NCBI GenBank assembly: GCA_029261875.1
Contig: JAJDAL010000033.1
Coordinates: 143,830 to 207,829 of the forward strand
Reading direction: 5' to 3'
DNA: 64,000 nucleotides
DNA from: Deltaproteobacteria bacterium
GTDB lineage: Bacteria; Myxococcota_A; UBA9160; JAJDAL01
In this document: positions 1 through 64,000 of the stretch, piece by piece
How positions within the stretch are numbered: the first letter of the stretch is position 1
Layout of the letters: each line of letters starts with the position of its first letter
Made by a program: the position numbers and the translations under genes
The notes under the pieces: generated by a model
The model's database searches: none
Told to the model about the DNA's origin: nothing
What the model saw: the letters and a program-made list of their open reading frames with translations, nothing else

Positions 1-305
1 GTCCCGAATCCCGTTCCAAAATCATCGATCGATAGGACGGGTGCATCGAATGCGAGGCGTCCAATCGGGCCGTACGACCCTTGGTTCGTTATCCGAAACG
101 TCAGGATCGGGCTTCCTCCTGCGCCCATCTCGCTATCTTCGAGCAGCAAAACCATGGTGTTGAAGCCGACGTCGTCGGTATGGAGTCGCCGAAGCAACGA
201 CCCCGGGTCCATTTCGATCTCGAGCGCCGATACGTGTCCGGATCCGAACAGTGTAAAGACAACACCAACCGCCAGCATGATTCGAGCAAACAACGTCAAC
301 TGCAT
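1..305 (-). CDS. hypothetical exported protein, 5' part only (gene runs off the left edge)
   Basis: Open-ended, so absent from the ORF track. The reverse-strand frame from ATG 305-303 is stop-free to position 1. TTG 299-297 is an alternative start and is better spaced from the AAGGAGG at 313-307. Translation: MQLTLFARIMLAVGVVFTLFGSGHVSALEIEMDPGSLLRRLHTDD... The N-terminus looks like a signal peptide. No family recognised. Confidence 0.45.
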   Translation of the reverse strand, partial: MQLTLFARIMLAVGVVFTLFGSGHVSALEIEMDPGSLLRRLHTDDVGFNTMVLLLEDSEMGAGGSPILTFRITNQGSYGPIGRLAFDAPVLSIDDFGTGFG

Positions 306-368
306 TCCTCCTTGGCACACCGCTCTGGAGATTAATTTTACTCGTTTCGAATTCAGGGTTCCTCGTCG

Positions 369-403
369 AACTCTCACGATTAAGGAGGCCAACTCTCACG
401 ATT
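369..403. repeat. two exact copies of AACTCTCACGATT (369-381 and 391-403, 22-bp period); the second copy overlaps a CTCTC-N7-GAGAG inverted repeat (393-409)
   Basis: Read directly in the AT-richer intergenic stretch 306-470. Function unknown. Confidence 0.6.
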
Positions 404-470
404 CGAGAGGCAAACAAAGCATCGACCGAAATGGGGATCGATTCATAGGTGTATGAAAGCAATGGGATGA

Positions 471-869
471 GCGGGTATCTGCGCAGGTTCTGTCAGCCAT
501 CCCGGCAGTCCGATTCCCCATGCGTGGCTCGCCATCGGCGATCGGGAAGTCTCCACTCTCGACCTCTGCGCCTACGACCGTTTCACCCTCGTCACGGGCG
601 CCGGTGGACAGCGCTGGCTCGATGCCGCCGCGAAGGTCTCCGTTGAGCTCGGCATCGAAGTCACGGGCGTGCAGGTTTCGCTCGGGCTCGCGGTCAACGA
701 CGTCGACGGCGACTGGATCCGCTGCCGAGAGATCGACGACAAGGGCTGCATCCTCGTGCGCCCCGACCGGATCATCGCCTGGAGCTCTCCCCCCGAGCGC
801 CACCATCCGATCGCAGTCGTCGCCGACTCCCGCTATGGAGACCCCCGTCTCGCGGGCGGGCTGAGGTGA
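471..869 (+). pseudogene. C-terminal remnant of a PheA/TfdB-type FAD-dependent aromatic monooxygenase
   Basis: The frame opens after an in-frame TGA at 468-470. Translation: ...PIPHAWLAIGDREVSTLDLCAYDRFTLVTGAGGQRWLDAAAKVSVELGIEVTG...DWIRCREIDDKGCILVRPDRIIAWSS... This fits the conserved C-terminal tail pattern of this flavoprotein family (PHxWL..STLDL..FTLxTG..W..AA..LG....LVRPDxxIAW). The roughly 400-aa FAD-binding part is absent. Only about 165 nt separate the stop from the divergent gene at 305. Confidence 0.55.
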
Positions 870-1073
870 TTCCGACTCGGGTCTTTGTGTGATCGGAGCG
901 CTCATTTCGCCCGCCCTCATGCCTTTCATGCATCGATGGGGATCGGAACTCCCCCCTTCCATTGGGTCGGAATCGCGATTGCCCGATACGTCCTGCAGGG
1001 AACACTGCAGCTCTTCGGGGTAAACCGGTTGGGCGCCTCGCGCGTCTAAACCCCGGGAGATGGGCCGCTCGGG

Positions 1074-2621
1074 ATGCCGCCCATGGAAGTCGCGCAGGAG
1101 GATTGGCGAAGGATGGGAATCGGTCGGTTGGATGCGCGACACGCGGCAACCGGGTGCGCGGGGAGAACGGCGCGCTCGTGCGCCAAGTGTGTGGCGCTCG
1201 TGCTGGCGTGCACCGTCCTCGGCGCGTGCGCGGGAACGCCGGCGGTGCCCCCCCCCGTCGATCTCCCCAGCGCCTTCTCCCGCGATGGTGTGCAGCCGAG
1301 AGCCGATCGCTGGTGGGAGTCCATGAACGATCCCACGCTCGATTCTCTGATCGACGAAGCCCTGCGCGAAAATTTCAACCTCGCGACACTGTGGGATCGC
1401 CTCGCCCAGGCGCGCGCGGTGGCGCGACGGGAGGGGGCGCCGCTGCTTCCAGCGCTCGACACCGAGAGCGGAGCGACTTCGACCTGGTCAGATCGCCCGG
1501 ACCGAACGACCACGAGCGGAACGCAACACGAAGAAGACTATCGCGTGGGACTGGATCTCAGCTGGGAGTTGGATCTATTCGGCCGCCTGCGCGCCGCGCG
1601 CAACGCCGCGCGTTTCGATGCACAAGCAAGTCAGGCGGAGGTCAACGCTTCTGCCATCGTGCTGACGGGACAGGTCGCGAGTCAGTGGTATTCGGTCGTC
1701 GAGCAGGTGCGGCAGCTCGCGTTGCTCGACGCGCAGATCCGGACCAACACAGAGGTGCTGCGCCTCGTCACCATGCGCTTTCGTGCGGGCCAATCGGCTG
1801 CCGCGGACGTCTTGCGCCAACGTCAATTGGTCGAGCAACGCCGCGGTGAACGGGCCCAGGTGTCCGCGCGTGCCCAGGTGGCCGCACACGCACTCGCGGT
1901 GTTGCTCGGGCGACCGCCCGTGGAGGTGGTGTTTCCCGACGCCGAAACAATGCCGGTTCCCGGGCCGCTGCCCCAGACGGGCTTGCCTGCCGCATTGCTC
2001 GAGCGCCGGCCCGACGTGCGCCGCGCCTATCTCGACATTCTCGCCGCCGACAGCCGACTGTACGCCGCGCGGGCGGACCGCTATCCGCGCTTGAGCCTCA
2101 GCGCAAAACCGGGCTTCGGGGCCGAAGAGATCGCCGATGTCGTGGACAACTGGATCGCTACGCTGGCCGGAAATCTCGTGGCGCCGTTGTTCGATGGCGG
2201 CCGGCGTCGGGCGGAAATCGATCGCACGCGGGCGCTGGTTTCCGAACGCATTCACGGCTACGGCCAGGTGGTCCTGATCGCGTTGCGCGAGGTCGAGGAC
2301 GCGTTGGTGCAGGAAGCGAGACAACGCGACTTGATCGAGAGCCTGGAGGCCCAATCCACGCTTGCACGCCAGACCCTGGAGCGACTGCGCGATCGCTATC
2401 TGAAGGGCGCCGTAAACTATCTCGACGTGCTCGATGCCCTGGCGAGCCAGCAGACGCTCGAGCGCAGTCTGGTGACGGCGCGACGCGAGCTCCTGGATTT
2501 CCGGATCGCGTTGCACCGCGCCCTGGCCGGCAGCTTCGAACTCGAGCCCGCGGACCTGGCGGTGGTGGAAGAACGGCATGAGGGCCGCAACCGGCGCGAG
2601 AGCTCGGAAACGACGTCGTGA
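1074..2621 (+). CDS. RND efflux outer-membrane factor lipoprotein (NodT/TolC-like)
   Basis: 515-aa track ORF; the true start is possibly ATG 1113. Lipobox-like VLGAC|AG follows a hydrophobic stretch. Contains the RWWESMNDPTLDSLIDEALRENFNLATLWDRLAQARA motif typical of NodT-family OMFs. First gene of an OMF-MFP-RND operon. Confidence 0.85.
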   Translation: MPPMEVAQEDWRRMGIGRLDARHAATGCAGRTARSCAKCVALVLACTVLGACAGTPAVPPPVDLPSAFSRDGVQPRADRWWESMNDPTLDSLIDEALRENFNLATLWDRLAQARAVARREGAPLLPALDTESGATSTWSDRPDRTTTSGTQHEEDYRVGLDLSWELDLFGRLRAARNAARFDAQASQAEVNASAIVLTGQVASQWYSVVEQVRQLALLDAQIRTNTEVLRLVTMRFRAGQSAAADVLRQRQLVEQRRGERAQVSARAQVAAHALAVLLGRPPVEVVFPDAETMPVPGPLPQTGLPAALLERRPDVRRAYLDILAADSRLYAARADRYPRLSLSAKPGFGAEEIADVVDNWIATLAGNLVAPLFDGGRRRAEIDRTRALVSERIHGYGQVVLIALREVEDALVQEARQRDLIESLEAQSTLARQTLERLRDRYLKGAVNYLDVLDALASQQTLERSLVTARRELLDFRIALHRALAGSFELEPADLAVVEERHEGRNRRESSETTS

Positions 2622-3940
2622 CCGAACCGGACCCGAAGCGTCGTGGCCCCCTGCGTACGGTCGAAGTCGAGGGCGCCGAAGTCACGGTGTCGGGCGCGAC
2701 GCCCCAGGGTTCGCAGCCCCGTTGGCGCGCGGCGCTGATTCCCATTGCGATCCTCGCCGGCTGCGCGGTCCTCGCGGTGGTGGTGATCGAGACCAGCCCG
2801 GTTGCCGAGCGGAAGGCGCGTCCGTTGCGTGCGCGCCTGGTGGAGGTGGTTCCCGCGGAAGTCTCGACCGCGACCACGCAGGTCGTCGCCATGGGGACCG
2901 TGGTAGCGACGCGCGAAGTCGTGTTGAAACCCCAGGTCAGCGGGCGCGTTGTGGAAGTGAGTCCGGAATTCGTGCCCGGCGGCCGCTTCGAGCCCGGCCA
3001 GGTGATGCTGCGCGTCGATCCGAGCGACTACGAACTCGCTGTGCGTCAGCGCGAGAGCGAGTTGGCTCAGCACCGCGCGGACCTCCGCATGGAGCAGGGA
3101 AATCAGTCCGTGGCGCGTCTCGAGTTCGAGTTGCTCGGCGAAAGCGTGTCCGAAGAGGATCGCGACCTCGTGCTGCGCGAGCCCCAGCTCGATCGCGTGC
3201 GCGCTCGCGTGGGCGCGGCGGAAGCCGCCCTCGCCCAGGCGAAACTCGACCTCGAGCGCACGGTAGTGCGCTCGCCGTTTCACAGCTGGGTGCGCGAGCG
3301 GGGTGTCGAGCTCGGCACGCGCGTCGATTCCGGAACCGTTCTGGCCACGCTGGTCGGCACGAGTGACTACTGGGTGGAAGTCGTGGTGCCCGTGAACCAG
3401 CTGCGTTGGATCGAGATCCCGAGCACACCGGAGGAGACCGGATCGGTGGCGCAGATCGGCGACGCCGGTGCGTGGGGGCCGGGTGTGTACCGCGAAGGAC
3501 ACGTGGTGCGCTTGCTGGGTGACCTCGAACACGAGGGCCGCATGGCCCGCGTGCTGGTTCGGGTGGAAGACCCGTTGGCGCTCGAGTCCGACGACCCGGG
3601 TGTGCCGCCGCTGCTGCTCGGCTCCTTCGTGAACGTGCGCATCGACGGGCATTCCCTCGACAACGTGGTGGCCCTCGATCGCACGCTGTTGCGCGATGGA
3701 GACCGCGTGTGGGTGATGGGATCGGACGACGCACTCGAGATCCGCGAGGTTCGCGTGGTCTTCCGCAGCGAAGACCGCGTTCTCGTTCGCGAAGGACTTC
3801 GCGCCGGCGAACGCTTGGTGAAGTCGGATCTCTCCTCACCGGTAACGGGAATGGCGCTGCGCACCCGCGAATCCGATTCGGAATCGGGCGAGGCCACGGC
3901 AACGCCGCCGCCTACGCCGAAAGCATCCCGTGACGACTGA
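2618..3940 (+). CDS. RND efflux periplasmic adaptor (membrane fusion protein, HlyD family)
   Basis: 440 aa. The GTG start overlaps the upstream stop (GTGA at 2618-2621). N-terminal membrane anchor AALIPIAILAGCAVLAVVVI. Coiled-coil hairpin region (ELAQHRADLRMEQG...AEAALAQAKLDLERT) and beta-barrel segments typical of MFPs. Confidence 0.85.
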   Translation: MTEPDPKRRGPLRTVEVEGAEVTVSGATPQGSQPRWRAALIPIAILAGCAVLAVVVIETSPVAERKARPLRARLVEVVPAEVSTATTQVVAMGTVVATREVVLKPQVSGRVVEVSPEFVPGGRFEPGQVMLRVDPSDYELAVRQRESELAQHRADLRMEQGNQSVARLEFELLGESVSEEDRDLVLREPQLDRVRARVGAAEAALAQAKLDLERTVVRSPFHSWVRERGVELGTRVDSGTVLATLVGTSDYWVEVVVPVNQLRWIEIPSTPEETGSVAQIGDAGAWGPGVYREGHVVRLLGDLEHEGRMARVLVRVEDPLALESDDPGVPPLLLGSFVNVRIDGHSLDNVVALDRTLLRDGDRVWVMGSDDALEIREVRVVFRSEDRVLVREGLRAGERLVKSDLSSPVTGMALRTRESDSESGEATATPPPTPKASRDD

Positions 3941-6900
3941 TCCCGACGCGCGCGGTCCGATCGCCTGGATGGTGCACCATCGCGTGGCGCCGAATCTCTT
4001 GATGCTCGTGTTGATCGTGGGCGGCGTTCTCATGGCGACGCGCATCCAGCAGGAGATCTTTCCCCAGTTCGATCTCGATACCGTGTCCGTAGTCGTCCCC
4101 TATCCCGGAGCGAGCCCCGAGGAGGTGGAAGAAGCCGTCGTTCTCGTGGTGGAAGAGGCGGTGCGCACGATCGCCGGCGTAAAGGAGGTGATCGCCACCG
4201 CGAGCGAGGGCGCGGGCTCGGTCGTCGTCGAGATGGACGAGGATGCAGATGCCCCGCGCGTCTTCCAGGACATTCAGCAGGCCGTGGCGCGCGTGCGCAC
4301 CTTCCCCGTCGACGCCGAGGAGCCGCGGGTCAGCCTGGCTCTGCGCCGACGATCGGTGCTGGAGCTGCAGCTCTACGGCGACGTCGCGGAGTTCGTGCTG
4401 CGCGACCTGGCGGAGCAGCTGCGCGATCGGCTCCTGCAAGAATCCGAAATCACCCAGGTCGACTTGCGCGGCGCGCGTGCGACGGAGATCCACGTGGAGA
4501 TCTCCCAGGCGGATCTGCGGCGCTACGGGTTGACACTATCCGGTGTCGCCTCACGCCTGCGCAGCACGGCTCTCGATGTTCCGGGGGGGAAGATCGACAC
4601 CCCGGGTGGTGAGGTGCTGTTGCGGGTGAAGGAACGGCGCAACTGGGCCCACGAGTTCGCCGAGATCCCCATCGTTACCACGGCGTCTGGGGCGTCCTTG
4701 CGATTGGGCGACGTCGCGCAGGTGAGTGAGGGGTTCGAGGACACCCATCGCAATGCCACCTACAACGGTTTGCCCGCCATTCGACTGGACGTATTCCGCG
4801 TGGGAGACCAGACGCCCGTGAGTGTTTCCCAAGCCGGGCGCCGGGCCCTGGCGGACATCGAAGCGGACCTCCCGCCAGGTGTCCGCATCGCAATCCAGGA
4901 CGACGATTCGGAGATCTACACCCAACGCCGCGACTTGCTCGTGAAGAATCTGCTGTTGGGACTCACGCTGGTGCTGTGTGTGTTGGGCGTTTTTCTCGAA
5001 CCGCGCCTGGCCTTCTGGGTCACCATGGGCATACCGACTTCCTTCCTCGGCGCGTTCCTGCTGCTGCCGTGGATGGGAATCACGATCAACATGATCTCGA
5101 TGTTCGCGTTCCTGGTGGCGCTCGGAATCGTGGTGGACGATGCCATCGTGGCGGGCGAGAACATCCACGAGCACCGCGAGCGCGGGATGGAGCCCGAAGA
5201 GGCGGCGATCAAGGGGGCGCGCGACGTCGCGACGCCCATCGGGAGCAGCATTCTCACCAACCTGATTGCCTTTGCGCCCCTGGCCCTGGTGCCGGGTCGG
5301 TTGGGGAAGATCTGGTATTCGATTCCCCTGGTGGTGGGGAGCGTGTTCGTGATTTCGTGGATCGAGTCGCTGCTGATTCTGCCATCTCATCTCGCCCACG
5401 CGTCGCCGTCGCGGCGGGGACGGTTGCAGCGGTTTCGCGATGCGGTGCAGCGCCACTTCACGCACTTCGTCGAGCGGCGCTATGCGCCTTTCCTCGCTAC
5501 CGCGGTGCGCTATCGCTACGTCACGGTTGCGGCGGGCGTGGGGGTGCTCGTGGTCATCATCGCCTATGTGGTCTCCGGGCGCTTGGGCATGGTGTTGATG
5601 CCGCGCGTGGAATCGGATCGCGCGGTGGCGACGGCGCGACTTTCCTTCGGAAGCCCACTGGCGGCGGCGGAGTCCGTGCGCGATCGACTGTTGGACGGCG
5701 CGCGGGCCGTGGCGGATGCGGGCGGGGGGGAAACGCTCGTCACCGGAACCTTCGCCCTGATCGAGGAGAACAGCGTAGAGGTCGACGTCTACCTCACGCC
5801 GCCGGGCGTGCGGCCGCTCTCTACCGCCGAAGTGTCCCGTCGCTGGCGCGAGGCGGTGGGCGCCATTCCCGGAGTCGAGTCCCTGCGCTTCGAGTCGAAC
5901 GCCGGCGGTCCCGGGCGCGGTGCCGCGTTGACGGTGGAACTCTCCCACCGCGACGTCGAAGTGCTGGATCGCGCCAGTGAGCAGCTCGCCGCAACCCTCG
6001 AGCAGTTCCCCAACACCAAGGACGTGGACGACGGCTACTCGCCCGGAAAACCCCAACTCGATTTTCGTCTGCTCCCCGCCGCGCGCAGCCTGGGACTCTC
6101 TTCCGCCGATGTGGCGCGCCAGGTACGCGACGCGTTCTACGGCGCGGAGGCGCTGCGTCAGCAACGCGGTCGGGATGAGGTTAAGGTTCAGGTGCGTCGT
6201 CCCGAGCGCGAACGCGTGAGCCTCGCGAATGTGGAGCACCTGTTGATCCGCACGCCGGCCGGAACCGACGTACCGCTGCTGGAGATCGCGGAAGTGGAAC
6301 GCGGGCGCGCCTACACGCGCATCAATCGCCGCAATGGAAGACGCACGGTTTCCGTTACCGCCGACGTAACCCCCCAGGATCAGACCAACCAAGTGCTTGC
6401 CGCGGTGCGGACCCAGGAGATTCCGCAGCTGGTGCGCGACTACCCGGGGCTCGCCACCAGCTTCGAAGGGCGCCAGGCCGACATGCGGGAATCCCTGGCG
6501 GCCCTGCGCAATGGATTTCTCGTGGCGTTGCTCGCCATCTATGCCGTCCTCGCGTTGCCGTTTCGCAGTTACCTGCAGCCCGCCATCGTGATGCTCGCCA
6601 TCCCCTTCGGCATCGTGGGTGCGGTTCTCGGGCACTGGATCATGGGTTTCAGCCTGAGTGTGATCAGCATGATGGGAATCATCGCGCTCTCGGGCGTGGT
6701 GGTGAACGATTCGCTGGTGATGATCGACTACGCCAACCGCCGACGCCAGGAGGGGGCGACTGCCTACGAGGCCATCATGCGCGCCGGGACGCGCCGCTTT
6801 CGTCCCATCTTGTTGACGACGCTCACCACGTTTGGCGGCCTCGCACCGATGATCTTCGAGACCTCCCGCCAAGCGCGCTTCATGATCCCCATGGCAATTT

Positions 6901-7025
6901 CCCTGGGCTACGGAATTCTCTTCGCCACCTTCATAACGCTGCTCCTGGTCCCGGCCCTCTATCTGATCCTCGAAGACGTCCGCGATCGGATCCGTCCGCC
7001 GAGCCGCTTTGGCGCACGTATTTGA
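3930..7025 (+). CDS. RND efflux transporter permease (AcrB/CzcA superfamily)
   Basis: 1031 aa, overlapping the MFP gene by 11 nt. N-terminus (VHHRVAPNLLMLVLIVGGVLMATRIQQEIFPQFDLDTVSVVVPYPGASPEEVE) and the 12-TM, two-large-loop layout are typical of RND pumps. Confidence 0.9.
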   Translation: MTTDPDARGPIAWMVHHRVAPNLLMLVLIVGGVLMATRIQQEIFPQFDLDTVSVVVPYPGASPEEVEEAVVLVVEEAVRTIAGVKEVIATASEGAGSVVVEMDEDADAPRVFQDIQQAVARVRTFPVDAEEPRVSLALRRRSVLELQLYGDVAEFVLRDLAEQLRDRLLQESEITQVDLRGARATEIHVEISQADLRRYGLTLSGVASRLRSTALDVPGGKIDTPGGEVLLRVKERRNWAHEFAEIPIVTTASGASLRLGDVAQVSEGFEDTHRNATYNGLPAIRLDVFRVGDQTPVSVSQAGRRALADIEADLPPGVRIAIQDDDSEIYTQRRDLLVKNLLLGLTLVLCVLGVFLEPRLAFWVTMGIPTSFLGAFLLLPWMGITINMISMFAFLVALGIVVDDAIVAGENIHEHRERGMEPEEAAIKGARDVATPIGSSILTNLIAFAPLALVPGRLGKIWYSIPLVVGSVFVISWIESLLILPSHLAHASPSRRGRLQRFRDAVQRHFTHFVERRYAPFLATAVRYRYVTVAAGVGVLVVIIAYVVSGRLGMVLMPRVESDRAVATARLSFGSPLAAAESVRDRLLDGARAVADAGGGETLVTGTFALIEENSVEVDVYLTPPGVRPLSTAEVSRRWREAVGAIPGVESLRFESNAGGPGRGAALTVELSHRDVEVLDRASEQLAATLEQFPNTKDVDDGYSPGKPQLDFRLLPAARSLGLSSADVARQVRDAFYGAEALRQQRGRDEVKVQVRRPERERVSLANVEHLLIRTPAGTDVPLLEIAEVERGRAYTRINRRNGRRTVSVTADVTPQDQTNQVLAAVRTQEIPQLVRDYPGLATSFEGRQADMRESLAALRNGFLVALLAIYAVLALPFRSYLQPAIVMLAIPFGIVGAVLGHWIMGFSLSVISMMGIIALSGVVVNDSLVMIDYANRRRQEGATAYEAIMRAGTRRFRPILLTTLTTFGGLAPMIFETSRQARFMIPMAISLGYGILFATFITLLLVPALYLILEDVRDRIRPPSRFGARI

Positions 7026-7068
7026 TCTTTGCGGTCGAACGGACACGCTAGAGCGCTAATCTGGGCAC

Positions 7069-8817
7069 GTGACGATTCCCGCGCCCACTGAGCTACCCCG
7101 TACTCCCTTTGAGGATGGAGCCGCATCCGGGTTCGCTCGCTTGCAGCGCGGCGAGATCGTGATCGTTCGACAATTGCCCGAGATCCATCAGCTGCGGGGC
7201 TTCTTGGTTGATCGGGTGGCCGCGGCGATGCCCTCGACGGATGCGGACGAAGTCCGCGCACAGCTGGACGACCCTCAGCGATTCACGATTCCGGTGCTCG
7301 AAGCGCTGTATCTCGAACTGCGTGAACTCCGCGACAGCCGCTTCGTCTCGTGTCTTTTTTCGGATTTCGTTTCGCGGCTGGGGCTTCCGAAGCCCATCAA
7401 GATCGATACCGGCCATTTTCGGTTCGTGCTTCCGTTTCTTCACGCGAACTTGCGCGAGGCCGTGGGGAACCGGTTTCGGGACGAACGTGAACCCGAAGCC
7501 AACGATGTGGAACCGATGATCTGCAGCCACATGGCGGCCGGTGTCCACCGCGATCTCGATGTGGCGCACCAGACGTTTCAGATCAACTTCTTCTTCGCAC
7601 TGCACCCACTCAGCGAAAAGCAGACGTTGGTTCTTTTCCCGAATGCCTACCGCCAATCGAAGCCCTACTACCCGGACTACCAGGGCGAACTCAACCCCGC
7701 CAAATGGGGGTACGGGGATCCACTCCAGATCCCGCTCGACGTGGGCGACATGATCCTGTTTCACTCGCAACACTTTCACGGGTCATCCTCGCAAACGCCT
7801 GAACGCAACCGGCTGTCGGTCGAGATCCGAGTCGCCTCCGCGTGCGACGACGACAACGCAACCCTCTACCGCCGAACGTTCTGGGATCTGCGGAATTTCG
7901 AAGGCGCCGAGTCTCCCTTCGACCGTGCGAAACGCCTGATCGAACCGCGGGCCCCGCTAGCGAGCGAACCATCCGCGGAAACGCCCCAACTCGGATTTCG
8001 TCGTCTGTTTGCAGACTCGTTTTCCGCTCGGCAAGCTTCTTATGGCTTGGCGGATACCGCCGTTCTATCAAACGCTCCAGAGCGTGCGATCCCAACCTGG
8101 GACGTGATGCTCAAGTCTCTGGATGGAAGTCCGTTCAGTGAAGACCGGCACGTCGCCCTGGCCCGCACGATGCTCGCCCGCGGCACGACCGATCGGGCGA
8201 CGTCCTGCCTTCGCGATGTCGCAAATCGAACCGATCGCTACTTCTGGCTGCTCGAAGTGGCTCGCATCGCGGGCTCGGCGGGCAATCGCGAGCTCGCTCG
8301 ATACGCGCTGGAGAAGGCCGTCGGGGTCGCTGCGCGGTCCAACGATTCGATGGGGCAGTACTCCACAACCCCGGTTCGCCATGGCGAGGTCCTCCAGCTC
8401 ACCCCGCGAATGGCCCACCGGATCGCTCGGACGTTTCTCCGACAGGTTCGCAAGTCGGATACCGGCCCGTGGTTCCTCGATCCGAGGACCTTTCTCCCCC
8501 CTGCCCTCGTCTCTTCCTATATGCATGCCGACGTTTTTCGAACGGGGTTCCTCTACACCGCCCTTCCCGCCGGAAGCCGATTTACACCGGAAGGCGTCCT
8601 CCGAGGAAAGGCAATCGTTCACGGAGGTTCGGAATCCGCGATCGTTTCAGCGGCGGGGGATCAACTGGGTTCGAGACTCGCCGCCCCACGGGCGGTTCCG
8701 CGATCGCATCGACTCCTCGGCAAACTCGAACAGAGTCTCCGGGTTCCGCTCGATCGCTTCCGTTACAACTGGGACCGACGATTTCGTCGTATCGACGCCG
8801 GTTCGATTCCAGATTAG
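7069..8817 (+). CDS. PhyH-like Fe(II)/2-oxoglutarate oxygenase domain protein with a C-terminal helical-repeat region
   Basis: 582 aa, GTG start. Candidate facial triad: HRD in AAGVHRDLD, then the distal His in DMILFHSQHFHGS, with a downstream Arg (RLSVEIR). The C-terminal roughly 280 aa is alpha-helical and TPR-like (LARTMLARGTTDRATSCLRDVANRTDRYFWLLEVARIAGSAGNRELARYALEKAV). Confidence 0.5.
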   Translation: MTIPAPTELPRTPFEDGAASGFARLQRGEIVIVRQLPEIHQLRGFLVDRVAAAMPSTDADEVRAQLDDPQRFTIPVLEALYLELRELRDSRFVSCLFSDFVSRLGLPKPIKIDTGHFRFVLPFLHANLREAVGNRFRDEREPEANDVEPMICSHMAAGVHRDLDVAHQTFQINFFFALHPLSEKQTLVLFPNAYRQSKPYYPDYQGELNPAKWGYGDPLQIPLDVGDMILFHSQHFHGSSSQTPERNRLSVEIRVASACDDDNATLYRRTFWDLRNFEGAESPFDRAKRLIEPRAPLASEPSAETPQLGFRRLFADSFSARQASYGLADTAVLSNAPERAIPTWDVMLKSLDGSPFSEDRHVALARTMLARGTTDRATSCLRDVANRTDRYFWLLEVARIAGSAGNRELARYALEKAVGVAARSNDSMGQYSTTPVRHGEVLQLTPRMAHRIARTFLRQVRKSDTGPWFLDPRTFLPPALVSSYMHADVFRTGFLYTALPAGSRFTPEGVLRGKAIVHGGSESAIVSAAGDQLGSRLAAPRAVPRSHRLLGKLEQSLRVPLDRFRYNWDRRFRRIDAGSIPD

Positions 8818-8841
8818 GATCTGCATCCGGGGGGAAGCTAC

Positions 8842-9951
8842 GTGAGCAGATGGGGGTCACTCAATCGTCGTCCGGATCGGCTGCCGCTGGCCGTCCGGAT
8901 CCTCCGTAGGCTGCACGTCCTTCCGTCCTTCATTCCCTCCAAGGACTTTCTCACGACGCTCTTTGACGGGGACGCAACGAATGCGGACGTCGCCCTCACC
9001 GAGGCTTTCCGATCGCTTCCGGACGAGTTCAAGCTGATCGGTCCTGCAGACGCCGTCGATCGACTCGCCGCCCTCGCACCGAGTGGGAAACACGCGATTC
9101 CCGTGCACTGGGAATTCGGCCATCCCATCCCCCCCGTCTCAGCTGGAGTCCACATTTTTGCCGTCTCCCCGACGTCGGAAAGCGAGTGGGATCAGTTTCG
9201 ACAATGGCAAGACCAGCTCGGGTCCAATCTCTTGACGTCCTGGGGGCTCGCCCTCCCCTTCGCAACGCTCCCGTCTTTGCAAAAGCTCGTAGATTTCAAC
9301 AGCGATTCTTTTTCCGGGCTTTGCGATTTCTACGCGGGCCGCGGATTCTCCGTCCCGGTTGCGGAATCGGGCGACATATCCCTCGACTTCAAGGGCAAGA
9401 GCGTCGTCGAGTTTGGTCCCTCGGACGGTTGCCACACAGGGGGGATCGTTGCGGGCGGAGCAGCACGCGTGTTGTGTGTCGAGGCGCGACCGGAAAACGT
9501 CGTCAAACTACTGGCGGCTCGTCAGTCGTTCGGCTGGAACCCAGTCGAAGTCCTGCCCGAAAACTTTCACGCGATCCATCCTGCAGTCCACGGCCGCTTC
9601 GACATCGCCTACGCCCACGGCGTCTACTATCACACCAACGCCCCGCTCCATTTCCTCGAGAATCTCACGCGCCTCAGCGACGAGATTTATATCGGTGGCT
9701 GGTGCGCTAGCGACGCCAAGCCCGACGTACCCTGGGAAGAATGGAAATATCGAGGCGAGACGTATCGCGGGAAGACCTACAAAGAACCCATGCACTTCCT
9801 CTCGGGAATTCAACAAACCAGCGTCTACCTCGACGCCGAAAGCTTGGACCGATTCTTCGAACACCGCGGGTTCAAAGTCTTCACCGTTTCGCGGGAACAA
9901 TCCCTCCCGGACGTGACTGGGGACTTCTATCGCTTCATCGCTCGTCGCTAG
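8842..9951 (+). CDS. class I SAM-dependent methyltransferase-domain protein with an unknown ~190-aa N-terminal region
   Basis: 369 aa. Motif I-like VVEFGPSDGCHTGGIV. Acidic post-I VLCVEARPENV. Motif II-like FDIAYAHGVYYH. Confidence 0.5.
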   Translation: MSRWGSLNRRPDRLPLAVRILRRLHVLPSFIPSKDFLTTLFDGDATNADVALTEAFRSLPDEFKLIGPADAVDRLAALAPSGKHAIPVHWEFGHPIPPVSAGVHIFAVSPTSESEWDQFRQWQDQLGSNLLTSWGLALPFATLPSLQKLVDFNSDSFSGLCDFYAGRGFSVPVAESGDISLDFKGKSVVEFGPSDGCHTGGIVAGGAARVLCVEARPENVVKLLAARQSFGWNPVEVLPENFHAIHPAVHGRFDIAYAHGVYYHTNAPLHFLENLTRLSDEIYIGGWCASDAKPDVPWEEWKYRGETYRGKTYKEPMHFLSGIQQTSVYLDAESLDRFFEHRGFKVFTVSREQSLPDVTGDFYRFIARR

Positions 9952-10121
9952 CGAACGTCACCAGCCAAGCCCAACCGGGCGCATACGCCCTTTCCGAGTG
10001 TTCAAATCTGTTGAATCTCGGCAAAACATGATCGAACAAATGATTTTCCGTGATTACCCGCGGCTCTCAATCGTAACTTGTGATATTCGCTGCAGCTCAT
10101 TTACGCTTGGGGAGATTCGTC

Positions 10122-10631
10122 ATGCTGAACCCACGCAGCCCGCAAACCCGTCGCGTCGTTAAACGAACGGTCGCCGCACTCATTTGCCTGATACTCCCAT
10201 CCTTCCTGCTCGTCACCCCTGAAACGGTACATGACTGGGTCCTAGAACGAGTTCGCAAACGGGAACGCGTCGCCAAGGAGATCGCGCGTCAGCGTCGCCC
10301 CCTCACGAATCAGGCACCCGATGCGAGCGAAAAACTAGACGACGTCTATGTAACTGTTCGCAAGGCCCTCGCGAGAACGAACGTCGGCAAAGATGGTTCC
10401 GGTACGGACCGCAGCAGCCGTCCGAATGACGAGACCCTCCAAGACATCATCCACCGCATCCAAGCACCGCCTCGGGACTCTGAGGAACACCGTGCCCTCA
10501 TCGAAGAGAGACAGAAACTTCGTCGACGTCTCGTGACCCGGGGTGGCACCGAAACCCTCGCCAAAGCCAACCCCAATCTCCGCGAGCCTTCCCTCGTGCC
10601 CCTCCCAGTGCGACTCCGGGAGGGGAACTAG
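10122..10631 (+). CDS. hypothetical membrane-anchored, highly charged protein immediately upstream of the RHS gene
   Basis: ATG 10122 is preceded by GGGGAG 8 nt upstream; the track ORF starts earlier, at GTG 10080. MLNPRSPQTRRVVKRTVAALICLILPSFLLVTP is a basic N-region plus one TM helix. The rest is Arg/Glu-rich. The stop at 10631 lies 2 nt before the RHS ATG. Confidence 0.5.
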   Translation: MLNPRSPQTRRVVKRTVAALICLILPSFLLVTPETVHDWVLERVRKRERVAKEIARQRRPLTNQAPDASEKLDDVYVTVRKALARTNVGKDGSGTDRSSRPNDETLQDIIHRIQAPPRDSEEHRALIEERQKLRRRLVTRGGTETLAKANPNLREPSLVPLPVRLREGN

Positions 10632-10633
10632 CC

Positions 10634-13600
10634 ATGGGAGTTCTAAAGCGAACACTCGTCGGCATTCTCGCTCTCCTCGGCCTCGCGTCGACGGCGACTG
10701 GCCAAAACTCGACCGAGGCGTCTCAAGGCGTCAACGGCTTTTTTGGTTCGTTCTCGACCGAAATTCCGATCGAGGTACCGCCCTTTCACGGCATCCAGCC
10801 CCGAATCAAGTTGGTGTACAACTCCGGTTCCCAAAACGGCTGGGTGGGTGTGGGGTGGAACGCTGCCGCGACGTCGATCGTCCAGAGAACTTCCGCGCGC
10901 CGCGGAGCTCCGAAGTACGACACCACCGACATCTACATGATCGACGGAATGGAGCTGGTTCCCTGCACGACGCAGGGCGGAACTCACTGCACTCGAATCC
11001 AGAACTTTGCGCGGGTTGAGCGCAACGAAGCGAGCGACCACTGGACCGCCACTGGCACCAACGGAAACGTCGCGGTCTACGAACCCCTGCTTTCCATCGC
11101 AGAGGGAACGTTTCGGTGGGCGTTGACCAGCGTCACGGACCCCCTCGGGCACACGGTCGACTACGAGTACTGGTGCGACGGACAGGACTGCTACCTGGAC
11201 CGAATTTCGTACACAGGTGCAGAAATTCAGTTCCTTAGCGAAACGCGCCCCGACCCGATTCCGTTTGGAAACGGAAAGTGGATCAACCGCACAAACTACC
11301 GCCTCAAGGCGATTGACGTGCGAGTCTTTGGTTCCACCGCCAGAGCATACCAGCTCGACTACGACACGGGATCGAGCACAGGACGATCTCGGTTGATCAA
11401 CGTTCAGCTATTCGGAAATGACGCCCTAGTCAACGGAACCCAAATATCGGGGACCAGCTTCCCCCCGCAAACCCACAGCTATCAAGAGCTCCAGAACGCC
11501 AACTACGGAGGTGGCCCCGCGTGGGCAACAATTCTCAACAACGGCGGAAACCAATTTCAACCTGGGCAGACGCGTGTAGTCGACATTTCGGGAGACGGAT
11601 TCGACGACCTAATCTTTCAAGATGACCTGAATGCGTTCCACGTCGCTCTTTCCACGGGAACGGATTTTTCGTCACCACAGACTCCAACCATCGACCACGG
11701 AGGCGGATTCGAAGCGGGGCGGGCCCACTATGCCGATGTCAACGGCGACGGGCGGAGTGACCTCATTTTCCAAGGAAACAGCAACGAGTTCTATGTTTCG
11801 TTGTCGGACGGATCCAACTTCCTTCCGGGTGCAATCTGGGAAGATCATGATGGATCCTTCGTCTACGGCCAGGCTCAGTTCGGCGACGCAAACGGGGACG
11901 GACTCGCAGACCTCATTTTCCAAGGTAATGACAACGCCTTCAATGTTTCGCTTTCCTCCGGGACTGACTTCATGCCGTCTTCCGTATGGGGGCAGCACGG
12001 TGGCGACTTTGTCAGTGGACAGGCTCAGTACGCCGACTTCAATGGCGACGGCATGATCGACCTCGCGATGCAAACCGACAATGGTCCAACCCTGACTCAG
12101 TTCCACATCTGGCTTTCGGACGGCACTCAGTTTGTCGGAAGCCCGAGCTGGGGAGGACACGGCGAGCAATTTCAACCCGGTCAGGCCGCCTACGCGGACG
12201 TCAACGGCGACGGAATGTCAGATCTGATATTTCACGCAAACAACAACATCTGGTGGGTCAATCTTTCGCGCGGAACCACCTTCGACGGTGCAAATCATTG
12301 GTTCAGTCAGCCGGGGTCGTCCGAGCCCGGCCGAACCGGATACGGCGACTTCAACGGCGACGGCCGTGTCGACATTTCCGTCCAATTGTCCGGCACGGGG
12401 CAACAGTTTTTGATTGGACTATCAAACGGCCTTCAGTTTGTCCATTCCGGCGCGTGGATCGGCCACGGGGGCGGATACGTCAACGGTGCAATGACGTACG
12501 GCGACGTCAACGGCGATCGCCTTACGGATTTTGTCTACCGAGGCGGCTCCGACTACTGGGTCAACAACAGCCTCGGTGAAATTCCCGACCTGCTATCCGC
12601 TGTCGACAACGGGCGAGGGGGAAGTACGCAGGTCGTCTACGACCCATCGACGCGGTGGAATACGACACCAGGAACCGAGCTCCCACTGGGACTAATCCAA
12701 CCAGTTGTTTCTTCGGTGATCTCTTCGGATGGACGAACCAACCCTTCGACGACCGACTACTTTTACGAGGGAGCAAAGTGGGAGTCGACTGAACGTCGGT
12801 TCCTGGGGTTCCACACGACAACCGAAGTCATGACAGCGGTTGGCAGCTACGCGATCACGGAGTTCCTTCAGAACGCCTACGCGATCAACAAGCCCGCACA
12901 GCGGTGGTTGTTCGGGCCGAACGACGAACTCCTCTCAGGCGAGATGCTCCAGTACACAGAGAACACCGAAAACCCACCCTTTACATCGCTTCTCACATCA
13001 CGCTGGCAATATGAATGCAACGGCGTTCCCACAATCACGCAGTGTCGGGAGACTCGAATTGATTTTGCGTACGACATCTATGGGAATGTCTATGAAACAG
13101 TGGAGCACGGAGACACCAACGTTATCGGTGACGAACGCATGCGCACACGTGGACACTTTCCGAACACGGTCGACTACCTCGTTGGATTCCCCGCCTTCGA
13201 AGAGGTTTTCGAGGGGATGGGCGACCCTGGAACGCTTCTCCTCGTGCAACGCTCCGAGAATCTCTACGACGGAAACACTGCAATAGATCAACCGCCGACA
13301 GACGGACTCGTCACCTCGAAACGCCGACTGAAGGATGGCGGCGGCTTCGCTGAATCGTTCTACACATACGATTCCCACGGAAACGTGAAGACGGAAGCCG
13401 ACGAACGCGGGCACCAGACTACGTACCAATGGGACACGAAGGTCTACCAGTACGAGACATCGCGTTGTAACGGATTTGACCACTGTGTCACAGAGACGCA
13501 CGACCTTGACTTCAGTACGGTCCGCTTCTCGACGGATGAGAATGGGATAGCAACTGAATTTCGCTACGACGCCCTAGGGCGAATAGTAGACATCATTCGC

Positions 13601-16423
13601 GTTGATGGGACCAACCGATCGTTCCAATACCTCGATACGGGCGACCCGAACCTACAACGCGTTCGTGAAACAGCATACGACGGAACCCCAGATGGACTCT
13701 GGACGGAGAAATACCAGGACGGCCTTGGTCGGGTATTCAAGACCGTCCGGGAAGGACCGATAGAGGGTGGCCAGCCTACGACTCTTGTTCAAGAAACCAT
13801 CTATGACGGGTCCTCCACGCGCGCCCTGCAGCGATCGCTATGGCACCGAGGAACCGAATCACCGCGCTTCGTCACTTTCTCTTACGACGCCGCGCTTCGC
13901 CCCCGAATCGTCACCAACCCGGATCTTTCTGAGCGCGAAACCCTATATGGACTAATTTTTGGCATTCCAGTCGAAACTCGATCGGATGAAAACGGGAATC
14001 AAACGATTTACCTCAAGGACGCCTATGGACGCACCGCCGCGATTTTCGAAAGCGACGGTGAAACGACGATCCCGACAACATTCAACTACGACTCCCTCGA
14101 CCGTGTCGTCAGCACCCTGACCGACAAGGAGATTACGGTCACATGGAACCTCCTCGGCGAGCGCACCGAGCTCTGCGACCCCAACTTCGGGTGCGTGACG
14201 CACACCTACGAGGCAGGCGGTCTACTCGCCGTAAGGACCGACGCCAAGAATCAGACCCTCACTTATGACTACGATGCCATCGGTCGCGTCCGATTCGAAG
14301 CCTCGTCTGACGGCGATGTCCACGAGTGGCGGTATGACGAAGCGAACCATGGGTACAGCGCTGGGCGCCTCACGACCATTCTCTATCCCGCCGGCTCCGA
14401 GTCCTTTGAATATGACACGTTTGGTCGAGAGACGGCTGTCACGCGAACGATCGCGGGCGCAGGATCGAAGACATTCCTTGCTGCTTATGGCGCCACCAGT
14501 CGACTCGAATCGCTGACCTATCCAGACAGCGAAATCGTCACCTACCAATATGATGAGTCGGGCCGACTGTCGTCCGTCCCCGGGTATGCTCCAACCCTCG
14601 AATGGTCACCTAGCGGGCAGCTGAGACAGATCGAATACGCAAACGGGACAACCTCGCGGTTCGACTATGACCAAGACCGACTCTGGCTCGATCGCTCCCG
14701 AGTCGACGGCCCCCGCGGAAACTATTACGACGTTTCGTACGAATACGACGTCGGTGCTCGCCTCGTGACAAGCAATTCGACGCTGAACCCCGAGATGAAC
14801 CTCGGCTACCAATACGATCCCCTAAACCGACTAATTGGGGTTACAGGCTCCCAGTCCCAGTCGTTCGACTACGGCACGCGGGGCAACACGCTCTACAACA
14901 GCTCCCTGGGAGACTATTTCTACGAAGCCGCCGCTCACCCTCATGCTGTCACACGCGTAGGCGACAAGAACTATCAGTACGATACAAACGGAAATTTAAA
15001 ACGAATGTGGCTTTCGACCGGCAGCGGAAGCTGCGGCCAGAATACGATAGCGACCCTTACGTGGAGCGGCCGAGACCGGCTCGAATCAATCGACAAGCTG
15101 GGTGCACTCGTTGAGTTCGCTTACGACAGCGAGAACATCCGCGTGCGAAAGACGACTGCCACGGGGAGCACTTACTATTTTGGTGACATCCTCGAGGTCC
15201 TCGAGGACGGAACCGAAGTCAAGTACTACAACGCGGCAGGGATACTTATCGCGAAAAGAGTTGGCTCAGATCCGTTCTGGTTCCACGCGGATCGCCTCGG
15301 TTCTCCCAAGCTAATCACCGACGCACAAGGCCAAATCGCATCGTCTTTCGAGTACTCCTCCTTTGGGGAAGAAACAACGATGTCTGGCTCGATGGCCAGT
15401 GGACGCGGATATACGGGACACCGTCTCGACTCCGAAACCGGTCTCGTGTATATGAACGCGCGATACTACGACCCCGAGCTGGGACGATTCATTTCCTCTG
15501 ACGATTTCGTTCCCAACCCGAACAACCCGCAAACGTTCAACAAGTACGCCTACGCAGACAACAATCCTATTTCCAACGTCGATCCCAGCGGAAACAACGC
15601 CAAAGACATCATCACGAAGATCGCTGCCGTTTTCCTCGCAGTGTTCCTACCGCCCGGATATGCGCTTCTCGTGGGCGTGATTGGGTTGGGACTTTCAATA
15701 GCCGGTTTCGCGACCGAGAACCCAACACTTGTTTTTATCGGGCAAATTCTCCTTGGAGTCGCGGCGACAAATCTAGTTGGTGGAAATCTTCTATCACCGG
15801 CTGGCAATCCAGGCACAAGCCCAGGCTGGCCGCATTTTGGGGGAACTTTCTCTGATGGAGGTACGGGGAACACGACCAACAAGATTCGAGAAGCCGTCGA
15901 CGCTGTCGACAAAGCTAGGGAAATTTCTCAAGCGGTTGGCGAGAAACGCAAAGAAACCGCGAAAGACGACGCGGCCGCCAACCTGGCACTTGATCAGCTT
16001 CGAAAATACAATCCAATTTCGGTCGAAACCGACACTGAGTATGGCGGTTTTATCTATGAATTTGGAGATGGAACGTTGGGCGCAACGCCATCGGTGTCGT
16101 CTCCTTGCCTCGGGGGAACCAGCTGTGAGCTTCCGTTGGGGGACCTAGCTGAGTCGATCCCGGATGACGCCTCAATCATTCTCGACTGGCATACGCATGG
16201 GGCGGCACCCGCCACGAACCCGATGCGCTGGGAGCGATTCAGCAGGAATGATGTGATGGGAACCAATCAATTGGGGTCCTCTTATGGAACGTTCCGGGGT
16301 TCTTACCTTGGCACACCTCAAGGACGCGTCTACTTCTTGCCTCCGGGACGAATCTCGGGATCTCAATGGTCCGAGCGAGCGATTCGGCAGGCGCAACAAT
16401 ATCAAGGGAGAATCCCAAGGTGA
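10634..16423 (+). CDS. SpvB-N / FG-GAP propeller / RHS (YD-repeat) polymorphic toxin with a variable C-terminal domain
   Basis: 1929 aa. Signal peptide MGVLKRTLVGILALLGLASTATGQ. SpvB-type N-domain (SFSTEIPIEVPPFHGIQPRIKLVYNSGSQNGWVGVGWNAAATSIVQRTSARRGAPKYD). Seven FG-GAP/VCBS repeats. Many YD repeats (YDALGR, YDSLDRV, YDAIGRV, YDESGRL, YDPLNRL...). RHS core end: YMNARYYDPELGRFISSDDFVPNPNNPQTFNKYAYADNNPISNVDPSGN. Confidence 0.92.
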   Translation: MGVLKRTLVGILALLGLASTATGQNSTEASQGVNGFFGSFSTEIPIEVPPFHGIQPRIKLVYNSGSQNGWVGVGWNAAATSIVQRTSARRGAPKYDTTDIYMIDGMELVPCTTQGGTHCTRIQNFARVERNEASDHWTATGTNGNVAVYEPLLSIAEGTFRWALTSVTDPLGHTVDYEYWCDGQDCYLDRISYTGAEIQFLSETRPDPIPFGNGKWINRTNYRLKAIDVRVFGSTARAYQLDYDTGSSTGRSRLINVQLFGNDALVNGTQISGTSFPPQTHSYQELQNANYGGGPAWATILNNGGNQFQPGQTRVVDISGDGFDDLIFQDDLNAFHVALSTGTDFSSPQTPTIDHGGGFEAGRAHYADVNGDGRSDLIFQGNSNEFYVSLSDGSNFLPGAIWEDHDGSFVYGQAQFGDANGDGLADLIFQGNDNAFNVSLSSGTDFMPSSVWGQHGGDFVSGQAQYADFNGDGMIDLAMQTDNGPTLTQFHIWLSDGTQFVGSPSWGGHGEQFQPGQAAYADVNGDGMSDLIFHANNNIWWVNLSRGTTFDGANHWFSQPGSSEPGRTGYGDFNGDGRVDISVQLSGTGQQFLIGLSNGLQFVHSGAWIGHGGGYVNGAMTYGDVNGDRLTDFVYRGGSDYWVNNSLGEIPDLLSAVDNGRGGSTQVVYDPSTRWNTTPGTELPLGLIQPVVSSVISSDGRTNPSTTDYFYEGAKWESTERRFLGFHTTTEVMTAVGSYAITEFLQNAYAINKPAQRWLFGPNDELLSGEMLQYTENTENPPFTSLLTSRWQYECNGVPTITQCRETRIDFAYDIYGNVYETVEHGDTNVIGDERMRTRGHFPNTVDYLVGFPAFEEVFEGMGDPGTLLLVQRSENLYDGNTAIDQPPTDGLVTSKRRLKDGGGFAESFYTYDSHGNVKTEADERGHQTTYQWDTKVYQYETSRCNGFDHCVTETHDLDFSTVRFSTDENGIATEFRYDALGRIVDIIRVDGTNRSFQYLDTGDPNLQRVRETAYDGTPDGLWTEKYQDGLGRVFKTVREGPIEGGQPTTLVQETIYDGSSTRALQRSLWHRGTESPRFVTFSYDAALRPRIVTNPDLSERETLYGLIFGIPVETRSDENGNQTIYLKDAYGRTAAIFESDGETTIPTTFNYDSLDRVVSTLTDKEITVTWNLLGERTELCDPNFGCVTHTYEAGGLLAVRTDAKNQTLTYDYDAIGRVRFEASSDGDVHEWRYDEANHGYSAGRLTTILYPAGSESFEYDTFGRETAVTRTIAGAGSKTFLAAYGATSRLESLTYPDSEIVTYQYDESGRLSSVPGYAPTLEWSPSGQLRQIEYANGTTSRFDYDQDRLWLDRSRVDGPRGNYYDVSYEYDVGARLVTSNSTLNPEMNLGYQYDPLNRLIGVTGSQSQSFDYGTRGNTLYNSSLGDYFYEAAAHPHAVTRVGDKNYQYDTNGNLKRMWLSTGSGSCGQNTIATLTWSGRDRLESIDKLGALVEFAYDSENIRVRKTTATGSTYYFGDILEVLEDGTEVKYYNAAGILIAKRVGSDPFWFHADRLGSPKLITDAQGQIASSFEYSSFGEETTMSGSMASGRGYTGHRLDSETGLVYMNARYYDPELGRFISSDDFVPNPNNPQTFNKYAYADNNPISNVDPSGNNAKDIITKIAAVFLAVFLPPGYALLVGVIGLGLSIAGFATENPTLVFIGQILLGVAATNLVGGNLLSPAGNPGTSPGWPHFGGTFSDGGTGNTTNKIREAVDAVDKAREISQAVGEKRKETAKDDAAANLALDQLRKYNPISVETDTEYGGFIYEFGDGTLGATPSVSSPCLGGTSCELPLGDLAESIPDDASIILDWHTHGAAPATNPMRWERFSRNDVMGTNQLGSSYGTFRGSYLGTPQGRVYFLPPGRISGSQWSERAIRQAQQYQGRIPR
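11582..12545 (+). other. seven tandem FG-GAP/VCBS-like Ca-binding repeats inside the RHS protein (probable 7-bladed propeller)
   Basis: DISGDGFDDLIFQ, DVNGDGRSDLIFQ, DANGDGLADLIFQ, DFNGDGMIDLAMQ, DVNGDGMSDLIFH, DFNGDGRVDISVQ, DVNGDRLTDFVYR, at a period of roughly 45-50 aa. Confidence 0.8.
15593..16420 (+). other. RHS C-terminal variable (payload) domain downstream of the DPSG core boundary
   Basis: 276 aa after ...NVDPSG (15581-15592). Two hydrophobic TM-like stretches: IITKIAAVFLAVFLPPGYALLVGVIGLGLSIAGF and PTLVFIGQILLGVAATNLVGG. A soluble region follows, with EYGGFIYE (from 16037), WHTHG (16187-16201) and FSRND (16238-16252). Confidence 0.7.
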
Positions 16424-16833
16424 TTCGAACAAATCGAGCTTGTTCATCTGTACTATTTTCACTTCTGCTCGCCACGTCGTGGTCGGCGCACGCCGAGTCT
16501 CCTGCTCCCCACGACCCCGCGGAGAACTATCCCGAAGCTATCGAGCAGGTGACGGTTTCATCCAAACTGCTTGCCGCATTCCTTGCCGCATACGAGGCCG
16601 ACCGAACTTGGACCAAGCAGAAAGAGGGCATAGATCTCTCACTCGCCGAGTTTGTCCGCCGAAACGACCGCGTGTTCTTGACGAAACTCGCCGACGGAAC
16701 GTTCGACATTCAGATGGGAGGAGATTCCAAAGGAGACATGTCCGCGAAGCCAATGCGGTTTCCCAAACTGGGACGGCGATACATCCTTGATGGCTCAAAT
16801 TTCTCGGTGATCGAGAGCTTCTTTGACAGGTGA
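16420..16833 (+). CDS. putative cognate immunity protein (exported), no recognised family
   Basis: GTG 16420 overlaps the RHS stop (GTGA), with GGGAG 9-13 nt upstream. VIRTNRACSSVLFSLLLATSWSAHA|ESP reads as a Sec signal peptide with an AHA cleavage site. Its position directly 3' of the RHS toxin fits the usual toxin-immunity order. The track ORF starts at 16366, inside the RHS gene. Confidence 0.5.
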   Translation: MIRTNRACSSVLFSLLLATSWSAHAESPAPHDPAENYPEAIEQVTVSSKLLAAFLAAYEADRTWTKQKEGIDLSLAEFVRRNDRVFLTKLADGTFDIQMGGDSKGDMSAKPMRFPKLGRRYILDGSNFSVIESFFDR

Positions 16834-16880
16834 CTTTCGTGGGCACGGTCGAGGTTGACGGGTTCAGGAGGCTGAGCGAA

Positions 16881-18335
16881 CTAGAGAATTGGAACCGTTC
16901 TCAACGAGGTATTGGGCATTTCCCGCGCCTCCTGAATGAGACCCGCCCGCCCTATGGGGTCAACCATCCCCGAGCCCCCACCGTGGGTCGCCCTAATCCA
17001 CGGTCGCCTCGTCTCAATCGCCCTGAACGTCGCGGCCGCAAGGTGCTGTAGCGACTCACTGGGTGAGTGGAACCACGAATCGCTTACGAGAGCGATGTAC
17101 ACATCGGGGATAAGCCGACTCATTTTCATGATATGGTCTTTGTCAAGATCTTCCGAGCAAATTGCAGGAGCGATAACTATCGAACCAAACGGAATCGTTT
17201 CCACTCGTCGCCCGTAAGCGAGGACCGGCGCATCGGGAAGTCTTCGTCGAATTTTTTCGCTTGCCCGAGGGAACCTCGTTTCCGCGAAGGGAGTTTCCGC
17301 AACCGGAACCAGCTGAACCTTGTCATATCGCCCTAGGATTTCTCCACTTTCCCCTACAAGAACGGCCGAGTTCCATACGCGCTCGGTCCCAATTTCGTGC
17401 GTGAGAGTGCCGAACAAGATGGGGACGTTGGTTCCCCGACGCTGAGCCCAAGGATGGTGCTCCGAAAAAATTCGCGTCGCAGCGCGATCCATTCGGTACG
17501 GCCAGACTGCCTCGGGCCAAACCACGAGGTCTGCACCCATATCCGCGAGATCCTTCGTTCCCTTACGAAGGACCTCGACGTATTCCTGAGCGCGCTCCTG
17601 GCGTTCCGAGAGGGTGAGGTGTCCGAATCCTGGTTCGACGATGCCCACTCGAATCGTTTGAGCTGACTCCATCGAACGCATGACTTGGTAGGCTCGAATC
17701 AATCCACTCGCTTGGACCAACCCAAACACGGCGAGCGCCAACCCGGTCAATCGGTAGAGCGCTACTCCGTTCCGCCAAGCGACGAAGCATTCTCCCACGA
17801 TGACGTTCGCCAACACGATGAGCGCAACGACGGCTGAAGTGCCTCCCCACTCGGCGACCTGAATCAGCGGCCAGAGGCGCCACCAGAGAATCGCGAGGTC
17901 CCACTCGAACAGAGGCGGAGGAAACGAGCTCGAAACCATTGCGACGACCGGTGCTGCAACCAGCCATGGAATCCGCTCCCGTCGGCCCACAACAAGCCGG
18001 GTCAACCCTGCCCAGATTCCAAGCTGAAGACCGTGGTATGCGCAAAGAAGCATTGCTCCGAGGAGCGCGACCGGAATCGGGAGGTCCGCGAACCGCATGA
18101 GAGTCGGCGTCCACCACCAACACCCGACAAAGTTCACGACGAAGCCCGTGACCCAACCCGCCTTGAAAGAAGCCCCCACCCTTAATCCGCGGATAGCGAT
18201 CCAAAGAGGAATCAGGCAAACGAACGAGAAGATCCAGACGTCGTAGGGAGGGGCGGCGACGACAACGAGGCCGCCAGACAGGAGCGAGTGGTAGATCCAG
18301 GGGTGCTGAGGAAGCCAGCTGCGTCTGCCGTGCAC
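16881..18335 (-). CDS. lnt: apolipoprotein N-acyltransferase
   Basis: 484 aa. Polytopic N-terminal half plus a CN-hydrolase domain with an E-K-C triad context: VVWPEAVWPY, RYDKVQLVPVAETPF, IAPAICSEDL. Confidence 0.8.
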   Translation of the reverse strand: MHGRRSWLPQHPWIYHSLLSGGLVVVAAPPYDVWIFSFVCLIPLWIAIRGLRVGASFKAGWVTGFVVNFVGCWWWTPTLMRFADLPIPVALLGAMLLCAYHGLQLGIWAGLTRLVVGRRERIPWLVAAPVVAMVSSSFPPPLFEWDLAILWWRLWPLIQVAEWGGTSAVVALIVLANVIVGECFVAWRNGVALYRLTGLALAVFGLVQASGLIRAYQVMRSMESAQTIRVGIVEPGFGHLTLSERQERAQEYVEVLRKGTKDLADMGADLVVWPEAVWPYRMDRAATRIFSEHHPWAQRRGTNVPILFGTLTHEIGTERVWNSAVLVGESGEILGRYDKVQLVPVAETPFAETRFPRASEKIRRRLPDAPVLAYGRRVETIPFGSIVIAPAICSEDLDKDHIMKMSRLIPDVYIALVSDSWFHSPSESLQHLAAATFRAIETRRPWIRATHGGGSGMVDPIGRAGLIQEAREMPNTSLRTVPIL

Positions 18336-18728
18336 CGGACAATCGTAACACGCGAATCGATGGGACTAAATGGCGGAATCCGCACTCAGCCCTGGAAATC
18401 AAAGGAATTCAAACAGATCTCGACCGCCGAGTCGGTGCCCTGGATGCTCTTGCGCTGTACCAACTGAATCCGGTTGCTCAAGGTCGTTGAGTTCCCACAT
18501 CGAAGCCATGTGAAAGCCGGCTACACCAGCTTCTCCATGCTATGCCTCGGATACCCGGCTGCGATTTTTGCCACGGAGGGCGCGACCGAGTACAACCAGG
18601 CTCGTCAGCTTGAACTTTATCTGGGAGGATCCCGCCAGCGCCTTCGGACCCTTCCGGGTCGATCTCGAGAGCTGCTCGACCAGCCAGCACGTCTGGTGCG
18701 TGGAGGACTGGAACTGACGGGAGAATTC

Positions 18729-18753
18729 GTGGAGGCGGCGGGAATCGAACCCG
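18729..18753 (-). repeat. 25-nt exact copy of the ssrA 3' end (att-like remnant), direct repeat of 26576-26600
   Basis: GTGGAGGCGGCGGGAATCGAACCCG occurs at both positions in the same orientation, with mismatched flanking bases on both sides. The copy at 18729 cannot be folded into a tRNA or tmRNA. Confidence 0.75.
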
Positions 18754-19909
18754 TCGGCCTACTCGGACTTCCGCTCCCGCCACTTCGAATTCTACAGCGT
18801 CGGTCGACAGATCCGCGAAATCGAATCCAGACATGGAAGTCATCAGATCCAACTGACCTGCTTGAGGATGGATCGCGCTAAGAATCGCGCCGTTCTCGAT
18901 GATCCTCGTGAGAACGAGAGCATCGTCGAGATCGACAAACGGTTCGTTACCTCACTCGAACGCACAGCCAAGCCCCGAGAGCACAGAAAGCGCGCGAGCC
19001 AGTGCAGCCAGCGTGCGGGCGAATCCACTAGCGGGTTCGGACACGCTTCGCCTTACGAACTTCTCCCGCGAAATGCAGCTGGGTCGACATCGCTTCAGCA
19101 CCCAGGTCTTGTCAGTCCCGGGACGATTCCAAGGCTGTCTCTCGATTTACTTCGCAATCTCAGCAATAGACATCGGCATCGCGAGGCATCCTTCGGTTGC
19201 GAATCGTACGACAAGCAACCCATCGGTCCTGCCCGGCCAGGCGGCACGAGTGATGGACCCGGACGCAAAGTATTCGAACCGCGACGGGGTGCCATTCGAG
19301 ATGGCTCTGGTCGAGACCTCCGAACTGCCCGCCGTTGGCCTTCGGGCACCAGCGCGTCAACCCGTTGAAATCGCCCCGAATCGGGGCCCTATCCCCCTCG
19401 CCGGGTGGATGGTTGAGTGAACCGGTACTTGTCGGACGTGCCGAGAACGCAGCTTCCCTTTCCTATGCCCGACGAAAGTATTCTTCTGGATTGGCGTTGA
19501 ACATTCGAGCCGGTTCAGAGTGCTAGATCTTCCTCGGATGGCGTCAAAGGCACGGTGACATCTTCGAATCATCACGAATGCGATCGCAACGCGATCAACT
19601 TCGCAATCGTCGCATCGTTGCGAAATGGACGCATGAATCTCTCCACGTGGGAACAATCGTTCACTTCGGTGGCACGACCCGGTTTGTGACGTCCCTTCGA
19701 TGGACATTGGAGTCGAACATTGGAACAGCATCGAGCGCGCCGATCCACAAGACGGTGGTTCGAAATTCAGGACGACATTGATCTCAGCGTGCTCGACAAC
19801 CGCAACTGGAATCGACTCGATTGGGACGGAAACAACGAGTTCACTGGCGCAGCGCGTTTCGGACGCTGGGTCGTTGACCTCCCTCGGATTCATGGAATAG
19901 GAGAAAGCA

Positions 19910-21046
19910 ATGTTGAAACCTTCGCACGGAATTCTGGCGTTCGCGATGGTCGGCCTCCTCACGGGCTGTCCGGTCAATAAGACGACACTCATCGTTGGAA
20001 CGGCGAGCTTTGGCAACGAAACCGGCGGTGGCTGGTTTGAACGATTCAAAGGCCTTCCACCGGGAGACTCCAAAGGCTGGGACCGGGTTTCTGAATTCGA
20101 TCTCTATAGCGACAGCGGGGGTGGCGCTCGCCCCGTCCTGTGCAACTTCGATGACGATGGCCGAAATGAAGTTGCCATCGGGTTGGACAGCCTTCCCGGC
20201 AATGGAGGCTGGGTACAAATCCTAGACGATGAATCAACAGGCTTCGCCCATCTCGCATGGGTGCGGTACCGAACCAACACGATCTACGATTCCAACAACG
20301 GAGAAACACGACCCGCCTGCGGCGACGTCGACGGCGACGGTCGGGATGAGCTCGTGGTGGGCGGTGGCCCTGGAAGCAGCACGCTCCTGCAGATCTTCGA
20401 TGATGCCACCACGGACTTCGCGCATCTCGACTACCAACTACTGCTCACCGACATTGGGTACCTGGTTACCAACGGCGAGACACGGCCCGTGTTGTGCGAT
20501 GTAGACGGCGACAATCGGGATGAGATCGTGATGGGCCTCGGATCCTTCCATTCGGGCAAAGGCGGCCGAGTCGCCATCTTTGACGATGCGCTACGTGAAT
20601 ACAGGCTGCTCACTGAGCTGCAGACCACCTGGGGCGCTGCTCGAACAAAGGGTACGGGAACACGACCCGCCTGTGGTGATCTCGACGGCGACGGTCTGGA
20701 CGAGATCGTGATGGGCTTCGGCCCCGGCACGAAAGGCTGGCTCGAAATCTTCGACGATGCCGTCGCAGTGCATGCGCCCATCGGCTGGACTCGGGTGAGC
20801 TGGACCGACTACAACGACGCGCAAGGAGAAACCTTCCCGGCCTGCGGTGACATCGACAACGATGGTGTCGCTGAGCTGGTGATCGGCCTCGGCGCCTATC
20901 CAGAGAACGGTGGCTGGTTCGAAACCCAGGACGGCTTTGATCGCAGCGATCCCGTGCAACTGCTCGACAACCGCGATTGGGGGCGACTCGATTGGGAAGA
21001 ATACAACGAGTTCAGCGGTGCGACGTTTCCGACAGTGGGTCGTTAG
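19910..21046 (+). CDS. FG-GAP/VCBS-repeat lipoprotein
   Basis: 378 aa. AGGAGA RBS. Lipoprotein signal MLKPSHGILAFAMVGLLTGC. Five repeats of the type CNFDDDGRNEVAIG, CGDVDGDGRDELVVG, CDVDGDNRDEIVMG, CGDLDGDGLDEIVMG, CGDIDNDGVAELVIG. Confidence 0.75.
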   Translation: MLKPSHGILAFAMVGLLTGCPVNKTTLIVGTASFGNETGGGWFERFKGLPPGDSKGWDRVSEFDLYSDSGGGARPVLCNFDDDGRNEVAIGLDSLPGNGGWVQILDDESTGFAHLAWVRYRTNTIYDSNNGETRPACGDVDGDGRDELVVGGGPGSSTLLQIFDDATTDFAHLDYQLLLTDIGYLVTNGETRPVLCDVDGDNRDEIVMGLGSFHSGKGGRVAIFDDALREYRLLTELQTTWGAARTKGTGTRPACGDLDGDGLDEIVMGFGPGTKGWLEIFDDAVAVHAPIGWTRVSWTDYNDAQGETFPACGDIDNDGVAELVIGLGAYPENGGWFETQDGFDRSDPVQLLDNRDWGRLDWEEYNEFSGATFPTVGR

Positions 21047-21132
21047 GCAAGGGGGCTGCTGGCGAGCGGCATACGTGGCCGATGCCGGCAGCCCCTAACC
21101 AGGAGTCTCCTGGAGACAGATCGGATGCTGCA

Positions 21133-22398
21133 ATGAAATCGTGGTGGCTGCTTATCCTACTTCTTTCGCTGGTTGCGATTCCTGCTGTCGCTGCCGAGCC
21201 CGCGCAGATCGGAAGCCTGGCGCTTCGCGACCTGCGCGCGCCGTCGGCCATCGAGCTGTCGACGGACGGCGCCACCCTGTACCTGGGCACGGTGCGAAGT
21301 CGAAAGCCTGAGCTCTACGTCATCGACGCGTCAATCCCGGAAGCGCCTGTGATCGCGGATCTCGTGGAAGTTGGAGCCCGTGTCCATGACATCGTGCTCG
21401 GCAATGGTCGGATCTATCTCGCGACAGGACACCCCGCGACGGAGCTCCTGATCCTGGATGCCGGAACCCATGCGGAGGCCGGCCGCTACGACCTGCCTGG
21501 ACGGCGCGCTGCGCGTTCGCTCGAGCTTCTGGAGAATGGCAACCTCCGAGTCGGCCGGAAACGCGGACAGGGCGCGCAGTATTTCGAGATCGACGTCCGC
21601 GATCCCCATCTTCCCGTGCTGATCGGTACCTCGAACTCCCCCAATCGCATCCCACGGCCCACTCGCGCCAGCGCGCCTCCTTCCTATCGCGAGGCTGGGC
21701 TGGTGCGAGCACGCCAGGATTTCCCCATTCCCTTCGGAACGCGCTTCTTCCTGGTCAGTCGGGTTCGCGGGCGCGGGTTGCTCCAGGTCGTCGAGCAAAT
21801 CGCGCCGGTGCGATTCCTCGACGCCAACGGCGACGGCCGTTTCGTGCTCGGATGCTTGGGAGATTCCAATACCGTCGCCAGCCCCTCATTCAAGAGGTGG
21901 TGCGACCGCCTGAAAGAGCGGGTCAACGACAGCCAATTCCGCATCCACAACATCGCGGTCTCCGGCGCAACCGCCAACTCGAATCTCAACCCGGCCCAGC
22001 CGGGCAACGATTTGCCCAATCAGATGGCGGAGATCCCCTCGCTTCGACCCGCGCTGGACGCCGTGGTGATGAGCTTTGGCACCAACGACATCTTTCAGGG
22101 GCGGCCGCCGGAGACGGTGGTGGACGCGTATCTCGCAGCCGCCGAGCTGGCCGAGGCGAGAGGTCTCGCGGTCTATGTCACCACCACGCCACCGCTACGG
22201 GGATGTCTGGATGCCGGATGTCCCGGGGCGGAGGCACAGAATGCGCTGATCCGTACGGCGTTCCCCGGGCAGTTCATCGAATTCTACGACGGCATCCACG
22301 AAGCGCAGTTTGCCGACGGCATTCATTTCAACGCCGACGGACAGATGCTTCGGATGCAACGGGCCTTTGACATGATCGCCGTCGAGGAGGCGGACTGA
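21133..22398 (+). CDS. exported protein: beta-propeller-like N-terminal half plus SGNH/GDSL hydrolase domain
   Basis: ATG 21133 gives the signal peptide MKSWWLLILLLSLVAIPAVAAEP; the track ORF starts upstream at 20977, inside the previous gene. LVIVD-like strands (ELYVIDASIPEAPV, ELLILDAGTH). SGNH blocks: LGCLGDSNT (I), SFGTNDI (III), DGIHFNADG (V). Confidence 0.7.
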   Translation: MKSWWLLILLLSLVAIPAVAAEPAQIGSLALRDLRAPSAIELSTDGATLYLGTVRSRKPELYVIDASIPEAPVIADLVEVGARVHDIVLGNGRIYLATGHPATELLILDAGTHAEAGRYDLPGRRAARSLELLENGNLRVGRKRGQGAQYFEIDVRDPHLPVLIGTSNSPNRIPRPTRASAPPSYREAGLVRARQDFPIPFGTRFFLVSRVRGRGLLQVVEQIAPVRFLDANGDGRFVLGCLGDSNTVASPSFKRWCDRLKERVNDSQFRIHNIAVSGATANSNLNPAQPGNDLPNQMAEIPSLRPALDAVVMSFGTNDIFQGRPPETVVDAYLAAAELAEARGLAVYVTTTPPLRGCLDAGCPGAEAQNALIRTAFPGQFIEFYDGIHEAQFADGIHFNADGQMLRMQRAFDMIAVEEAD

Positions 22399-25300
22399 TG
22401 ACCGCACTGAATCGGATCCCGGTGGCCGCCCTCGCGGGAGTACTTCTTGTCTTCGCCGCCCCTGCCTCGGCAGGGATCGACAAGGAAAACCTCGTCGCCA
22501 TCATCAGCCCCGCGACCGTCACGCCGGCCGTCGAGCTCCCCATCGAGCCCGGCGAGACCTCGACCCAGGTGCTCCTGGAGGTTCGATTCGGTGAGTTGCC
22601 CGACGGGACGGGCGCAGATCCGGATACCTTCAAGCCGCGCTTCACCGGAATCAAGTCGAAGCTTCTGCTCCCGATATTCGAGGACGTGACCGACTCGGAC
22701 GGTCGCCTCGTCGGAAAACGGGCTGTCGTCGACATCCCCTACGTGAGCGACAGGAAGAACTACAGATTCTCCGCGCGGGTGAAGTCGAAGCCCTATCAGA
22801 GCGATTCCGGACGCTTCCGCACCACCAGCGATACGGACCGCGCGCGGCTGCGGCTGCGGCGCAATACGCCGCCAGTGATCGCGAACCTGCGCCTCGGCGG
22901 AGAAACACTCGAGAACGCCGACGGCTCCTGGCGAGTCAATCCGGGGCAGGGGATCACCGTGGAAGCCGACCTCTCGGATCCCGATGGCGATCGGGTGGTC
23001 CATTACAGTGTCGACTTCGGAGACAATGCCTCCGCCGAACGCACCAGCTCAGCTGGCTTCGGCCATGTGAGCGAGCCGCACACCTATCAGGGAACCGCGA
23101 GCAGCTACCGGATCTTCATCACGGCCTCCGACGGGGTCACGTCGACGAGCGCAGAGCTGAACCTGGCGTTGAACAGTGCCCCAGTGCCGGTTCTGCGGAT
23201 TCTCCCCGAGGAAGGCACCTTCCTCTACCCCGTGCTCTTCGATGCGCTCGACAGCGTCGACTCCGACGGCGATGCGCTCCGCTACGAGTTCGATTTCGGG
23301 GACGGCACAACACCCACGATCGGTAGCGAGCCCCGCGTCGAGCACATCTATCCCCGGCCCGGCAAGACCAAGGTGGTCTATCCGGTGCGAGTCACCGCTC
23401 GCGATTCCCTCGGTCTCTCCGCCTCGGTCCAACGCGAACTGGTGGTCAAGCGGGCGCTTACCGGGGAGACTCTGCTGCAGCTGGCTGCGCCACTCGGGCG
23501 CGAGACCGTTCAAGTGGGCGACCACCTGCCGGTTCGCGTCGAGGTCGGACGGGCCAGCAGCGGTGCTCTCATCGACCTCTCGAGCTTCGATGCCGCACTC
23601 AATGGCGTCGATGTCACCAGCCACTTCACTCCGGTTCTGGATCCGGAACGGGGCGGTGAGATCCTGCGTCTCGAGGGCGCGATCCCCCTCGAGCTCGTCG
23701 CTCAGGCAGGCAACAACAGCATCCGGGCGACAGCCCGCAGCCTGCCCTTCCTCAAGGTGGGGCAGACCACACCGACGACGCTCGTCGATACCGACTGGTC
23801 GCGGTATTTCCGTGTCAGCACAAACGCTCGGCCGACAGCAACTTTCACCGCCTCCCCGGGTGCACCGCTGGAGGGCGACACCGTCTCCTTCGACGCATCT
23901 GCCAGCTCTGATCCAGAGGGTGCGCCGCTCCTTTTCCGCTGGGACTTCGGAGACGGCACCCCCCTCACGACCACCGCCGCCGTCGTGACCCATGTCTACG
24001 AGAACGAAGGCATCTACCTCGTCGAGCTGACGGTATACGACGGGGTGTGGGAAGTTGTCGCGGCCCCGTTGAGTATTCCGGTGGTGCCCGAGACCGGGCC
24101 GCCGGGCGATCCGCTGCTGGAGATCTCGCCGGACAGCGCAACGGGCCTGGACTTCGGCGCGATCAATCTCGACAACGCCTTCCCTCCGTTCTTTCAGTCG
24201 GCCCGTGAGCGCATCGTCGAGATCCGGAACGCCGGTCAGGGACTGCTCTCTGTCGACTCGATCTCGCTATCGGATCCGAATGGAGTGTTTCGGATCACTT
24301 CGCCCGCGGTGCCATCGCTCCAGGCGGGCGAGAGCCACTTCCTGTCGGTGGAGTTTCGCCCGACGACTCGCTCCGCGGGCAGCCACTCGGCCGGCATCGA
24401 GATCCGGAGCAACGGCGGAAACGCCCAGCTGAGCCTCAGCGGCGTCGGGACTCTCGATCAGGTCGAGTACTCCGACATGCTGACCGCCTTCGATGTCGAT
24501 CCCGGCCCCCCTTCGGCGGTGATTGCGGACTTCGGACTCAGCTTCGGGCGCAAGACCAGGAGATGGAACCAACTGGGCAACCAGGCGCGGCTCGAAGTAT
24601 TGCCCTCCGGTCCCTGGCCCTTCGGTCGCGTGGTGGGCGTCGAGATCGTCGGCCAAGATGCCGGGGCGTTCGGAGCCAGCCTGAACCAGACCCTCTTCGG
24701 CTTCACGCCCGGTGTCTCCCACATTTTTCCGGCCGAGTTCGACCCGCCGAATCCGCACATCGAAATATCTTTCGAGCCGGGCGAGGTCGAGAGCAGCCGG
24801 CGCTTCTCAGCGGTCATGAACGTTCATTGGCAGCACCCCATCGCGCCCTTCGTCTTCGGCTGGGTCGACGGGGAGCCGATCCAGGTGGGGCTCATGGGAG
24901 TGGCGTCGAGGGCCGGACAGGTCGCCTTCTCGGCACCGCCAATGGAGTTCCAGCGCATCGCACAGGGGCAGAGTACGGACCAGCTGGGCTCCGCCCGATC
25001 GGGGCTGGTCCCGGCCCGAATCAAAGCCACCTATCTCGCCGGAAGCGAGACCGTGACGGGCTCGGTCGAGATCACCCCGATCCATCCGCCGGGTCACTCG
25101 GCGTTCACGGTCACATCCCCCAGCTGGACCCTCGACCCCGACCAGCTGGACCCGAGCAACCCTTCGATCTTCATCCCGGTCGAGTTTCACTCGAGCACCT
25201 CCGGCCACTATTCGGCGGTCCTCAGCATGCAGCCCAACGCCGCTCACATCCCGGCCCGCAAGTTCCTGCTCCACGGCTACGTCAAGGGCGACAACTCGAT

Positions 25301-26405
25301 CGGTGTCCTCGGCAGTCCGGAGACCCTCTACTTCGTCGACGACGAGTACTTCAGCGGCTTCAGCAATGATGGCGATTTCAGCACTCGGGTGATCGGGCTG
25401 TCGGCATCCGGCGGCGTGGCCAACAACGGTCGGGGGCATGCCGACCTCGCCGTCATCGACGACCCGTTCAGCTCGCCTTCCCTCGAAGCCGGAACCGACC
25501 AGTGGATCGAGGAGCCGAGCGACGTGGTCGTTGTGAACGACACCGTCTACGCGATCGATTCGGAGGTCTTCGAGCACTCGTCCTGCGTCCCCGAGCTCAC
25601 CGACCACGCCTGCGATCGCATCGCCGCCGGCGGAATCGGAACCGGTGCAATCGTCGAGGACGACCGGTTCCTCGGGGGTCTCGAAGCGAGCTCCGGCGAC
25701 GCGGATCTCGTGTACGACGGAGAGAGCCTTCTCGAACTCGACGCCACTTCCGACGGCCGGCTCTTCTTTACCGAATCCCAGAGCTCTTCGGGCGCCGCGA
25801 TCGGAACCCGGTTGCGCTGGCACGACACCCAGAGCGGTGCGACCGGGGCCCTCAGCGACGATCTGATGGCCAGCGTCGGCGCTCCCGCCGGCTCGGTCCT
25901 CGAGGAGCTGCGGGCCATCCGCAATGGGACGAACTACCGACTCTTCGCCATTCTGGAGGACGGCGCGCTCTACGAGCTGGACGTTGCAGGTTCGACGATG
26001 ACGATCAGTGCCACCGCGGTCCTGGCCCCATCGACGCCCCCGGATGCCACCCTGGTCATCGATGCCGATGGCAACTGGATCACCGTCCTGGGCGATGGAA
26101 GCTTCATCGATGTGTGCCGCGAGAGCTTACACGCGGGGGCTTCTTCGCGGACCTGCATCGGCCACGCGGAACTCCCCGCGGAAGATCTCGCGCTTTCCGT
26201 GAAGCTGGACAAGCACGGGAACGTCTTCGTCGAGACCCAGCTTGGTGTCGTGAAGTTCGCTCCCGCCGGACCCGGCAGTCTCCGCTTTGAAGGGTACGTC
26301 CTGGCCGGCGCGAACTACCAGAGCGACAAGTTGCGGGGCGACGATCCCGAGGACACCACCGCCGACATCGACATCGACTTCACGCGCACCTGGTTCGAGA
26401 AGTGA
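22398..26405 (+). CDS. large exported PKD-domain protein with ASH/HYDIN-like beta-sandwich segments
   Basis: 1335 aa. The ATG overlaps the upstream stop (TGATG). Signal peptide ...LLVFAAPASAG. Three PKD signatures: VHYSVDFGDNAS, YEFDFGDGTTP, FRWDFGDGTPL. A later segment (LDFGAINLDN...VEIRNAGQGLLSVDSISLSDPNGVFRITSP) resembles choice-of-anchor-D/ASH domains. Confidence 0.8.
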   Translation: MTALNRIPVAALAGVLLVFAAPASAGIDKENLVAIISPATVTPAVELPIEPGETSTQVLLEVRFGELPDGTGADPDTFKPRFTGIKSKLLLPIFEDVTDSDGRLVGKRAVVDIPYVSDRKNYRFSARVKSKPYQSDSGRFRTTSDTDRARLRLRRNTPPVIANLRLGGETLENADGSWRVNPGQGITVEADLSDPDGDRVVHYSVDFGDNASAERTSSAGFGHVSEPHTYQGTASSYRIFITASDGVTSTSAELNLALNSAPVPVLRILPEEGTFLYPVLFDALDSVDSDGDALRYEFDFGDGTTPTIGSEPRVEHIYPRPGKTKVVYPVRVTARDSLGLSASVQRELVVKRALTGETLLQLAAPLGRETVQVGDHLPVRVEVGRASSGALIDLSSFDAALNGVDVTSHFTPVLDPERGGEILRLEGAIPLELVAQAGNNSIRATARSLPFLKVGQTTPTTLVDTDWSRYFRVSTNARPTATFTASPGAPLEGDTVSFDASASSDPEGAPLLFRWDFGDGTPLTTTAAVVTHVYENEGIYLVELTVYDGVWEVVAAPLSIPVVPETGPPGDPLLEISPDSATGLDFGAINLDNAFPPFFQSARERIVEIRNAGQGLLSVDSISLSDPNGVFRITSPAVPSLQAGESHFLSVEFRPTTRSAGSHSAGIEIRSNGGNAQLSLSGVGTLDQVEYSDMLTAFDVDPGPPSAVIADFGLSFGRKTRRWNQLGNQARLEVLPSGPWPFGRVVGVEIVGQDAGAFGASLNQTLFGFTPGVSHIFPAEFDPPNPHIEISFEPGEVESSRRFSAVMNVHWQHPIAPFVFGWVDGEPIQVGLMGVASRAGQVAFSAPPMEFQRIAQGQSTDQLGSARSGLVPARIKATYLAGSETVTGSVEITPIHPPGHSAFTVTSPSWTLDPDQLDPSNPSIFIPVEFHSSTSGHYSAVLSMQPNAAHIPARKFLLHGYVKGDNSIGVLGSPETLYFVDDEYFSGFSNDGDFSTRVIGLSASGGVANNGRGHADLAVIDDPFSSPSLEAGTDQWIEEPSDVVVVNDTVYAIDSEVFEHSSCVPELTDHACDRIAAGGIGTGAIVEDDRFLGGLEASSGDADLVYDGESLLELDATSDGRLFFTESQSSSGAAIGTRLRWHDTQSGATGALSDDLMASVGAPAGSVLEELRAIRNGTNYRLFAILEDGALYELDVAGSTMTISATAVLAPSTPPDATLVIDADGNWITVLGDGSFIDVCRESLHAGASSRTCIGHAELPAEDLALSVKLDKHGNVFVETQLGVVKFAPAGPGSLRFEGYVLAGANYQSDKLRGDDPEDTTADIDIDFTRTWFEK

Positions 26406-26516
26406 ACCCTCGCGCCGATCGAGGAGAAGGGAATATGCGTGAGCACGGACTTCACCGCCCTTCTAACCGCTCTGGAAACGCGTCGACAACCTATTGGAAA
26501 GAACGAAAATGGTGGA

Positions 26517-26539
26517 GTGAGCGAAATCGCGCTGCTCAC
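26517..26539 (-). terminator. possible intrinsic terminator of ssrA
   Basis: Reverse strand: GTGAGC-AGCGCGATTTC-GCTCAC (6-bp stem, 11-nt loop) followed by TCCACCATTTTCGTTCTTTCC, about 35 nt downstream of the tmRNA 3' end. The stem is short and the loop large. Confidence 0.3.
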
Positions 26540-26573
26540 GATTCCCCACCCTTTCTTAGCGCTATCGCTGAGA

Positions 26574-26937
26574 TGGTGGAGGCGGCGGGAATCGAACCCG
26601 CGTCCGAATGAGCTCTAGTGACCGCGTCTACGTGTGTAGCTCCCGATTAAATTTCGGTGGGGCCTTGGCTCGGGAACGGGGCCAGCACCCACCTAGCATC
26701 GAATAATCTCACCTCCGACGACGACGGTGCCACGGTCCGGAGGCCAGCCTTCTTTTGGCGTTCGCGATCCCCTAGAAGGCGTCGAGGACGAACGTCACTA
26801 ACCTAGTTTCAGCTAGGCAGCGATTGCGTAGTTATCGTCGGCAGTTATCACTACCAAGTGCCACCTGTTTAACGACGGAATGACAAAGTCGACACGCAGC
26901 GTCCACCTTCGACCACCCGTCGAAGCCGATCGCCCCC
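26574..26937 (-). ncRNA. ssrA: tmRNA (SsrA), one-piece; tag reading frame encodes ADDNYAIAA-stop
   Basis: The reverse strand begins GGGGGCGAUCGGCUUCGACGGG and ends UUCGGACGCGGGUUCGAUUCCCGCCGCCUCCACCA. Both ends closely match the conserved ends of E. coli tmRNA. The acceptor stem has the G3:U Ala identity pair. Tag ORF GCC GAC GAU AAC UAC GCA AUC GCU GCC UAG lies at complement(26813..26842). Confidence 0.95.
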
Positions 26938-27165
26938 AAACCCACAAAGCCTAATCCCCCCAGCGCCGAGCGCCAGTCCCCGGACGACGACCCACCTGGG
27001 GATAGTCCGGGCCGTGGGCCGAACCCGAGGGACCGTAAGGTACCGGCGGAAAACCAGGGACTTTCTTCGGAAAAACCTGTCCAAAAGCGACGGATTCTCG
27101 GCACCGCCTGGAAGGGGTTTCGGTCACTCCGTAGAATGGCCTTTGGACTTTCGGGAGACCCGAGC

Positions 27166-27954
27166 ATGCAATCGACGCTTCGACAATTCGCCCAAGCGGG
27201 ATTCCTCGCGCTTGCAACCTGCGTTCTCTGCGTCGTCAACGGGAGCGCCCAGGAACCCGCGCAAAGTGGGGCAGCCGACCTGATTCGCGCGCTGGGCGCG
27301 CGGATCACCCCCTATTACGAGAATCAGAACATGCAGGGAGTTCGGCTGACGCAGGTCGAGCCCCACGGCCGACTTTCCCAGATGAGTTTTGTCGAAGGCG
27401 AGATCATCCTCGAGCTGGACGGGAAGCCCCTCGATAGCCCGAGCGCGACCGCCACGATGTTGAAGAGAATGGCGCGCGGCGAAGGGATGGAATTCCTGGT
27501 ACGCCGGCCCGACGGACAGCTTCGGAAAATGCGCGTCACCGAAACCCGCAGCGCCGGAGGCGGCGTGACTTCGTTCGCGGTCGAACACTACGAGGTTGGC
27601 CCGAAAGTGTTCCGGTCCCCACGCCCGGTCGCCTCACCGCCACCGCTGGTCGAACCCGAACCGGAAGTGGAAGTGGAACCGGAGCCCGAAGACCGCAGGA
27701 AGTTCATCTCGGTCTACGAGAACGACAAAGTCATCGGCGCCCGCTTCGAAGACCCCGACGGCCTCGGCCCTACCCTTCCCGGACTCCGCCCGGGAGACGT
27801 CGTAACCGAATTCGATGGCCGCATCGTGGACAACGAGGAAGACGTCGCCGCACTCTCCGAAGCGATCGGGCGCGGCTCCAACGTCGAACTGATCTTCCGC
27901 GATGGCTCGGGGTTCGAAGCGCTCTCGTCGCTCTCCTTCGCAGACTCCCCCTAG
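27166..27954 (+). CDS. exported protein with two PDZ-like domains
   Basis: ATG 27166 with GGGAGA 8 nt upstream. Signal peptide MQSTLRQFAQAGFLALATCVLCVVNGSAQEP. PDZ-like segments GVRLTQVEPHGRLSQMSFVEGEIILELDGKPLDS and LPGLRPGDVVTEFDGRIVDNEEDVAALSEAI, separated by a Pro/Glu-rich linker. Confidence 0.6.
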   Translation: MQSTLRQFAQAGFLALATCVLCVVNGSAQEPAQSGAADLIRALGARITPYYENQNMQGVRLTQVEPHGRLSQMSFVEGEIILELDGKPLDSPSATATMLKRMARGEGMEFLVRRPDGQLRKMRVTETRSAGGGVTSFAVEHYEVGPKVFRSPRPVASPPPLVEPEPEVEVEPEPEDRRKFISVYENDKVIGARFEDPDGLGPTLPGLRPGDVVTEFDGRIVDNEEDVAALSEAIGRGSNVELIFRDGSGFEALSSLSFADSP

Positions 27955-28142
27955 CCTACGGCTCCCCGCCCAAAAGGTTCCGTCGTGTCCGCGACGTATC
28001 GCGCCTTGGGTGGGATGAAATCCAGAGTGATATCAAGCGGTTCCCACCGCGCCCCGGAAGTGACCCCAATTCAGTGGGAAGCGACGCTGGGCCGAGCTGG
28101 AGAAAGCCGCCCAGTCTGTTAGAAAGTCCGCCTGCTGTGTGA

Positions 28143-30401
<2,259 letters not shown>

Positions 30402-30491
30402 CCGGAAGCAGCACAACCCCAACGCGAATCACGAATCGAAAAAGCTGAATTCGCGTTTTCCGGTTGCCTCGAGCGAGGCGGAGCCGTTGCG

Positions 30492-33400
30492 CTAGTAGAC
30501 TTCGCGAACGAAGACGCGTTTCTTGCTGCCTTTGAAGATTCCATAGGTGTATTGGAATTCAGGATTTTCAGGACCATTCTCGTTCCAATCGGATTGCAAC
30601 CAACATGCGAACTGGTCGACGGGAAAGGTCTCAGTCCACGTCCCTGTATTGTCCTTACCCTGTGCGTCGTATCGAAAGCGCCACTGATCCCCGTTGAGAT
30701 CCACCATCTCCAGTGCCGGGTCCTTGGCGGTATCTCCGTGTACCCGTTGAGGCCCGCCGCCATGCGCCAAGAAGGGGACGATCTTCTCGAAACCATCCTC
30801 CGAGTACGGGCGGCGGATCTTGCCATCATAGTCTGGATCCGATTGAAGAATCTCGTCCGAAGTTACTCCAACCAATCCGTTCAATTGAGCCGCCACACAG
30901 GTCTGTCCAGCAGGGTCTTTCACCCAGGCCGCGCTCGAACCGTACATCCTCATGAATTCCACCTGCATGGGTACGTCGAGGTCCTCTAATTCGGATCCGT
31001 AGGCGTTCGGAATATTCAACCGACCGACGCGGAAGTTCCCGAGTGCGATCTGCGGCGCCGTTTCGAGCGGCGCCCGATGCGCGTCATCTTCCTCTTCTTC
31101 GACGATCTCACTCAGATAAAAGCGCGCCGCAGTCTCCCCCATCTTCTCCATGTCCCACATTTGAGTGAATTTCAATTTCACTTCACCGGGGTTGTGGTTG
31201 TCGAAGTCGTGATCGATACCGCTCTCGTCTACGTAGTCGACCATCGGTTCTTGAGCCAAGCTCATGGGGTCGCATTCACCTGCAACGTATTTGGGAGCCG
31301 GACTGAAAGGGATCGGCGTCACGAACGGACTCAGCGTGGGCCCTGTGTTCACAACAGTCAGTTGGTCCGGATGATTCGTGTCATCTACCGATACTGGATT
31401 CCATTTCGCGAAATCTCCGCGGTAGTTTTCGGTTGTTCCACCAAATACATTCTTTGCCTGGATCGTTAGCTCGACTTGGAAGGGCTGCCGCGAATACGTA
31501 AAACCCGTGCCTTCGGAACATCCAGGGGTTACCGGCGTGGTATTCGCGACTTCGAAATGATGCGGTGAGAAACGTCCGATCGGATCCGACGGCCGCAAAT
31601 TCGCGACGCCGACCCCGGTTCCCAGGTATCCTTTCCCCGCCTCGCAGTTTCCAGCGAGGTCACAGGTATCGATTTGAGCAGTGATTCTCAGAATCCCCAC
31701 TTCATCCCAAGTGATGATCGCTCCAGCAGCCCCATCGGAAGGGCTGGCGTCGTCGAAGTCGAGCGTCTCGATTGGATCCCCGTCTTCGTTGGTGGGCTTG
31801 AGGATGACTCCTAGTTCGTCTTTTCCGTGATCGATATTTCCCGACGAACCACCAGTCGGCTTGAATGCGCTCGGGTAGAGACTTCCCAAGGAGACCGTAA
31901 TCGGGTCCCCAAGAGGGGCCGCGTTCGGATCTGCGGGGCGATGTTCCCGACCGAAGTTGCTGGCGGGTATCGGCGACTCGGACGCCGCGGCGTCGCCCGC
32001 GGTCATCGCCGTCACGCGGATCTGGAAGGGCTCTCCTGCGTGCGCCCACCAGTCGTCGTCGGCATCGTCCATATTTGTCGGAACCGGGGTGCCATCATCG
32101 TACCGTCCGACTTGATCGATTCGGAAGTGGTCCGGAGCAAACACGAGATCGTGGCCCAGGGCGCCGATGGGTCCGAGATGAAGGCCGGAGTCGCCCCACT
32201 CCTTGAACGCGGTATCCCACAGGATCCCGATTTCGGGGTCGATGATGTGTGCGAGCAAGATGCTCACGCGACCCACATCGCGATACTTGATCCCGGTGAT
32301 CTCGGTTTGGCCCTGATCGAAAGTCAGGACCATGGGGGCGAAGGTCGTCGAGATCGAGAATTTCCCATTCACCGTATCGACTTCGACCTTCTTCGGGACT
32401 TCCGGTGCCCCCGGGTTGTTGTAAACCATCACGGTTTGGATTTGTTTCGTACCGTCGAAGGATTCGATGATTCCACACTCTTCACTGCCGGGCATTTTCC
32501 CGTACGCGGTCATCCACAAGCTATGCGGTGCGCCCGCCGTAAGCGGACTGATCTTCAGGTCCCCGTTCGCGGCTTCGATCTCGGCGGCACTGGGCTTGTC
32601 GTGAGATGCGACGAATCCCCAGGGAAAGAACTTGATCGCGCCTTCGGAATTGTCGTCTCGAATCGTGGGGTTGAATTCGTCCCATACGTCGACCACGACT
32701 TTGGCATCGCCCGCCTCGTAGTTGAGTTGGAACTCGACCTCGCCTTCATCCAATGGGCTCCAGGTGTACACACCCGTACGGGGGTCGCTTTCGTCGGGAT
32801 CCCAGGTTCCATGGCCGTTGGACGTCCAACTCATGACGCTTCCCGCTTCGCCGTTGTGGGGCGACGCCGTGATGCGCGTGGTTCCCTCGTAGATTTTGTT
32901 GACACCTCCATCGGTCAGGCGCGCGGTGACGGTGACGGGTTCGGGTACACAGCTCACCCCGATCTTTCCAAGGGTGATGTTGAATCCTTCCTGATAGGGA
33001 GGCATGTAGACCGCATCCATGATCGGTTGACGGTTGAACAGGATGTGGGCGTCGAGAATCTTCCGTGCCCCGAGGGGTCCGAGGCCATCCACAACCTTCG
33101 TCGGGTCTGGGTTGTACTCGATCAAGTCACCTTTTCGGAAATAGCGCCTTCCGAGCGAGACCAATCCGTCGCCGGTCGTCGAAGCCGACCGGGTGGAAAG
33201 GATGTAGTTCCCGTTGTACTTCATGTGGAATGCGTTGATGTCTTCCTTCCGTCGGAACGTCGGCGGTGACCCATCGAAGAGAATCTCCGCTTCACCCGCC
33301 TCGAGATTTCCGCGCTTTTCGGCCGCGCAGCCGCGCCACGCGCGACAGCCGTTGTATTCGATGACGTCCTCGCGATTGAACAGTTCGTTCGTCGATTTTC

Positions 33401-34964
33401 CCACGCGGTAATAGATGTTGTTTCGAATCGAAATCAGCAGGGTTTGGTTGTCCGGATGCACGGACACGAGATTGACACCGATATTTCCCACGCTCTGGCC
33501 CGCGATGGGAGACCAATCCCAATCGTTGACCAGGTAGACACCCTCGCCGGGCGGAATCGGGTCGCCCCAGAGCGAAGTCTTCGTGATGCTCGTCGGGTTC
33601 CATTCGACGACGTGATGGCGCTGAATCTTTGCCGACGGATCGGGCCACACCGGATAGCCGGGCCCGAGCGTGAGCTGCTCTCCATCCTTGCCCATGGTGA
33701 AGATCCACGTTCCCTCACCCCGGCGATAGTGAATTCCGTCGAGGTCGCGCTTTCTGTCGAAGGGCAACCCGGTCTCTTCACCCAGGACCTGCCCCGGCAG
33801 CGGGGAATAGGCTTCGGGAATGACGGGATCGTAGTCGACGAGATTCGAATCCTTCAAGTCGATGGTCGTCGTCGCCGTGGTGAGAACGTCGTTGCCGCCG
33901 TTGGTCGAGAAGAAGATATGACGTCCTTGAGGATCTGCGGGGACGGTCGCCGCGATGATGGTCTGCATCTCTTCGGCCTTCAGGGTCGCGTCGAAGAGAA
34001 CGACTTCGTCGAGGTGTCCACAATAGGGGTCCTCGAGGTCGTCGGTGTGGACGGGATCGCCGTCGTCCGGAAACCCGGTGGGGCTGTTTCGTTGACTGGC
34101 CCCGAAGATGAGCGGTTGAATGTTGTCTTGGAGGTTGAAATTCTTCGGGTTGTCGACGACCAGCATCCCGTCGATGATCAATTGCTGCCGGCCACCGAAC
34201 GCGAAGGTGATGTTGTACCAGTAGTCGGGATCGTCGAGGGTGACGGGTTCGATCAGCACCTTCGTGACCGTCCCATCCTCTTCTTCCTCGTCTTCTTCTT
34301 CCGTCGGAAGGTCCGAGCGGAGAATGCACTCGTTGTCGTCATCCGGCCCGGCACAGCCGCCGCCGTGGGGTTCGGTTCGGACCACCACCGCGTTCGTTCC
34401 GGCTTCGATGTAGATCTCGAAATCGCCATCGTTGTAGCCGATGTGATCTTTGGAGATGACGGTTCCATGGGAACCGAGGGTCTTCACCCAGAACGAGATC
34501 GTCCCGTTCGCCAGATCGAATTCCGTCGCCCCGGAGATCGGTGTGTGGGGAACCCGAACGTGCCCCGGTCGCTCGTTGGTGATCTGAGTGGGCGTCTCCG
34601 GCGCGACGACGGGCAGAGCTGGATTGCAATTGTTCTCGAACCAGATGGCCCCGTTCAACGGGTCTTCGATGGCACCGGTGATCCCGTCTTTCCCGGCGTA
34701 GCGAAACTTTCCCTGCTTGATGTAGCGGCCTTCCATGGGGCCGATTTCATCGTTGGTCACCTGACTGATGTTTCCGTCGTCTTCGCGCAGAGTCCAACGC
34801 GAAACCGCATTCCCATTGGCGGTCAATGCGTCGGTGAAGTCGGCGAACGCCGGACGATTCGACGCGGCGAGCACCATCACCACCAAGGCGGCGAGCAAGG
34901 CTCCCTGGAGGGCGCACAAGATGCACGCGAAACGCGGTCGGTTGCGGAAGTTGGGGCAACGCAT
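30492..34964 (-). CDS. very large exported LamG (concanavalin-A-like) domain protein, possibly MshQ-like
   Basis: Start taken as ATG 34964 (GGGAG 9 nt upstream), giving MRCPNFRNRPRFACILCALQGALLAALVVMVLAASNRPAFA; the track ORF extends to 35138. LamG-like block: ANGTISFWVKTLGSHGTVISKDHIGYNDGDFEIYIEAG ... YNITFAFGGRQQLIIDGMLV ... GHLDEVVLFDATLKAEEM. Two acidic runs: TEEEDEEEEDG and VEEEEDD. Confidence 0.7.
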   Translation of the reverse strand: MRCPNFRNRPRFACILCALQGALLAALVVMVLAASNRPAFADFTDALTANGNAVSRWTLREDDGNISQVTNDEIGPMEGRYIKQGKFRYAGKDGITGAIEDPLNGAIWFENNCNPALPVVAPETPTQITNERPGHVRVPHTPISGATEFDLANGTISFWVKTLGSHGTVISKDHIGYNDGDFEIYIEAGTNAVVVRTEPHGGGCAGPDDDNECILRSDLPTEEEDEEEEDGTVTKVLIEPVTLDDPDYWYNITFAFGGRQQLIIDGMLVVDNPKNFNLQDNIQPLIFGASQRNSPTGFPDDGDPVHTDDLEDPYCGHLDEVVLFDATLKAEEMQTIIAATVPADPQGRHIFFSTNGGNDVLTTATTTIDLKDSNLVDYDPVIPEAYSPLPGQVLGEETGLPFDRKRDLDGIHYRRGEGTWIFTMGKDGEQLTLGPGYPVWPDPSAKIQRHHVVEWNPTSITKTSLWGDPIPPGEGVYLVNDWDWSPIAGQSVGNIGVNLVSVHPDNQTLLISIRNNIYYRVGKSTNELFNREDVIEYNGCRAWRGCAAEKRGNLEAGEAEILFDGSPPTFRRKEDINAFHMKYNGNYILSTRSASTTGDGLVSLGRRYFRKGDLIEYNPDPTKVVDGLGPLGARKILDAHILFNRQPIMDAVYMPPYQEGFNITLGKIGVSCVPEPVTVTARLTDGGVNKIYEGTTRITASPHNGEAGSVMSWTSNGHGTWDPDESDPRTGVYTWSPLDEGEVEFQLNYEAGDAKVVVDVWDEFNPTIRDDNSEGAIKFFPWGFVASHDKPSAAEIEAANGDLKISPLTAGAPHSLWMTAYGKMPGSEECGIIESFDGTKQIQTVMVYNNPGAPEVPKKVEVDTVNGKFSISTTFAPMVLTFDQGQTEITGIKYRDVGRVSILLAHIIDPEIGILWDTAFKEWGDSGLHLGPIGALGHDLVFAPDHFRIDQVGRYDDGTPVPTNMDDADDDWWAHAGEPFQIRVTAMTAGDAAASESPIPASNFGREHRPADPNAAPLGDPITVSLGSLYPSAFKPTGGSSGNIDHGKDELGVILKPTNEDGDPIETLDFDDASPSDGAAGAIITWDEVGILRITAQIDTCDLAGNCEAGKGYLGTGVGVANLRPSDPIGRFSPHHFEVANTTPVTPGCSEGTGFTYSRQPFQVELTIQAKNVFGGTTENYRGDFAKWNPVSVDDTNHPDQLTVVNTGPTLSPFVTPIPFSPAPKYVAGECDPMSLAQEPMVDYVDESGIDHDFDNHNPGEVKLKFTQMWDMEKMGETAARFYLSEIVEEEEDDAHRAPLETAPQIALGNFRVGRLNIPNAYGSELEDLDVPMQVEFMRMYGSSAAWVKDPAGQTCVAAQLNGLVGVTSDEILQSDPDYDGKIRRPYSEDGFEKIVPFLAHGGGPQRVHGDTAKDPALEMVDLNGDQWRFRYDAQGKDNTGTWTETFPVDQFACWLQSDWNENGPENPEFQYTYGIFKGSKKRVFVREVY

Positions 34965-35142
34965 GGACGTACTCCCTGCCGCGCCTTCGGGAGAAGGCGA
35001 AAGCCGAGGAAAACATTGGGAAAACCTGTAATTGTGTGATCGACGTCGCGTGGAGACGGCCACAGGGGTGAAACCCTGAGAAGCCCATCGGCAGCGGATC
35101 CGCAAAACCCCGGGCAAGTGCGCACTCGAGATTGGCAAGTAC

Positions 35143-37017
35143 CTATTCGATGTATCCCAATGTCCTCAGGCGCTCTTCGCGGGCACGATCGATGGCGCGG
35201 ATTTCCTCGCCCTTCACGACCGGCTCGAACCCGAAGTAGCGCACCAGGAAGCACTCCCCGGGTTTGGGTTCGAGGCGAACCGCGAAGGATTTTCCCTCCA
35301 CGGTGACGTATCCAGCGGGCTGCGGCTTCGCCTTGAGGTACCGATCGATTTCCCAGGCACCGCTTTCGAGCGATCGTTCGGTTCCCTCCACGTGCAGGTT
35401 CCCATTGCCCAGGGTCGCGGCGGTCAGGCGGTAGGTCCCATTGGGAATCCGAAAGCGCACGTCGATCGGGGGCGCCCCGGGACGCGCCTGTAGGAAGTAT
35501 CCGGAATAGTGATTCGATCGAAGCCAGCCCGGGTCGGCGGGACCCGATTGGCAGTCTGGCTGGGCGGATTGGGGGATCGTGTTTCCGGGACGGAATCGAA
35601 AGTTCTGCGCCGATACCGCGAACGCGGATTCGGGCTGATCGTGGGATACGGACGCTTCGAAGCGGTCGAAATAGAGCCGCATCGCTTCGCGGTAGCGGAC
35701 GAGCAAGTCATCACCGATCTCCGGACGAGCGGTCCAGAGGTTTTGACGTTCTTCGGGATCGGTCTCGAGGTCGTAGAGCGCACCCATCTTCGGATTCCGC
35801 GGCGGCGTCGCGTCGCGTAGAAGCATCGAGTCGCGGCGATGGAAGATGGCTTTGTATCGCTTCCCGCGAATCGCTCCGGACTTGAAGACGAACTCCTTTC
35901 CCGGTTCCTCGCCGCGTATCACCGGTACCAGATTTTTTCCATCCACTGTCCGATCACGCGGCAGTTCCACTCCCAGGAGTGCGACCAGTGTCGGATGCAC
36001 GTCGACGCCCTCGGTCAACCCGCGAACGCGCCCCGGTTCCAGTGTTCCACCGAACCGCAGGATCAAGGGGATGCGGGCGACGGTTTCGAACCAATCTCTT
36101 CCACCGTGTCCGAAGCGACCCGGATCTTCCGCCAAGCGCTCCCCGTGGTCGGAGGTGATGACCAACAACGTCTCTTTTCCGGTAGCAGATGCATCCACAG
36201 CTTCGAACAATCGTCCGAGTTCACGGTCCGTGTAGCGAAGACTTCCGTCGTACAAGGCGTCGAGGTAGCGGCGTTCCGTTTCGTCGAGCGCGCGTTCGCG
36301 CCAATCCCGCGGAACCCCTTTCGCATCGAACCCCTCCACCGGCGGTATCCCGTCGCCAAAGAACGCTTGGGCTTCGGGCCCAAAGGCGTGGGGATAGTGG
36401 GTGTCCATCAGGTGCAGGTAGAGGAAGAAATTGCGCTGGCGGTTTGCCTCGTACCATTCGAGGGTGAAATCGATGGCTTGCGCCGCACTTGGGTACCCGC
36501 GAACACCGAGGGAATACGGGAGTTCGTGCAATTCGTCGAACTCCCGCGCGAATCGGGTGGTCTGGCGCAGCCAGGGATGTGTGGAGATCGCCACCGTATG
36601 CAATCCCGCGCGAGACAAGGCGCGGGGCAGGGAAATCGTTTCGTCGTCCGGGCGCAGAAATAAAACTTTGGGTGCCGTCAGCGGAACATTTCGACTGTGC
36701 GGAAAGATCGGGAGGGTGAAATAGCGGGAAAACAGGAGCGTCGGAAGCGAATCGCGGGTGTCCGTCGCCTGCGCAAAATGATTCTCGAACACGACGCCTT
36801 CGCGCGCAATCCGATCCATGTTCGGTGTCGTCTCGCGCGAATACCCGTAACTGGAGAATCGGTCCGCGCGGGCCGCGTCCAGCAGGATCATGATCACCTG
36901 GCGCTTCGGTCCAGACGCGTCGCCACACGCGGCGATCCACAGACTGAGGGGCAAAATCGCGAAGAGGCCAAGGGCGCCCCCCCGGCACCGGCTCGCGCAA
37001 CGGCCGCGCAACGCCAT
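35143..37017 (-). CDS. sulfatase-like (alkaline-phosphatase superfamily) lipoprotein lacking the C/S-x-P-x-R motif
   Basis: 624 aa. Lipobox LWIAAC. Sulfatase-fold N-terminal pattern VIMILLDAARADRFSSYGYSRETTPNMDRIAREGVVFENHF. Later SDHGE. At the position where CxPxR is expected it reads AQATDTRDSLPTLL. Confidence 0.7.
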   Translation of the reverse strand: MALRGRCASRCRGGALGLFAILPLSLWIAACGDASGPKRQVIMILLDAARADRFSSYGYSRETTPNMDRIAREGVVFENHFAQATDTRDSLPTLLFSRYFTLPIFPHSRNVPLTAPKVLFLRPDDETISLPRALSRAGLHTVAISTHPWLRQTTRFAREFDELHELPYSLGVRGYPSAAQAIDFTLEWYEANRQRNFFLYLHLMDTHYPHAFGPEAQAFFGDGIPPVEGFDAKGVPRDWRERALDETERRYLDALYDGSLRYTDRELGRLFEAVDASATGKETLLVITSDHGERLAEDPGRFGHGGRDWFETVARIPLILRFGGTLEPGRVRGLTEGVDVHPTLVALLGVELPRDRTVDGKNLVPVIRGEEPGKEFVFKSGAIRGKRYKAIFHRRDSMLLRDATPPRNPKMGALYDLETDPEERQNLWTARPEIGDDLLVRYREAMRLYFDRFEASVSHDQPESAFAVSAQNFRFRPGNTIPQSAQPDCQSGPADPGWLRSNHYSGYFLQARPGAPPIDVRFRIPNGTYRLTAATLGNGNLHVEGTERSLESGAWEIDRYLKAKPQPAGYVTVEGKSFAVRLEPKPGECFLVRYFGFEPVVKGEEIRAIDRAREERLRTLGYIE

Positions 37018-38328
37018 CTACCAGCAGATCCCTTCGTAGCCCGCGGGCGTGTCGAGCCGACCTTCCACGCCGACCAGATCGATCACGAATTGGTCCGGGC
37101 GCAAGCTGCGAATCGCCGCCGCAACCGCCGTCGATCGGTGACCGAGCACCAGGAGTTCGGCCTCTTGGAGAAACGGCTCCAGATCGGCGATCAGGAGCGA
37201 CGAGAGATGTGGCACGCGTTCTTCGATGTAACGTCGATTGGCACCGATCAAACGACTCATGGAAACGTCGGGATCGTGAATCGTAACGGCGAATCCCTTG
37301 CCCAAAAGGGTTTCGATGGCTTCCACCAGCGGGCTTTCCCGCAGATCGTCCGTTCCGGCTTTGAAACTCATTCCGAGAAAACCGACACGCGCCGGCCGCA
37401 AGCTCTGGATCCGCCGCACCAACCAGCGGATCTGCTCCTGGTTGCTTTCGGAGATCGCATTCAAGAGCGGCGTCTCGAGATCCAGGTGTTTGGCACGGTA
37501 GGTCAACGCACGCAAATCCTTGGGCAGGCACGAGCCTCCGAACGCAAACCCCGGTTTCAGGTACGCGTCGGAAAGGTTGAGCTTCGTGTCCTGGCAGAAG
37601 ATCGACATCACTTCGTGACCGTCGATCCCCATGGCCTTGGACAGATTCCCCACCTCGTTCGCGAAGGTCACCTTGAGGGCGTGAAACGCGTTGTCGGTGT
37701 ATTTCACCATCTCCGCCGTTCGCAGCGTCGTGCGAATGACCGGGGCCGATATCCCTTCGTACATCGCCAGCACCGCGTCGCCGGCACTGGGCTCGCTTTC
37801 ACCGATTACAATTTTCGGAGGCTGGTGAAAATCCGCGACCGAAGATCCTTCGCGCAGGAATTCGGGGTTGAAACAAACGTCCAGTCCCTGCCCAATCGGT
37901 CTCCCCGAGGCCTCGACAAGGATCGGAATCACGACCTCTTCGGTCGTTCCGGGCAGTACGGTGCTGCGAATCACCACCTGATGGGGGCCCGATTTCGTGC
38001 GGATGGCCTCGCCGATCTCGCGACACACCTTGCGGACGTGGTCGAGATCGAGACTGCCGTTCGCCTCGCTTGGTGTCCCGACACAAACCAGGGACAAATC
38101 GGACTGGTGGACGGCTTCCGTGGCGTCGAGGCTGCCGCGCAGATCACCGCGGGCCTGGGCGTCCCTCACGAGGTCTTCGATCCCCGGCTCCACCAGCAGG
38201 CTCTGGCCCGCGTTCAGGGCATCGACCTTCTGGGGATTGACGTCGACCCCGATCACCGAGTGGCGGTCCGCGAGGCAGGCGGCGCAAACCGTCCCCACGT
38301 AGCCCAGGCCAAATACACTGATTCGCAT
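37018..38328 (-). CDS. algD: GDP-mannose 6-dehydrogenase (AlgD-like nucleotide-sugar dehydrogenase)
   Basis: 436 aa. MRISVFGLGYVGTVCAACLADRHSVIGVDVNPQKVD..., GFAFGGSCLPKDLRALTYRA, SFKAGTDDLRESPLVE and the C-terminal ...YEGICW track my recollection of P. aeruginosa AlgD (same length, same GICW end). The substrate assignment is by similarity only. Confidence 0.82.
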   Translation of the reverse strand: MRISVFGLGYVGTVCAACLADRHSVIGVDVNPQKVDALNAGQSLLVEPGIEDLVRDAQARGDLRGSLDATEAVHQSDLSLVCVGTPSEANGSLDLDHVRKVCREIGEAIRTKSGPHQVVIRSTVLPGTTEEVVIPILVEASGRPIGQGLDVCFNPEFLREGSSVADFHQPPKIVIGESEPSAGDAVLAMYEGISAPVIRTTLRTAEMVKYTDNAFHALKVTFANEVGNLSKAMGIDGHEVMSIFCQDTKLNLSDAYLKPGFAFGGSCLPKDLRALTYRAKHLDLETPLLNAISESNQEQIRWLVRRIQSLRPARVGFLGMSFKAGTDDLRESPLVEAIETLLGKGFAVTIHDPDVSMSRLIGANRRYIEERVPHLSSLLIADLEPFLQEAELLVLGHRSTAVAAAIRSLRPDQFVIDLVGVEGRLDTPAGYEGICW

Positions 38329-38407
38329 GCGGATACCTCGCGCCCCTGGCGTGAATGAAGCCGGACTAGATTATCATCGCTGGCTGAACACGCACTCGAG
38401 GCCGTTC

Positions 38408-39166
38408 TTGATCTACGTCGTTCTCGGCATGCACAAATCGGGCACCACGCTGGTATCCCGGCTGCTCCATCATTCGGGCATCTCCATGGGACCCGGATTC
38501 GATGCCGCGGTCGACTACGAGAAAGGCAACACCTACGAAGATTCGGCCGCCAGCGCGCTCAATCGCGCGCTCCTGGGGATCACCGACACGCGATCGATCG
38601 AAATCGGAATCCCAGATCCCTTGCAGGCCGATCCCATCGCGCAAGAGAAGCTTCGGCGCTTCATCGCATCCCGCCAGACCGCGCACAGCCACTGGGGCTT
38701 CAAGGACCCCCGATCCACACTCACCTACCCGGTTTGGAGGGGCCTGCTCCCCCCCCACCGCGTGGTCGGCATTTTTCGCCCGCCCGAGGAAGTCTGGCCG
38801 CGCTACCGGAGAGGCGGGCTCAAAGGCCCCTGGCTCGACATCGCAATCGCGCGACAATTTCTTCGCAGTTGGTGCGAGCACAACGAACGCTTGATCGGCA
38901 TCGTCCGCGCAAACCCCGCTGCGATCCTGCTCGACTACCGAGCGCTGATGTCGGGCTCGGCGGAGTACGAGCGGCTCGAGCGTTTCCTCTGCGTTCCCCT
39001 TTCGGACCAACGCAAAGCCGTTGCATCGGAGTCGAAGCCGTCCTGGCATCTGACTTTGGCTCGCCCCTTCGCGCGGTCTACCTCCGGGCGTCCTGCGAGT
39101 GCGATTCTGCGGGAACTCGGAGCGATTCGCGGGAGTCAGCTCACGAACCCCGAGCCGCCCGAATGA
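38408..39166 (+). CDS. sulfotransferase family protein
   Basis: PAPS-binding 5'-PSB loop GMHKSGTTLV, and HWGFKDPRSTLTYPVW, typical of bacterial sulfotransferases. Start proposed at TTG 38408 (GAGG 8 nt upstream). The track start, ATG 38327, would overlap the divergent algD start codon and leave no promoter space. Confidence 0.6.
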   Translation: MIYVVLGMHKSGTTLVSRLLHHSGISMGPGFDAAVDYEKGNTYEDSAASALNRALLGITDTRSIEIGIPDPLQADPIAQEKLRRFIASRQTAHSHWGFKDPRSTLTYPVWRGLLPPHRVVGIFRPPEEVWPRYRRGGLKGPWLDIAIARQFLRSWCEHNERLIGIVRANPAAILLDYRALMSGSAEYERLERFLCVPLSDQRKAVASESKPSWHLTLARPFARSTSGRPASAILRELGAIRGSQLTNPEPPE

Positions 39167-40118
39167 TCGTTTCCAATTCGTCGCGCAGATTCGACCATTC
39201 GGCCCGATAGCGCGCCCGTAGACCTTCCATCTCCTCGGCCAGGCGTTCCGATTCGACTTCCAACACTTGCAGCGCTTGCGCAATGCCGCGCTGGGTGTTG
39301 TCTACGTGAAGGGTTCCCGCGCTGAAGAACGAACGCAACAGGGGCGTATCCGAAGTGATCAAGGGTTTCCCCAGGTCAAGCGCCTCGCAGCCACCGCGTT
39401 GCATGGTGTTTTCCTGGGTCGTCAACGCCATGACGGCATCCGCCCCGCGCAACAATCCCAGGTAGCGGGCATCGGGCAAGAAGCCCGTGAGTTCGACGTT
39501 GGGGGGAAGCTGCGCGAGTTCCTGGAGCGTGGATTCCGACGCGTCCCCGGTGATGTGGAATCGGATATGGGGCACGGACTTCGCGGCCCGAAGCAATTCG
39601 CCGAGGGGTTCGTCGGGCGCCCAGGAGGCGATCACCGCAACGTTGCGCGCCCCGGACAACGCGAGGGGCTCACCCGGCGGAAGTCCGACGGGAATGTCGG
39701 GAACCCTCAGTGCAACGCCTCCCCAACTTTCCACCAACCGCGCATGCGCCTCATTCGTGACGAGGGTCGCCGCGGCGGCGCGCGAGAGCCGCGCATGCAA
39801 GGGGAACGACCAGCGCCACACGGGCCCTTGTAGCGCCGTCGTGTGGGAATCGATCAGAAACGTCGCTCCGCGCAGCGCGGAATAGAGGTAGACCGCCAAC
39901 GGCGCGAAGATGGGCGGATTCTGCACGAACACCACCGGGGGTCGGTCCCGCCACAGTCGCCAGAATGTCCGAACCCATTGCGCGCAATAGCGCACTGGCG
40001 TGGGAAGCCGGCGCGAGTTCGCGATCGGGTGCATCTTCAACCCGAACGCTTTCGCGAACAATTGCCCCCGGCGGCTGTAGGAAATCCAGGCGACGAATGC
40101 GCCGCGGAATTCAGCCAC
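39141..40118 (-). CDS. glycosyltransferase (GT-B fold, GT4-like C-terminal half)
   Basis: GTG 40118 overlaps the end of the upstream gene by 8 nt; the track ORF extends to 40274. C-terminal pattern ...ALTTQENTMQRGGCEALDLGKPLITSDTPLLRSFF is the EX7E-type nucleotide-sugar binding region. Confidence 0.6.
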   Translation of the reverse strand: MAEFRGAFVAWISYSRRGQLFAKAFGLKMHPIANSRRLPTPVRYCAQWVRTFWRLWRDRPPVVFVQNPPIFAPLAVYLYSALRGATFLIDSHTTALQGPVWRWSFPLHARLSRAAAATLVTNEAHARLVESWGGVALRVPDIPVGLPPGEPLALSGARNVAVIASWAPDEPLGELLRAAKSVPHIRFHITGDASESTLQELAQLPPNVELTGFLPDARYLGLLRGADAVMALTTQENTMQRGGCEALDLGKPLITSDTPLLRSFFSAGTLHVDNTQRGIAQALQVLEVESERLAEEMEGLRARYRAEWSNLRDELETIIRAARGS

Positions 40119-41352
40119 GGGATCCGCCGTTCTGTTGGCGAAACAAACCCACGAGACGCTCCACCGTGCGTTCGATGTTGAAATCCGCCTCCACCTTGGC
40201 GCGCCCGGCAGCCGCCAGCTTCGCGCACAAGGCGGGTTCGGAGAGCATTTTTTCGATTCCATCGGCCAGGGCACGCGGGTCCTCCGGGGCGACCAGCCAT
40301 CCGGTTTCGCCGTGGATCACCAATTCCGGAACTCCCGAGACCGGAGTCGCGATCACCGGACGTTGACACGCCATGGCTTCCATCAAGACATTGGGAATGC
40401 CGTCGCGGTCCCCATCGCGAGCCACCACACAGGGGAGCGCGAACAGATCCGTTGCCGCCAGGCTGCGAATCACCTGTTCCTGAGCGAGGGGGCCTCGGAG
40501 TTGCACCCACTCCTCGAGATTCGCCGCTGCGATCTGGCGCGTCAGGGTATCGCGCAGGGGGCCGTCGCCGATGATCTCCAGCCGAATGCGCAGGTCCCGC
40601 TCGTGCAGCATCCGGCAGGCTTCGATCAGGTGTCGAAACCCCTTCTTCTCGACCAGCCTTCCGATCGAGAGAAGCTGCGGCACCTCCCGACCGGGGACTA
40701 CGCTCGCAGGTTTGAAGCGTTCGAGGGGAATCGCCGAATGAATCACATGGACCTTGCCGCTTCCGCAAAGCGACGGTTCGATCTCCTCGAGAACCGCGCG
40801 GTTGTAGTCCGAGATCGAAACGATGAAAGCCGCGGACCGGAGCTTCTCGCTCAAGAGAAGCGGATCCACGAAAAGATCGTTTGCCCGCACGGTAAAGCTG
40901 AAGCTGGTGCGATTCAGGCGTGCGAGGGCGAGCGCCACACTCGCGGCGTTCAGAGCCGAATGCGCATGGACGTGCCGAACACCCGCGCGATCCATCTCGC
41001 TCGAGAACAAGACCGCTTCGCCGAAATGCAGCAGCGTTCGCCAACGTTGACGAAAACGCGGGTAGCGCCGCGCCATCAGATACCGGATCGCGCCCAGATA
41101 GCGCGCCGGTTTCCCGATCAGACAACGCAGATTTTCGATCAGAACCCGCATCGGGCCCACGGGAAGTGCATAGTGGGTCGACGCTTGCAGTCCCAGGGGA
41201 TCCTTCGGCGTTTCATCCGCCGCCGGTCGCCAAATCGAAAAAAGCTGCGGTTCGAAACCGAGTCGTCGGGCCTGCTCGATCTCGCGATAGACGAACGTCG
41301 TCGTCAGCATCGGGAACTCTTGCATCACGTACGCTACGCGATCACCCGCCAC
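40111..41352 (-). CDS. glycosyltransferase family 4 (WcaL-like)
   Basis: 413 aa. N-terminus YVMQEFPMLTTTFVYREI. C-terminus GIPNVLMEAMACQRPVIATPVSGVPELVIHGETGWLVAPEDPRALADGIEKML. Confidence 0.8.
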   Translation of the reverse strand: MAGDRVAYVMQEFPMLTTTFVYREIEQARRLGFEPQLFSIWRPAADETPKDPLGLQASTHYALPVGPMRVLIENLRCLIGKPARYLGAIRYLMARRYPRFRQRWRTLLHFGEAVLFSSEMDRAGVRHVHAHSALNAASVALALARLNRTSFSFTVRANDLFVDPLLLSEKLRSAAFIVSISDYNRAVLEEIEPSLCGSGKVHVIHSAIPLERFKPASVVPGREVPQLLSIGRLVEKKGFRHLIEACRMLHERDLRIRLEIIGDGPLRDTLTRQIAAANLEEWVQLRGPLAQEQVIRSLAATDLFALPCVVARDGDRDGIPNVLMEAMACQRPVIATPVSGVPELVIHGETGWLVAPEDPRALADGIEKMLSEPALCAKLAAAGRAKVEADFNIERTVERLVGLFRQQNGGSRG

Positions 41353-42601
41353 GTCGGATCTCCCGCAAGAACCCCGTCGACAATGCGACGTAGAGCCCCC
41401 ACTCCAGGCGGTTGCCCACCAGGAGTGCGCTGTTGGTCAGATTCGACAATCCCAGAAAGCAAAAGAACAAGAACGGCCAAAGCGCCAGGGCGGACGGCCC
41501 AGCGATCCCCCAGCGAAACACGCGCTGCACGAGAATCCCAAACGGGATGAGCCACGCGAGCAGGCCTACGACTCCGAGCCCCAGCACGAGATCCAGAAAC
41601 CCGTTGTGGGCGTGGGCTGCCCATTGGAAGTCGTGTAGCGGTTGATCGGGTCGATCGGCGACGGTCGACCAGACCGCCTCGAACCCATACCCCAGCCACG
41701 GCTGGACGCGCGCCACCTCGATCGACGCTCCCCAAAGCGGGGCTCGTGCGTTCAGGGTCGCATCCTTTCCGAGTGCAGCGAGCAGGGGATCCGCCCACAA
41801 CAAACCCAGCACGACGAACGCGAGTCCCAACACCACGGACGTCCCCAGCAGACGGATTTGCGCTCTGCCCTCGATACGTTGAGCAACGCTACACAGTACG
41901 CCGATCCCCAACAGCACCGGGAAAACAATCCAAGCCGACCTCGATTGCGATCCCACCACAGCAACCAGGGAGAGGAAAACGCCAACCCAGCCCAGCACCC
42001 TACCCCTTCGCATTCCGAGTGCAATCGGAGTAAAAAGCGCCACCGCGAACACCATCCGCGAGCCGAGCGTGAACCGATTGGTGAAGATTCCGTTCCACGC
42101 GCCTCCGTCGACATCCGTCATGGTCGCGTGGGCGGGAAACAACGTGGATGCAGCGATGCAGGCCAGGACGATTGCGCCGGTCAGGAATCCCAGCAACCGC
42201 ACCTGTCGCGCCAGGTCGAGCCGAAGGCCGAGCAATACGCCCCAGGCCGACGTCGCCACCAACGCGCCCGCGCGTTGCAGAGTTCGCATAGCGTCCTCGG
42301 ACCAGGCGGCAGACAATACCGCCAAGGCGACCACCGGGAGCCAGGGCCAGGCCACAGCGAGTACTTCCCGACTTCGGTCGCGCTCTCGAAACAGCAGAAT
42401 CAGCGTGGTGGCGTAAATCGCCGCAATCAAGAACAGGCCGGCCGTGGAGCCGAGACCGGGAATTTGCGCGACGGAAAAGTCCCTCCAGCTTCCATACAGG
42501 AGTACGTCGAGGCTGCGCAGTAGCCATGCGAACGAGACCCACCAGAAGATCGATTCCCAGGGCGACGGTGTACCGCGACCCGATTCTCCGCTTGCCGTCA
42601 T
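41342..42601 (-). CDS. O-antigen ligase/polymerase family (Wzy_C) membrane protein
   Basis: ATG 42601 overlaps the upstream stop (ATGA); the track ORF extends to 42796. Polytopic. VVGSQSRSAWIVFPVLLG and AAHAHNGFLDLVLGLGVVGLLAW are Wzy_C hallmarks. Confidence 0.7.
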   Translation of the reverse strand: MTASGESGRGTPSPWESIFWWVSFAWLLRSLDVLLYGSWRDFSVAQIPGLGSTAGLFLIAAIYATTLILLFRERDRSREVLAVAWPWLPVVALAVLSAAWSEDAMRTLQRAGALVATSAWGVLLGLRLDLARQVRLLGFLTGAIVLACIAASTLFPAHATMTDVDGGAWNGIFTNRFTLGSRMVFAVALFTPIALGMRRGRVLGWVGVFLSLVAVVGSQSRSAWIVFPVLLGIGVLCSVAQRIEGRAQIRLLGTSVVLGLAFVVLGLLWADPLLAALGKDATLNARAPLWGASIEVARVQPWLGYGFEAVWSTVADRPDQPLHDFQWAAHAHNGFLDLVLGLGVVGLLAWLIPFGILVQRVFRWGIAGPSALALWPFLFFCFLGLSNLTNSALLVGNRLEWGLYVALSTGFLREIRRGG

Positions 42602-44034
42602 GCGCTGCTTTCCGCCCGTCGCGCGCGAAGGCGTTCCGTCACGATGCACCCGAACAATCCGAACGCGATGGTCTTGATGGACTGGTGGTTCAACACGGAC
42701 GCCAAGGCGGGCAAAACCATGGCGACGCCGAGACAAGCCAACAGCGCCAGGAGTGCGGAGGCGCCGTTTCCCTCCGATGTTCGCAAGCCACGCCACGCCG
42801 CGAAGAACGGAATCGCGAGAAAGAGGATGTAGGGAAGCAGCAGAACCAACCCGCCATCGACGAGAATTTGCAGGTAATCGCTCTCTACACTGCGATAGGG
42901 CTTGTGATCCTCTCCGGCGTAATAGTCTTGCGCCCTCCGACTCGACTCACCGTACCCCCATCCCAAGAAGGGTTTCTCGGACCACATGCGGACCGCTCCG
43001 ATCCAACGGGGAATGCGGTCGTGTAGGGTGGCGAGCTTGTGGGTCACCCGTTCCCACAGTGACTCCGACGCCGATGAGACCGCCGCAGGGCCGGGCACGG
43101 AAGCTTCTTTCTGGGGTTCCGAAACGCGTTCGGGCCTGGCGATTTCGGGCGCATCCATCGAATCCGACTCCGCCTGTGGCTGCCCAGGAATCTCTGCGAG
43201 TAGAAAGCCTGCCAGCGCGATGCCGAGCGCCAAAGAAATCAACATCCGAAATCGGACTCGCCCAAAGAACCACATCGCCAGAGCGATTTCCAGCAAGCAG
43301 GCAATCCACGCCGTGCGACTGAAGGTCAGGACCAGAGCGCAGGCCATCAAACCCACGGCAGCCACCAGCCCATTGCTTTGAAGGGCGCTGCCCCCGCGTT
43401 GCATGAGATAGAAACCGAGCGGAACCCCGAACAGCATGACGCGGGCGAAGTTCCCGGAACGACCCATCACACCTTGCAACAACCACAGGCTTTGGTCGCG
43501 GTCGTGATAGAGCGGCGCCGGCGTCCCGAAGGACGGTTTCAGCCAAACATGCTGTGTTTCCGCTTCCAAGATCGCATACAACGCCAACACGACCGCGAGG
43601 GCGACAACCGACGCGAAGACCCAATGCAGTTCGCGCGAATCGCGAATGAAACTTCGACCGAAGAAATAGCTGGCCAGCGGCATACCGAGCAGGGTAACGG
43701 CGCGCTGGGCCGCATCGCTGTCCACGGCCCGCGGCAGAAAGACCACCAGAACGAACAGCGTCATCAGCGCGAACCCATCCATGCTCTGCAATCCGGAGCG
43801 CAGGAGCCCGTCCGAAGCGCGAACCTCGCGCGCCACGAACGCGATCGCCAACCCCGCGGTCAGGGCGCGGCTGAAGCTCAAGTCCGGGATGCCGGCCCCC
43901 AACCCGAAGTGGAGAAAGAGTTCGGCGAATGGCGTCACACTCAGCAAAGCGATGAAGCCCAGAACGGGCCGAAAGAGGCCGAGCAATGCAACGAGCAGCA
44001 GCGCAATGCCGGCGACGAGATTCGATAGATCCAT
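42598..44034 (-). CDS. second Wzy_C-type membrane protein
   Basis: Start taken as ATG 44034, 2 nt after the upstream stop; the track ORF extends to 44088. Polytopic. LTFSRTAWIACLLEIAL and a periplasmic loop, then SVESDYLQILVDGGLVLLLPYILFL. It deviates from the usual H-N motif. Confidence 0.62.
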   Translation of the reverse strand: MDLSNLVAGIALLLVALLGLFRPVLGFIALLSVTPFAELFLHFGLGAGIPDLSFSRALTAGLAIAFVAREVRASDGLLRSGLQSMDGFALMTLFVLVVFLPRAVDSDAAQRAVTLLGMPLASYFFGRSFIRDSRELHWVFASVVALAVVLALYAILEAETQHVWLKPSFGTPAPLYHDRDQSLWLLQGVMGRSGNFARVMLFGVPLGFYLMQRGGSALQSNGLVAAVGLMACALVLTFSRTAWIACLLEIALAMWFFGRVRFRMLISLALGIALAGFLLAEIPGQPQAESDSMDAPEIARPERVSEPQKEASVPGPAAVSSASESLWERVTHKLATLHDRIPRWIGAVRMWSEKPFLGWGYGESSRRAQDYYAGEDHKPYRSVESDYLQILVDGGLVLLLPYILFLAIPFFAAWRGLRTSEGNGASALLALLACLGVAMVLPALASVLNHQSIKTIAFGLFGCIVTERLRARRAESSA

Positions 44035-44035
44035 C

Positions 44036-45073
44036 TCAGTTTCGCCGCCGCACGGACGCGAGACCGCGCACGAGCGCGTATCCGACACGACTTACGGAGA
44101 ATCGCATGGGAGACGGGACATGGAGATGGCGACCGAAGTCGTGTTGCGCGCCACCGAACTTCGCCTTGAAGTCGCGCACGCCGTACGGTTTGTCGGGGTG
44201 GCCCGCGCCTCCGAAATCGTAGACCGAATAGCCGTTGCGCGCGCCCCAATCGAGAATCTCCCAGGTAACGGCCTCGGTGGGTTGGAAAGACGAAAATTCG
44301 CGGTCGGTTCCACCGTACCAGCCGTAGATCTCGTCTTTGAAACACAACTCCGCTCCGCAGGCCGCGGGTAGTCCATCGACGAGAGCAAGGTTGAAGCGCA
44401 CGTGGCCGAGGGGCAGGAGTTCCCGAAGCGCCGATTCGAAAAGCGCTCGGGGAGCCATCGGAACCCGCGCCTGCCGATAGGTAGACTGAAGCGGCGCGTA
44501 CCAGGCGTCGAGTTCCGACAGATCCCGAATTTCGCGCACTTCGAGTCGCGGATCCCGCAGACCGCGACGAATCCCCTTCCGGACGCGCTTCCCCATTCCT
44601 TGGAGAATTTGCTCCGCAGGATCCTTCAGGCACAACCGGTAGGTCAGGTGCGGTTCGAATCGGAATCCGGCGTGTTCGAGGACACCCGACACATCGGGGC
44701 AAGCCGATTGATGGCGGACTTCGGAGAATACGGCGTCGCGCGCCGTCGACACGAGGTATTCCCCGAGTACGTGCGCGAGCGCTCCCATTCCGTTCGCGCC
44801 CGGTGCAGCGAGCAGACCACCGTAGTGGAGCAGGCGCGTGGTGAGGCTCGGAAAAAGACCGCCGCCCACCTGCACGGCAACCGGGGTGAGGAGAGCCAGG
44901 GGCGTTCCCGCCGAATCCGTCGCGGCCCAAAGATGCGGCGTGTAACCCGGCACGCTGGAGAAGACGCGGAACATCTCCGGTGTGTGAAAGATGTTGCCCC
45001 CGGGGACCGAATCGACGAAGGCCCGCCAGACCGCTTCATCGAGCTTCCGCACAACCTTCATGGAAGCTTCCAA
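44036..45073 (-). CDS. FemAB-like / GNAT-fold acyl- or aminoacyl-transferase
   Basis: 345 aa. MKVVRKLDEAVWRAFVDSVPGGNIFHTPEMFRVF... at the N-terminus and TWEILDWGARNGYSVYDFGGAG...YGVRDFKAKFGG at the C-terminus match the FemAB-family pattern seen in polysaccharide loci. Confidence 0.6.
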   Translation of the reverse strand: MEASMKVVRKLDEAVWRAFVDSVPGGNIFHTPEMFRVFSSVPGYTPHLWAATDSAGTPLALLTPVAVQVGGGLFPSLTTRLLHYGGLLAAPGANGMGALAHVLGEYLVSTARDAVFSEVRHQSACPDVSGVLEHAGFRFEPHLTYRLCLKDPAEQILQGMGKRVRKGIRRGLRDPRLEVREIRDLSELDAWYAPLQSTYRQARVPMAPRALFESALRELLPLGHVRFNLALVDGLPAACGAELCFKDEIYGWYGGTDREFSSFQPTEAVTWEILDWGARNGYSVYDFGGAGHPDKPYGVRDFKAKFGGAQHDFGRHLHVPSPMRFSVSRVGYALVRGLASVRRRN

Positions 45074-45281
45074 TACGGGGGATAAATCGAATTCGACACA
45101 GTCAGTTGCGGCCTTCAGTTGCGCATTGCATCAAGCGCCCGCCTGCGCTTCCCTATTCTCTTCCCGAGGCAACCCGTAGTAAGGTACCGAACTCGGGAAT
45201 ATCGGAGCCCGCTCGCCCAGGCGCGGCGAACCTTTCATCGACCCATGCGCTTGGTCCGAAGCTAGGAAAGTTGGCAGACCG

Positions 45282-45971
45282 TTGGCATTGCATCAGTTCA
45301 TCAAGCGATCCCTTGAGATCATCTTTTGCTTGGTCCTACTTCCCGTCTCACTCGCGGTTGGAATCTGCATCGCCCTGGCGATTCTTCTCGACACGGGTCG
45401 GCCCATTTTTTTTTCCCAACGCCGCGTGGGATGGAAGGGTCGATCGTTCCGGCTTTACAAGTTTCGCACACTCACCAGCGTCGAATCGGTTCCGGATTCG
45501 GAACGCGAATACATGCGCTCCTATGTTCGCGGCGAACTGAACGCCGACGAAGACTTCATCTTCCAACCCTATGATGACTCGCGAACGACCCGATTGGGTC
45601 GTTTTCTACGCGATTCCGGCCTCGACGAATTGCCCCAGCTATGGAATGTGCTCCGGGGGGAGATGAGCTTGGTGGGGCCGCGCCCCCATGTTCCGTGGGA
45701 GGTCGACGAATACCTGGACCATCACCACCGAAGACACGAAGTCCGACCGGGCATTACGGGCCTCGCCCAGGTTCGCGGTCGCAGCAACATCCCGTTCGAG
45801 CGCGCCGTAAGGTACGATCTCGATTACATCGACAACCGCTCTATCTGGCTAGATCTGCAGATCGTATTCGAAACTCTCGGCCAAGCCCTGGGTTCGAATC
45901 GCGATTCCGATCGCAGAGACGAAACCGATGGAGTGGTCGGCGCGCAAGTCTCGAGCTCGCGGGAAAACTAG
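45282..45971 (+). CDS. polyprenyl-phosphate sugar-phosphate transferase (small bacterial sugar transferase, WbaP C-terminal type)
   Basis: 229 aa, TTG start. [58 protein letters not shown]. Confidence 0.85.
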
Positions 45972-46077
45972 GCGTCTGATCCGGGCTTGTGCCTCTCGAG
46001 GCGCAGGTGGTTCTTCTCCATCGTTTCCCTTCAAGCATCGCTGCGCATCCCGGGGGTTCCCGTTGGCCCGGCACTGC

Positions 46078-47247
46078 ATGGTGGTCCACGCCTACTATCC
46101 GTTTGGCGAAACGCGCGTCCAGCGCCAAGCCGAAGCGCTCGCGGAGCGCGGCTACGAGGTCGATGTGATTTGCCTGCGCGGTCCCGGTGAGGCCCGGCGC
46201 GAACGCGTCAACGGGGTCGACGTGATCCGTGTACCCACCAAGCGGTTCAGTCGCAGTGCGGCACTCCAACTCCTGGAGTATCTCGCCTTCTTCCTACTGG
46301 CCGCGTGGGAACTGAACCTTCGGTCCGCGCGCCGAAACTATGCGGTCGTCCAAGTCCACAATCTTCCCGATTTCCTCGTGTTTTCCGCGATCGTCCCGCG
46401 GCTCCGGGGTTCAGCGATCCTGCTCGACATTCACGATCTGATGCCGGAGTTTTTCGCGTCGCGCTTTGCGTCCGGAGCCGACTCGCTGGGGGTGAGGATT
46501 CTTCGCTGGCAAGAACAGCTTTCCTGTCGCTTCGCGGACCACGTCGTCACCGTGACGGAAGCGTGGCGGAAGACACTGATTCGCCGCGGGGTTTCGGAAA
46601 GCAAATCGAGCGTCGTGATGAATCTGGCGGACGATCGCATCTTCCGTCCCTCGAACCCTTCACGCGCTCCGTCCGCAGACGGCGACTTCCAGCTGCTCTA
46701 CCACGGAACACTGACGGATCGCTATGGCATCGACTTGCTCGTTCGTGCCGTTCATCTCTTGAAGGACGAAATTCCGGAACTCCGCTTGACGATCCACGGT
46801 TGGGGCGACGCATTGGCGTCCTTGCGGGCGCTGGCCGCGCAACTGCAGATCGACGACCGAATCGAATTCGACCAGGAACGGCTCGACGTCCCGGACCTCG
46901 CGCGCATGATCGAGGAGGCAGACTTGGGCGTCGTCCCCAATCGCGCGGATCCGTTCACCGACGGGATCTTGCCCACCAAACTCCTCGAATACACCGCCAT
47001 GGGGACTCCCGCGGTCGCCGCGCGTACCTCGGCGATCCAGGAATATTTCGATGACGGCATGGTCGCCCTGTTCGACCCCGGCGATGCGGCGGATCTCGCC
47101 CAACGCATCCGGGAACTCCACGCCGACCGACCGCGCCTGGCCGCGCTTTCGGAAAACGCGGCCCGTTTCAACGAACGCTACTGCTGGCAACGGCAAAGCG
47201 CCGAGTATGCGCAACTCGTCGAACGACTCGGACGTGGAAAGCCGTGA
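46078..47247 (+). CDS. glycosyltransferase family 4
   Basis: Start taken at ATG 46078 (MVVHAYYPFGETRVQRQAEALAERGYEVDVICLR, a typical GT4 N-terminus); the track ORF starts at 45928, inside the previous gene. C-terminal GILPTKLLEYTAMGTPAVAARTSAIQEYF. Confidence 0.75.
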   Translation: MVVHAYYPFGETRVQRQAEALAERGYEVDVICLRGPGEARRERVNGVDVIRVPTKRFSRSAALQLLEYLAFFLLAAWELNLRSARRNYAVVQVHNLPDFLVFSAIVPRLRGSAILLDIHDLMPEFFASRFASGADSLGVRILRWQEQLSCRFADHVVTVTEAWRKTLIRRGVSESKSSVVMNLADDRIFRPSNPSRAPSADGDFQLLYHGTLTDRYGIDLLVRAVHLLKDEIPELRLTIHGWGDALASLRALAAQLQIDDRIEFDQERLDVPDLARMIEEADLGVVPNRADPFTDGILPTKLLEYTAMGTPAVAARTSAIQEYFDDGMVALFDPGDAADLAQRIRELHADRPRLAALSENAARFNERYCWQRQSAEYAQLVERLGRGKP

Positions 47248-47897
47248 CATGGCGGGCCGCCCTGCTGGGCACAACGGACCGGATTCGCGATCTCCAGACG
47301 ATTCTCGCTCGCGAGGGGTGGGCGCACGGCATTCGACGATCGCTCCGAGAAGTGGTCCCCCCGCTGTTTCGGCGCACGGACTACGTCTTCGTCGCAGCCG
47401 ACGTGAACGACGTACGGATCGGATCCAGCGGGGACTTTCGCGGAACGGTCCGAACCGCCACCTCGTCTGATCTGCCGCGTTTTGGAAACATCGCGACGCC
47501 GTCCCAGATGCGGCAGCACGCGACCCGGTTTTCCCGTCGACAGGTCTGCCTGATCGCAATCGAGGGGGACCGATTGGCGGGCTATTGCTGGGGAACCCAG
47601 CACGTGGATCCGATCCTCGAAGGTCTTCCCGTAACGCTCGCTCCCGGCGACATCCTGATCGCGTATCTGTTCGTCGCTGAGGAATTTCGCAAACGGGGCG
47701 TCGCGCACCGTTTACTCGAAGCGCTCAAGCAATACGGGGAGAACCGGAAGCTCCGGCGTACCGTCGGTACGGTGGATGCACTCAACTACGCCTCGCGTGC
47801 GCTGCTGGAGGCCACCGGGCACCGCGAAATCGGCCGCGGAACCTACAGGCGGATTCTGTGGCACCGGTCGTTCCGCATGCTCGAGGACGGTTCCTGA
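47244..47897 (+). CDS. GNAT family N-acetyltransferase
   Basis: 217 aa. The GTG start overlaps the upstream stop (GTGA). Acetyl-CoA motif LFVAEEFRKRGVAHRLLEAL. Confidence 0.6.
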   Translation: MTWRAALLGTTDRIRDLQTILAREGWAHGIRRSLREVVPPLFRRTDYVFVAADVNDVRIGSSGDFRGTVRTATSSDLPRFGNIATPSQMRQHATRFSRRQVCLIAIEGDRLAGYCWGTQHVDPILEGLPVTLAPGDILIAYLFVAEEFRKRGVAHRLLEALKQYGENRKLRRTVGTVDALNYASRALLEATGHREIGRGTYRRILWHRSFRMLEDGS

Positions 47898-47898
47898 G

Positions 47899-49233
47899 GT
47901 GAGCGCCGAAAAAGCCCCGTCCGCACTCTTCCAACTCGCGGTTCGCGGATCGGCGTTTACGACCGTGGGCCTGGCGATCGAACAGGGCCTGCGTCTCGGC
48001 GGAAACCTGATCCTGACGCGCCTCCTCTTCCCGGAAGCCTTCGGGTTGATGAGCCTGGTATCCGTGGTGCTGACCGGCCTCGAACGGCTCTCGGAAGTCG
48101 GTATCCGCCAGAGCATCATTCGCAGCGAGCGCGATGACGCGGACTACCTCAATACGGCGTGGACCCTGCAGATCCTTCGGGGGATCGCGCTCGCCAGCCT
48201 CGCGATGTTGGCCGCGGGCCCGGTGGCCGATTTCTACGGTGCACCCGAATTGGCCGGGTTGATCGCCGTTGCCGGTTTGGCGGCCGTCGCGGGTGGCCTC
48301 GCCTCGACGCGACTCTTCACCCTCAATCGCCAGCTCGCCTTGGGACGACAGACCGCAATCGAGATCGGCAGTCAACTGTGCAGTCTCGCGCTCATGGTCG
48401 TTTGGGCATTGCTCGATCCCAGCCCGACGGTGTGGATCCTGGTCGCCGGCCCGCTCACCGGGAGTGTGATCCGGGCCGTTCTGACCTACATCGCCGTTCC
48501 GGGCATCCGCCAACGATTGCGTTGGGAACCCCGCGCGGCGCACTCCCTCCTCCACTTCGGAAAATGGTTGATCCTCACCAGCGCGGTGAGCTTCCTCGCC
48601 ATGCAGGGCGATCGCTTGCTGCTGGGTCGACTCGTGTCCGTGGAATTTCTGGGGATCTACAGCATTGCCCACTTCGTGAGTGACGCGGCCTCCCAGGCCG
48701 TGCGCCGCATCTCTCAGCGCGTCCTCTATCCCGCCTTCGGCGAAATCGCCCGCAACCAACCCGACGCGCTCGCTGCGGTCTATTGGCGCGCTCGACGCTA
48801 CCTCGACTTGTCGATTCTCCCGGCGGCCTCCGTGCTCGCCTTTGCGGGCGGACACTTGATCGAATTTCTCTACGACGATCGCTACATCGAAGCGGGCTGG
48901 ATGCTGCGGATCCTATCGGTGCGCATCGCCCTGAGCTCGATCCTTCCGCCGGCCAACATGTGTCTGCTGGCGCTCGGAAACCCGCGCTACAACCTGGTGG
49001 GGAACGTCGCCCGGGCCGCGTGGGTGTTCGTCGCGCTGCCCCTCGGTTTCGAATTCGCGGGAATGACGGGTGCCGTGATCGCCATCGCGGCCTCGGACGC
49101 CGCACGCCTACCCTTTCTGTGGTGGGGCCTTCATCGCTACGGCCTACTCTCGCTGCGGCGCGAACTGTTGCGACTCTGCTGGATCCCCGCCGCGGCGCTG
49201 CTCGCCGGACTCGGTTTCAGCGTCGACGGCTAA
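47899..49233 (+). CDS. Wzx-type oligosaccharide flippase (MOP superfamily)
   Basis: GTG 47899 lies 1 nt after the GNAT stop; the track ORF starts at 47776. N-terminus ...GSAFTTVGLAIEQGLRLGGNLILTRLLFPEAFGLMSLV plus about 12 predicted TM helices. Confidence 0.7.
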   Translation: MSAEKAPSALFQLAVRGSAFTTVGLAIEQGLRLGGNLILTRLLFPEAFGLMSLVSVVLTGLERLSEVGIRQSIIRSERDDADYLNTAWTLQILRGIALASLAMLAAGPVADFYGAPELAGLIAVAGLAAVAGGLASTRLFTLNRQLALGRQTAIEIGSQLCSLALMVVWALLDPSPTVWILVAGPLTGSVIRAVLTYIAVPGIRQRLRWEPRAAHSLLHFGKWLILTSAVSFLAMQGDRLLLGRLVSVEFLGIYSIAHFVSDAASQAVRRISQRVLYPAFGEIARNQPDALAAVYWRARRYLDLSILPAASVLAFAGGHLIEFLYDDRYIEAGWMLRILSVRIALSSILPPANMCLLALGNPRYNLVGNVARAAWVFVALPLGFEFAGMTGAVIAIAASDAARLPFLWWGLHRYGLLSLRRELLRLCWIPAAALLAGLGFSVDG

Positions 49234-49276
49234 GCGATCGGCTAGATGCGTTTCGCGAACGCGGAATGGATCGCAA

Positions 49277-50785
49277 TCAGGGAAGCATCGGACCCGCGGA
49301 GGCTTCCATCAGCCGAGAATAGAACGCCACCGCCCGGGGAAGGGATGCGACGGGCACGCGTTCGTTGAGACCGTGGGCGCGCTGGAGCGTTTCGCGTTGC
49401 ACCTCGATCGGCGTCAGCCGATACACCGAGTCCGTCAACCGATGAAAGAACCGCGCGTCGGTACCGCCGGTGGAGAGCGCCGGGATCAACACGGCTTCCG
49501 GAAACCGCTCCGCCACGGTTCGCTGAATCGTCGAGAAAGCCGCGGAGTCGATCCGCGACACGGGGCTTGGACCGCGGGGTTTCGAGCGCGGCAGAATCCG
49601 CACCTCGACCCGGTCGTCGTCAACGGTTCGCACGACGTGTTTCCGAACCCCCTCGACGGAATCGCCCGGCAGGATTCGGTGGTTCACGACGGCCCGCGCC
49701 TCCTGGGGCACGACGTTCGCCTTGACGCCGCTTTGCAGGATCGTCACCGCGGTCGTGGTTCGCGCGAGCGCATCGATGACCCGGTCCTGGGCGACGAAAT
49801 ACCGCAAGGGCGTTTCGAATAGCCAGAGATTCCCCAGCACGAGACGCGGTCCGAACGGGAGTTCCGGGGCCAGAAAGTCGAGGGTGAGCCGCACGGTCCC
49901 GCCCAGATTCGCAGGCATCGGGTTGCCTTCCAGCCGTACGACCGCAGCCGCCAGAATTCCCGCGGCCGTATTTCTCGGGGGCACCGAGGAATGCCCGGCC
50001 GTGCCGCGCGCGATCAGCTCGAAGCTCACGGACCCCTTTTCGGCGATCACGAGCGGGGCCAGGGTCCGGTCCAGAATCGAGAGTCCGTCGACGAGAAAAC
50101 CGCCTCCTTCGTCGAGCACGTACTCGAGTTCGACGCCCCGCGACTCCAACAGCGCAACGGCCGCCTCCGCTCCAACGCTCTGAACTTCCTCATCGTGCCC
50201 GAGGAACAAATAGAAACTTCGATCCGGATGGAAACCGCGCTCGATCGAGCGTTCGATCGCCTCCAACATGCAGATGATGTCGGCTTTGTCATCGATCGCT
50301 CCCCGACCCCAGATGAAGCCGTCTCGAATTTCTCCGCCGAAGGGCGGATAGATCCACTCGCTCGCACTGGCGTCCTCGATCGGGACGACGTCCATGTGCC
50401 CCATCCACAGCACGGGTCGCAGCGAAGGATCGCGGCCGGGCCAGGTGAAGAGCAGGGACAGATCCGCCACGGTCTCGCGCTCGAGGGTGGCGTGCACTGC
50501 CGGAAAGCTGCGTTCCAAGTAGGCGTGAAACGACCGAAAGACCGCGGGGTCCATGCGTTCGGTCTCGCGGTAGCTGATGGTGGGAAAGCGAAGACTACCG
50601 GCCAGTCGCTCGGTCAGTCCATCGGTGTCGATGGTAAGGCGGGGACCGGGCGGTACCCGGAGCTGTTTGGAGGTGAGCGGTGCGGCCCGGACGAATAGAA
50701 CCGCGACCAACAGTCCCAGCGCACCCACGACCCCGATTCCGAAACGACGCATCGCGTTCCTCCGCCCCGAGCCCGAGCCCGGCAA
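49277..50785 (-). CDS. M20 family metallopeptidase (carboxypeptidase-like), exported
   Basis: 502 aa. Signal/anchor MRRFGIGVVGALGLLVAVLFV. WMGHMDVVPIED and WGRGAIDDKADI metal-binding motifs. Confidence 0.8.
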   Translation of the reverse strand: MPGSGSGRRNAMRRFGIGVVGALGLLVAVLFVRAAPLTSKQLRVPPGPRLTIDTDGLTERLAGSLRFPTISYRETERMDPAVFRSFHAYLERSFPAVHATLERETVADLSLLFTWPGRDPSLRPVLWMGHMDVVPIEDASASEWIYPPFGGEIRDGFIWGRGAIDDKADIICMLEAIERSIERGFHPDRSFYLFLGHDEEVQSVGAEAAVALLESRGVELEYVLDEGGGFLVDGLSILDRTLAPLVIAEKGSVSFELIARGTAGHSSVPPRNTAAGILAAAVVRLEGNPMPANLGGTVRLTLDFLAPELPFGPRLVLGNLWLFETPLRYFVAQDRVIDALARTTTAVTILQSGVKANVVPQEARAVVNHRILPGDSVEGVRKHVVRTVDDDRVEVRILPRSKPRGPSPVSRIDSAAFSTIQRTVAERFPEAVLIPALSTGGTDARFFHRLTDSVYRLTPIEVQRETLQRAHGLNERVPVASLPRAVAFYSRLMEASAGPMLP

Positions 50786-50797
50786 GACGGACCGACG

Positions 50798-52618
50798 CTA
50801 GCGAAGCTCGTTCACACGCGGGGGTGTCGCGACATCGGGAAGAGACGCGTGGGGATCGATCGCAAAGTAGAGCAGATTTCCATCCTGGCTCTCGAGGACC
50901 GGTGCCCCCAGACGGGCTTCGAGCGCGTGTGCGAGCGAGCGCCCTCGATCCTCGAACCCCCGGCGATCGAGTGCGACCCCGGAGAATTCCTTCTCGGCAA
51001 TCGACGCCAGGAAGGCATCCGGTTCCAATCCGGTCACCCGTCGATGCCAGGCGTCATCGCGCCCCTTCATGGCACCATGGCTCCAGGAAAGCGAATGCGA
51101 ATGCAGCGCCACCCGGAAATGGGTATAGGGCGAGAGATCGTGCAGATGGCGCGCTTCCGGAGTCTCGATGAAGGGAAGCTGAAAGATGCGGGCTCCCGGG
51201 TAATCGGATTCGATGTGATCGACGAAGGCCCGGTCGGATTCGAATCCGCTGCGTATCTCCGCGCTGTCGATGGAGTCCGGAAAGTCGAAGGAGTTGGGAT
51301 AGCGCTGGTCGTAGACGCCAATCACCGCGACCAGAACACACAGCGGCACGTAGAGCCAGGCGCGCCGGTTGCGTGTGACGATTCGCGATAGTTCCGCGGC
51401 GACGAAGGTCAGGGCGAACAACCCGATCAAGACACTCAGTCTCGACCAAACTCGAAACTGAGACGTCACGGTCGCGGCGAAGAGCACCCCGAGCCCCCCG
51501 ACCGTCGCGAACAGGAACGCGGCGACGTTCAGTTGCGCCAATCGATCGACGAGCGTTCCCACGTTGCGGCGCCGACCCAACACCACCAGCAGGCCCAAGA
51601 AGCCCAACGCGCCCACCAACCCCAGATACGTCGGACCGTGGGGTTGATTGGGCAACGCGTCCCAATATTGCGCTGCCATTCGGTTCAGGATCTCGAAACC
51701 CGACCAGTGGGGCAGTACGAGATGCGTGAGCTTCAGCGCGTACGCCTCGGATTCGATCGGGGAGCGCGCTGCCGTCACCGGATTGCGACCGTGGCTCGCC
51801 CAGTACAGGATTGATGGCAACACGTTCAAGATGAGCGTCACTCCAATCGCCCCACACACCGCCGCGCTGGCGCGAATCCGCGAAGCGCGTCCGGATCCGC
51901 CAAACAGAAGATCCGAGCTCGCCATCACGCACAGCAGCAAGACGCTCCAGAAAGCGAAGTAGGCCCCCGCAGAACCCAGCAGCACGCCGAACAGAAGCAG
52001 CCCGAGCATGGACCGACGGGTTTGGCCGAACCAGCGTACGGATGCTCCGGCCCCCTCCCCCGCAGCGCGACAGTGGATGTCGTGCACGACGACCACGAAC
52101 AGCGGGAGCAAGAAGTAGGAGGTCTGATGCAGATGCCCGATGTTGACGAGCACGTGGTATGGGAGAAACGCAAACAGCAACCCGCAGACCAATGCCGCGA
52201 GCGGACGAATCCCCACCCGCGAAGCCATGTAGGCGAAGCTGAGACTGCAAAGGGAATAGGTGAGAACGAAATACGCGTTGACCGCGCGAAAGACGTCCCC
52301 GACGAAAACGCCGATCAGGCGCACGATTCCCAACACGAAATTGTCCGGAACGGGGAAATCCCGAAAATCGAAACCGACCGGTGCGCCCAACTGACCCGAG
52401 CGAATTCCGAGGTAGAGGGTCCAGTCTCCATCCAACAAGGTCTTCGACAGCGTCAGATAGACCAGGGCGTCCCACTCGTAACTCAGGGGAATCCCCCAGT
52501 CGATGTCGCGCGCCCCCTCCCATCCCGCAATCACCGCGAGCGGAAGTACCGCGGCCAGCGCGTAGTACGCGACCGTGCGCCAGACAGCTTGGGAACCCAT
52601 TTCGTTCACGCGCACCAC
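50798..52618 (-). CDS. large polytopic membrane protein with a C-terminal soluble domain (GT-C-like architecture; function unknown)
   Basis: 606 aa. About 11-13 hydrophobic helices over the first ~430 aa, then a soluble tail: FQLPFIETPEARHLHDLSPYTHFRVALHSHSLSWSHGAMKGRDDAWHRRV. No family assigned with confidence. Confidence 0.5.
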   Translation of the reverse strand: MVRVNEMGSQAVWRTVAYYALAAVLPLAVIAGWEGARDIDWGIPLSYEWDALVYLTLSKTLLDGDWTLYLGIRSGQLGAPVGFDFRDFPVPDNFVLGIVRLIGVFVGDVFRAVNAYFVLTYSLCSLSFAYMASRVGIRPLAALVCGLLFAFLPYHVLVNIGHLHQTSYFLLPLFVVVVHDIHCRAAGEGAGASVRWFGQTRRSMLGLLLFGVLLGSAGAYFAFWSVLLLCVMASSDLLFGGSGRASRIRASAAVCGAIGVTLILNVLPSILYWASHGRNPVTAARSPIESEAYALKLTHLVLPHWSGFEILNRMAAQYWDALPNQPHGPTYLGLVGALGFLGLLVVLGRRRNVGTLVDRLAQLNVAAFLFATVGGLGVLFAATVTSQFRVWSRLSVLIGLFALTFVAAELSRIVTRNRRAWLYVPLCVLVAVIGVYDQRYPNSFDFPDSIDSAEIRSGFESDRAFVDHIESDYPGARIFQLPFIETPEARHLHDLSPYTHFRVALHSHSLSWSHGAMKGRDDAWHRRVTGLEPDAFLASIAEKEFSGVALDRRGFEDRGRSLAHALEARLGAPVLESQDGNLLYFAIDPHASLPDVATPPRVNELR

Positions 52619-52825
52619 TCCTTCGGGCGTTCATTGCCGGTCGGCTGCGAGCGCGTGTGGCTTTAGGGTGAGGCACAACCCCCCCGCCCATCGGCGCGCA
52701 GCACCGCGTTTCACCAACCCGCAATGGAGATGATGCGAGGCACTCCAACTGCGCGATTTTCATCTTAAAGCGCCGCCATACCCCATCCGATAAGCGGGAG
52801 ATCACTTTTCTTAGGGGGGAGCGCG

Positions 52826-54439
52826 TTGGCTCCGGAGAACACCTGGTCGCGAATTTCAGCCGGACGCCCGCACACGGGCGGTTCGAAATCCGTTGCGCTC
52901 GTCATTCCCCCCTCCCCGTTCCTGTTGGACGAGCGCGTATTCGTAAGCTTGGGCGTCCTCAAGGTGGCGGCCTCGCTGCGCGCCAGTGGGCACGACGTGC
53001 GCGTGCTCGACCTTTCGGGAATCGAAAATTACCTCGACACGCTGTCCCACTACTTGCGCAACCATCACGACGACGCGATTGGGATCACGACCACCACACC
53101 GCAGCTACCGGCCGCGATCGCCATCGCAAAGACCATTCGCGAACAGTCGCCCCAGGTCCGAACCGTGCTCGGCGGTCCCCACGTCACCCTGACGTACGCA
53201 GCGGTGAAGCTCGAGCAGAAACGCGGAATCCAGGGCGGTCGAGCCCAAGCGGGCGCCAGCCGCCTCGAAACGGCGGTAGACGTCCTGTGTCCCGGAGATG
53301 GCGAACTCGCCATGTTGCAGGCGCTGTCCGACCGCTGCCCCAAGGTGATCGACGCGGACGATCCCCGGGGTCCGTACTTCCTTACGGATGAGATGTTCAC
53401 CAAGAGCCCGCGGCCGGCGCGCGACCTGGTCGACATGAATTCCTACCACTACGAGATCGAAGGTCATCGCGCCACGAGCTTGATCGCCCAACTCGGGTGC
53501 CCCTTCCAATGCGGTTTCTGCGGAGGTCGCAACAGCAAGAGCTTGCGGCTGATCCGAAAGCGTTCCAGTGAATCGATCGTGCGCGAGATCGAGCACCTGC
53601 ACACGCAATACGGTTACACGGGTTTCATGTTCTACGACGATGAGCTGAACGTGAATCGCCAGCTGGTACCGCTCATGAATCAGATCTCCGACCTCCAGCA
53701 GCGGCTGGGCACGGAGTTTCGACTGCGCGGATTCGTGAAATCCGAACTTTTCGACGCGAGCCAGGCCGAAGCCATGGTGCGCGCGGGTTTTCGCTGGCTC
53801 CTGTGTGGATTCGAAGCGGCACACCCGCGCATCCTGAAGAACATCAACAAGCGAGCCACCATCGACGACAACACCCGCTGTGTCGAAATTGCCAAGCAAC
53901 ACGGACTCAAGATCAAAGCGCTGATGTCGTGTGGCCATCCGGGAGAAACTGCGGAATCGGTGCAAGCGATTCGCGATTGGTTGATTCGAAGCGAAGTCGA
54001 CGACTTCGATTGCACGATCATCACCACCTACCCCGGCACTCCGTACTACGACGAGGCGGTTCCCCACGTCGCAATGCCCGATGTCTGGACCTATTCGAAC
54101 CCCATCACCGGAGACGCACTGCACAGCCGCGATCTCGACTTCACGAAGACCGCCGACTACTACAAGGGCGATCCCAGTGGCGGGTACCGCGCTTTCGTGT
54201 TTACCGACGAGCTTTCCTCCGAGGAACTCGTCGAACAGCGCGATGCATTGGAAACCGAGGTCCGCGAAAAGCTCGACATCCCGTTCAATCCCGCGCGGGC
54301 GGCCTTGCGCTACGAACATTCCATGGGCCAGGGGCTGCCGGATTTCATCCTGCGAGGGGTCAAGAAGTCGCCCGCGGAATCCAAGACCACGCAGGGTTCG
54401 ACGCCGGCGCACCCCGGCCTGCCGTTCGTAAGCCGTTGA
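52826..54439 (+). CDS. B12-binding-domain radical SAM protein (class B)
   Basis: 537 aa, TTG start (uncertain). N-terminal cobalamin-binding-type Rossmann region (VALVIPPSPF...HDVRVLDLSG...IGITTTTPQLPAAIAIAKTIRE). CxxxCxxC cluster in AQLGCPFQCGFCGG. Confidence 0.85.
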   Translation: MAPENTWSRISAGRPHTGGSKSVALVIPPSPFLLDERVFVSLGVLKVAASLRASGHDVRVLDLSGIENYLDTLSHYLRNHHDDAIGITTTTPQLPAAIAIAKTIREQSPQVRTVLGGPHVTLTYAAVKLEQKRGIQGGRAQAGASRLETAVDVLCPGDGELAMLQALSDRCPKVIDADDPRGPYFLTDEMFTKSPRPARDLVDMNSYHYEIEGHRATSLIAQLGCPFQCGFCGGRNSKSLRLIRKRSSESIVREIEHLHTQYGYTGFMFYDDELNVNRQLVPLMNQISDLQQRLGTEFRLRGFVKSELFDASQAEAMVRAGFRWLLCGFEAAHPRILKNINKRATIDDNTRCVEIAKQHGLKIKALMSCGHPGETAESVQAIRDWLIRSEVDDFDCTIITTYPGTPYYDEAVPHVAMPDVWTYSNPITGDALHSRDLDFTKTADYYKGDPSGGYRAFVFTDELSSEELVEQRDALETEVREKLDIPFNPARAALRYEHSMGQGLPDFILRGVKKSPAESKTTQGSTPAHPGLPFVSR

Positions 54440-55461
54440 GTTCGACCCCGACTTCCTTGGGAAGGCTGCACTCCTCGGCTGTCGATTCGGCCCCCGCGGC
54501 GCGCTATGCCATCTTGATTCCGGTCTACAACGATTGGGGCCCGCTGCGCACGGTCATGCGCGAACTCGATGCGGTGCTCGCAGACAAAGGCCTCGAGGCC
54601 GACTTATTGATCGTCAACGATTGCTCCAGTGACGTTCGCGAAGATCAACACTTCGCAGCCGACTGGAAGGCCCTGCGAACGATCCGCGTCCTGGAACTCC
54701 GGCGCAACATCTCGAACCAACGCGCCGTGGCCGTTGGGCTCACCTACCTCTACGAAGAAGCCCGCTATCGCGGCGTGCTCTTGATGGACGGAGATGGCCA
54801 AGACAACCCGGCCGACGTTCCCCGCTTGATCGAAGCCTTCGAGAAACACGATGCCCAGCGCTGTATCTTTGCGGAACGCACCAAGCGCAAAGAAGGTATG
54901 TTCTTCCGCGTGGCCTACCGGGCCTTTACGGCCCTGCATCAGCTACTCGTCGGCCCGCGGCTTCGAATCGGGAACTTCGGAATCGTTCCCTTCGAACTGC
55001 TCAAGCGCGTCGTAGTGTCACCGGAACTCTGGAGCCACTACGCCGCGACGGTCATTCATTCGCGAATCCCCTTGGAAACCATCTCCACGACGCGTGCCCA
55101 ACGCGTGGCGGGTGAATCCAAGATGCGTTTTACGGATCTCTTTCTCCACGGCTTGCGCGCCATCGCGGTCCATACCGACTACGTGAGCGTGCGCTTGTTG
55201 TTGATGATCGGGGCCGTCTCCGCCTTGCTGGTCGGTGCACTGATCGCCACCGTGGCGATTCGAATGTGGACGGACCTCGCCATCCCGGGCTGGGCGACCA
55301 ACGCCGGTGGGCTTTCGTTGATCGCCCTGGCGCAGAGCTTCATCATCGGCTTGTTGCTCGTATTCGGGACCGTCAATGCCCGCCAACTTTCGAGCTTCCT
55401 ACCGATCCGCGATTGCCCGTACTTCATCGACTCCGTCGATCAGGTGTTCCCCAACCCGTGA
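54436..55461 (+). CDS. GT2 polyprenyl-phosphate glycosyltransferase (GtrB/ArnC/DPM1-like) with two C-terminal TM helices
   Basis: Candidate TTG 54436 overlaps the radical-SAM stop (TTGA); the track ORF starts at 53803, inside that gene. YAILIPVYNDWGPL...LLIVNDCSSD, LLMDGDGQDNP. C-terminal helices LLLMIGAVSALLVGALIATVAI and GGLSLIALAQSFIIGLLLVFG. Confidence 0.72.
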   Translation: MSSTPTSLGRLHSSAVDSAPAARYAILIPVYNDWGPLRTVMRELDAVLADKGLEADLLIVNDCSSDVREDQHFAADWKALRTIRVLELRRNISNQRAVAVGLTYLYEEARYRGVLLMDGDGQDNPADVPRLIEAFEKHDAQRCIFAERTKRKEGMFFRVAYRAFTALHQLLVGPRLRIGNFGIVPFELLKRVVVSPELWSHYAATVIHSRIPLETISTTRAQRVAGESKMRFTDLFLHGLRAIAVHTDYVSVRLLLMIGAVSALLVGALIATVAIRMWTDLAIPGWATNAGGLSLIALAQSFIIGLLLVFGTVNARQLSSFLPIRDCPYFIDSVDQVFPNP

Positions 55462-56177
55462 CGGTGGCGGGGGACATCGAATACCTGAGCGAAGATCTCC
55501 ATATCTTTCGCCACGCACGCCATTGGAAGCGCTACTTCGCGCGCCAGCTGCGTCCCTTTCTCGGGCGCTCCGTCCTCGAGGTGGGTGCGGGCCTCGGCGC
55601 AACGACCCAGATGCTCTGCCCAGCCGACACGGATCGCTGGCTCTGCCTCGAACCCGACGCGGACATGGCGAACACCCTGGAGGCCTCTCGCCGCCGCGGC
55701 GACCTACCCTCCTGCTGCGTCACGCGGCACGGCACCGTGGCAACCGTCCCGGAGGATGAGCGCTTCGACACCATTCTCTACATCGACGTGTTGGAACACA
55801 TCGAAGACGATCGGGGCGAACTCACAAAGGCCCTCGCGCACCTGCAACCCGGCGGACGCATCGTCATTCTCGCCCCGGCACACCAGACCTTGTTTTCCCC
55901 ATTCGACGAAGCCGTCGGACACTTTCGTCGCTACGACCGCCGTTCCCTGCGGGCCGCCATACCGGCGCCGCTGCGCCAAGAAAAACTGATCTACTTGGAT
56001 TCCGTCGGGTTGTTGGGATCCTTGGGCAACCGCGTCCTTCTGAAATCCCGAATGCCGACCCTGCGTCAGATTCGCGTCTGGGACAATCTCATGGTTCCCG
56101 CATCAACGATCGTCGATCGCGTGACCGCGCATCGGTTGGGAAAATCGATCCTCGGCGTCTGGAGAGCTCCGGAATAA
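55458..56177 (+). CDS. class I SAM-dependent methyltransferase
   Basis: GTG 55458 overlaps the GT2 stop (GTGA); the track ORF starts at 55266. SVLEVGAGLGATTQML (motif I), ILYIDVLEHIED, LQPGGRIVILAP. Confidence 0.7.
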   Translation: MTVAGDIEYLSEDLHIFRHARHWKRYFARQLRPFLGRSVLEVGAGLGATTQMLCPADTDRWLCLEPDADMANTLEASRRRGDLPSCCVTRHGTVATVPEDERFDTILYIDVLEHIEDDRGELTKALAHLQPGGRIVILAPAHQTLFSPFDEAVGHFRRYDRRSLRAAIPAPLRQEKLIYLDSVGLLGSLGNRVLLKSRMPTLRQIRVWDNLMVPASTIVDRVTAHRLGKSILGVWRAPE

Positions 56178-56320
56178 GCGCCGTCTGCGCACGCAATCGA
56201 ACTCGAACGGTTCTTCCTGGTACATCCCATCGCCCTGCTCCTCACTGTGTTTTTCCCAACATCGCCTCGCAACCCGTGGATGCGAGAAACGAAATAACAG
56301 TGCGAAGAATCGCTGCGCGG

Positions 56321-56340
56321 TGGGCACGCGGGATGCATTG
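56321..56340 (+). promoter_or_regulatory. candidate sigma-54 (-24/-12) promoter upstream of hsp20
   Basis: tGGGCACGcgggaTGCAttg. GGCACG at 56323-56328 and GC at 56335-56336 give the required GG-N10-GC spacing. The -12 box ATGCA has one mismatch to TTGCA. The predicted TSS is about 40 nt before ATG 56388. A sigma-54 activator gene lies adjacent. Confidence 0.45.
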
Positions 56341-56387
56341 ACTCGTCGTGAAGTCACGGGAGTCGCCCACCATGAGGACCGAACGCG

Positions 56388-56801
56388 ATGCATTTCTTCT
56401 TCGAGGTCTACGAACAAGCTGGATCCTTGTACGTCGAAACTGCACTACCCGGCATTGCCCGCCACGAGATCGAGCTTTGCGGACGCGACACGGCGCTCGT
56501 GATCTGCGTTCGGCGTCGGGTGTCGGAATCTCCCCGACGGATCCACTATTCGCGGGGCGTTCCCGTACCCGAGGAATTCCAGCGGGAGATAGCGCTGCCC
56601 CATCCAGTCGAATTTTCGTCCGCCGAGGCCTCGCTTCACGCGGGAATCCTTCGTGTGTGTTTTCCCGATCGGAAACCGAAGCAAGCCTCCCGGGTAGGGA
56701 TTGCGGTCGGTGGGTTGCGCTCGCGAAGAGGACGATCAGGCGCTGCGAGCGGGATTTCGAGAAGAGGTTCGCACCCGGGCGACGGAACGCGCGGGCTCTA
56801 G
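56388..56801 (+). CDS. Hsp20/alpha-crystallin-domain small heat-shock protein
   Basis: 137 aa. FEVYEQAGSLYVETALPGIARHEIELCGRDTALVICVRR...REIALPHPVEFSSAEASLHAGILRVCFP follows the ACD pattern. The C-terminal ~40 aa is low-complexity and overlaps the convergent gene by 66 nt. Confidence 0.6.
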   Translation: MHFFFEVYEQAGSLYVETALPGIARHEIELCGRDTALVICVRRRVSESPRRIHYSRGVPVPEEFQREIALPHPVEFSSAEASLHAGILRVCFPDRKPKQASRVGIAVGGLRSRRGRSGAASGISRRGSHPGDGTRGL

Positions 56802-58181
56802 CGAATCGATTTCGTCCGCGAGGTGGTGTTTTCGAATGCGGTAGCCCAGGGTACGACGCGAGATTCCGAGCAGGCCTGCGGCGTGGGTCTGGTTGCCCCC
56901 CGTCTTCTTCATGGCGTTCAGGATGCTGCGAATTTCGAGGGCTTCCAGCGTGGCGGCCTCTTCTCCCACCGCCTCTGCGGTTACGCGCGAAAGGGCATGA
57001 TCTTGAATCGCCACCGGGAGATCGCAGACGTCGATGTTTTCTCCCTCGCGCATGACCAGCGCGTGTTCGACGGCGTTGTGGAGCTCGCGAATGTTTCCCG
57101 GCCAGTCGTAACTCGTTACGGCTTGCCAGGCTTGCGCTGAGAAACCCGGACGAAACCCCGGGTTCAACTCGTCGAGAAAGCGCTCGATCAAGGGGGCGAG
57201 ATCGTTCGTCCGCTCGCGCAGCGGAGGAAGCGGAAGAGCGACCACGTTCAACCGATAGTAGATGTCCTCGCGAAACGCACCGCGCTGAACGGCCGCTTCG
57301 AGGTCCCGGTTCGTCGCAGCGATGATCCGCACGCTGACTTGATGCGTTCTTCCCGCTTCACCGACCCGGTGGAATTCCCCTTCCTGAAGGACCCGAAGCA
57401 ACTTCGGTTGAAGGTTCAAGGGAAGTTCTCCGATCTCGTCGAGAAAAATCGTCCCGCCGTCGGCCACCTGAAACAACCCGGGACGGTCGCTGTCCGCCCC
57501 GGTATAGGCGCCGCGCACGTGCCCGAACAATTCGGCTTCCAACAGGGTTTCCGGCAAGGCGGCGCAATTCACCTTCACGAACGCGCGATCGCCGCGGCGG
57601 GAGAGCCGATGCAGCGCATTGGCGATGATCTCTTTCCCGGTACCCGTCTCGCCCAGCAGAAGCACCGTAGTCCCGGAGCGACCGATGCGCGGAAGCTTGT
57701 GGAGCAAATCGTCCATGACGTCGGATTTGGCGACGATGTCGTCGACGCGAAACGGCTCGTGGTCGGAGGTCACGCGCTTGAGGGGTGGGCGGTCCATATG
57801 CTCACTTTCGTGAGGCGAGGCTTCGAGAATCCCGCGAATCAACGGTTCGAGGTGTGAATTCGCCATGGGCTTGGCGATGAAGTCGACCACACAGCGCTTG
57901 AGGGCGTCGCGCGCCATTTCGACGGTTTCTTCACCGACCACGAGGACGATCTCACAGCGGGGGCGAATGGCGCGCGTACGGCGCATCAATTCGATCGCGT
58001 ACGCGTCGGGACGTTTCAGGTCGAGCACGACGATGTCGAAAGGACGATCGATCAACAGTCGCAAGCCGCCATCGGCATCGTGCGACTGTTCTACTTCCAA
58101 TCCGTCCGCGCGAAGCGCACGCACGAGTTCCCCAACGGGGTGGGGATCCTCACCAATGATGAGGATCGAGCCGCGCACCAT
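56736..58181 (-). CDS. sigma-54-dependent response regulator (NtrC family: REC + AAA+ + Fis-type HTH)
   Basis: Start taken as ATG 58181 (GAGGGGG upstream), giving MVRGSILIIGEDP; the track ORF extends to 58250. Receiver DIVVLDLKRPD. Walker A LLGETGTGKE. GAYTGA (GAFTGA variant). EAELFGH. C-terminal AAGLLGISRRTLGYRIRKH. Confidence 0.88.
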   Translation of the reverse strand: MVRGSILIIGEDPHPVGELVRALRADGLEVEQSHDADGGLRLLIDRPFDIVVLDLKRPDAYAIELMRRTRAIRPRCEIVLVVGEETVEMARDALKRCVVDFIAKPMANSHLEPLIRGILEASPHESEHMDRPPLKRVTSDHEPFRVDDIVAKSDVMDDLLHKLPRIGRSGTTVLLLGETGTGKEIIANALHRLSRRGDRAFVKVNCAALPETLLEAELFGHVRGAYTGADSDRPGLFQVADGGTIFLDEIGELPLNLQPKLLRVLQEGEFHRVGEAGRTHQVSVRIIAATNRDLEAAVQRGAFREDIYYRLNVVALPLPPLRERTNDLAPLIERFLDELNPGFRPGFSAQAWQAVTSYDWPGNIRELHNAVEHALVMREGENIDVCDLPVAIQDHALSRVTAEAVGEEAATLEALEIRSILNAMKKTGGNQTHAAGLLGISRRTLGYRIRKHHLADEIDSLEPARSVARVRTSSRNPARSA

Positions 58182-58436
58182 CGACTGACCCCCTCGGACC
58201 CGAAACGCTGGGCTTTCCCAGAAGGCTCTGGTCCGGCGTAGAGCCTCCACCCATTATGCTCCTTCGAGAAGGCTGCATTCAACATGCCAATTCCTAGGGG
58301 CACGAGCGCTCAATGCGATCGCGTGGCTGGACGTTTTGCTCCAGTGGGATTCGTTCTGGTACACCGCACCGGTTCCTGTGGGGACGGAGTCATCGAGTTG
58401 CACCCGCGGGGATCGAACTTTCGCTTTGTTCGCGGG

Positions 58437-59303
58437 TTAGAAACTTTCCATCTGGGAAAGCAAAGCGCGCAGGAAGTCTTCGCGCTCCCGCGGCTCGACC
58501 CCGCCGTAGCCGATCTTCTGACGCAGGACTTCGACGGTTCGCGCGAGAACCGGTTCGCGTTGCGCGGAATCGAGTCCTTCGAGTCGACCCAGGGTACGCC
58601 GAATCAGCTGCAGCTCCGTCGTACCCAAGGACTGAATCTGGGCTCGGTCGAATCGATAACTGGCGGACGGCGAAATCGTTTCGGATTCGGAACGGGCGGC
58701 GCGGGGCGGACGATCTTCGCGAACGACCAGCGTTCCAGCTGCCAGATCCCCAAGCCGGCGGCCCGCGTCGGAGGCCACCATGCTGATGACTCCAACGAGA
58801 TAGCTGGACGGTAGAATGTCCGCGATCCGCATCAAGTTCCTCAGAGCCGACGCGCCGAAATTGATGCGCTGCCCGCCTTCGCGAACGACCCGGAGTTTCA
58901 GGGCCATCTTTCCCGGAGAGCGCCCGCCCGAGACGGTTTCCCAAAAGATGAAATACAGAATCTCGTTGACGAGTTGCGTCAAGAGCAGGAATACGAAGAA
59001 GAACATCACCGCCGTACTGGACTGGAACGCATCGACGTCACCGGAAGCCAGGTCTTGTTGGAGCTGCTCGAAAAGCCCCCCCAGCCAAGCGACCACAGGA
59101 GGCAGCGTGAGGACGATCATCGCGATCAGGCCCACCTGCAGCACGAAGATCAGCAAATAGTCGATTCCATAGGCGAGCATGCGCGTAGACGGACCGGCGA
59201 TCGGCAGTTCGAGGGCCACCTGGTCCGGCGTGCGGAGCTCCTGGTGGAAAGCCCCTACGGGGGAGGTCCGGGGCGAGTCGATGGGGTCGGAAGTCATGCT
59301 CAC
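58437..59303 (-). CDS. RDD family membrane protein
   Basis: 288 aa. RMLAYGIDYLLIFVLQVGLIAMIV..., three TM helices, RSPGKMALKLRVV, typical of RDD domains. C-terminal soluble extension. Confidence 0.68.
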   Translation of the reverse strand: MSMTSDPIDSPRTSPVGAFHQELRTPDQVALELPIAGPSTRMLAYGIDYLLIFVLQVGLIAMIVLTLPPVVAWLGGLFEQLQQDLASGDVDAFQSSTAVMFFFVFLLLTQLVNEILYFIFWETVSGGRSPGKMALKLRVVREGGQRINFGASALRNLMRIADILPSSYLVGVISMVASDAGRRLGDLAAGTLVVREDRPPRAARSESETISPSASYRFDRAQIQSLGTTELQLIRRTLGRLEGLDSAQREPVLARTVEVLRQKIGYGGVEPREREDFLRALLSQMESF

Positions 59304-59366
59304 GAAGGGTATCTTTCGACCGGTCGCCCCCCCACCCTAACCGGAACCGATTTCGGGAGCCTGCAT

Positions 59367-60359
59367 TTGCAAGCCCACGACACCGAGCGATTCGAAGCCC
59401 TGCTGAACAGCGCCGAGGACCTGGGGCCCCGGAGCCAGTCCTTCGCTGAGCTGCGCGAATTGGCGCGCCTGTATCGCGCCCACGCGGCACGCCTCGCGCG
59501 CCTGCGCGACCGCGGAATGGACCCCGACGCAGTCCGCCACCTGAACGCCTTGTGTGTGCGCGCCTTCACGCGCCTGAACGTCGAACCCCTACGGGAAACA
59601 CCCGGGCCTACGCTGCGAGAGCGCGTCGCCAAAGCCATCGCGGAAAGCTGGCCAACACAGACGCTGGCGTGGGGTTTGCTCATCCTGGGCTTGGCGATCG
59701 GTGCTGGGCTCGGAGCGCGCGATGCCGAAATCCTCGCCGTGATGGTCCCGTTCTACAGTACCGAGGTGACCGAGCGCCTGGTGGCCTCCAAGGAAGCGCG
59801 CGAACAATTCCTGGCACGCGAAAAGACGCCGGTGGCCCAGAATCTGTTGTTCGGATCGTATCTGTTCGCGAACAACACGCGCGTGGGATTGCTCTCCTTC
59901 GCCACGGGCATCCTGGCCGGCATTCCCACGGTGATTCTCCAGTTCTACAACGGGGTCATGATCGGTGGCTTCACTTCGATCTTCCTACGCGACCCGTGGC
60001 CGATCGGGTTTCTGGCCTGGATTCTGCCCCACGGCGTGCCCGAACTGACCGCCATCACGCTGTGTGCCGCGGCGGGGCTCCACTTCGGTCGCGCGGTGGC
60101 GGCCCCCGGACGCCGAAGTCGACGGCGGGCGATTCGCGAAGCGGCGTTCCCCGCCCTGCTGCTGTTCGGCACCTCCGTACCGCTTTTCTTTGCGGCTGCG
60201 CTGGTGGAAAGTTTCATTCGCGAGTCGGCCCTGGGAACCACTCCCCGGCTCGCGGTAGCGGCCCTCTTCGTCGCGCTCCTCGGTTGGGGACTCCTGGCGG
60301 CGCGCCGGATCGCGCGCCGTCAGCGCGTCGAGACGAGTTGGCTCGCGGATCTCAGCTAG
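59367..60359 (+). CDS. SpoIIM-like (DUF95) membrane protein
   Basis: ILPHGVPELTAITLCAAAGL is the family signature, with about 6 TM helices. Start uncertain: TTG 59367 is proposed, whereas the track ORF starts at 58974, inside and antisense to the RDD gene. Confidence 0.62.
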   Translation: MQAHDTERFEALLNSAEDLGPRSQSFAELRELARLYRAHAARLARLRDRGMDPDAVRHLNALCVRAFTRLNVEPLRETPGPTLRERVAKAIAESWPTQTLAWGLLILGLAIGAGLGARDAEILAVMVPFYSTEVTERLVASKEAREQFLAREKTPVAQNLLFGSYLFANNTRVGLLSFATGILAGIPTVILQFYNGVMIGGFTSIFLRDPWPIGFLAWILPHGVPELTAITLCAAAGLHFGRAVAAPGRRSRRRAIREAAFPALLLFGTSVPLFFAAALVESFIRESALGTTPRLAVAALFVALLGWGLLAARRIARRQRVETSWLADLS

Positions 60360-61245
60360 CCGGAGCCCGGCCGATTCGGCGCCGCAGCAGCAGCCCGAAA
60401 CCGGCGCCCGCCAGCGACCCGCAGAACAGCCAAGTCACGAAACCCGGTAGCACGGGGACCGCGACCGGCGGCAGCAACCATTGGGCGTAGAAGGCGTCGA
60501 TGGCGTGTTCCGCCAGCGCGACGTACCCCTGCTCCGTGGGGTGGATCTCGTCCACGAAAAGATTCGGGTTGCCGGGAAAGTCGGGATCTCCCCCGCGCAG
60601 GGGCAGGTAGTCGGGAAATCCGCCCGGGAGCGGAGTTTCTCCGGGCCCGAACTCGTTTGGAAATCCGAAGCGGTGATGCAACACCCCGAGGTTGTTGAGG
60701 AGAAACAGATTGGGCTTCAGCGCCGCTCGCGCGATCATCTCTTCCGCAAAAATGCCGAGTTCGAAAGAAAATCCGGTCGAGAGGTTCACGTAGTCGTAGA
60801 CCCCGAGCGCGACGCGCACGTTGCTGCGAACGCCGTGGACGTGGTCGACGATGGTATCCACATCGTCGGCGACCTGAGCGATGACACCGAGCAGTTCGTC
60901 GATCGTGGTCGGCCCGGCGTTGAGGAAATCGTTGCCTCCCACCGAAAGATGGATGATGTCGAGGGTGGGGTTGGCTTGTAATTCCTGGGTGATGAGCGCG
61001 AGGAATCCGGGCGTTGCCCATTGCGCGGCGGTGGTTCCGCCGATCGAAGTGACTTCACCCAACTCCGAAAACTGTCCCAGACCCTTATTGCCGAGTGCGG
61101 TCTCGAACACGCGCTGCGTCCAGGACTCGCGTGCCCAGCTGTCACCCACCAACAGAATGCGATCCGTGGCAGCGCTGGCGGGAGCGCTGAAAAGCGAAAC
61201 CATGACGAAGACCGCACAAAGCGGTCCGAGCACTCGTTCCTTCAC
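60352..61245 (-). CDS. SGNH/GDSL hydrolase with a C-terminal Pro-motif + TM + Arg-cluster tail (paralog 2)
   Basis: GTG 61245 overlaps the upstream stop (GTGA); the track ORF extends to 61368. Signal peptide ...VMVSLFSAPASA. ILLVGDSW (block I), SIGGTTA (II), SVGGNDF (III), DEIHPT (V). Tail LLPPVAVPVLPGFVTWLFCGSLAGAGFGLLLRRRIGRAPAS. Confidence 0.75.
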   Translation of the reverse strand: MKERVLGPLCAVFVMVSLFSAPASAATDRILLVGDSWARESWTQRVFETALGNKGLGQFSELGEVTSIGGTTAAQWATPGFLALITQELQANPTLDIIHLSVGGNDFLNAGPTTIDELLGVIAQVADDVDTIVDHVHGVRSNVRVALGVYDYVNLSTGFSFELGIFAEEMIARAALKPNLFLLNNLGVLHHRFGFPNEFGPGETPLPGGFPDYLPLRGGDPDFPGNPNLFVDEIHPTEQGYVALAEHAIDAFYAQWLLPPVAVPVLPGFVTWLFCGSLAGAGFGLLLRRRIGRAPAS

Positions 61246-62141
61246 TCCACCCTTCTCACGCGATAGCGCGAGACCATAACGAATCCAGCCACTAGCAGCG
61301 CGGCCGCAAACCCCATGCGGGCCCAACCGTTCGCCATGGGGACGGGGGTCGAGGTCGGGAGCAGCCAATCGGCGTAGAACGCGTCGATGGCGTGCTCAGC
61401 GAGTCGGACATAGCTGGCATCCGTGGGATGAATCGAATCATCGAAGGCCGCGGGCGAGCCGGGAAATGCCGGATTGCCTCCCAAAAGCGGTGTGTAGTCG
61501 GGAAAGCCCCCCGGCAACGGTGTCTCCCCCGGACCAAATTGGCCGGGAAACCCGAAGGCGTGATGCAGTACGCCGAGGTTGTTGATCAAGAAGAAATTGG
61601 GCGTTTGATTCGCCCGCTGAAGGATCGCCTGGGCGAGGATGCCGAGCTCCGTCGAGAACCCGGAACCCGTGTTGACGTAATCGTAGACCGCGTAGCCGAT
61701 GCGCGCCTGGGGACGCAGAGCGAGAATGTGATCCACGATCGTCTGCGTGTCTGTGAGAATCTGATTGAGGAGCGCGAGCAGCTCCGCGGGCGTCTGGGCA
61801 TTGGATTGAAAGAAGTCATTGCCTCCGACCGACAGGTGGACGATGTCGAGGGACGGTTGGTTCTGCAATTCTTGGGTGATCAAGGCCAGGAACGAAGCGC
61901 TCGCCCATTCCGCCGCCGTCGTCCCCCCAATTGCCGTCACATCTCCCTTTTCGGAAAACTGACTGAGCGCCTTGTTCGCGAGAGCGGTTTCAAACGCCCG
62001 CGCCTGCCAGGCCTGCGCGACCCAGCTGTCGCCCACCAGGAGAATCCGCTCCGTGGCCGCAATTGCCGTGCCGTGGAACCAAAAAACCACCCCCACGACG
62101 GAAATCAGCGCGAATCGCGGTCTACGTGAGACGAGACGCAT
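61242..62141 (-). CDS. SGNH/GDSL hydrolase with a C-terminal Pro-motif + TM + Arg-cluster tail (paralog 1)
   Basis: 299 aa. Roughly 60% identical by eye to the downstream paralog, with the same SGNH blocks (ILLVGDSW, AIGGTTA, SVGGNDF, DSIHPT). Tail LLPTSTPVPMANGWARMGFAAALLVAGFVMVSRYRVRRVE. Confidence 0.75.
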   Translation of the reverse strand: MRLVSRRPRFALISVVGVVFWFHGTAIAATERILLVGDSWVAQAWQARAFETALANKALSQFSEKGDVTAIGGTTAAEWASASFLALITQELQNQPSLDIVHLSVGGNDFFQSNAQTPAELLALLNQILTDTQTIVDHILALRPQARIGYAVYDYVNTGSGFSTELGILAQAILQRANQTPNFFLINNLGVLHHAFGFPGQFGPGETPLPGGFPDYTPLLGGNPAFPGSPAAFDDSIHPTDASYVRLAEHAIDAFYADWLLPTSTPVPMANGWARMGFAAALLVAGFVMVSRYRVRRVE

Positions 62142-62201
62142 GCGAAGCCCTCCCAGAACGCTTCAGAGCCCGTCGGGATTCTGTCATACTACGCGTAACA
62201 A

Positions 62202-64000
62202 ATGAAGGAGATGCCGGTGCGTCGAATCGAAAAACGGATTTTGGGAATCGCGCTGGTCGTTTCGTTCCTGTTGTCTCCGGTCTGGACCCCCGTTGCCCAA
62301 GCGGCTGTCGACCCGGCGGCGAAGTGCATCGACGGCAAGCTGCGGACCGCGGCCGGATTGACCAAGAGCATCTTGAATTGCCACGCCAGTGCGACCCGGC
62401 GCGGACAGCCGGTCAACCCCAATTGTCTCGATCGCGCCCAGCAGCGCTTCGACAAACGGATGACACGCGCGGAAGACAAGGGCGGCTGCCCCACGCAAGG
62501 CGATGCGCCGATCGTCGCAAGCTTTGCGAATGCCCAGGCCAATCGGGCACTCATCAGCCTGACCCCCAATGGACCCGACGGAAGCAAGTGCTCCGGAAAG
62601 AAACTCTCCGCGGCCGCGAAGCGCGCCTTCAAGACGGCGAGCGCCCACGGCAAGAACGTGCGGAACCCCAACCTGGAGCGTCTGGTTCGCGACATCGATC
62701 GAGCCATTGGCAACTTTGACGACAGCATGGCGCGTGCCGAGAACAAGGGAGATTGCCAGACCCTCGGGGATGCCAATTCCGCCGGGGCCACGGTCGATTC
62801 CGGCGCCGACGCCATCTTCGTTGCCCTGACCCTCGTGGGTTCCGAGACGACCTCGATTGCCAGTGGCGCCGAGCCCGCGGAAACGCCGGGAACTGCCGGC
62901 GTCGACGCCAACGACTACCCGAATCTCGTGACCCAGTTCGGAGGCAGTTCCTTCAACCTCAACCGGGCGACCTACACACGCTATTTCGCAACACCCGACG
63001 GTTCACAACCCGATGCAATTCTCATCCTCGTGCCCGGCTTCGAAGGGGGTGCCACTTCGTTCAAGATTCTGGGCGAGAACCTGGTCACGCGTTCGCTCGA
63101 AAACGGCCTACGCGTCGAAGTCTGGGCCTACGACCGCCGCGGAAATCAACTGGAAGATCGCGAAGGCTTCGCAATCGCGCGGGCCAACGAGGACCCGTTG
63201 ATCGCCCTCGATTGGTATTACGGCGACGACCTGGGTCTGACCCTTTCCCCGGAACTCGTCGCGGGCCCGAATCGCCGGGCCTTCTTCCACGATACCCACG
63301 CCGATACCGCGTTCATCGCCAACTGGACCCCGCTGGTCCTTTCGCGGGACATCGACGCGCTGGTGGAGGCCGCGCGCAGCCAGGCGCTCAACCAGAACGT
63401 ATTCCTCGGCGGACATTCCGCGGGCACCGGGTTTACAGCCCGCTATGCGGCCACGGATTTCGATCTCAGCGGGTTGGGGCCCGTCGAAGCCGGCTACGCG
63501 AAATTGCGCGGATTGGTTCTGCTCGAGGGCGGAGGGGGAAGTGCGGGAGCCCCCCTGACCGAAGATCAACTCGATCGCATCGAAGACAAGGCCGACGGCG
63601 GCCAGTTCGCCGCCGTGCGCGACAACGCCCCACGCTGCAGCGACGGGACTCCCTGCACGGTGGCGACCGAAGCCGTGGACTGCGCGGGGATCGGCCAGGA
63701 AACCTGTACCGAACCCGTCGCTGCGTACTCGGTCGTGGCCGGACTCCTGAATCCCCACATCCTCGCTTCCGCCGAACCCGGCGTATTGCAGCCGCGCCTG
63801 TTGTCGGACACCGAGCAGGTGATCCTTCAGGTCGACCAGGGAGCGCCGGGAAACAACGCCATCGCAATGGTTCCCGAGCTCGCGCCCCTCGCGTTGATCC
63901 CGCAGTCGACTCCCGACGGCGCCCTCGGGACGTTCATCGACGACGATGGGTTCATCTCGTCGTTCGCCGTGTTCGTCCGCACATCGGTCGGCGCGCCCGG
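62202..64000 (+). CDS. exported alpha/beta-hydrolase (lipase/esterase-like) with a duplicated Cys-motif N-terminal domain; 3' end beyond the window
   Basis: Open-ended, so absent from the ORF track. Hand translation from ATG 62202 is stop-free to 64000. MKEMPVRRIEKRILGIALVVSFLLSPVWTPVAQA is a signal peptide. Nucleophile elbow VFLGGHSAGTG. LILVPGFEGG is an oxyanion-hole-like strand. Confidence 0.65.
   Translation, partial: MKEMPVRRIEKRILGIALVVSFLLSPVWTPVAQAAVDPAAKCIDGKLRTAAGLTKSILNCHASATRRGQPVNPNCLDRAQQRFDKRMTRAEDKGGCPTQGDAPIVASFANAQANRALISLTPNGPDGSKCSGKKLSAAAKRAFKTASAHGKNVRNPNLERLVRDIDRAIGNFDDSMARAENKGDCQTLGDANSAGATVDSGADAIFVALTLVGSETTSIASGAEPAETPGTAGVDANDYPNLVTQFGGSSFNLNRATYTRYFATPDGSQPDAILILVPGFEGGATSFKILGENLVTRSLENGLRVEVWAYDRRGNQLEDREGFAIARANEDPLIALDWYYGDDLGLTLSPELVAGPNRRAFFHDTHADTAFIANWTPLVLSRDIDALVEAARSQALNQNVFLGGHSAGTGFTARYAATDFDLSGLGPVEAGYAKLRGLVLLEGGGGSAGAPLTEDQLDRIEDKADGGQFAAVRDNAPRCSDGTPCTVATEAVDCAGIGQETCTEPVAAYSVVAGLLNPHILASAEPGVLQPRLLSDTEQVILQVDQGAPGNNAIAMVPELAPLALIPQSTPDGALGTFIDDDGFISSFAVFVRTSVGAP

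Follow-up and report, generated by a model that had tools for sequence, protein, structure and literature searches.

The analyzed window, a 64-kb stretch of deltaproteobacterial DNA, encodes a large RHS polymorphic toxin and, directly behind it, a small gene whose start overlaps the toxin stop. The features of the locus are as follows; residue numbers refer to the RHS protein unless stated otherwise.

10634..16423, + strand: gene for a fused TcB/TcC-like ("TcdB/TcaC-type") RHS polymorphic toxin (open reading frame, 1929 aa)
10634..10702, + strand: predicted Sec signal peptide MGVLKRTLVGILALLGLASTATG (read from the sequence)
15353..15592, + strand: RHS-associated core domain ending in NVDPSG (TIGR03696, aa 1574-1653, 81 bits)
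15608..15781, + strand: hydrophobic module, a short helix (aa 1659-1672) and a helical hairpin (aa 1676-1694 and 1698-1716) turning at ATENP (hydropathy and Hessa-scale scans)
15782..15952, + strand: linker, first G/P/S/T/N-rich, then charged and running into the long N-terminal helix of the toxin domain (sequence, AF2)
15953..16420, + strand: DUF4329/Tox-JAB-2 domain, aa 1774-1929, the last 156 aa (Pfam PF14220)
16037-16039 (E1802), 16190-16192 (H1853), 16196-16198 (H1855), 16241-16243 (S1870), and 16250-16252 (D1873), + strand: predicted catalytic set (conserved motif)
16106..16126, + strand: covarying cysteine pair C1825-x5-C1831, in the loop between the Glu strand and the HxH strand (alignment)
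16404..16410, + strand: Shine-Dalgarno sequence AAGGGAG of the immunity gene, within the end of the toxin gene, 9 nt upstream of the GTG at 16420
16420..16833, + strand: putative cognate immunity gene, 137 aa, GTG start (start overlaps the toxin stop in GTGA)

The RHS protein has Pfam matches to SpvB (aa 35-122), FG-GAP_3, TcdB_toxin_midN (aa 598-733), RHS_repeat, and DUF4329, and its gene has a GC content of 56.8%, compared with 62% in the window. The signal peptide comprises a K5/R6 n-region, a hydrophobic core, and small residues ahead of QNS, and in a hydropathy scan only one other 17-residue window of the protein is more hydrophobic; signal peptides and transmembrane segments were called throughout by simple hydropathy scales or by reading the sequence. 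The feature set of a TcB/TcC-type cocoon is complete, with signal peptide, SpvB, beta-propeller, TcdB_midN, RHS repeats, and an Rhs core with its DPxG boundary. By analogy, NVDPSG (aa 1648-1653, nt 15575-15592), at the end of the Rhs core match, is presumed to be the autoproteolytic boundary that releases the tip; autoproteolytic cleavage at such boundaries is established for RHS and TcC proteins. The 276-aa tip (15593-16420), consisting of a hydrophobic module, a flexible linker, and the DUF4329 domain, is the cargo of this Sec-exported, TcB/TcC-like RHS cocoon protein. A prior sequence-only reading had given the same coordinates, boundary, and tip length, as well as the motifs EYGGFIYE (aa 1802-1809), DWHTHG (aa 1851-1856), and FSRND (aa 1869-1873), all of which were reproduced. 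No TcA-type translocator gene was found in the 64-kb window when the large neighboring ORFs were checked; those around the RHS gene encode an RND efflux system, a methyltransferase, Lnt, an FG-GAP protein, a GDSL lipase, a PKD protein, a DUF6701 protein, a sulfatase, and IDH. Genes for lnt/lgt adjoin three distant SpvB-type loci, an observation that is otherwise unexplained.

The identity of the tip domain was established by profile searches and structure prediction. Pfam DUF4329 (PF14220) matches the tip with 42.7 bits and the domain construct with 44.6 bits, against a cut-off of 28.6, which bears out the assignment suggested by the earlier reading. All 128 relatives match via the DUF4329 region of the tip; HxH...SxxD is present in 114 of them, with T as the middle residue of HxH in 103. 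Loss of the Glu, His, Ser, and Asp residues among homologs had been named as grounds for abandoning the metalloenzyme assignment, and the opposite was found: among 46 aligned relatives, H92 never varies, and E39, H90, S107, and D110 each reach a conservation of 90% or more (construct numbering). Since the domain scores above the DUF4329 cut-off and the five residues are conserved in relatives, the E...HxH...SxxD order is, on this comparative evidence, no chance pattern. The AF2 model of the toxin domain (pLDDT 94) begins with a long helix (construct residues 4 to 36). In the model, the Glu lies within a strand, HxH closes a strand, and SxxD opens the helix that comes next, as in JAMM enzymes. 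The best fold matches of the model are Rpn8/Rpn11/MPN, RadC, and JAB proteins, along with deaminase-fold proteins. Pfam Prok-JAB cross-matches 19 of the 46 family members (best E = 1.3e-5), and the only PDB sequence matches are to an Rpn11-like JAMM, 6fjv, which aligns E, HxH, and SxxD in register, at E = 0.2 only. Thus, the tip domain is JAB/JAMM-like as proposed, with a predicted complete catalytic set of Glu, His-x-His, Ser, and Asp.

The JAMM-like assignment is supported but was already known, as DUF4329 is the Tox-JAB-2 domain of 2012. Zhang et al. gave this toxin domain for RHS and TcdB/TcaC toxins, in the same C-terminal position after the Rhs core, and JAB payloads of RHS proteins are therefore not the unusual toxin type they had been taken for (PMC3482391). 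Nor is the 14-residue His-to-Ser spacer an anomaly: it is the second commonest value in the DUF4329 family, in which the mode is 12, the range is 4 to 30, and some members have 7. DUF4329 tips are widespread, with PAAR-Rhs-DUF4329 proteins in >150 serotypes in a Salmonella survey. E. coli RhsD carries the domain too, and it is found in Xanthomonas as well. Zhang et al. noted that the ubiquitin-tail groove and binding residues are not kept in toxin JAB domains and that these could be nucleases (PMC3482391), and later papers label DUF4329 an RNase. This routine annotation rests on the 2012 conjecture, whereas the context assembled below points to an envelope target.

The most informative feature of the locus is the downstream gene. 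We consider it the cognate immunity gene because of the GTGA overlap, the Shine-Dalgarno sequence, and the conserved partner behind homologous toxins, and its arrangement predicts translational coupling to the toxin gene. By hydropathy reading, the product has a signal peptide at aa 1-25 (16420-16494, ...SWSAHA|ESP) and a mature part of about 112 aa that ends in Arg, a residue invariant across the immunity family. Homologs follow the toxin homologs in L001, L002, L007, and L014. By iterative HMM, 17 of 24 downstream ORFs fall into one family (shuffled controls, E of at least 0.8), and hhalign connects its sub-groups with E = 5.9e-5. No Pfam or PDB relative of the protein was found, and an identity with Imm-NTF2-2 was not supported, the family profile aligning to YbbC/Imm-NTF2-2 with an hhalign E of 0.14. 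The AF2 model of the immunity protein is of poor quality. As judged by these profiles, the putative immunity protein belongs to an uncatalogued family, described here for the first time, that trails DUF4329 toxins on many unrelated contigs.

A dedicated, conserved immunity gene implies bacterial targets, and it therefore weighs against an anti-eukaryotic effector in which host cells would receive a JAMM deubiquitinase or isopeptidase from a Tc-like BC cocoon and the hairpin would be aimed at host membranes. JAMM enzymes are classically deubiquitinases, and insecticidal TcB-TcC components share the SpvB/TcdB_midN/RHS architecture. Viral and fungal homologs are also known (PMC3482391). Set against these points are the lack of a TcA-like gene within 64 kb and the ubiquitin-tail-binding residues that, per Zhang et al., are not conserved, so we regard this scenario as very improbable.

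Export signals recur among the partners of related toxins. A signal-like hydrophobic N terminus is present on 22 to 23 of 28 downstream partners by hydropathy, including those of all nearest relatives, and the partner in L012 has a lipobox. In Klebsiella and E. coli, RhsD-DUF4329 is followed by YbbC, a Pfam Imm-NTF2-2 protein (91 bits) with a lipoprotein-like leader, and the L025 partner is likewise Imm-NTF2-2 with a signal peptide. Thus, most immunity partners of DUF4329 toxins are predicted to be exported, which is a new finding, and the exported proteins include two unrelated families. Further contexts outside the RHS proteins include standalone DUF4329 proteins with export signals of their own (a Rhizobium lipoprotein and P0049, with a Flp leader), F-type TraG proteins, and, in P0074, a fusion to a Tse3-type peptidoglycan muramidase. 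The C1825/C1831 pair is invariant among the 11 closest sequences, and we infer a candidate disulfide; family-wide, the number of cysteines between E and HxH is 0 in 60 sequences, 2 in 50, and 1 in 9. The covarying Cys pair and the TraG and muramidase fusions are likewise new findings. The association between the Cys pair and a partner signal peptide was not significant (counts 10/1/12/5, p = 0.35; with the Cys pair of L004/P0037 included, the counts are 11/1/11/5).

The exported partners, the 0-or-2 cysteine pattern, the export leaders on standalone copies, and the TraG and muramidase fusions are the reasons for reading the toxin as envelope directed. A rival reading would instead have the JAB domain cleave DNA or RNA in the cytoplasm, an activity proposed for RadC-like and toxin JAB domains, with the hydrophobic module ferrying it across the target inner membrane. 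In favor of that reading are the nuclease proposal of Zhang et al. (PMC3482391), the later RNase labels, and RadC among the fold matches, as well as L024, where a strong hydrophobic module goes with an immunity candidate lacking a signal peptide. In the same direction, the Salmonella PAAR-Rhs-DUF4329 immunity proteins are reported to have neither a signal peptide nor a transmembrane segment (PMC10469887, Table 2). Together with these and L024, the small standalone toxins (L017-L020, L018, L032), whose partners are leaderless, are counter-examples to the envelope-directed reading. An exported immunity protein may, moreover, reflect Sec export of the toxin precursor by the producer and not the site of action in the target. 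A cytoplasmic nuclease is at odds with the exported immunity at this locus, in all nearest relatives, and in the E. coli/Klebsiella Imm-NTF2-2 systems, with the cysteine pattern, and with the muramidase and TraG fusions; we consider it unlikely.

The hydrophobic module begins six residues past the DPSG boundary. Kyte-Doolittle 19-residue windows exceed 1.6 only at aa 1659-1716 in the entire RHS protein, and the longest run with no more than one charged residue, 78 aa (1663-1740), exceeds every value in 2000 shuffles (mean 39, maximum 70). The two strongly hydrophobic helices described earlier hold up as the hydrophobic peak of the protein but not in their outline: PPG splits the first 34-aa stretch into segments of 14 and 19 aa, and the module thus becomes a short helix (1659-1672) followed by a hairpin (1676-1694/1698-1716). 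On the summed Hessa scale, only 1676-1694 has a near-zero insertion energy (-0.2 to +1.0 kcal/mol), and the second arm is marginal (+2 to +3 kcal/mol). Small-xxx-small motifs (ALLVG, GLGLS, and GLSIA) are present, and G, P, S, T, or N make up 24 of the 36 residues that follow the hairpin. No homolog of the module was found among 1.84 billion representatives or by word-index search, and it has no Pfam match. A hydrophobic segment ahead of DUF4329 is nonetheless recurrent and not unusual: one is present in 10 of 27 RHS-core-bearing relatives and in L014 and L024, where the Gly/Ala-rich stretches are very long. Such segments start right after DPxG in roughly one third of the RHS-linked relatives. 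The toxin domains of P0001-P0003, which are 64 to 76% identical, lack the module, which is therefore dispensable for the enzyme itself. That absence and the marginal second arm both speak against a membrane tether.

A tether is suggested by the charge-poor module, by the hydrophobic segments after DPxG in many relatives, and by the periplasm-toxic RHS/YD-shell precedents. One of these, BiTLP-CTD of B. inaquosorum, is toxic from the periplasmic side only (PMC13018210). The precedents also raise the alternative that the module is the true toxin, depolarizing or pore forming in the manner of Tse5-CT or BiTLP-CTD, and the JAB domain an accessory or processing peptidase. Hydrophobic RHS/YD-shell C-terminal domains permeabilize membranes from the periplasm (PMC13018210; PMC9637101), and the small-xxx-small motifs and the long Gly/Ala-rich stretches of L014 and L024 fit such an activity. 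The immunity family, by contrast, tracks the JAB domain, with homologs behind the module-less toxins L001, L007, L008, L015, and L016; the immunity protein is predicted to be secreted in soluble form and not embedded in the membrane; no homologs of the module were found; and the JAB catalytic residues are strictly conserved. A toxic module with an accessory JAB domain accordingly seems improbable.

Overall, we favor, at a probability of roughly 0.5, a tip that acts in the periplasm as a membrane-tethered metallo-amidase or peptidase on the cell envelope, with immunity binding in the periplasm, and not as the nuclease or RNase of the literature. After autoproteolysis and delivery, the hydrophobic hairpin would enter the inner membrane of the target from its periplasmic face; insertion from this side is possible for a helical hairpin without charges, as in pore-forming colicins. 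With both hairpin ends left outside, the zinc hydrolase would be anchored to the outer surface of this membrane and could there cleave an envelope component at an amide or isopeptide bond. The leading candidate substrate would be a peptidoglycan stem peptide or cross-link, followed by lipoproteins, and the exported immunity protein would neutralize the toxin by binding it directly in the periplasm. A more far-reaching version, which we think doubtful, holds that DUF4329 is the first JAB/MPN-fold family outside the cytoplasm, a periplasmic zinc amidase pinned here by its hairpin to the outer face of the inner membrane. It would cut the peptidoglycan stem or cross-link, the Lpp-peptidoglycan link, or the lipoprotein N-acyl amide; the lnt/lgt neighbors would reflect the targeted pathway, and the C-terminal Arg of the immunity protein would block the active site by mimicking a product. 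If true, the envelope-directed reading would mean a new assignment for a common toxin family and a periplasmic role for JAB/MPN chemistry, and it would offer a simple model for tethering RHS cargo to the target membrane.

Comparison with known systems places the locus closest to several RHS and JAMM proteins. It shares with Tox-JAB-2/DUF4329 toxins the Pfam match, the E/H[ST]H/S/D motif, the C-terminal position after RHS repeats, and the TcdB/TcaC type (PMC3482391); the published type is a predicted nuclease paired with Imm-NTF2-2, whereas here an uncatalogued exported partner, a preceding hydrophobic module, and an envelope context are found. E. coli/Klebsiella RhsD-DUF4329 with YbbC/YhhH is similar in its RHS core, DUF4329 tip, and small downstream immunity gene with an export signal but lacks the hydrophobic module (maximum KD19 0.89), has a Cys-rich tip, and uses Imm-NTF2-2 as immunity. 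RhsD is a cargo of the type VI secretion system, whereas the protein in the window has a Sec signal and an SpvB domain. The Tc TcB-TcC cocoon (for example, Photorhabdus TcdB2-TccC3) has the same signal peptide, SpvB, FG-GAP beta-propeller, TcdB_midN, RHS shell, Rhs core, and hypervariable toxic tip; here, B and C form one polypeptide, no TcA is encoded in the window, and the tip has an immunity gene. JAMM/MPN+ proteins (Rpn11, AMSH, archaeal JAMM, and Prok-JAB) give the best fold and sequence cross-matches and have Glu, HxH, Ser, and Asp in the same sequence and on the same secondary-structure elements. They differ in the spacer (7, versus 14 here, which is typical for DUF4329), the extra long N-terminal helix and Cys-pair loop of the tip, its extracytoplasmic context, and its lack of a ubiquitin-like partner here. 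The hydrophobic hairpin of pore-forming colicins is an analogy only, with fold and sequence unrelated. The same holds for the T6SS amidase effectors (Tae/Tai and Tse/Tsi), for which exported immunity marks periplasmic action by the logic of PMC10469887. Finally, P. aeruginosa Tse5-CT (PMC9637101) and B. inaquosorum BiTLP-CTD (PMC13018210) also have a hydrophobic segment right after the shell cleavage site. Those tips are purely membrane active, whereas here a short N-terminal module precedes a conserved enzyme domain, and immunity tracks the enzyme.

The domain that ends the RHS toxin (aa 1774-1929) belongs to DUF4329, as the sequence-only reading had suggested; the Pfam PF14220 match scores 42.7 bits, above the cut-off of 28.6. 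Zhang et al. (2012; PMC3482391) named this family Tox-JAB-2, described its signature motif as "E, H[ST]H, S, D", and associated it with RHS repeats and TcdB/TcaC trafficking. An exhaustive HMMER search returned 128 cluster representatives, every one aligning via tip residues ∼121 to 276, and HxH...SxxD is present in 114/128. When 46 sequences are aligned, H1855 never varies, and conservation reaches at least 90% at E1802, H1853, S1870, and D1873. The motifs and coordinates first assigned to the tip were all correct on re-check. The 14-residue HxH-to-Ser spacer had been called noncanonical, which does not hold: the His-to-Ser spacing spans 4 to 30 residues, most often 12, with 14 next in frequency (18 sequences). 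An inactive or novel active site resulting from noncanonical spacing was rejected because a spacer of 14 is common in the family.

The AF2 model of the toxin domain (pLDDT 94, pTM 0.88) places the Glu within a strand, HxH at a strand end, and SxxD at the start of the next helix. The top PDB matches of this model in Foldseek were Rpn8, Rpn11, Mov34-MPN, EMC8, eIF3h, RadC, and cytidine deaminases, all weak (E ≥ 2e-3). Viral models matched better (E = 1.7e-5, TM ∼0.5), including proteins named as JAB, RadC-like JAB, and metalloprotease. The sole match of the family profile among PDB sequences was an Rpn11-like JAMM protein (E-value, 0.2) with three motifs in register, and phmmer with the tip found no match there. 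Pfam Prok-JAB was cross-matched by 19/46 members (best E, 1.3e-5), with no second family recurring, and one relative (P0041) carries a copy above the Prok-JAB cut-off. The JAMM-like reading of the tip is thus borne out by JAB-type fold matches together with the conserved E/HxH/S/D residues. A tblastn search of plasmids with the tip domain gave no match; a typical family member matched a single unannotated 1.7-kb phage record. With a tighter alignment as the query, only one distant genome locus was found, in a Ktedonobacteraceae MAG (L003).

The domain is carried by a large RHS protein, which is preceded by a small ORF:

10634-16423, + strand: RHS toxin gene, a 1929-aa ORF
aa 1574-1653 of this ORF: Rhs-associated core, NCBIfam match TIGR03696, ending in NVDPSG
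10080-10631, + strand: upstream ORF of 183 aa with an N-terminal membrane anchor (RRVVKRTVAALICLILPSFLLV), stopping 3 nt short of the RHS start

The RHS protein begins with a predicted Sec-type signal peptide, followed by SpvB, FG-GAP repeats, TcdB_toxin_midN, RHS repeats, and the Rhs-associated core (Pfam and NCBIfam), a domain order that identifies it as a fused TcB/TcC-like cocoon. No TcA-like or T6SS gene was found within the 64-kb window. The upstream ORF has no Pfam match. A similarly built ORF (L004 1-597) overlaps the RHS start at the locus of the relative P0037, although the similarity between the two is not significant (E = 0.24); the upstream ORF could be an accessory factor.

The GC content of the RHS gene is 56.8% and that of the tip and downstream gene is ∼54.6%, compared to 62% for the window, which suggests horizontal acquisition. 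These GC steps are consistent with a toxin-immunity cassette of separate origin within a horizontally acquired island (10634-16833). The neighbors of the locus are an RND efflux operon, a methyltransferase, lnt, FG-GAP, GDSL, and PKD proteins, a DUF6701 protein, a sulfatase, and IDH. The FG-GAP protein (378 aa), GDSL lipase-domain protein (473 aa), and PKD-repeat protein (1335 aa) are large, probably secreted, and clustered, with a DUF6701/Laminin_G_3 protein of 1547 aa on the opposite strand (19910-26405 and 30492-35138 for the whole group).

Two hydrophobic helices had been proposed after NVDPSG. The hydrophobic region itself stands: Kyte-Doolittle 19-residue means exceed 1.6 here and nowhere else in the RHS protein, and the region lies inside a 78-residue stretch with one charge (the longest such stretch in 2000 shuffles was 70). 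The first helix does not stand as one piece because PPG interrupts it, so the module consists of a helix of 14 residues and a hairpin with arms at 1676-1694 and 1698-1716. The summed insertion energy on the Hessa scale is near zero only for the first hairpin arm. The module found no match in 1.84 billion representatives, a word-index database, or Pfam, and together with the linker as a lone query it found 0 homologs at E ≤ 0.01. A strong hydrophobic segment ahead of DUF4329 is nevertheless a recurrent design, being present in 19/58 relatives with >100 aa upstream and in 10/27 that still show the RHS core. Gly/Ala-rich hydrophobic helices directly follow DPxG in P0015, P0017, P0037, P0047, P0061, P0078, P0100, L014, and L024, and P0037 also shares the overall SpvB-to-DUF4329 architecture of the window protein. 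Three relatives (P0001-P0003), whose toxin domains are 64 to 76% identical, lack the module, which is therefore separable from the enzyme.

The downstream gene starts with a GTG at 16420 that overlaps the toxin stop codon (GTGA), with AAGGGAG 9 nt ahead. Its 137-aa product, a putative immunity protein, begins with a predicted signal peptide (...LLLATSWSAHA before ESP), and homologs follow toxin homologs at four other loci (L001, L002, L007, and L014). An iterative HMM recruited 17/24 downstream ORFs at E < 1e-3, compared to E ≥ 0.8 for shuffled controls, and hhalign linked two sub-groups (E = 5.9e-5). At least 90% of the aligned proteins end in Arg (window 16420-16830 and 16 loci; ...FFDR, ...FER, ...YER, ...HHR), which hints that the C-terminus itself may be functional, for instance if it enters the JAB active site. 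The family is without a relative in Pfam, NCBIfam, or the PDB, its profile gave no credible match against the PDB, and no link to Imm-NTF2-2 was found. A word-index search with the immunity protein returned only a near-identical copy (P0129), and its single-sequence AF2 model reached a pLDDT of 56, at which fold matches are meaningless. At L032 (1102-1623), a family member with an apparent tandem domain duplication and no signal peptide follows a small standalone DUF4329 toxin.

Exported partners also predominate across the wider family, where 22 to 23 of 28 downstream partners have a signal-like hydrophobic N-terminus and one (L012) has a lipobox. In Klebsiella and E. coli, RhsD-DUF4329 is followed by YbbC, an Imm-NTF2-2 protein (91 bits) with the N-terminus MKYSSIFSMLSFFILFA preceding a Cys:

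L037, Klebsiella oxytoca NZ_CP069916.1, 2954-3322: YbbC/YhhH (Imm-NTF2-2), lipoprotein-like signal peptide

YbbC/YhhH is the textbook partner of RhsD. The RhsD tip at this Klebsiella oxytoca locus contains seven cysteines. The Imm-NTF2-2 partner at L025 likewise has a leader. Zhang et al. (PMC3482391) described Imm65 as the sole lipoprotein immunity protein of their collection; given the YbbC/YhhH leader, this case may have been overlooked.

The number of cysteines between the Glu and HxH is bimodal (0 in 60, 2 in 50, and 1 in 9 sequences), a pattern that fits a disulfide. One standalone DUF4329 protein, from a Rhizobium plasmid, is a lipoprotein, and P0049 has a Flp-pilin leader. Three relatives (P0046, P0064, and P0074) are F-type TraG conjugation proteins with DUF4329 in a long C-terminal extension, and P0074 also has a Tse3-type peptidoglycan muramidase domain; this domain context suggests a role in cell-wall remodeling at the mating channel, outside toxin systems. 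Together with the leaders of the downstream partners, these features speak for an extracytoplasmic site of action. Against a periplasmic site, the Cys pair and a signal peptide on the immunity protein are not significantly associated, Salmonella immunity proteins are described without a signal peptide or TM segment (PMC10469887), and partners are leaderless for L024, which has the hydrophobic module, and for the small standalone toxins L017-L020, L018, and L032. The searchable papers label the DUF4329 toxin a nuclease or RNase but present no test of this. For the window's clade, and probably for most of the family, we conclude that the periplasm is where the toxin is encountered.

A five-step mechanism is proposed, to which as a whole we assign roughly even odds (∼0.5). 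Sec would export the precursor, and autoproteolysis at DPSG would leave the tip within the shell. After delivery, the charge-poor hairpin would enter the target inner membrane from outside and tether the Zn-hydrolase at the periplasmic face, where the enzyme may cleave an amide or isopeptide bond in an envelope molecule. The exported immunity protein would bind and block the toxin. The first two steps and the immunity pairing draw on sequence evidence and family knowledge, whereas the hairpin insertion and the bond cleavage are inferred. Of the alternatives, a nuclease with a translocation helper is unlikely, a pore-forming role of the module itself is quite unlikely, and an anti-eukaryotic deubiquitinase is very improbable.

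Lipoprotein-maturation genes lie 1 to 3 genes downstream of three SpvB-type RHS loci with hydrophobic-module DUF4329 tips:

Window 16881-18335, − strand: lnt, downstream of the RHS locus
L009 5141-6718: lnt, downstream of an SpvB-type RHS locus
L005 8317-9234 and L004 8386-9300: lgt, downstream of an SpvB-type RHS locus

The window and L009 lnt products are only 27% identical; thus, the organisms are distant. The adjacency is absent from 23 further metagenome loci; it may be a coincidence, be specific to a lineage, mark an insertion hotspot, or point to a functional link. L009 also encodes paralogous small secreted proteins without a Pfam match (2511-2936 and 4585-4998; ...SGDWxTEGRLRRAxQRWDLDLVRxGDVVRGTIDVADSPLVSRGAVQGR...), one between the immunity gene of the main RHS gene and an orphan toxin cassette and the other after the cassette's immunity gene.

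The DUF4329 family and its RHS/TcdB-TcaC context are already known, and the RHS toxin of the window fits the "TcdB/TcaC" trafficking class of Zhang et al. Compared to the accessible literature, the new elements are the recurrent pairing of a hydrophobic module with a JAB domain, a second immunity family that is not catalogued, and the envelope-directed reading of the toxin.

Follow-up and report, generated by a model that had tools for sequence, protein, structure and literature searches.

What kind of DNA lies between the tmRNA gene ssrA and a distant, perfect copy of its own 3' end? In the 64-kb stretch analysed here (the window), GTGGAGGCGGCGGGAATCGAACCCG is present in exactly two copies with 0 mismatches, both on the + strand and in the same orientation, one of them within intact ssrA, as the original prediction had it (Table 1); 100 shuffles give an expectation of zero, and even with up to 3 mismatches allowed the window has no third copy. 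The bracketed DNA had been read as a single old island or, alternatively, as one junction of a composite element extending left into an RHS block. We propose instead, with a probability of about 0.75, that successive site-specific insertions at the tmRNA 3' end have left a tandem array of decayed integrative elements, which makes up the DNA from ssrA to the distal 25-mer. As judged from the junction sequences, this array would consist of two or more relics that differ in element type.

The tmRNA gene and the outer boundary

The ssrA gene, the target of integration and the array's proximal boundary, encodes the tag peptide ADDNYAIAA (ARAGORN) and matches Rfam RF00023 with 166.8 bits over model positions 1-374 of 374. 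Read as its reverse complement, the 25-mer starts with four of the five bases of the T-stem 5' strand, runs through the T-loop and the T-stem 3' strand, and then spans the acceptor 3' strand, the discriminator and the first C of CCA. An identical 25-mer is carried by ssrA of many related Myxococcota, as seen by comparison of 3' ends and by blastn. Repeat identity stops at both edges of the block; one base past the repeat differs and the next matches (distal CCACGA vs. CCACCA in ssrA).

The attL/attR geometry expected at ssrA was borne out by the flanks. The sequence just outside the distal copy resembles that directly following ssrA in five relatives (L109, L088, L046, L050, L058), and blastn matches to relatives run past the 25-mer into this outer flank, whereas the flank adjoining the window's own ssrA does not resemble the native post-ssrA sequence of relatives. 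Since a native-like outer flank is what a displaced original ssrA terminus should look like, the distal 25-mer appears to behave as that terminus and as attR of an older element. Beyond it, lnt (192.9 bits vs. a cut-off of 132.9 for TIGR00546) is the first chromosomal gene past the array and lies outside the element. With this bona fide lnt intervening, and with no more ssrA-derived repeats found to the left of the distal 25-mer in the window, a composite element reaching into the RHS block found no support. No synteny is shared with the nearest relatives (identities: IDH 84%, Lnt 37%, tmRNA 78%).

Table 1. Features of the array and its borders, by position in the window.
Feature	Position	Strand	Evidence
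lnt (apolipoprotein N-acyltransferase)	16881-18335	-	Pfam LNT_N and CN_hydrolase; NCBIfam TIGR00546
Native-type ssrA-downstream flank (ATTCTCCCGTCAGTTCCAGTCC...), outside the array	18704-18728	-	alignment; blastn
Distal 25-mer copy	18729-18753	-	repeat search; homologous repeats in relatives
Nucleotidyltransferase pseudogene, DUF2204-like, ~171 aa	18754-19044	-	tblastn, alignment, Pfam
Small-ORF (50 aa) pseudogene of the two-gene operon	19028-19179	-	alignment with L108 and L102 copies
Spacer	19180-19250	-	MAFFT alignments
33-mer CGCGGTTCGAATACTTTGCGTCCGGGTCCATCA	19251-19283	-	exact pattern matches; attR junction
Recombinase-tail remnant, ~27 codons, truncated and frame-shifted	19253-19333	+	nucleotide identity, tblastn, translations
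Noncoding stretch, tail fragment to first cargo gene	19334-19909		matches nothing
FG-GAP lipoprotein gene	19910-21046	+	Pfam
GDSL/SGNH hydrolase-like protein gene	20977-22398	+	Pfam
PKD-domain protein gene, 1335 aa	22398-26405	+	Pfam
Spacer, ssrA to PKD-gene stop codon	26406-26573	-	sequence; blastn
ssrA (tmRNA), intact, CCA encoded	26574-26937	-	ARAGORN, Rfam, sequence
Proximal 25-mer copy	26576-26600	-	inside ssrA

Contents of the bracketed DNA

Adjoining the distal repeat is relic B (19179-18754), a pseudogenised two-gene operon. Its nucleotidyltransferase pseudogene (tblastn: 65% identity over 77 aa, E = 1e-27) has a 126-nt deletion in the catalytic N-terminal region and an in-frame TGA, and has lost its last ~100 nt, so that the reading frame runs directly into the repeat. 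Intact homologues match Pfam PF09970 (E = 2.4e-5 and 4.5e-4), and among the best 120 of the 405 family matches the non-self full-length members are 61-81% identical, with one truncated 145-aa member showing 92% over 84% of the query. The 50-aa ORF, with an in-frame TAA and a 1-nt deletion, is judged against an intact copy in L108 and one in L102 that is intact to the end of the stored stretch; its region shares 74-81% nucleotide identity over ~150-165 nt with L108, L061, L060 and L102, and gene finders call the ORF in L118-L126. A homologous operon occupies the same ssrA position in six relatives (those four, L071 and L075); in relatives it can be intact and lie between ssrA and a 27-34-nt repeat. 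In L108, L071 and L075 this repeat starts right after the TAG stop of the nucleotidyltransferase gene, operon and repeat forming a complete 0.7-kb unit with nothing else inside; in L102 the operon is preceded by a repeat copy rather than by ssrA itself, and thus has been displaced by a later insertion. The operon is also found next to tRNA-Lys, where the tRNA-Lys 3' end recurs as a 27-nt repeat at a distance of 2.1 kb, and next to tRNA-Gly, together with two extra 3' fragments of the tRNA-Gly gene.

Between the operon and ssrA lies relic A (19251-26573), a large-serine-recombinase element holding the three exported-protein genes. Its 33-mer is an attP P half-site joined to the last ssrA bases, i.e. 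the attR of a CcrB/DsiB-like large-serine-recombinase element, reading TCCA|TCA at the junction in the window and TCCACCA in most relatives. Exact, invariant matches occur in 13 other loci (12 metagenome contigs and L116), and beyond TCCACCA the sequence is unrelated in every 33-mer locus. The arrangement of a complete 10.6-kb island is seen in L138, where the ssrA 3' domain, a P' half-site, the gene for a 576-aa large serine recombinase with its tail, and the 33-mer follow one another; here the 33-mer pairs as an inverted repeat with the P' half-site adjoining ssrA. In L133 both att halves are contiguous within the recombinase reading frame. In L130 a 26-nt copy of the ssrA end follows the 33-mer by 1.2 kb, so that both features succeed each other as they do in the window. 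Past the 33-mer, the window's sequence can be aligned with the spacer that comes after ssrA in L061 and L108, and the window's spacer itself (19180-19250) is homologous to the sequence that precedes the operon after ssrA, or after a repeat copy, in L061, L108 and L102. We surmise that this spacer was ssrA-downstream sequence when the serine-recombinase element arrived. Overlapping the 33-mer, a short stretch with 82-89% nucleotide identity to seven relatives (L116, L130, L135, L133, L129, L128, L138) and a weak HTH_23 match is a relic of the C-terminal helix-turn-helix tail of the large serine recombinase, for which the consensus in relatives is WWTRTQRIRTAA..PFEVALV..YQ.IARKALHLRELGLSDR.IA.RLGVTDKTVAKAIRWL.

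The 33-mer is the sole half-site in the window, and no recombinase of either kind survives in these 64 kb, in keeping with what had been predicted for the bracketed DNA: a six-frame Pfam scan of 18400-19950 found nothing, a profile of the clade's ssrA-linked tyrosine integrases had no match, and the large serine recombinase linked to ssrA in this clade, used as a tblastn query, hit only a trivial antisense-ssrA stretch. The original view that about 1.1 kb here lacks a convincing gene holds superficially, but two pseudogenes, an attachment half-site and a recombinase-tail fragment lie in it. The remaining noncoding stretch, up to the first cargo gene, had no match in a six-frame Pfam scan or in blastn against all loci.

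The three exported-protein genes, co-oriented and convergent with ssrA, have a GC3 of 0.68-0.82, and their codon usage does not stand out within the window. Clustering at 90% identity leaves the FG-GAP and PKD proteins as singletons, and no homologues of the cargo genes were found in ~130 related loci. They look like fixed cargo, a status given by position only. At the ssrA-proximal side, the spacer yielded neither a P' half-site nor a recombinase remnant; it holds a ~60-nt hairpin unit ending in a second CTCCACCA (26510-26517), which is a degenerate extra copy of the ssrA terminus. This unit is 81% identical over 75 nt to units tandemly repeated after ssrA in L060. Since the attL of the serine-recombinase element is not recognisable in the window and an L060-like unit is found instead, at least one further event (a deletion or another small insertion) must be assumed.

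Proposed history and alternatives

In related genomes ssrA is an active insertion hot spot. The sample comprised 97 ssrA loci, each represented by a fixed stretch no longer than 8 kb, which leaves only 32 of the 97 with at least 3 kb downstream of ssrA; a second copy of ssrA's 3' end, at least 23 nt long, lies 0.7-3.5 kb downstream in 10 of the 97, a tyrosine integrase convergent with ssrA lies 67-228 nt downstream in 7, and a large serine recombinase overlaps the ssrA end in 2. Repeat-bracketed, recombinase-less segments with varied cargo are also seen in relatives.

We postulate that an element using a long identity block of T-arm and acceptor strand (27-34 nt for such elements in relatives) may first have inserted into ssrA, bringing the operon of the 50-aa ORF and the DUF2204-like nucleotidyltransferase and pushing the original terminus with its native flank to 18704-18753, adjoining lnt; any link of its mover to tyrosine integrases is guesswork. 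As the junction sequences suggest, the next to arrive would have been a large-serine-recombinase element of CcrB/DsiB-like type, which inserted at the last ssrA bases, with crossover within TCCA|CCA, forming the attR junction and placing its cargo between ssrA and the older relic. Elements of this kind either supply ssrA with a new 3' end or recombine at its very tip, so that ssrA would have stayed functional throughout. The subsequent decay is visible today, with the serine recombinase gene and the P' half-site lost, ~27 tail codons left and both operon genes now pseudogenes. The segment is now an immobile relic whose mobility would need a matching recombinase supplied in trans, and recombinase-less element remains at the tmRNA gene are an ordinary fate at a well-known insertion hot spot.

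A single old tyrosine-integrase island between the 25-mers, including the three genes and having lost its integrase, with the 33-mer and tail as unrelated debris, would be in line with the perfect 25-mers being the only long ssrA-derived repeats in the window, with the integrases adjoining ssrA in seven relatives and with the recombinase-less segments known there. We regard this as unlikely, given that, with respect to the operon, the 33-mer sits where an ssrA terminus belongs and the post-ssrA spacer comes next, that the same 33-mer is the island boundary at ssrA in L138 and L130, and that operon and repeat by themselves make a complete unit in three relatives; the single island that had been predicted thus gives way to the array. 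It is harder still to credit that the repeat has nothing to do with integration and arose by chance, from faulty assembly or when the ssrA end was duplicated locally. The DNA does come from a metagenome-assembled genome; however, the shuffles leave no room for chance, and the flanks carry element-specific junction features common to many unrelated contigs. Assemblers typically use k-mers longer than 25 nt, which counts against an artefact, and the distal junction is not confined to a single assembly, because the independent Logan assembly of run SRR15505512 (L001) reproduces window positions 17235-21649 at 100% identity.

The distal 25-mer might also be functional, either as a secondary attachment site refreshed by passing elements or as a tRNA-like 3' element of the operon transcript; this reading modifies the tandem array rather than replacing it. 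The oldest repeat is perfect (25/25) beside heavily decayed pseudogenes, and relatives' repeats are exact over 23-34 nt. The nucleotidyltransferase stop abuts the repeat start in L108, L071 and L075, even though the L108 protein is only ~34% identical to the other two, and the operon recurs next to tRNA-Lys and tRNA-Gly. Such a role is nonetheless improbable, more so than a single island, as the operon to be served is dead in the window, L061 has a decayed operon without any repeat, the L123 repeat lies 1.2 kb past the operon rather than adjoining it, and the window is without a recombinase; neutral expectation is only mildly violated (P ~0.05-0.1 for no change, a rough estimate from two nonsense substitutions).

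Comparison with known systems

Genomic islands of tyrosine integrases in tRNA and tmRNA genes are reportedly treated by Williams in 2003 ('Traffic at the tmRNA gene'); unlike in such islands, one of the two junctions in the window is that of a serine-recombinase element. The tandem array of relics has its closest precedent in the ssrA islands of Dehalococcoides, which stand in tandem downstream of a single-copy tmRNA gene, are bounded by ssrA and repeats of its 3' end, and carry a reverse-strand CcrB-family large serine recombinase adjoining attL (McMurdie et al. 2011, PMC3146451). Tandem islands with these bounds, the reverse-strand CcrB-family recombinase by attL and a conserved element-side motif abutting the ssrA-derived part of attR are common to both groups; the best match of the L138 recombinase, CcrB at 91.5 bits, is well below the family cut-off of 900. 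The phylum differs (Myxococcota vs. Chloroflexi), as does the crossover, which we place not in the T-loop but at the very 3' end (TCCA|CCA), leaving only a few ssrA-derived bases in attR vs. a 20-bp repeat. In contrast to Dehalococcoides, no DsiA, ParB or Mom-type integration module was seen here, the recombinase gene runs across attP, and the window itself lacks a recombinase.

Module-less ssrA islands of Dehalococcoides have been interpreted as cis-mobilizable or fixed, and the concept of CIMEs, att-flanked elements without recombination or transfer genes, has been applied to them (PMC3146451). The bracketed segment is predicted from its sequence to be CIME-like in its att-type edge sites, its lack of recombinase and transfer genes and its array by accretion; unlike in CIMEs, the serine-recombinase unit is probably no longer a substrate, because the P' half, its attL, is missing. 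The identity block, which begins in the T-stem and extends to the 3' end, is of the 'T-stem region attP' type of Islander, where arrays in tandem are known and no target is more enriched than the tmRNA gene (PMC4383910), but Islander needs an integrase gene inside each island and the window has none. Finally, the reading frame of the recombinase extends over attP in L133 and L138, and integration thereby changes its C-terminus, as for Mx8 IntP of Myxococcus xanthus (PMC6070905) and SSV-type integrases (PMC4383910). Those are tyrosine recombinases, whereas the enzyme here belongs to the large serine recombinases, and what it exchanges is a ~80-aa tail with a helix-turn-helix, of which the window, unlike Mx8 and SSV, keeps only the relic.

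The ssrA 3' end and its second copy

The 25-mer GTGGAGGCGGCGGGAATCGAACCCG was found in exactly two copies in the 64-kb window, both on the + strand (hereafter the distal and proximal copies), with no third copy at up to three mismatches in the 64 kb, where none is expected by chance. The proximal copy lies within the single, intact tmRNA gene (ssrA), which encodes the tag peptide ADDNYAIAA; read on the tmRNA strand as CGGGTTCGATTCCCGCCGCCTCCAC, the repeat includes the larger part of the T-arm and the 3' strand of the acceptor, and continues through the discriminator to the first C of CCA. Identity between the two copies ends at both edges of the block, and no other stretch proved to be shared when the whole ssrA region was compared with the window by k-mers. 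The distal junction is not an artefact of one assembler, as window positions 17235-21649 recur with 100% identity in an independently produced Logan assembly of SRR15505512.

In the Islander/Williams signature, an island is bounded on one side by an intact tRNA or tmRNA gene and on the other by a same-strand fragment of that gene's 3' end, the displaced fragment keeping the native downstream flank, and carries an integrase gene on board. The full-length tmRNA at one end of our segment and the perfect same-strand copy at the other agree with this, as originally predicted from the repeat. With respect to the native flank, the 25 nt outside the distal copy (ATTCTCCCGTCAGTTCCAGTCC on the tmRNA strand) resemble the sequence directly 3' of ssrA in five related loci (L109, L088, L046, L050 and L058; L-numbers denote related loci or contigs used for comparison), a short similarity that was judged by alignment, with no statistic; the window's present post-ssrA sequence is unlike that of these five loci. 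Owing to this resemblance, which is the nearest available stand-in for an empty site, we read the distal copy as the likely original ssrA terminus, displaced with its native flank. As for the integrase gene, a six-frame Pfam scan of 18400-19950 revealed no recombinase, a clade-specific HMM no tyrosine integrase in the window and tblastn no large serine recombinase in the window, in keeping with the original prediction. The same Pfam scan missed pseudogenes in 18400-19950 which became visible only by comparison with relatives.

Between the repeat copies, Pfam identified an FG-GAP lipoprotein, a GDSL-type hydrolase and a 1335-residue PKD protein, encoded by three co-oriented genes convergent with ssrA. 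No compositional difference from the host was found, as GC3 and codon usage of the three genes do not depart from the range seen elsewhere in the window. The segment has repeats or junctions at both ends and no mobility gene, as in a CIME, i.e. an att-flanked element without recombination or transfer genes, and the three exported-protein genes are probably fixed cargo.

Other features of the surroundings are collected in the table. GC3 of lnt is 0.65, at the low end of the window range, and the toxin gene beyond it, with SpvB, TcdB middle/N-terminal, FG-GAP, RHS-repeat and C-terminal DUF4329 domains, sits in the lowest-GC part of the window (0.55-0.58). Directly 3' of ssrA is a unit of ~60 nt (CAGCG[A/T]TAGCG..., a hairpin and a CCACCA-like end), single in the window and ending in a second CTCCACCA; homologous units form ~2.5 tandem repeats after ssrA in L060. 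A minimal att-to-att scar and a duplicate of a terminator are possible readings of this unit, which suggests at least one further small event. Promoter and terminator scans gave counts no higher than in shuffled sequence.

Positions of features in the window and, where a locus is named, in related loci (L010 with ssrA on the + strand)
Feature	Position	Strand or place	Basis or remark
Tc/RHS-type toxin gene, 1929 aa	10634-16423 (and 10080-10631)	beyond lnt	
lnt, bona fide	16881-18335	left of distal copy	Pfam; TIGR00546 above cut-off
Outer flank of distal copy	18704-18728		
25-mer, distal copy	18729-18753	+	
Decayed operon copy	19179 to 18754	minus	tblastn 65% over 77 aa, E = 1e-27
Operon start with ~120 nt of 50-aa ORF	19004-19164		
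33-mer	19251-19283		
CCGTCGCGGTTCGAATACTTTGCGTCCGGGTCCATCA	19287-19251	minus	
Three exported-protein genes	19910-26405	+	
~60-nt unit	26508-26573	directly 3' of ssrA	
Second CTCCACCA	26510-26517	end of ~60-nt unit	
tmRNA gene, intact, single	26574-26937	minus	ARAGORN and Rfam; full-length model match, 166.8 bits
25-mer, proximal copy	26576-26600	+	within ssrA
PDZ protein, then monomeric isocitrate dehydrogenase (IDH)		right of ssrA	
Recombinase side and tail side	L138:1-1755, L138:10464-10715		split by integration into ssrA
Recombinase C-terminus, attP (by sequence) and ~80-aa HTH tail	L133:549-1142		contiguous in frame; one TAG in frame
Operon at tRNA-Lys(CTT)	L123:5599-7781		also L124-L126
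Operon at tRNA-Gly(GCC)	L121:5799-7004		
Tandem ~60-nt units	L060:300-493	after ssrA	
Tag-region matches, CP070734.1	L079:7521-7699, L048:2208-2693		
IS91-family (Y2_Tnp) transposase genes	L010:5069-6754, L129:1-1596, L118:8856-10340		

Integration at ssrA in related genomes

Going by the names carried by its best IDH matches, the organism is an uncultured myxococcotal bacterium; it is isolated in the databases, with no close relative there. Every window protein looked up forms a singleton cluster at 90% identity, and the tmRNAs of relatives are at most 78% identical. Lnt is unusually divergent, with a best non-self match of 37% identity vs. 84% for IDH of the same window. The genes around IDH in the 84%-identical relatives are unrelated to the window, and neither ssrA nor any common neighbour was found near these closest homologues. 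No relative was confirmed in an Lnt-probed scan of genome contigs, and tblastn of the flanking and cargo proteins of the window against 111 related ssrA loci revealed no synteny. These 111 ssrA-bearing stretches, from GTDB species representatives that are nearly all Myxococcota MAGs, had been retrieved with a degenerate tag-frame pattern; ARAGORN called the tmRNA in 97 of them, and each covers a fixed length of no more than 8 kb, with at least 3 kb after ssrA in only 32. Even with no close relative, the junctions were still readable by way of these ~110 distantly related loci.

In this set, a 23-34-nt repeat, exact or near-exact, of the 3' terminus of ssrA is present 0.7-3.5 kb downstream at 10 loci, a convergent gene of one tyrosine recombinase family lies 67-228 nt downstream of ssrA at seven (PF00589 in 5 of the 7 members, with profile matches to the XerC, XerA and XerD structures), and a large serine recombinase gene overlaps the ssrA end at two. 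In this clade, ssrA is a much-used site of integration, visited by at least two recombinase families.

At six of the tyrosine-integrase loci (L025, L049, L035, L083, L067 and L092), the first ~70 nt after ssrA, before the integrase stop codon, hold short tandem direct repeats (ACTCGGGGCAA twice, CTGGAGGAACA twice, GTTCCG-type) which look like arm-type integrase binding sites. Six further loci (L017, L019, L028, L080, L086 and L109, read with ssrA on the + strand) harbor segments of 1.4-3.5 kb between ssrA and an exact 23-30-nt 3'-end repeat, with no recombinase in the bracketed DNA; the cargo of the four with annotated ORFs is ordinary-looking, namely a TPR protein in L019, an NMT1/bestrophin-like protein in L028, a CdhD-like 4Fe-4S protein in L017 and a Rieske oxygenase in L086; integrase-less, repeat-bracketed segments thus appear common at ssrA in the clade. 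In L082, a RES toxin lies beside a 15-nt repeat. One MAG chromosome, CP070734.1, has two tag-region matches: the tmRNA of L048 is complete, and L079, where ARAGORN makes no call and the match is confined to the 5' ~175 nt (84% identity to the window tmRNA), may be a partial ssrA duplicate. IS91-family transposase genes occur near ssrA, the 33-mer or the operon (both described below) on three unrelated contigs.

The second junction and the decayed operon

Upstream of the operon relic, at the position where ssrA ends in L108 and L061, the minus strand of the window reads CCGTCGCGGTTCGAATACTTTGCGTCCGGGTCCATCA, and in L116 this region is conserved at 89%, together with the ~50 nt adjoining it on the inner side. 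A metagenome scan with the 33-mer CGCGGTTCGAATNCTTTGCGTCCGGGTCCAYCA gave 12 exact matches; beyond TCCACCA the sequence is unrelated from locus to locus, the 33-mer itself being invariant in all. On its inner side, the opposite strand holds a conserved coding tail with synonymous variation (consensus WWTRTQRIRTAA..PFEVALV..YQ.IARKALHLRELGLSDR.IA.RLGVTDKTVAKAIRWL) and a weak HTH_23 match. Tblastn of the tail against plasmids and phages yielded no match, and the 33-mer was not found in viral contigs.

The identity of the tail emerged from two contigs. L138 begins in the 3' domain of ssrA, followed by an inverted copy of the half-site and then by the gene for a 576-residue large serine recombinase with Resolvase, Recombinase and zinc-ribbon domains, for which the nearest NCBIfam model is CcrB, far below cut-off. 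Oriented convergently with ssrA, this gene continues across the junction, and its resident form ends in ~21 codons antisense to ssrA; after it come 10.6 kb of cargo, and then the tail and the 33-mer. In L133, where the recombinase C-terminus and the tail are contiguous, the two half-sites form an inverted repeat around TCCACCA, an arrangement that, on sequence grounds, is an uninterrupted attP inside the recombinase gene (reconstructed as GCGGTTCGAATTCTTTG...TCCACCA...CAAAGTATTCGAACCGC). A large serine recombinase adjacent to attL and convergent with ssrA is present in L138, L018 and L040.

From the island boundary in L138 and the contiguous attP in L133, the 33-mer of the window, a P half-site joined to the ssrA terminus, reads as the attR of an L138-type serine-recombinase element. 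In agreement with this assignment, the sequence after the 33-mer can be aligned to the spacer that follows ssrA in L061 and L108, L130 has the order of the window (33-mer, 1.2 kb, 26-nt ssrA-end copy), and the window retains a tail remnant of only ~27 codons, out of frame, which together with the 33-mer occupies 19251-19333. No opposite, inverted half-site P' was found in the window with as many as three mismatches allowed, and it is the different ~60-nt unit that follows ssrA; with the attR half-site and the ssrA terminus present, and recombinase and attL missing, the window segment, viewed as a serine-recombinase island, retains only attR. Two other explanations were considered. Positions 19251-19287 could have been a third, decayed ssrA-end copy (anchored p ~0.008), a reading we rejected as the same sequence is invariant in 13 other loci; the tail could have been a separate small gene or the end of an IS, which was likewise rejected, as it is the in-frame C-terminus of a large serine recombinase in L133 and L138.

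Since the gene spans attP, integration would swap the HTH tail of ~80 residues for ~21 ssrA-antisense residues. We surmise, at slightly better than even odds (about 0.55), that CcrB/DsiB-like islands of Myxococcota and allies target the last bases of ssrA, with the recombinase gene lying across attP and the tail swap serving as a switch. If true, this swap would be a built-in switch between integrating and resident forms of the recombinase.

Between the attR candidate and the distal repeat lies the relic of an operon, possibly toxin-antitoxin-like, comprising a 50-residue ORF and a nucleotidyltransferase-like protein of ~171 residues, with a conserved architecture that includes a 17-nt overlap. 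The larger protein matches DUF2204 (PF09970) weakly, with E = 2.4e-5 and 4.5e-4, values that lie at the cut-off or slightly above it; no NCBIfam match was found for the operon, and a literature search found no publications on DUF2204. The family yielded 405 matches, and among the 120 listed, non-self full-length members (mostly 166-174 residues) are 61-81% identical, with one shortened member of 145 residues at 92% identity over 84% of the query. In L108, L071 and L075, the operon alone occupies the space between ssrA and the repeat, with its TAG stop abutting the repeat; it also follows ssrA in L061 (decayed, without the repeat) and L060. In L102 it is preceded by a copy of the repeat and not by ssrA itself, the arrangement expected after a later insertion. 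Nucleotide identity of the window relic around the operon start is 81% over 159 nt. Multiple alignment showed a TAA and a 1-nt deletion in the 50-residue ORF; in the nucleotidyltransferase gene it showed a TGA, the absence of 126 nt of the catalytic region and a missing end of ~100 nt, because of which the frame runs into the repeat.

In other lineages, the operon also occurs in regions rich in IS elements and toxin-antitoxin genes. In L123 (also L124-L126), tRNA-Lys(CTT) precedes it by 190 nt, and 27 nt of the 3' end of tRNA-Lys are repeated 2.1 kb downstream; in L121 its neighbor is tRNA-Gly(GCC), and two additional copies of that tRNA's 3' end lie between the two. We infer that the operon is cargo of elements integrating into tRNA and tmRNA genes. 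Its start, including ~120 nt of the 50-residue ORF, shares 74-81% nucleotide identity between the window and L108, L061, L060 and L102, and the tmRNAs of these four loci are only 73-76% identical to the window's; identity at this level may reflect either unusually strong conservation or horizontal spread.

Proposed history and known systems

We propose that ssrA would initially have adjoined lnt. An operon-carrying element with a long identity block, from the T-arm to the 3' end, may then have entered ssrA, followed by a serine-recombinase element at the ssrA tip that would have brought, or later gained, the three exported-protein genes. In a third step, the one directly seen in the junction sequences, the pseudogenes and the absence of a recombinase, the recombinase, the P' site and most of the tail were lost and the operon decayed. 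Inferred are the succession of these events, the assignment of the three genes as cargo and the recombinase that moved the older element. One rival bears on the distal repeat, which as the oldest is still perfect (25/25) beside decayed genes: the chance of its staying unchanged under neutrality is ~5-10%, a rough figure from two nonsense substitutions, and we therefore keep site reuse or functional constraint as a minor alternative. The original prediction of a single old island, in comparison, is wrong, given a second junction (the 33-mer attR) and an older operon relic inside the segment, and its suggestion of a composite element reaching left into the RHS block is unsupported, as no att-like repeat connects the toxin gene to ssrA; the att geometry and the integrase loss stand. 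We thus favor successive insertions and losses, and regard the segment as an array of relics that is a cis-mobilizable candidate at most.

The tidy-looking 7.8-kb "island" is layered debris at a classic hot spot; for the window itself this matters little. The segment is of modest interest, and the more interesting lead is the serine-recombinase family in related loci, exposed by the comparison, with a sharply defined, invariant attP half-site in its own gene. Such recombinases, whose known natural target lies in a universally conserved gene, have practical interest as tools for genome engineering.

An intact tDNA and a displaced 3' fragment bounding islands, tandem arrays and special enrichment at tmRNA genes are textbook features (Islander, PMC4383910), and the window segment differs from Islander-type islands in having no on-board integrase. 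A recombinase gene lying across attP is known for the integrases of Mx8 and SSV (PMC6070905, PMC4383910). Those are tyrosine integrases, whereas the likeness in L133 and L138 concerns a large serine recombinase; a literature search found no reports of a serine recombinase gene spanning attP. The closest precedent for the array in the window is the ssrA-GI family of Dehalococcoides, comprising tandem ssrA islands with a reverse-strand CcrB-like serine recombinase adjacent to attL and, at the repeat, a conserved motif on the element side, where islands devoid of the module have been proposed to be cis-mobilizable or fixed (PMC3146451).

Follow-up and report, generated by a model that had tools for sequence, protein, structure and literature searches.

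Does a compact Wzx/Wzy gene cluster make a sulfated, mannuronate-containing polymer? An earlier note had proposed this for positions 35143-49233 of the window (the whole 64-kb stretch of DNA analysed), and our results moderately favor a Wzx/Wzy-dependent heteropolysaccharide repeat-unit locus that is sulfated and fed with GDP-mannuronate, with its sulfatase-fold lipoprotein set aside. The limits are exact, running from the stop of the sulfatase-fold gene to the stop of wzx. A window-wide profile scan covered 37 candidate ORFs in 64 kb, taking in every ORF of at least 300 aa and all but a few of those below about 250 aa. All 12 genes of the locus received family assignments in Pfam and NCBIfam profile searches (Table 1): a phosphoglycosyl transferase (PGT), three GT4 glycosyltransferases, a MOP-family (Wzx) flippase, two Wzy_C proteins, an Acetyltransf_6 protein, a GNAT, a dehydrogenase, a sulfotransferase and the sulfatase-fold lipoprotein. 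The gene classes listed in the earlier note were thus all present by Pfam, and the gene families bear out a repeat-unit locus of the Wzx/Wzy type, except that its four glycosyltransferases came down to three, all GT4, plus the initiating PGT. The genes form four transcription units and are tightly packed, with overlapping start candidates and stops, while ten large alternative-frame ORFs inside the locus matched no family. Taken together, these results show that the cluster is a genuine and fairly ordinary bacterial surface sugar polymer locus.

Table 1. Genes of the locus at 35143-49233, with positions counted from the first letter of the window.
Predicted product	Position	Strand	Profile matches and remarks
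Sulfatase-fold lipoprotein	35143..37017	-	Pfam Sulfatase 144 bits
AlgD-type GDP-mannose 6-dehydrogenase (gmd)	37018..38328	-	UDPG_MGDP_dh N/central/C 179/104/47 bits
PAPS-type sulfotransferase	38408..39166 (ORF from 38327)	+	Sulfotransfer_3 26.8 bits
GT4a, divergent	39141..40274	-	Glyco_trans_1_4 34, Glyco_trans_1_2 32.7 bits
GT4b, EpsE/WcaL-like	40111..41352	-	Glycos_transf_1 127.3 bits
Wzy_C protein 1	41342..42796	-	Wzy_C 71.3 bits
Wzy_C protein 2	42598..44088	-	Wzy_C 79.4 bits
FemAB-like / Acetyltransf_6 protein	44036..45073	-	Acetyltransf_6 71.4, FemAB 36 bits; first gene of minus-strand operon
Initiating phosphoglycosyl transferase	45282..45971	+	Bac_transf 202.5 bits; first gene of plus-strand operon
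GT4c	45928..47247	+	Glyco_trans_4_4 81.8, Glyco_trans_1_4 81.0, Glycos_transf_1 79.4 bits
GNAT acetyltransferase	47244..47897	+	Acetyltransf_1 46.1, Acetyltransf_10 38.6 bits
MOP-family flippase (Wzx)	47776..49233	+	Polysacc_synt_3 179.4, Polysacc_synt 89.2 bits

The dehydrogenase scored 496 bits against AlgD (PDB 1mfz), aligned over residues 1-436 of 436, compared with 260 bits against the best UDP-glucose dehydrogenase (3vtf UGDH) and at most 128 bits against the UDP-ManNAc and UDP-GlcNAc dehydrogenase types. It therefore groups with AlgD and not with the UDP-Glc or UDP-ManNAc dehydrogenases, a grouping with which would have refuted the earlier note's assignment. The protein is 53% identical to Pseudomonas aeruginosa AlgD over its full length (435 aligned positions), and the alignment shows that the catalytic Cys motif (GGSCLPKD) is kept and that GFAFGGSCLPKD and EGICW are conserved. 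In addition, three Pfam domains give it a three-domain architecture, and in both this architecture and the catalytic Cys motif it resembles AlgD of the alginate operon (PDB 1MFZ/1MV8). These results suggest that it is an AlgD-type GDP-mannose 6-dehydrogenase, expected to supply GDP-mannuronate.

The PGT scored 259 bits against the NCBIfam EPS_sugtrans model (TIGR03025), with the match confined to the model's catalytic C-terminal portion, and its translation shows the motifs KFRT and GLDELPQL...GPRP, which assign it by sequence to the small monotopic initiating type of the PglC/WbaP-C-terminal kind. Among the glycosyltransferases, GT4a likely starts at GTG 40118, and its 3′ end overlaps that of the convergent sulfotransferase gene by 26 nt; its homologs (34-41% identity) adjoin GT4b homologs in three loci (L047, L034 and L024). 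GT4b scored 221.6 bits against the NCBIfam EpsE model NF041876, under the cut-off of 400. The true start of GT4c is likely ATG 46078, with homolog alignments beginning at residue 48, and that of Wzx is likely GTG 47899, a single nucleotide past the stop of the GNAT gene. Wzx scored 137 bits against the NCBIfam MOP flippase model NF007773, and the Acetyltransf_6 protein matched FmhB (6snr, E 2.7e-4) and FemX weakly in the PDB. An XrtA/PEP-CTERM exosortase-associated EPS locus was also considered and rejected: no exosortase was found in the window, and all four associated models fell below their cut-offs (TIGR03019, 50 vs 260 bits; TIGR03097, 44 vs 188; TIGR03088, 119 vs 409; TIGR04063, 88 vs 442).

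The sulfotransferase gene starts at TTG 38408 and not at ATG 38327, as all homologs begin with MIYVVLG and a GAGG lies 6 nt upstream of the TTG. The window ORF falls just under the Sulfotransfer_3 gathering threshold of 27 bits, which counts against the sulfated reading, as does the lack of a conserved 3′-PB serine discussed below; the identical 252-aa protein P0001 and most homologs bear a precomputed PF13469 assignment. All 40 homologs keep the 5′-PSB loop GMHKSGTT (PKxGTT-like) unchanged, and WGFKDPR (R102) and R124 (YRxPEE) are likewise invariant across them. Eight residues after R124, where we take the 3′-PB motif to expect Ser, this subfamily has Arg or His. The AF2 model has a pLDDT of 91.5, and in a Foldseek search of the PDB the 16 highest-ranking matches, at E about 1e-4 and TM about 0.5, were without exception sulfotransferases, the best being TPST2, CurM-ST, Stf1 and OLS-ST, with P-loop kinases ranking lower. 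The protein thus keeps the PAPS-binding signature and the fold, and it passes the alignment check by which the earlier note's proposal could have been refuted. No signal peptide or TM segment shows in the sequence or the model, consistent with sulfation in the cytoplasm, the site proposed for synechan (PMC8205485). Taken together, these results predict a cytoplasmic PAPS-type sulfotransferase of the Sulfotransfer_3 subfamily.

The lipoprotein matches PF00884 and, at 33 bits, SGSH_C, and has a signal peptide with the lipobox LWIAAC, conserved across its family, and a C-terminal beta-sandwich. Its overall fold and C-terminal subdomain are of the S1 type, alkaline-phosphatase-like, and Foldseek gave carbohydrate S1 sulfatases and PMH as the best matches of the model (E about 1e-23). 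The formylglycine motif (CxPxR, or C/S-x-P-x-R) is absent throughout the family, with Pro and Arg missing, and so the protein cannot carry formylglycine; in this it differs from the S1 formylglycine sulfatases that share its fold. The family invariants are instead D47, T87, D290, H291 and H304, with the consensus AQATxTRxSLP, and T87 falls on the FGly position when aligned with 2w8s and on the S of STPSR when aligned with 6s20. The protein resembles the phosphoethanolamine transferases (EptA/MCR-1) in its Thr nucleophile, in the T-x-x-S-x-P around it and in a DHGE...HG segment, as well as in its metal and leaving-group residues (DH...H); those enzymes and LtaS have a polytopic membrane domain, whereas this protein has a lipid anchor and an extra beta-sandwich. 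From its sequence, it is a Thr-nucleophile enzyme of the alkaline phosphatase superfamily and not a formylglycine sulfatase, and its likeliest activity is that of a phospho(di)esterase or phosphotransferase in the periplasm.

The earlier note had paired the sulfotransferase with this lipoprotein, and one could suppose that they write and edit polymer sulfate, given the PF00884 match, the carbohydrate sulfatases among the structural matches and a periplasmic protein apparently co-transcribed with gmd. The sulfatase-fold start directly abuts the gmd stop, which argues for co-transcription and against a bystander role. However, the family-wide absence of the formylglycine motif, Thr87 as nucleophile and the transferase-like DH...H residues largely refute such a pair at the sequence level. 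No FGE or anSME maturase was found in the window, the sole radical-SAM protein nearby being of the B12-binding class, and the closest homologs lie outside glycan loci, arrayed as tandem paralogs with genes for peptidases and ABC transporters nearby. Near the best 80 sulfotransferase-family loci, Thr-type sulfatase-fold genes were confirmed for three of four weak matches, a frequency close to background by rough estimate. The pairing did not survive these results and is very unlikely, and the lipoprotein is probably not a dedicated member of the pathway. It is also conceivable, though unlikely, that the glycan is unsulfated and that the sulfotransferase, acquired separately, modifies some other acceptor, be it a lipid, a small molecule or a protein, and lies inside the locus by chance. 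Its gene is monocistronic and sits between GT4a and gmd, both of which run on the other strand. In addition, its closest homolog, 45% identical (L002), is surrounded by genes for amino-acid metabolism, an MFS protein and a peptidase, outside any glycan locus. Both the lone opposite-strand gene and this non-glycan homolog count against sulfation of the polymer. The PAPS-supply genes cysC, cysD and cysN are absent from the cluster and from the 37 ORFs scanned across the 64-kb window, a further point against. In contrast, 47 of the best 80 family loci have a GT4b-like gene (tblastn E <1e-8) within 10 kb, as against 33 that do not, and several Chloroflexota loci place the family beside homologs of the locus's own PGT, GT4b, GT4a and Wzx. 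Among them, L047 has the full Wzx/Wzy_C/Wzz set and bears a second sulfotransferase. The GC content of the gene region also matches that of the surrounding locus. No AlgD-type GMD was found in any of the best 80 loci (best match 37% identity), and the combination of sulfotransferase and GMD is thus without comparative support, which again speaks against the favored reading.

The two Wzy_C proteins are essentially unrelated to each other (best BLASTP score 25 bits). Protein 1 likely starts at ATG 42601, which overlaps the stop of the gene before it, and has the terminal Wzy_C motif in its canonical form, AHNGFLD. In protein 2, whose likely start is ATG 44034, this motif reads VESDYLQ, without His-Asn. 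A Wzy_C match cannot tell a polymerase from a ligase, and neither protein matched a curated model at cut-off or a PDB sequence. We infer that protein 2 is a candidate repeat-unit polymerase and that protein 1 is a candidate WaaL/PglL-like ligase or second polymerase; in this call AHN is taken as a mark of WaaL/PglL ligases. A Wzy together with a WaaL/PglL-type ligase is the textbook arrangement of O-antigen synthesis and O-glycosylation, and the two Wzy_C proteins are thus not the departure from the textbook that had been claimed. The reported lack of Wza/Wzc export genes was borne out, as no Wza (Poly_export), Wzc, Wzz, GNVR or tyrosine-kinase family occurs among the 37 ORFs scanned in 64 kb; the missing PCP/OPX genes count against the favored reading. 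Two Wzy_C proteins without Wza/Wzc raise the possibility, which is doubtful though less so than an unsulfated glycan, of an O-antigen-like or protein-linked glycan in place of a secreted EPS or capsule. The Wzy_C protein at 41342-42601 would then take the glycan off undecaprenyl diphosphate and attach it to lipid A-core or proteins, the other would be the polymerase, and Wza/Wzc would not be needed. The small, PglC-like PGT, the absence of the terminal His-Asn from only one of two unrelated proteins, and weak matches to NF058658 (O-glycosylation flippase, 70 bits) and, for protein 2, to TIGR03097 (putative O-glycosylation ligase) are consistent with this. With the O-antigen Wzx/Wzy/WaaL and PglL-type pathways, where OPX is unneeded, the locus has in common a PGT, GTs, Wzx and two Wzy_C-family membrane proteins, which here could be a polymerase and a ligase. 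However, all of the named-family matches are far under their cut-offs, neither Wzy_C protein matches a PglL- or WaaL-specific model, no Wzz lies among the scanned ORFs, and an unlinked OPX gene in synechan makes missing export genes compatible with EPS. Export by unlinked PCP/OPX proteins is slightly favored over ligation by the second Wzy_C. An alginate-type, synthase-dependent polymannuronate system deserves hardly any credence. The AlgD-type dehydrogenase would suit it, but no Alg8, Alg44, AlgK, AlgE, AlgG, AlgX, AlgL or AlgIJF family occurs among the scanned ORFs of the window, so that gmd, unlike algD of the alginate operon, is not followed by alg8/alg44 or other alg genes, and an alginate operon is refuted for the window. 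The PGT, Wzx and Wzy_C genes mark another pathway. Moreover, the nearest relatives of the dehydrogenase (60-63% identity; metagenomic) sit in similar loci, adjoining Wzx, Wzy_C, GT4 and Acetyltransf_6 genes with alginate genes not near.

From the families, motifs, folds and gene order, we infer the substrates and the order of steps of a sulfated, mannuronate-fed Wzx/Wzy pathway. The small PGT would prime undecaprenyl phosphate, and the three GT4 (GT-B) transferases would extend the repeat unit, one of them probably drawing on GDP-mannuronate from the AlgD-type dehydrogenase. The soluble cytoplasmic sulfotransferase would then use PAPS to O-sulfate the unit on its lipid carrier, prior to flipping, and the GNAT and FemAB-like enzymes may add acyl or aminoacyl groups. 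Wzx would flip the unit and one Wzy_C protein would polymerize it, and the polymer would either leave the cell via unlinked PCP/OPX proteins or be joined to an acceptor through the WaaL/PglL-like action of the second Wzy_C. The polymer thus envisaged probably carries both mannuronic acid and sulfate.

Clusters for sulfated bacterial polysaccharides are already known, namely those of synechan and of Vibrio and Cobetia capsules. The synechan xss cluster of Synechocystis sp. PCC 6803 is cyanobacterial, of the Wzx/Wzy type and proven by experiment (PMC8205485), whereas the locus described here is a prediction from sequence. In both, cytoplasmic sulfotransferase genes lie among the glycosyltransferases of a repeat-unit cluster; in synechan, sulfation is inferred to occur on the lipid-linked unit in the cytoplasm, and the outer-membrane export gene is unlinked (PMC8205485). 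The synechan cluster encodes eight GTs along with two sulfotransferases, and also a PCP and the dedicated regulator XssQRS (PMC8205485), while this locus has no PCP; synechan contains only neutral sugars (Rha, Man, Gal and Glc) and its cluster has no uronic-acid donor gene (PMC8205485), whereas a GDP-mannuronate donor is encoded here. PAPS-supply genes (cysDN/cysC) have been called a hallmark of published sulfated-capsule clusters (PMC11641403), and those of Vibrio sp. KMM 8419 and Cobetia marina KMM 1449 hold them, together with cysQ, unlike the 64 kb analysed here (PMC11641403, PMC11766843). Those capsules depend on ABC transporters (Kps), in contrast to the Wzx/Wzy type of this locus, and they come from marine or environmental bacteria which, like the present one, are not cyanobacterial and encode their sulfotransferases within the cluster (PMC11641403, PMC11766843).

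Genes were called by GC3 bias and non-overlap (window GC ~62%) and checked with Pfam and NCBIfam. Window positions 35143-49233 hold twelve genes, closely packed into four transcription units, and successive genes, taken from their likely true starts, show start/stop overlaps or 1-nt gaps. A plus-strand unit led by the phosphoglycosyl transferase (PGT) and a minus-strand unit led by the FemAB-like gene diverge from a 208-bp intergenic region, and the remaining units are the sulfotransferase gene and the dehydrogenase gene (gmd) with its downstream neighbor. The inventory and coordinates in the earlier note were correct, except that only three of its four glycosyltransferases were found besides the PGT. 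The ten largest alternative-frame ORFs in the locus matched no family, and a promoter/terminator scan gave 0 sigma-70-like sites, with terminator-like sites at chance level. As the earlier note had also stated for Wza and Wzc, no Wza, Wzc or Wzz was found among the 37 candidate ORFs scanned in the 64 kb, which include all ORFs of at least 300 aa; cysC, cysD and cysN (PAPS supply) were absent from the same set.

Features of the glycan locus and its surroundings, in window positions
Feature	Position	Strand	Remarks
RHS/TcdB/SpvB-type toxin	10634-16423		1929 aa, DUF4329 C-terminus
tmRNA gene	26574-26937	-	tag ADDNYAIAA
DUF6701 + LamG protein	30492-35138	-	1548 aa, secreted, MshQ-like
Sulfatase-fold gene (lipoprotein)	35143-37017	-	PF00884, 144 bits
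Dehydrogenase (gmd)	37018-38328	-	directly followed by sulfatase-fold gene
Sulfotransferase	38408-39166	+	single-gene unit, convergent with GT4a
Weak, divergent GT4 (GT4a)	39141-40274	-	Pfam/NCBIfam
Strong GT4 (GT4b)	40111-41352	-	Pfam/NCBIfam
Wzy_C protein	41342-42796	-	Pfam/NCBIfam
Wzy_C protein	42598-44088	-	Pfam/NCBIfam
FemAB-like Acetyltransf_6 protein	44036-45073	-	Pfam/NCBIfam
Small Bac_transf phosphoglycosyl transferase (PGT)	45282-45971	+	202 bits
GT4	45928-47247	+	Pfam/NCBIfam
GNAT	47244-47897	+	Pfam/NCBIfam
MOP flippase	47776-49233	+	Polysacc_synt_3, 179 bits
M20 peptidase	49277-50785		
Polytopic membrane protein	50798-52618	-	606 aa, C-terminal soluble domain
B12-binding radical-SAM enzyme	52826-54439	+	
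Class I methyltransferase	55266-56177	+	downstream of locus

NCBIfam placed the gmd product only in the general nucleotide-sugar dehydrogenase subfamily, followed by UDP-glucose dehydrogenase equivalogs. The best equivalog-level matches, AglM and TuaD, prompted the idea of a UDP-glucose dehydrogenase, which was dropped because AlgD of P. aeruginosa (1MFZ) scored nearly double over the full length among solved structures (residues 1-436 on 1-436, 496 bits, versus 260 bits for the best UDP-glucose dehydrogenase). The UDP-ManNAc and UDP-GlcNAc dehydrogenase structures reached at most 128 bits. In addition, the gmd product is 53% identical to AlgD, and both GFAFGGSCLPKD, with the catalytic Cys, and the C-terminal EGICW are kept between the two. 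These results uphold the earlier assignment as an AlgD-like GDP-mannose 6-dehydrogenase (GMD). An identical gmd also occurs on a 5.9-kb Logan contig. The nearest relatives are metagenomic (60-63% identity), and in all three long contigs examined they sit among Wzx, Wzy_C, GT4 and GT2 genes, with an Acetyltransf_6 gene also near in one of the three and no alginate genes nearby. Because of this setting, the predicted AlgD-type supply of GDP-mannuronate within Wzx/Wzy loci is a recurring arrangement in environmental bacteria. A conserved GMD-GT4 pair was rejected, as the GT4s adjoining the closest GMD relatives are not homologous to GT4a or GT4b.

The window ORF of the sulfotransferase scored 26.8 bits with Sulfotransfer_3, just below the cut-off of 27, but its homologs, motifs and fold give stronger evidence. 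An identical 252-aa protein is recorded from a 249-kb NCBI contig, and homologs at 37-49% identity are abundant; since all of them start with MIYVVLG, the true start is the TTG at 38408, which has GAGG 6 nt upstream. With this start the odd start-codon overlap with gmd is gone and a 79-bp divergent spacer remains. Alignment of 40 homologs showed no variation in GMHKSGTT (the 5'-phosphosulfate-binding loop), in WGFKDPR or in an Arg further on (YRxPEE), which agrees with the PAPS-type enzyme proposed in the earlier note; the Ser of what we take to be the classical 3'-phosphate motif is not kept in the subfamily. An AlphaFold model built on the homolog alignment was confident (pLDDT 91.5); PAPS sulfotransferases (TPST1/2, CurM-ST, Stf1, OLS-ST) take all of the top 16 places among its PDB matches, and P-loop kinases rank only behind them. 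Lacking both a signal peptide and a membrane segment, the protein must act in the cytoplasm, where we predict that it would modify the lipid-linked repeat unit, the same model as proposed for synechan (PMC8205485).

Two signature peptides of the sulfotransferase family occur in at least 562 species-level genomes, and the profile found 288 clusters at E <= 1e-30 and 5,481 at E <= 1e-10 among 1.84 billion representatives. The subfamily (~250 aa, soluble) is uncharacterised and spread over hundreds of genomes from many phyla. Of the 80 best sulfotransferase-family loci, 47 have a GT4b-like gene no more than 10 kb away. Homologs of both the PGT and GT4b stand with a family member in four Chloroflexota loci (L004, L005, L013 and L047) and in a Spirochaetales locus (L073). 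GT4a has homologs in L047, L034 and L024, and Wzx in L004, L005 and L013. L047, a Caldilineaceae Wzx/Wzy locus, is complete, with a PGT, a Wzz/GNVR protein, Wzx, an aminotransferase, Wzy_C, GT4s and two sulfotransferases, an architecture that parallels the two of the synechan cluster. The two are adjacent (L047:9043-10786), one a canonical Sulfotransfer_3/1 protein and the other a subfamily member, and L047 also carries a Wzz-GGDEF fusion and a BcsB-like protein. Against a glycan role, amino-acid metabolism and peptidase genes surround the closest homolog (L002, 45% identity). An AlgD-type GMD is absent from the 80 best loci. Subfamily members were also seen in Candidatus Kuenenia stuttgartiensis and in activated-sludge Chloroflexota (Ca. 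Trichofilum, Ca. Epilinea; L044, L013 and L068). According to the Pontiella paper, granular sludge and anammox granules yield sulfated glycosaminoglycan-like polymers whose producers are unknown.

The sulfatase-fold gene encodes a lipoprotein whose signal peptide and lipobox (LWIAAC) are both kept in its family. Its model (pLDDT 88) is nearest to S1 carbohydrate sulfatases and phosphonate monoester hydrolases (Foldseek E ~1e-23). The motif that defines formylglycine sulfatases is absent; the consensus of the family reads AQATxTRxSLPxLLYSRYF, and its invariant Thr, T87, falls on the formylglycine residue in a gapless phmmer alignment to 2W8S anchored on LLxxRY, with Asp and Leu at the motif's Pro and Arg places. 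Independently, the family profile aligned T87 to the Ser of S-T-P-S-R in 6S20. D47, D290, H291 and H304 are also invariant. In its T-x-x-S-x-P context and its SDHGE...HGG segment the family is similar to phosphoethanolamine transferases, which matched the N-terminal part of the profile with 68 bits and also appear in the NCBIfam list. Thr-nucleophile members of the alkaline-phosphatase superfamily (NPP, EptA/MCR, LtaS, PafA) are known to use phosphoryl rather than sulfuryl substrates. Neither an FGE nor an anSME gene was found in the window. The radical-SAM enzyme downstream of the locus is not a sulfatase maturase of the anSME type; it belongs to the B12-binding class, with BchE/HpnJ-like scores that are all far below cut-offs.

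The closest lipoprotein homologs (44-48% identity) are tandem paralogs adjoining peptidase and ABC-transporter genes, not glycan loci. A weak sulfatase-fold match lies within 10 kb in 4 of the 80 sulfotransferase-family loci, by a rough estimate about the background for genomes rich in such genes, and the three readable genes (L002, L029, L073) are Thr-type of a different subfamily. The sole argument for pathway involvement is that the lipoprotein ATG directly follows the gmd stop codon. Taken together, these comparisons lead us to conclude that the lipoprotein is not a sulfatase, and it is probably not a dedicated pathway member. The pairing of a sulfotransferase with a sulfatase-like enzyme, put forward in the earlier note, is not supported, given T87, the missing Pro and Arg and the homologs outside glycan loci, and is an illusion of annotation names. 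A PF00884 'sulfatase' beside a sulfotransferase is thus not automatically a sulfate-editing partner, and a large clade on the S1-sulfatase scaffold has exchanged formylglycine for threonine. This uncharacterised Thr-type family (~620 aa; at least 400 matches at E <= 1e-10 in Acidobacteriota, Myxococcota and Planctomycetota) has a C-terminal beta-sandwich (residues ~498-599) and an invariant L..LGY at the extreme C-terminus, and its genes are often two to three tandem paralogs (as in loci L082 and L083). L082 holds a set similar-looking to the sulfatase-fold, M20 and 606-aa genes; the idea that these were ancestral neighbors split by an inserted EPS island was dropped because the M20 and 587-aa proteins of L082 are not homologous to those of the window.

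The best BLASTP segment between the two Wzy_C proteins reached 25 bits, and they are essentially unrelated. At the domain end, the protein of 41342-42796 has the canonical AHNGFLD and that of 42598-44088 has VESDYLQ. Because WaaL and PglL ligases require the His, the former may be a ligase and the latter a polymerase; NCBIfam and PDB sequence searches gave no curated model or solved structure for either. Since no PCP/OPX (Wzc/Wzz and Wza) gene lies in the 64 kb, two fates of the glycan were considered: the polymer may be exported by unlinked proteins, and the OPX gene of synechan also lies elsewhere (PMC8205485), or the glycan may be ligated to lipid A-core or to proteins. Aminoacylation of the glycan by the FemAB-like protein is a guess, because its similarity to FmhB and FemX is distant only. 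The substrates that we infer for the glycosyltransferases, the GNAT, the FemAB-like protein and the sulfotransferase are likewise predictions. The FemAB-like protein, the Wzy_C 'O-glycosylation ligase' and the stp-type GT4s prompted the reading of a PEP-CTERM/exosortase (XrtA-associated) locus, which fails because every curated-model score is far below cut-off and no exosortase is present in the window.

The DUF6701 + LamG protein, whose gene is the immediate downstream neighbor of the sulfatase-fold gene, has its likely start at ATG 34964, followed by a hydrophobic signal-peptide-like segment. On the other side, just outside the locus, the 606-aa membrane protein adjoining the M20 peptidase is a possible enzyme of the GT-C type; it matched nothing in Pfam, NCBIfam or the PDB sequences. 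The 3' end of the tmRNA gene faces a lower-GC stretch (10000-26400; GC 0.56-0.58 versus 0.62-0.68) that holds the RHS-type toxin as well as FG-GAP, GDSL and a single 1335-aa PKD protein, and this stretch could represent a genomic island linked to ssrA.

Valuable biomaterials include sulfated polymers rich in uronic acid (heparin-like, fucoidan-like, sulfated alginates); these are obtained mostly from animals and algae, and to our knowledge genetically defined bacterial routes to them are few. If its product is indeed a sulfated polymer containing mannuronate, the locus would amount to a compact Wzx/Wzy cassette of 11 genes, and both the cassette and the ~250-aa sulfotransferase would be open to heterologous expression, as done for synechan with xss in Synechococcus (PMC13125312). 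The locus is a reasonable candidate for such expression and would be no surprise to a specialist. A further reading, in which a non-cyanobacterial uncultured lineage makes a Wzx/Wzy sulfated mannuronate heteropolysaccharide and, on top of this, the apparently co-transcribed Thr-nucleophile lipoprotein is its dedicated periplasmic editor, is as a whole quite improbable; such an editing role would make the lipoprotein a polysaccharide sulfo- or phospho-esterase of a new catalytic type.

According to the synechan paper, sulfotransferases had until then not been seen in other bacterial EPS clusters (PMC8205485). Cluster-encoded sulfotransferases with a putative or proven sulfated polymer were later described in Pontiella, Vibrio sp. 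KMM 8419 (PMC11641403) and Cobetia marina (PMC11766843), the latter two clusters having ABC-type export and cysDNC inside. A search of 5.8 billion proteins gave closest relatives at 63% (GMD), 48% (lipoprotein) and 45% (sulfotransferase) identity. The locus is best filed with Wzx/Wzy repeat-unit loci bearing a cytoplasmic sulfotransferase, and it is set apart from other such loci by its AlgD-type uronic-acid donor and by a lineage without close database relatives (best non-self identities 45-63%).
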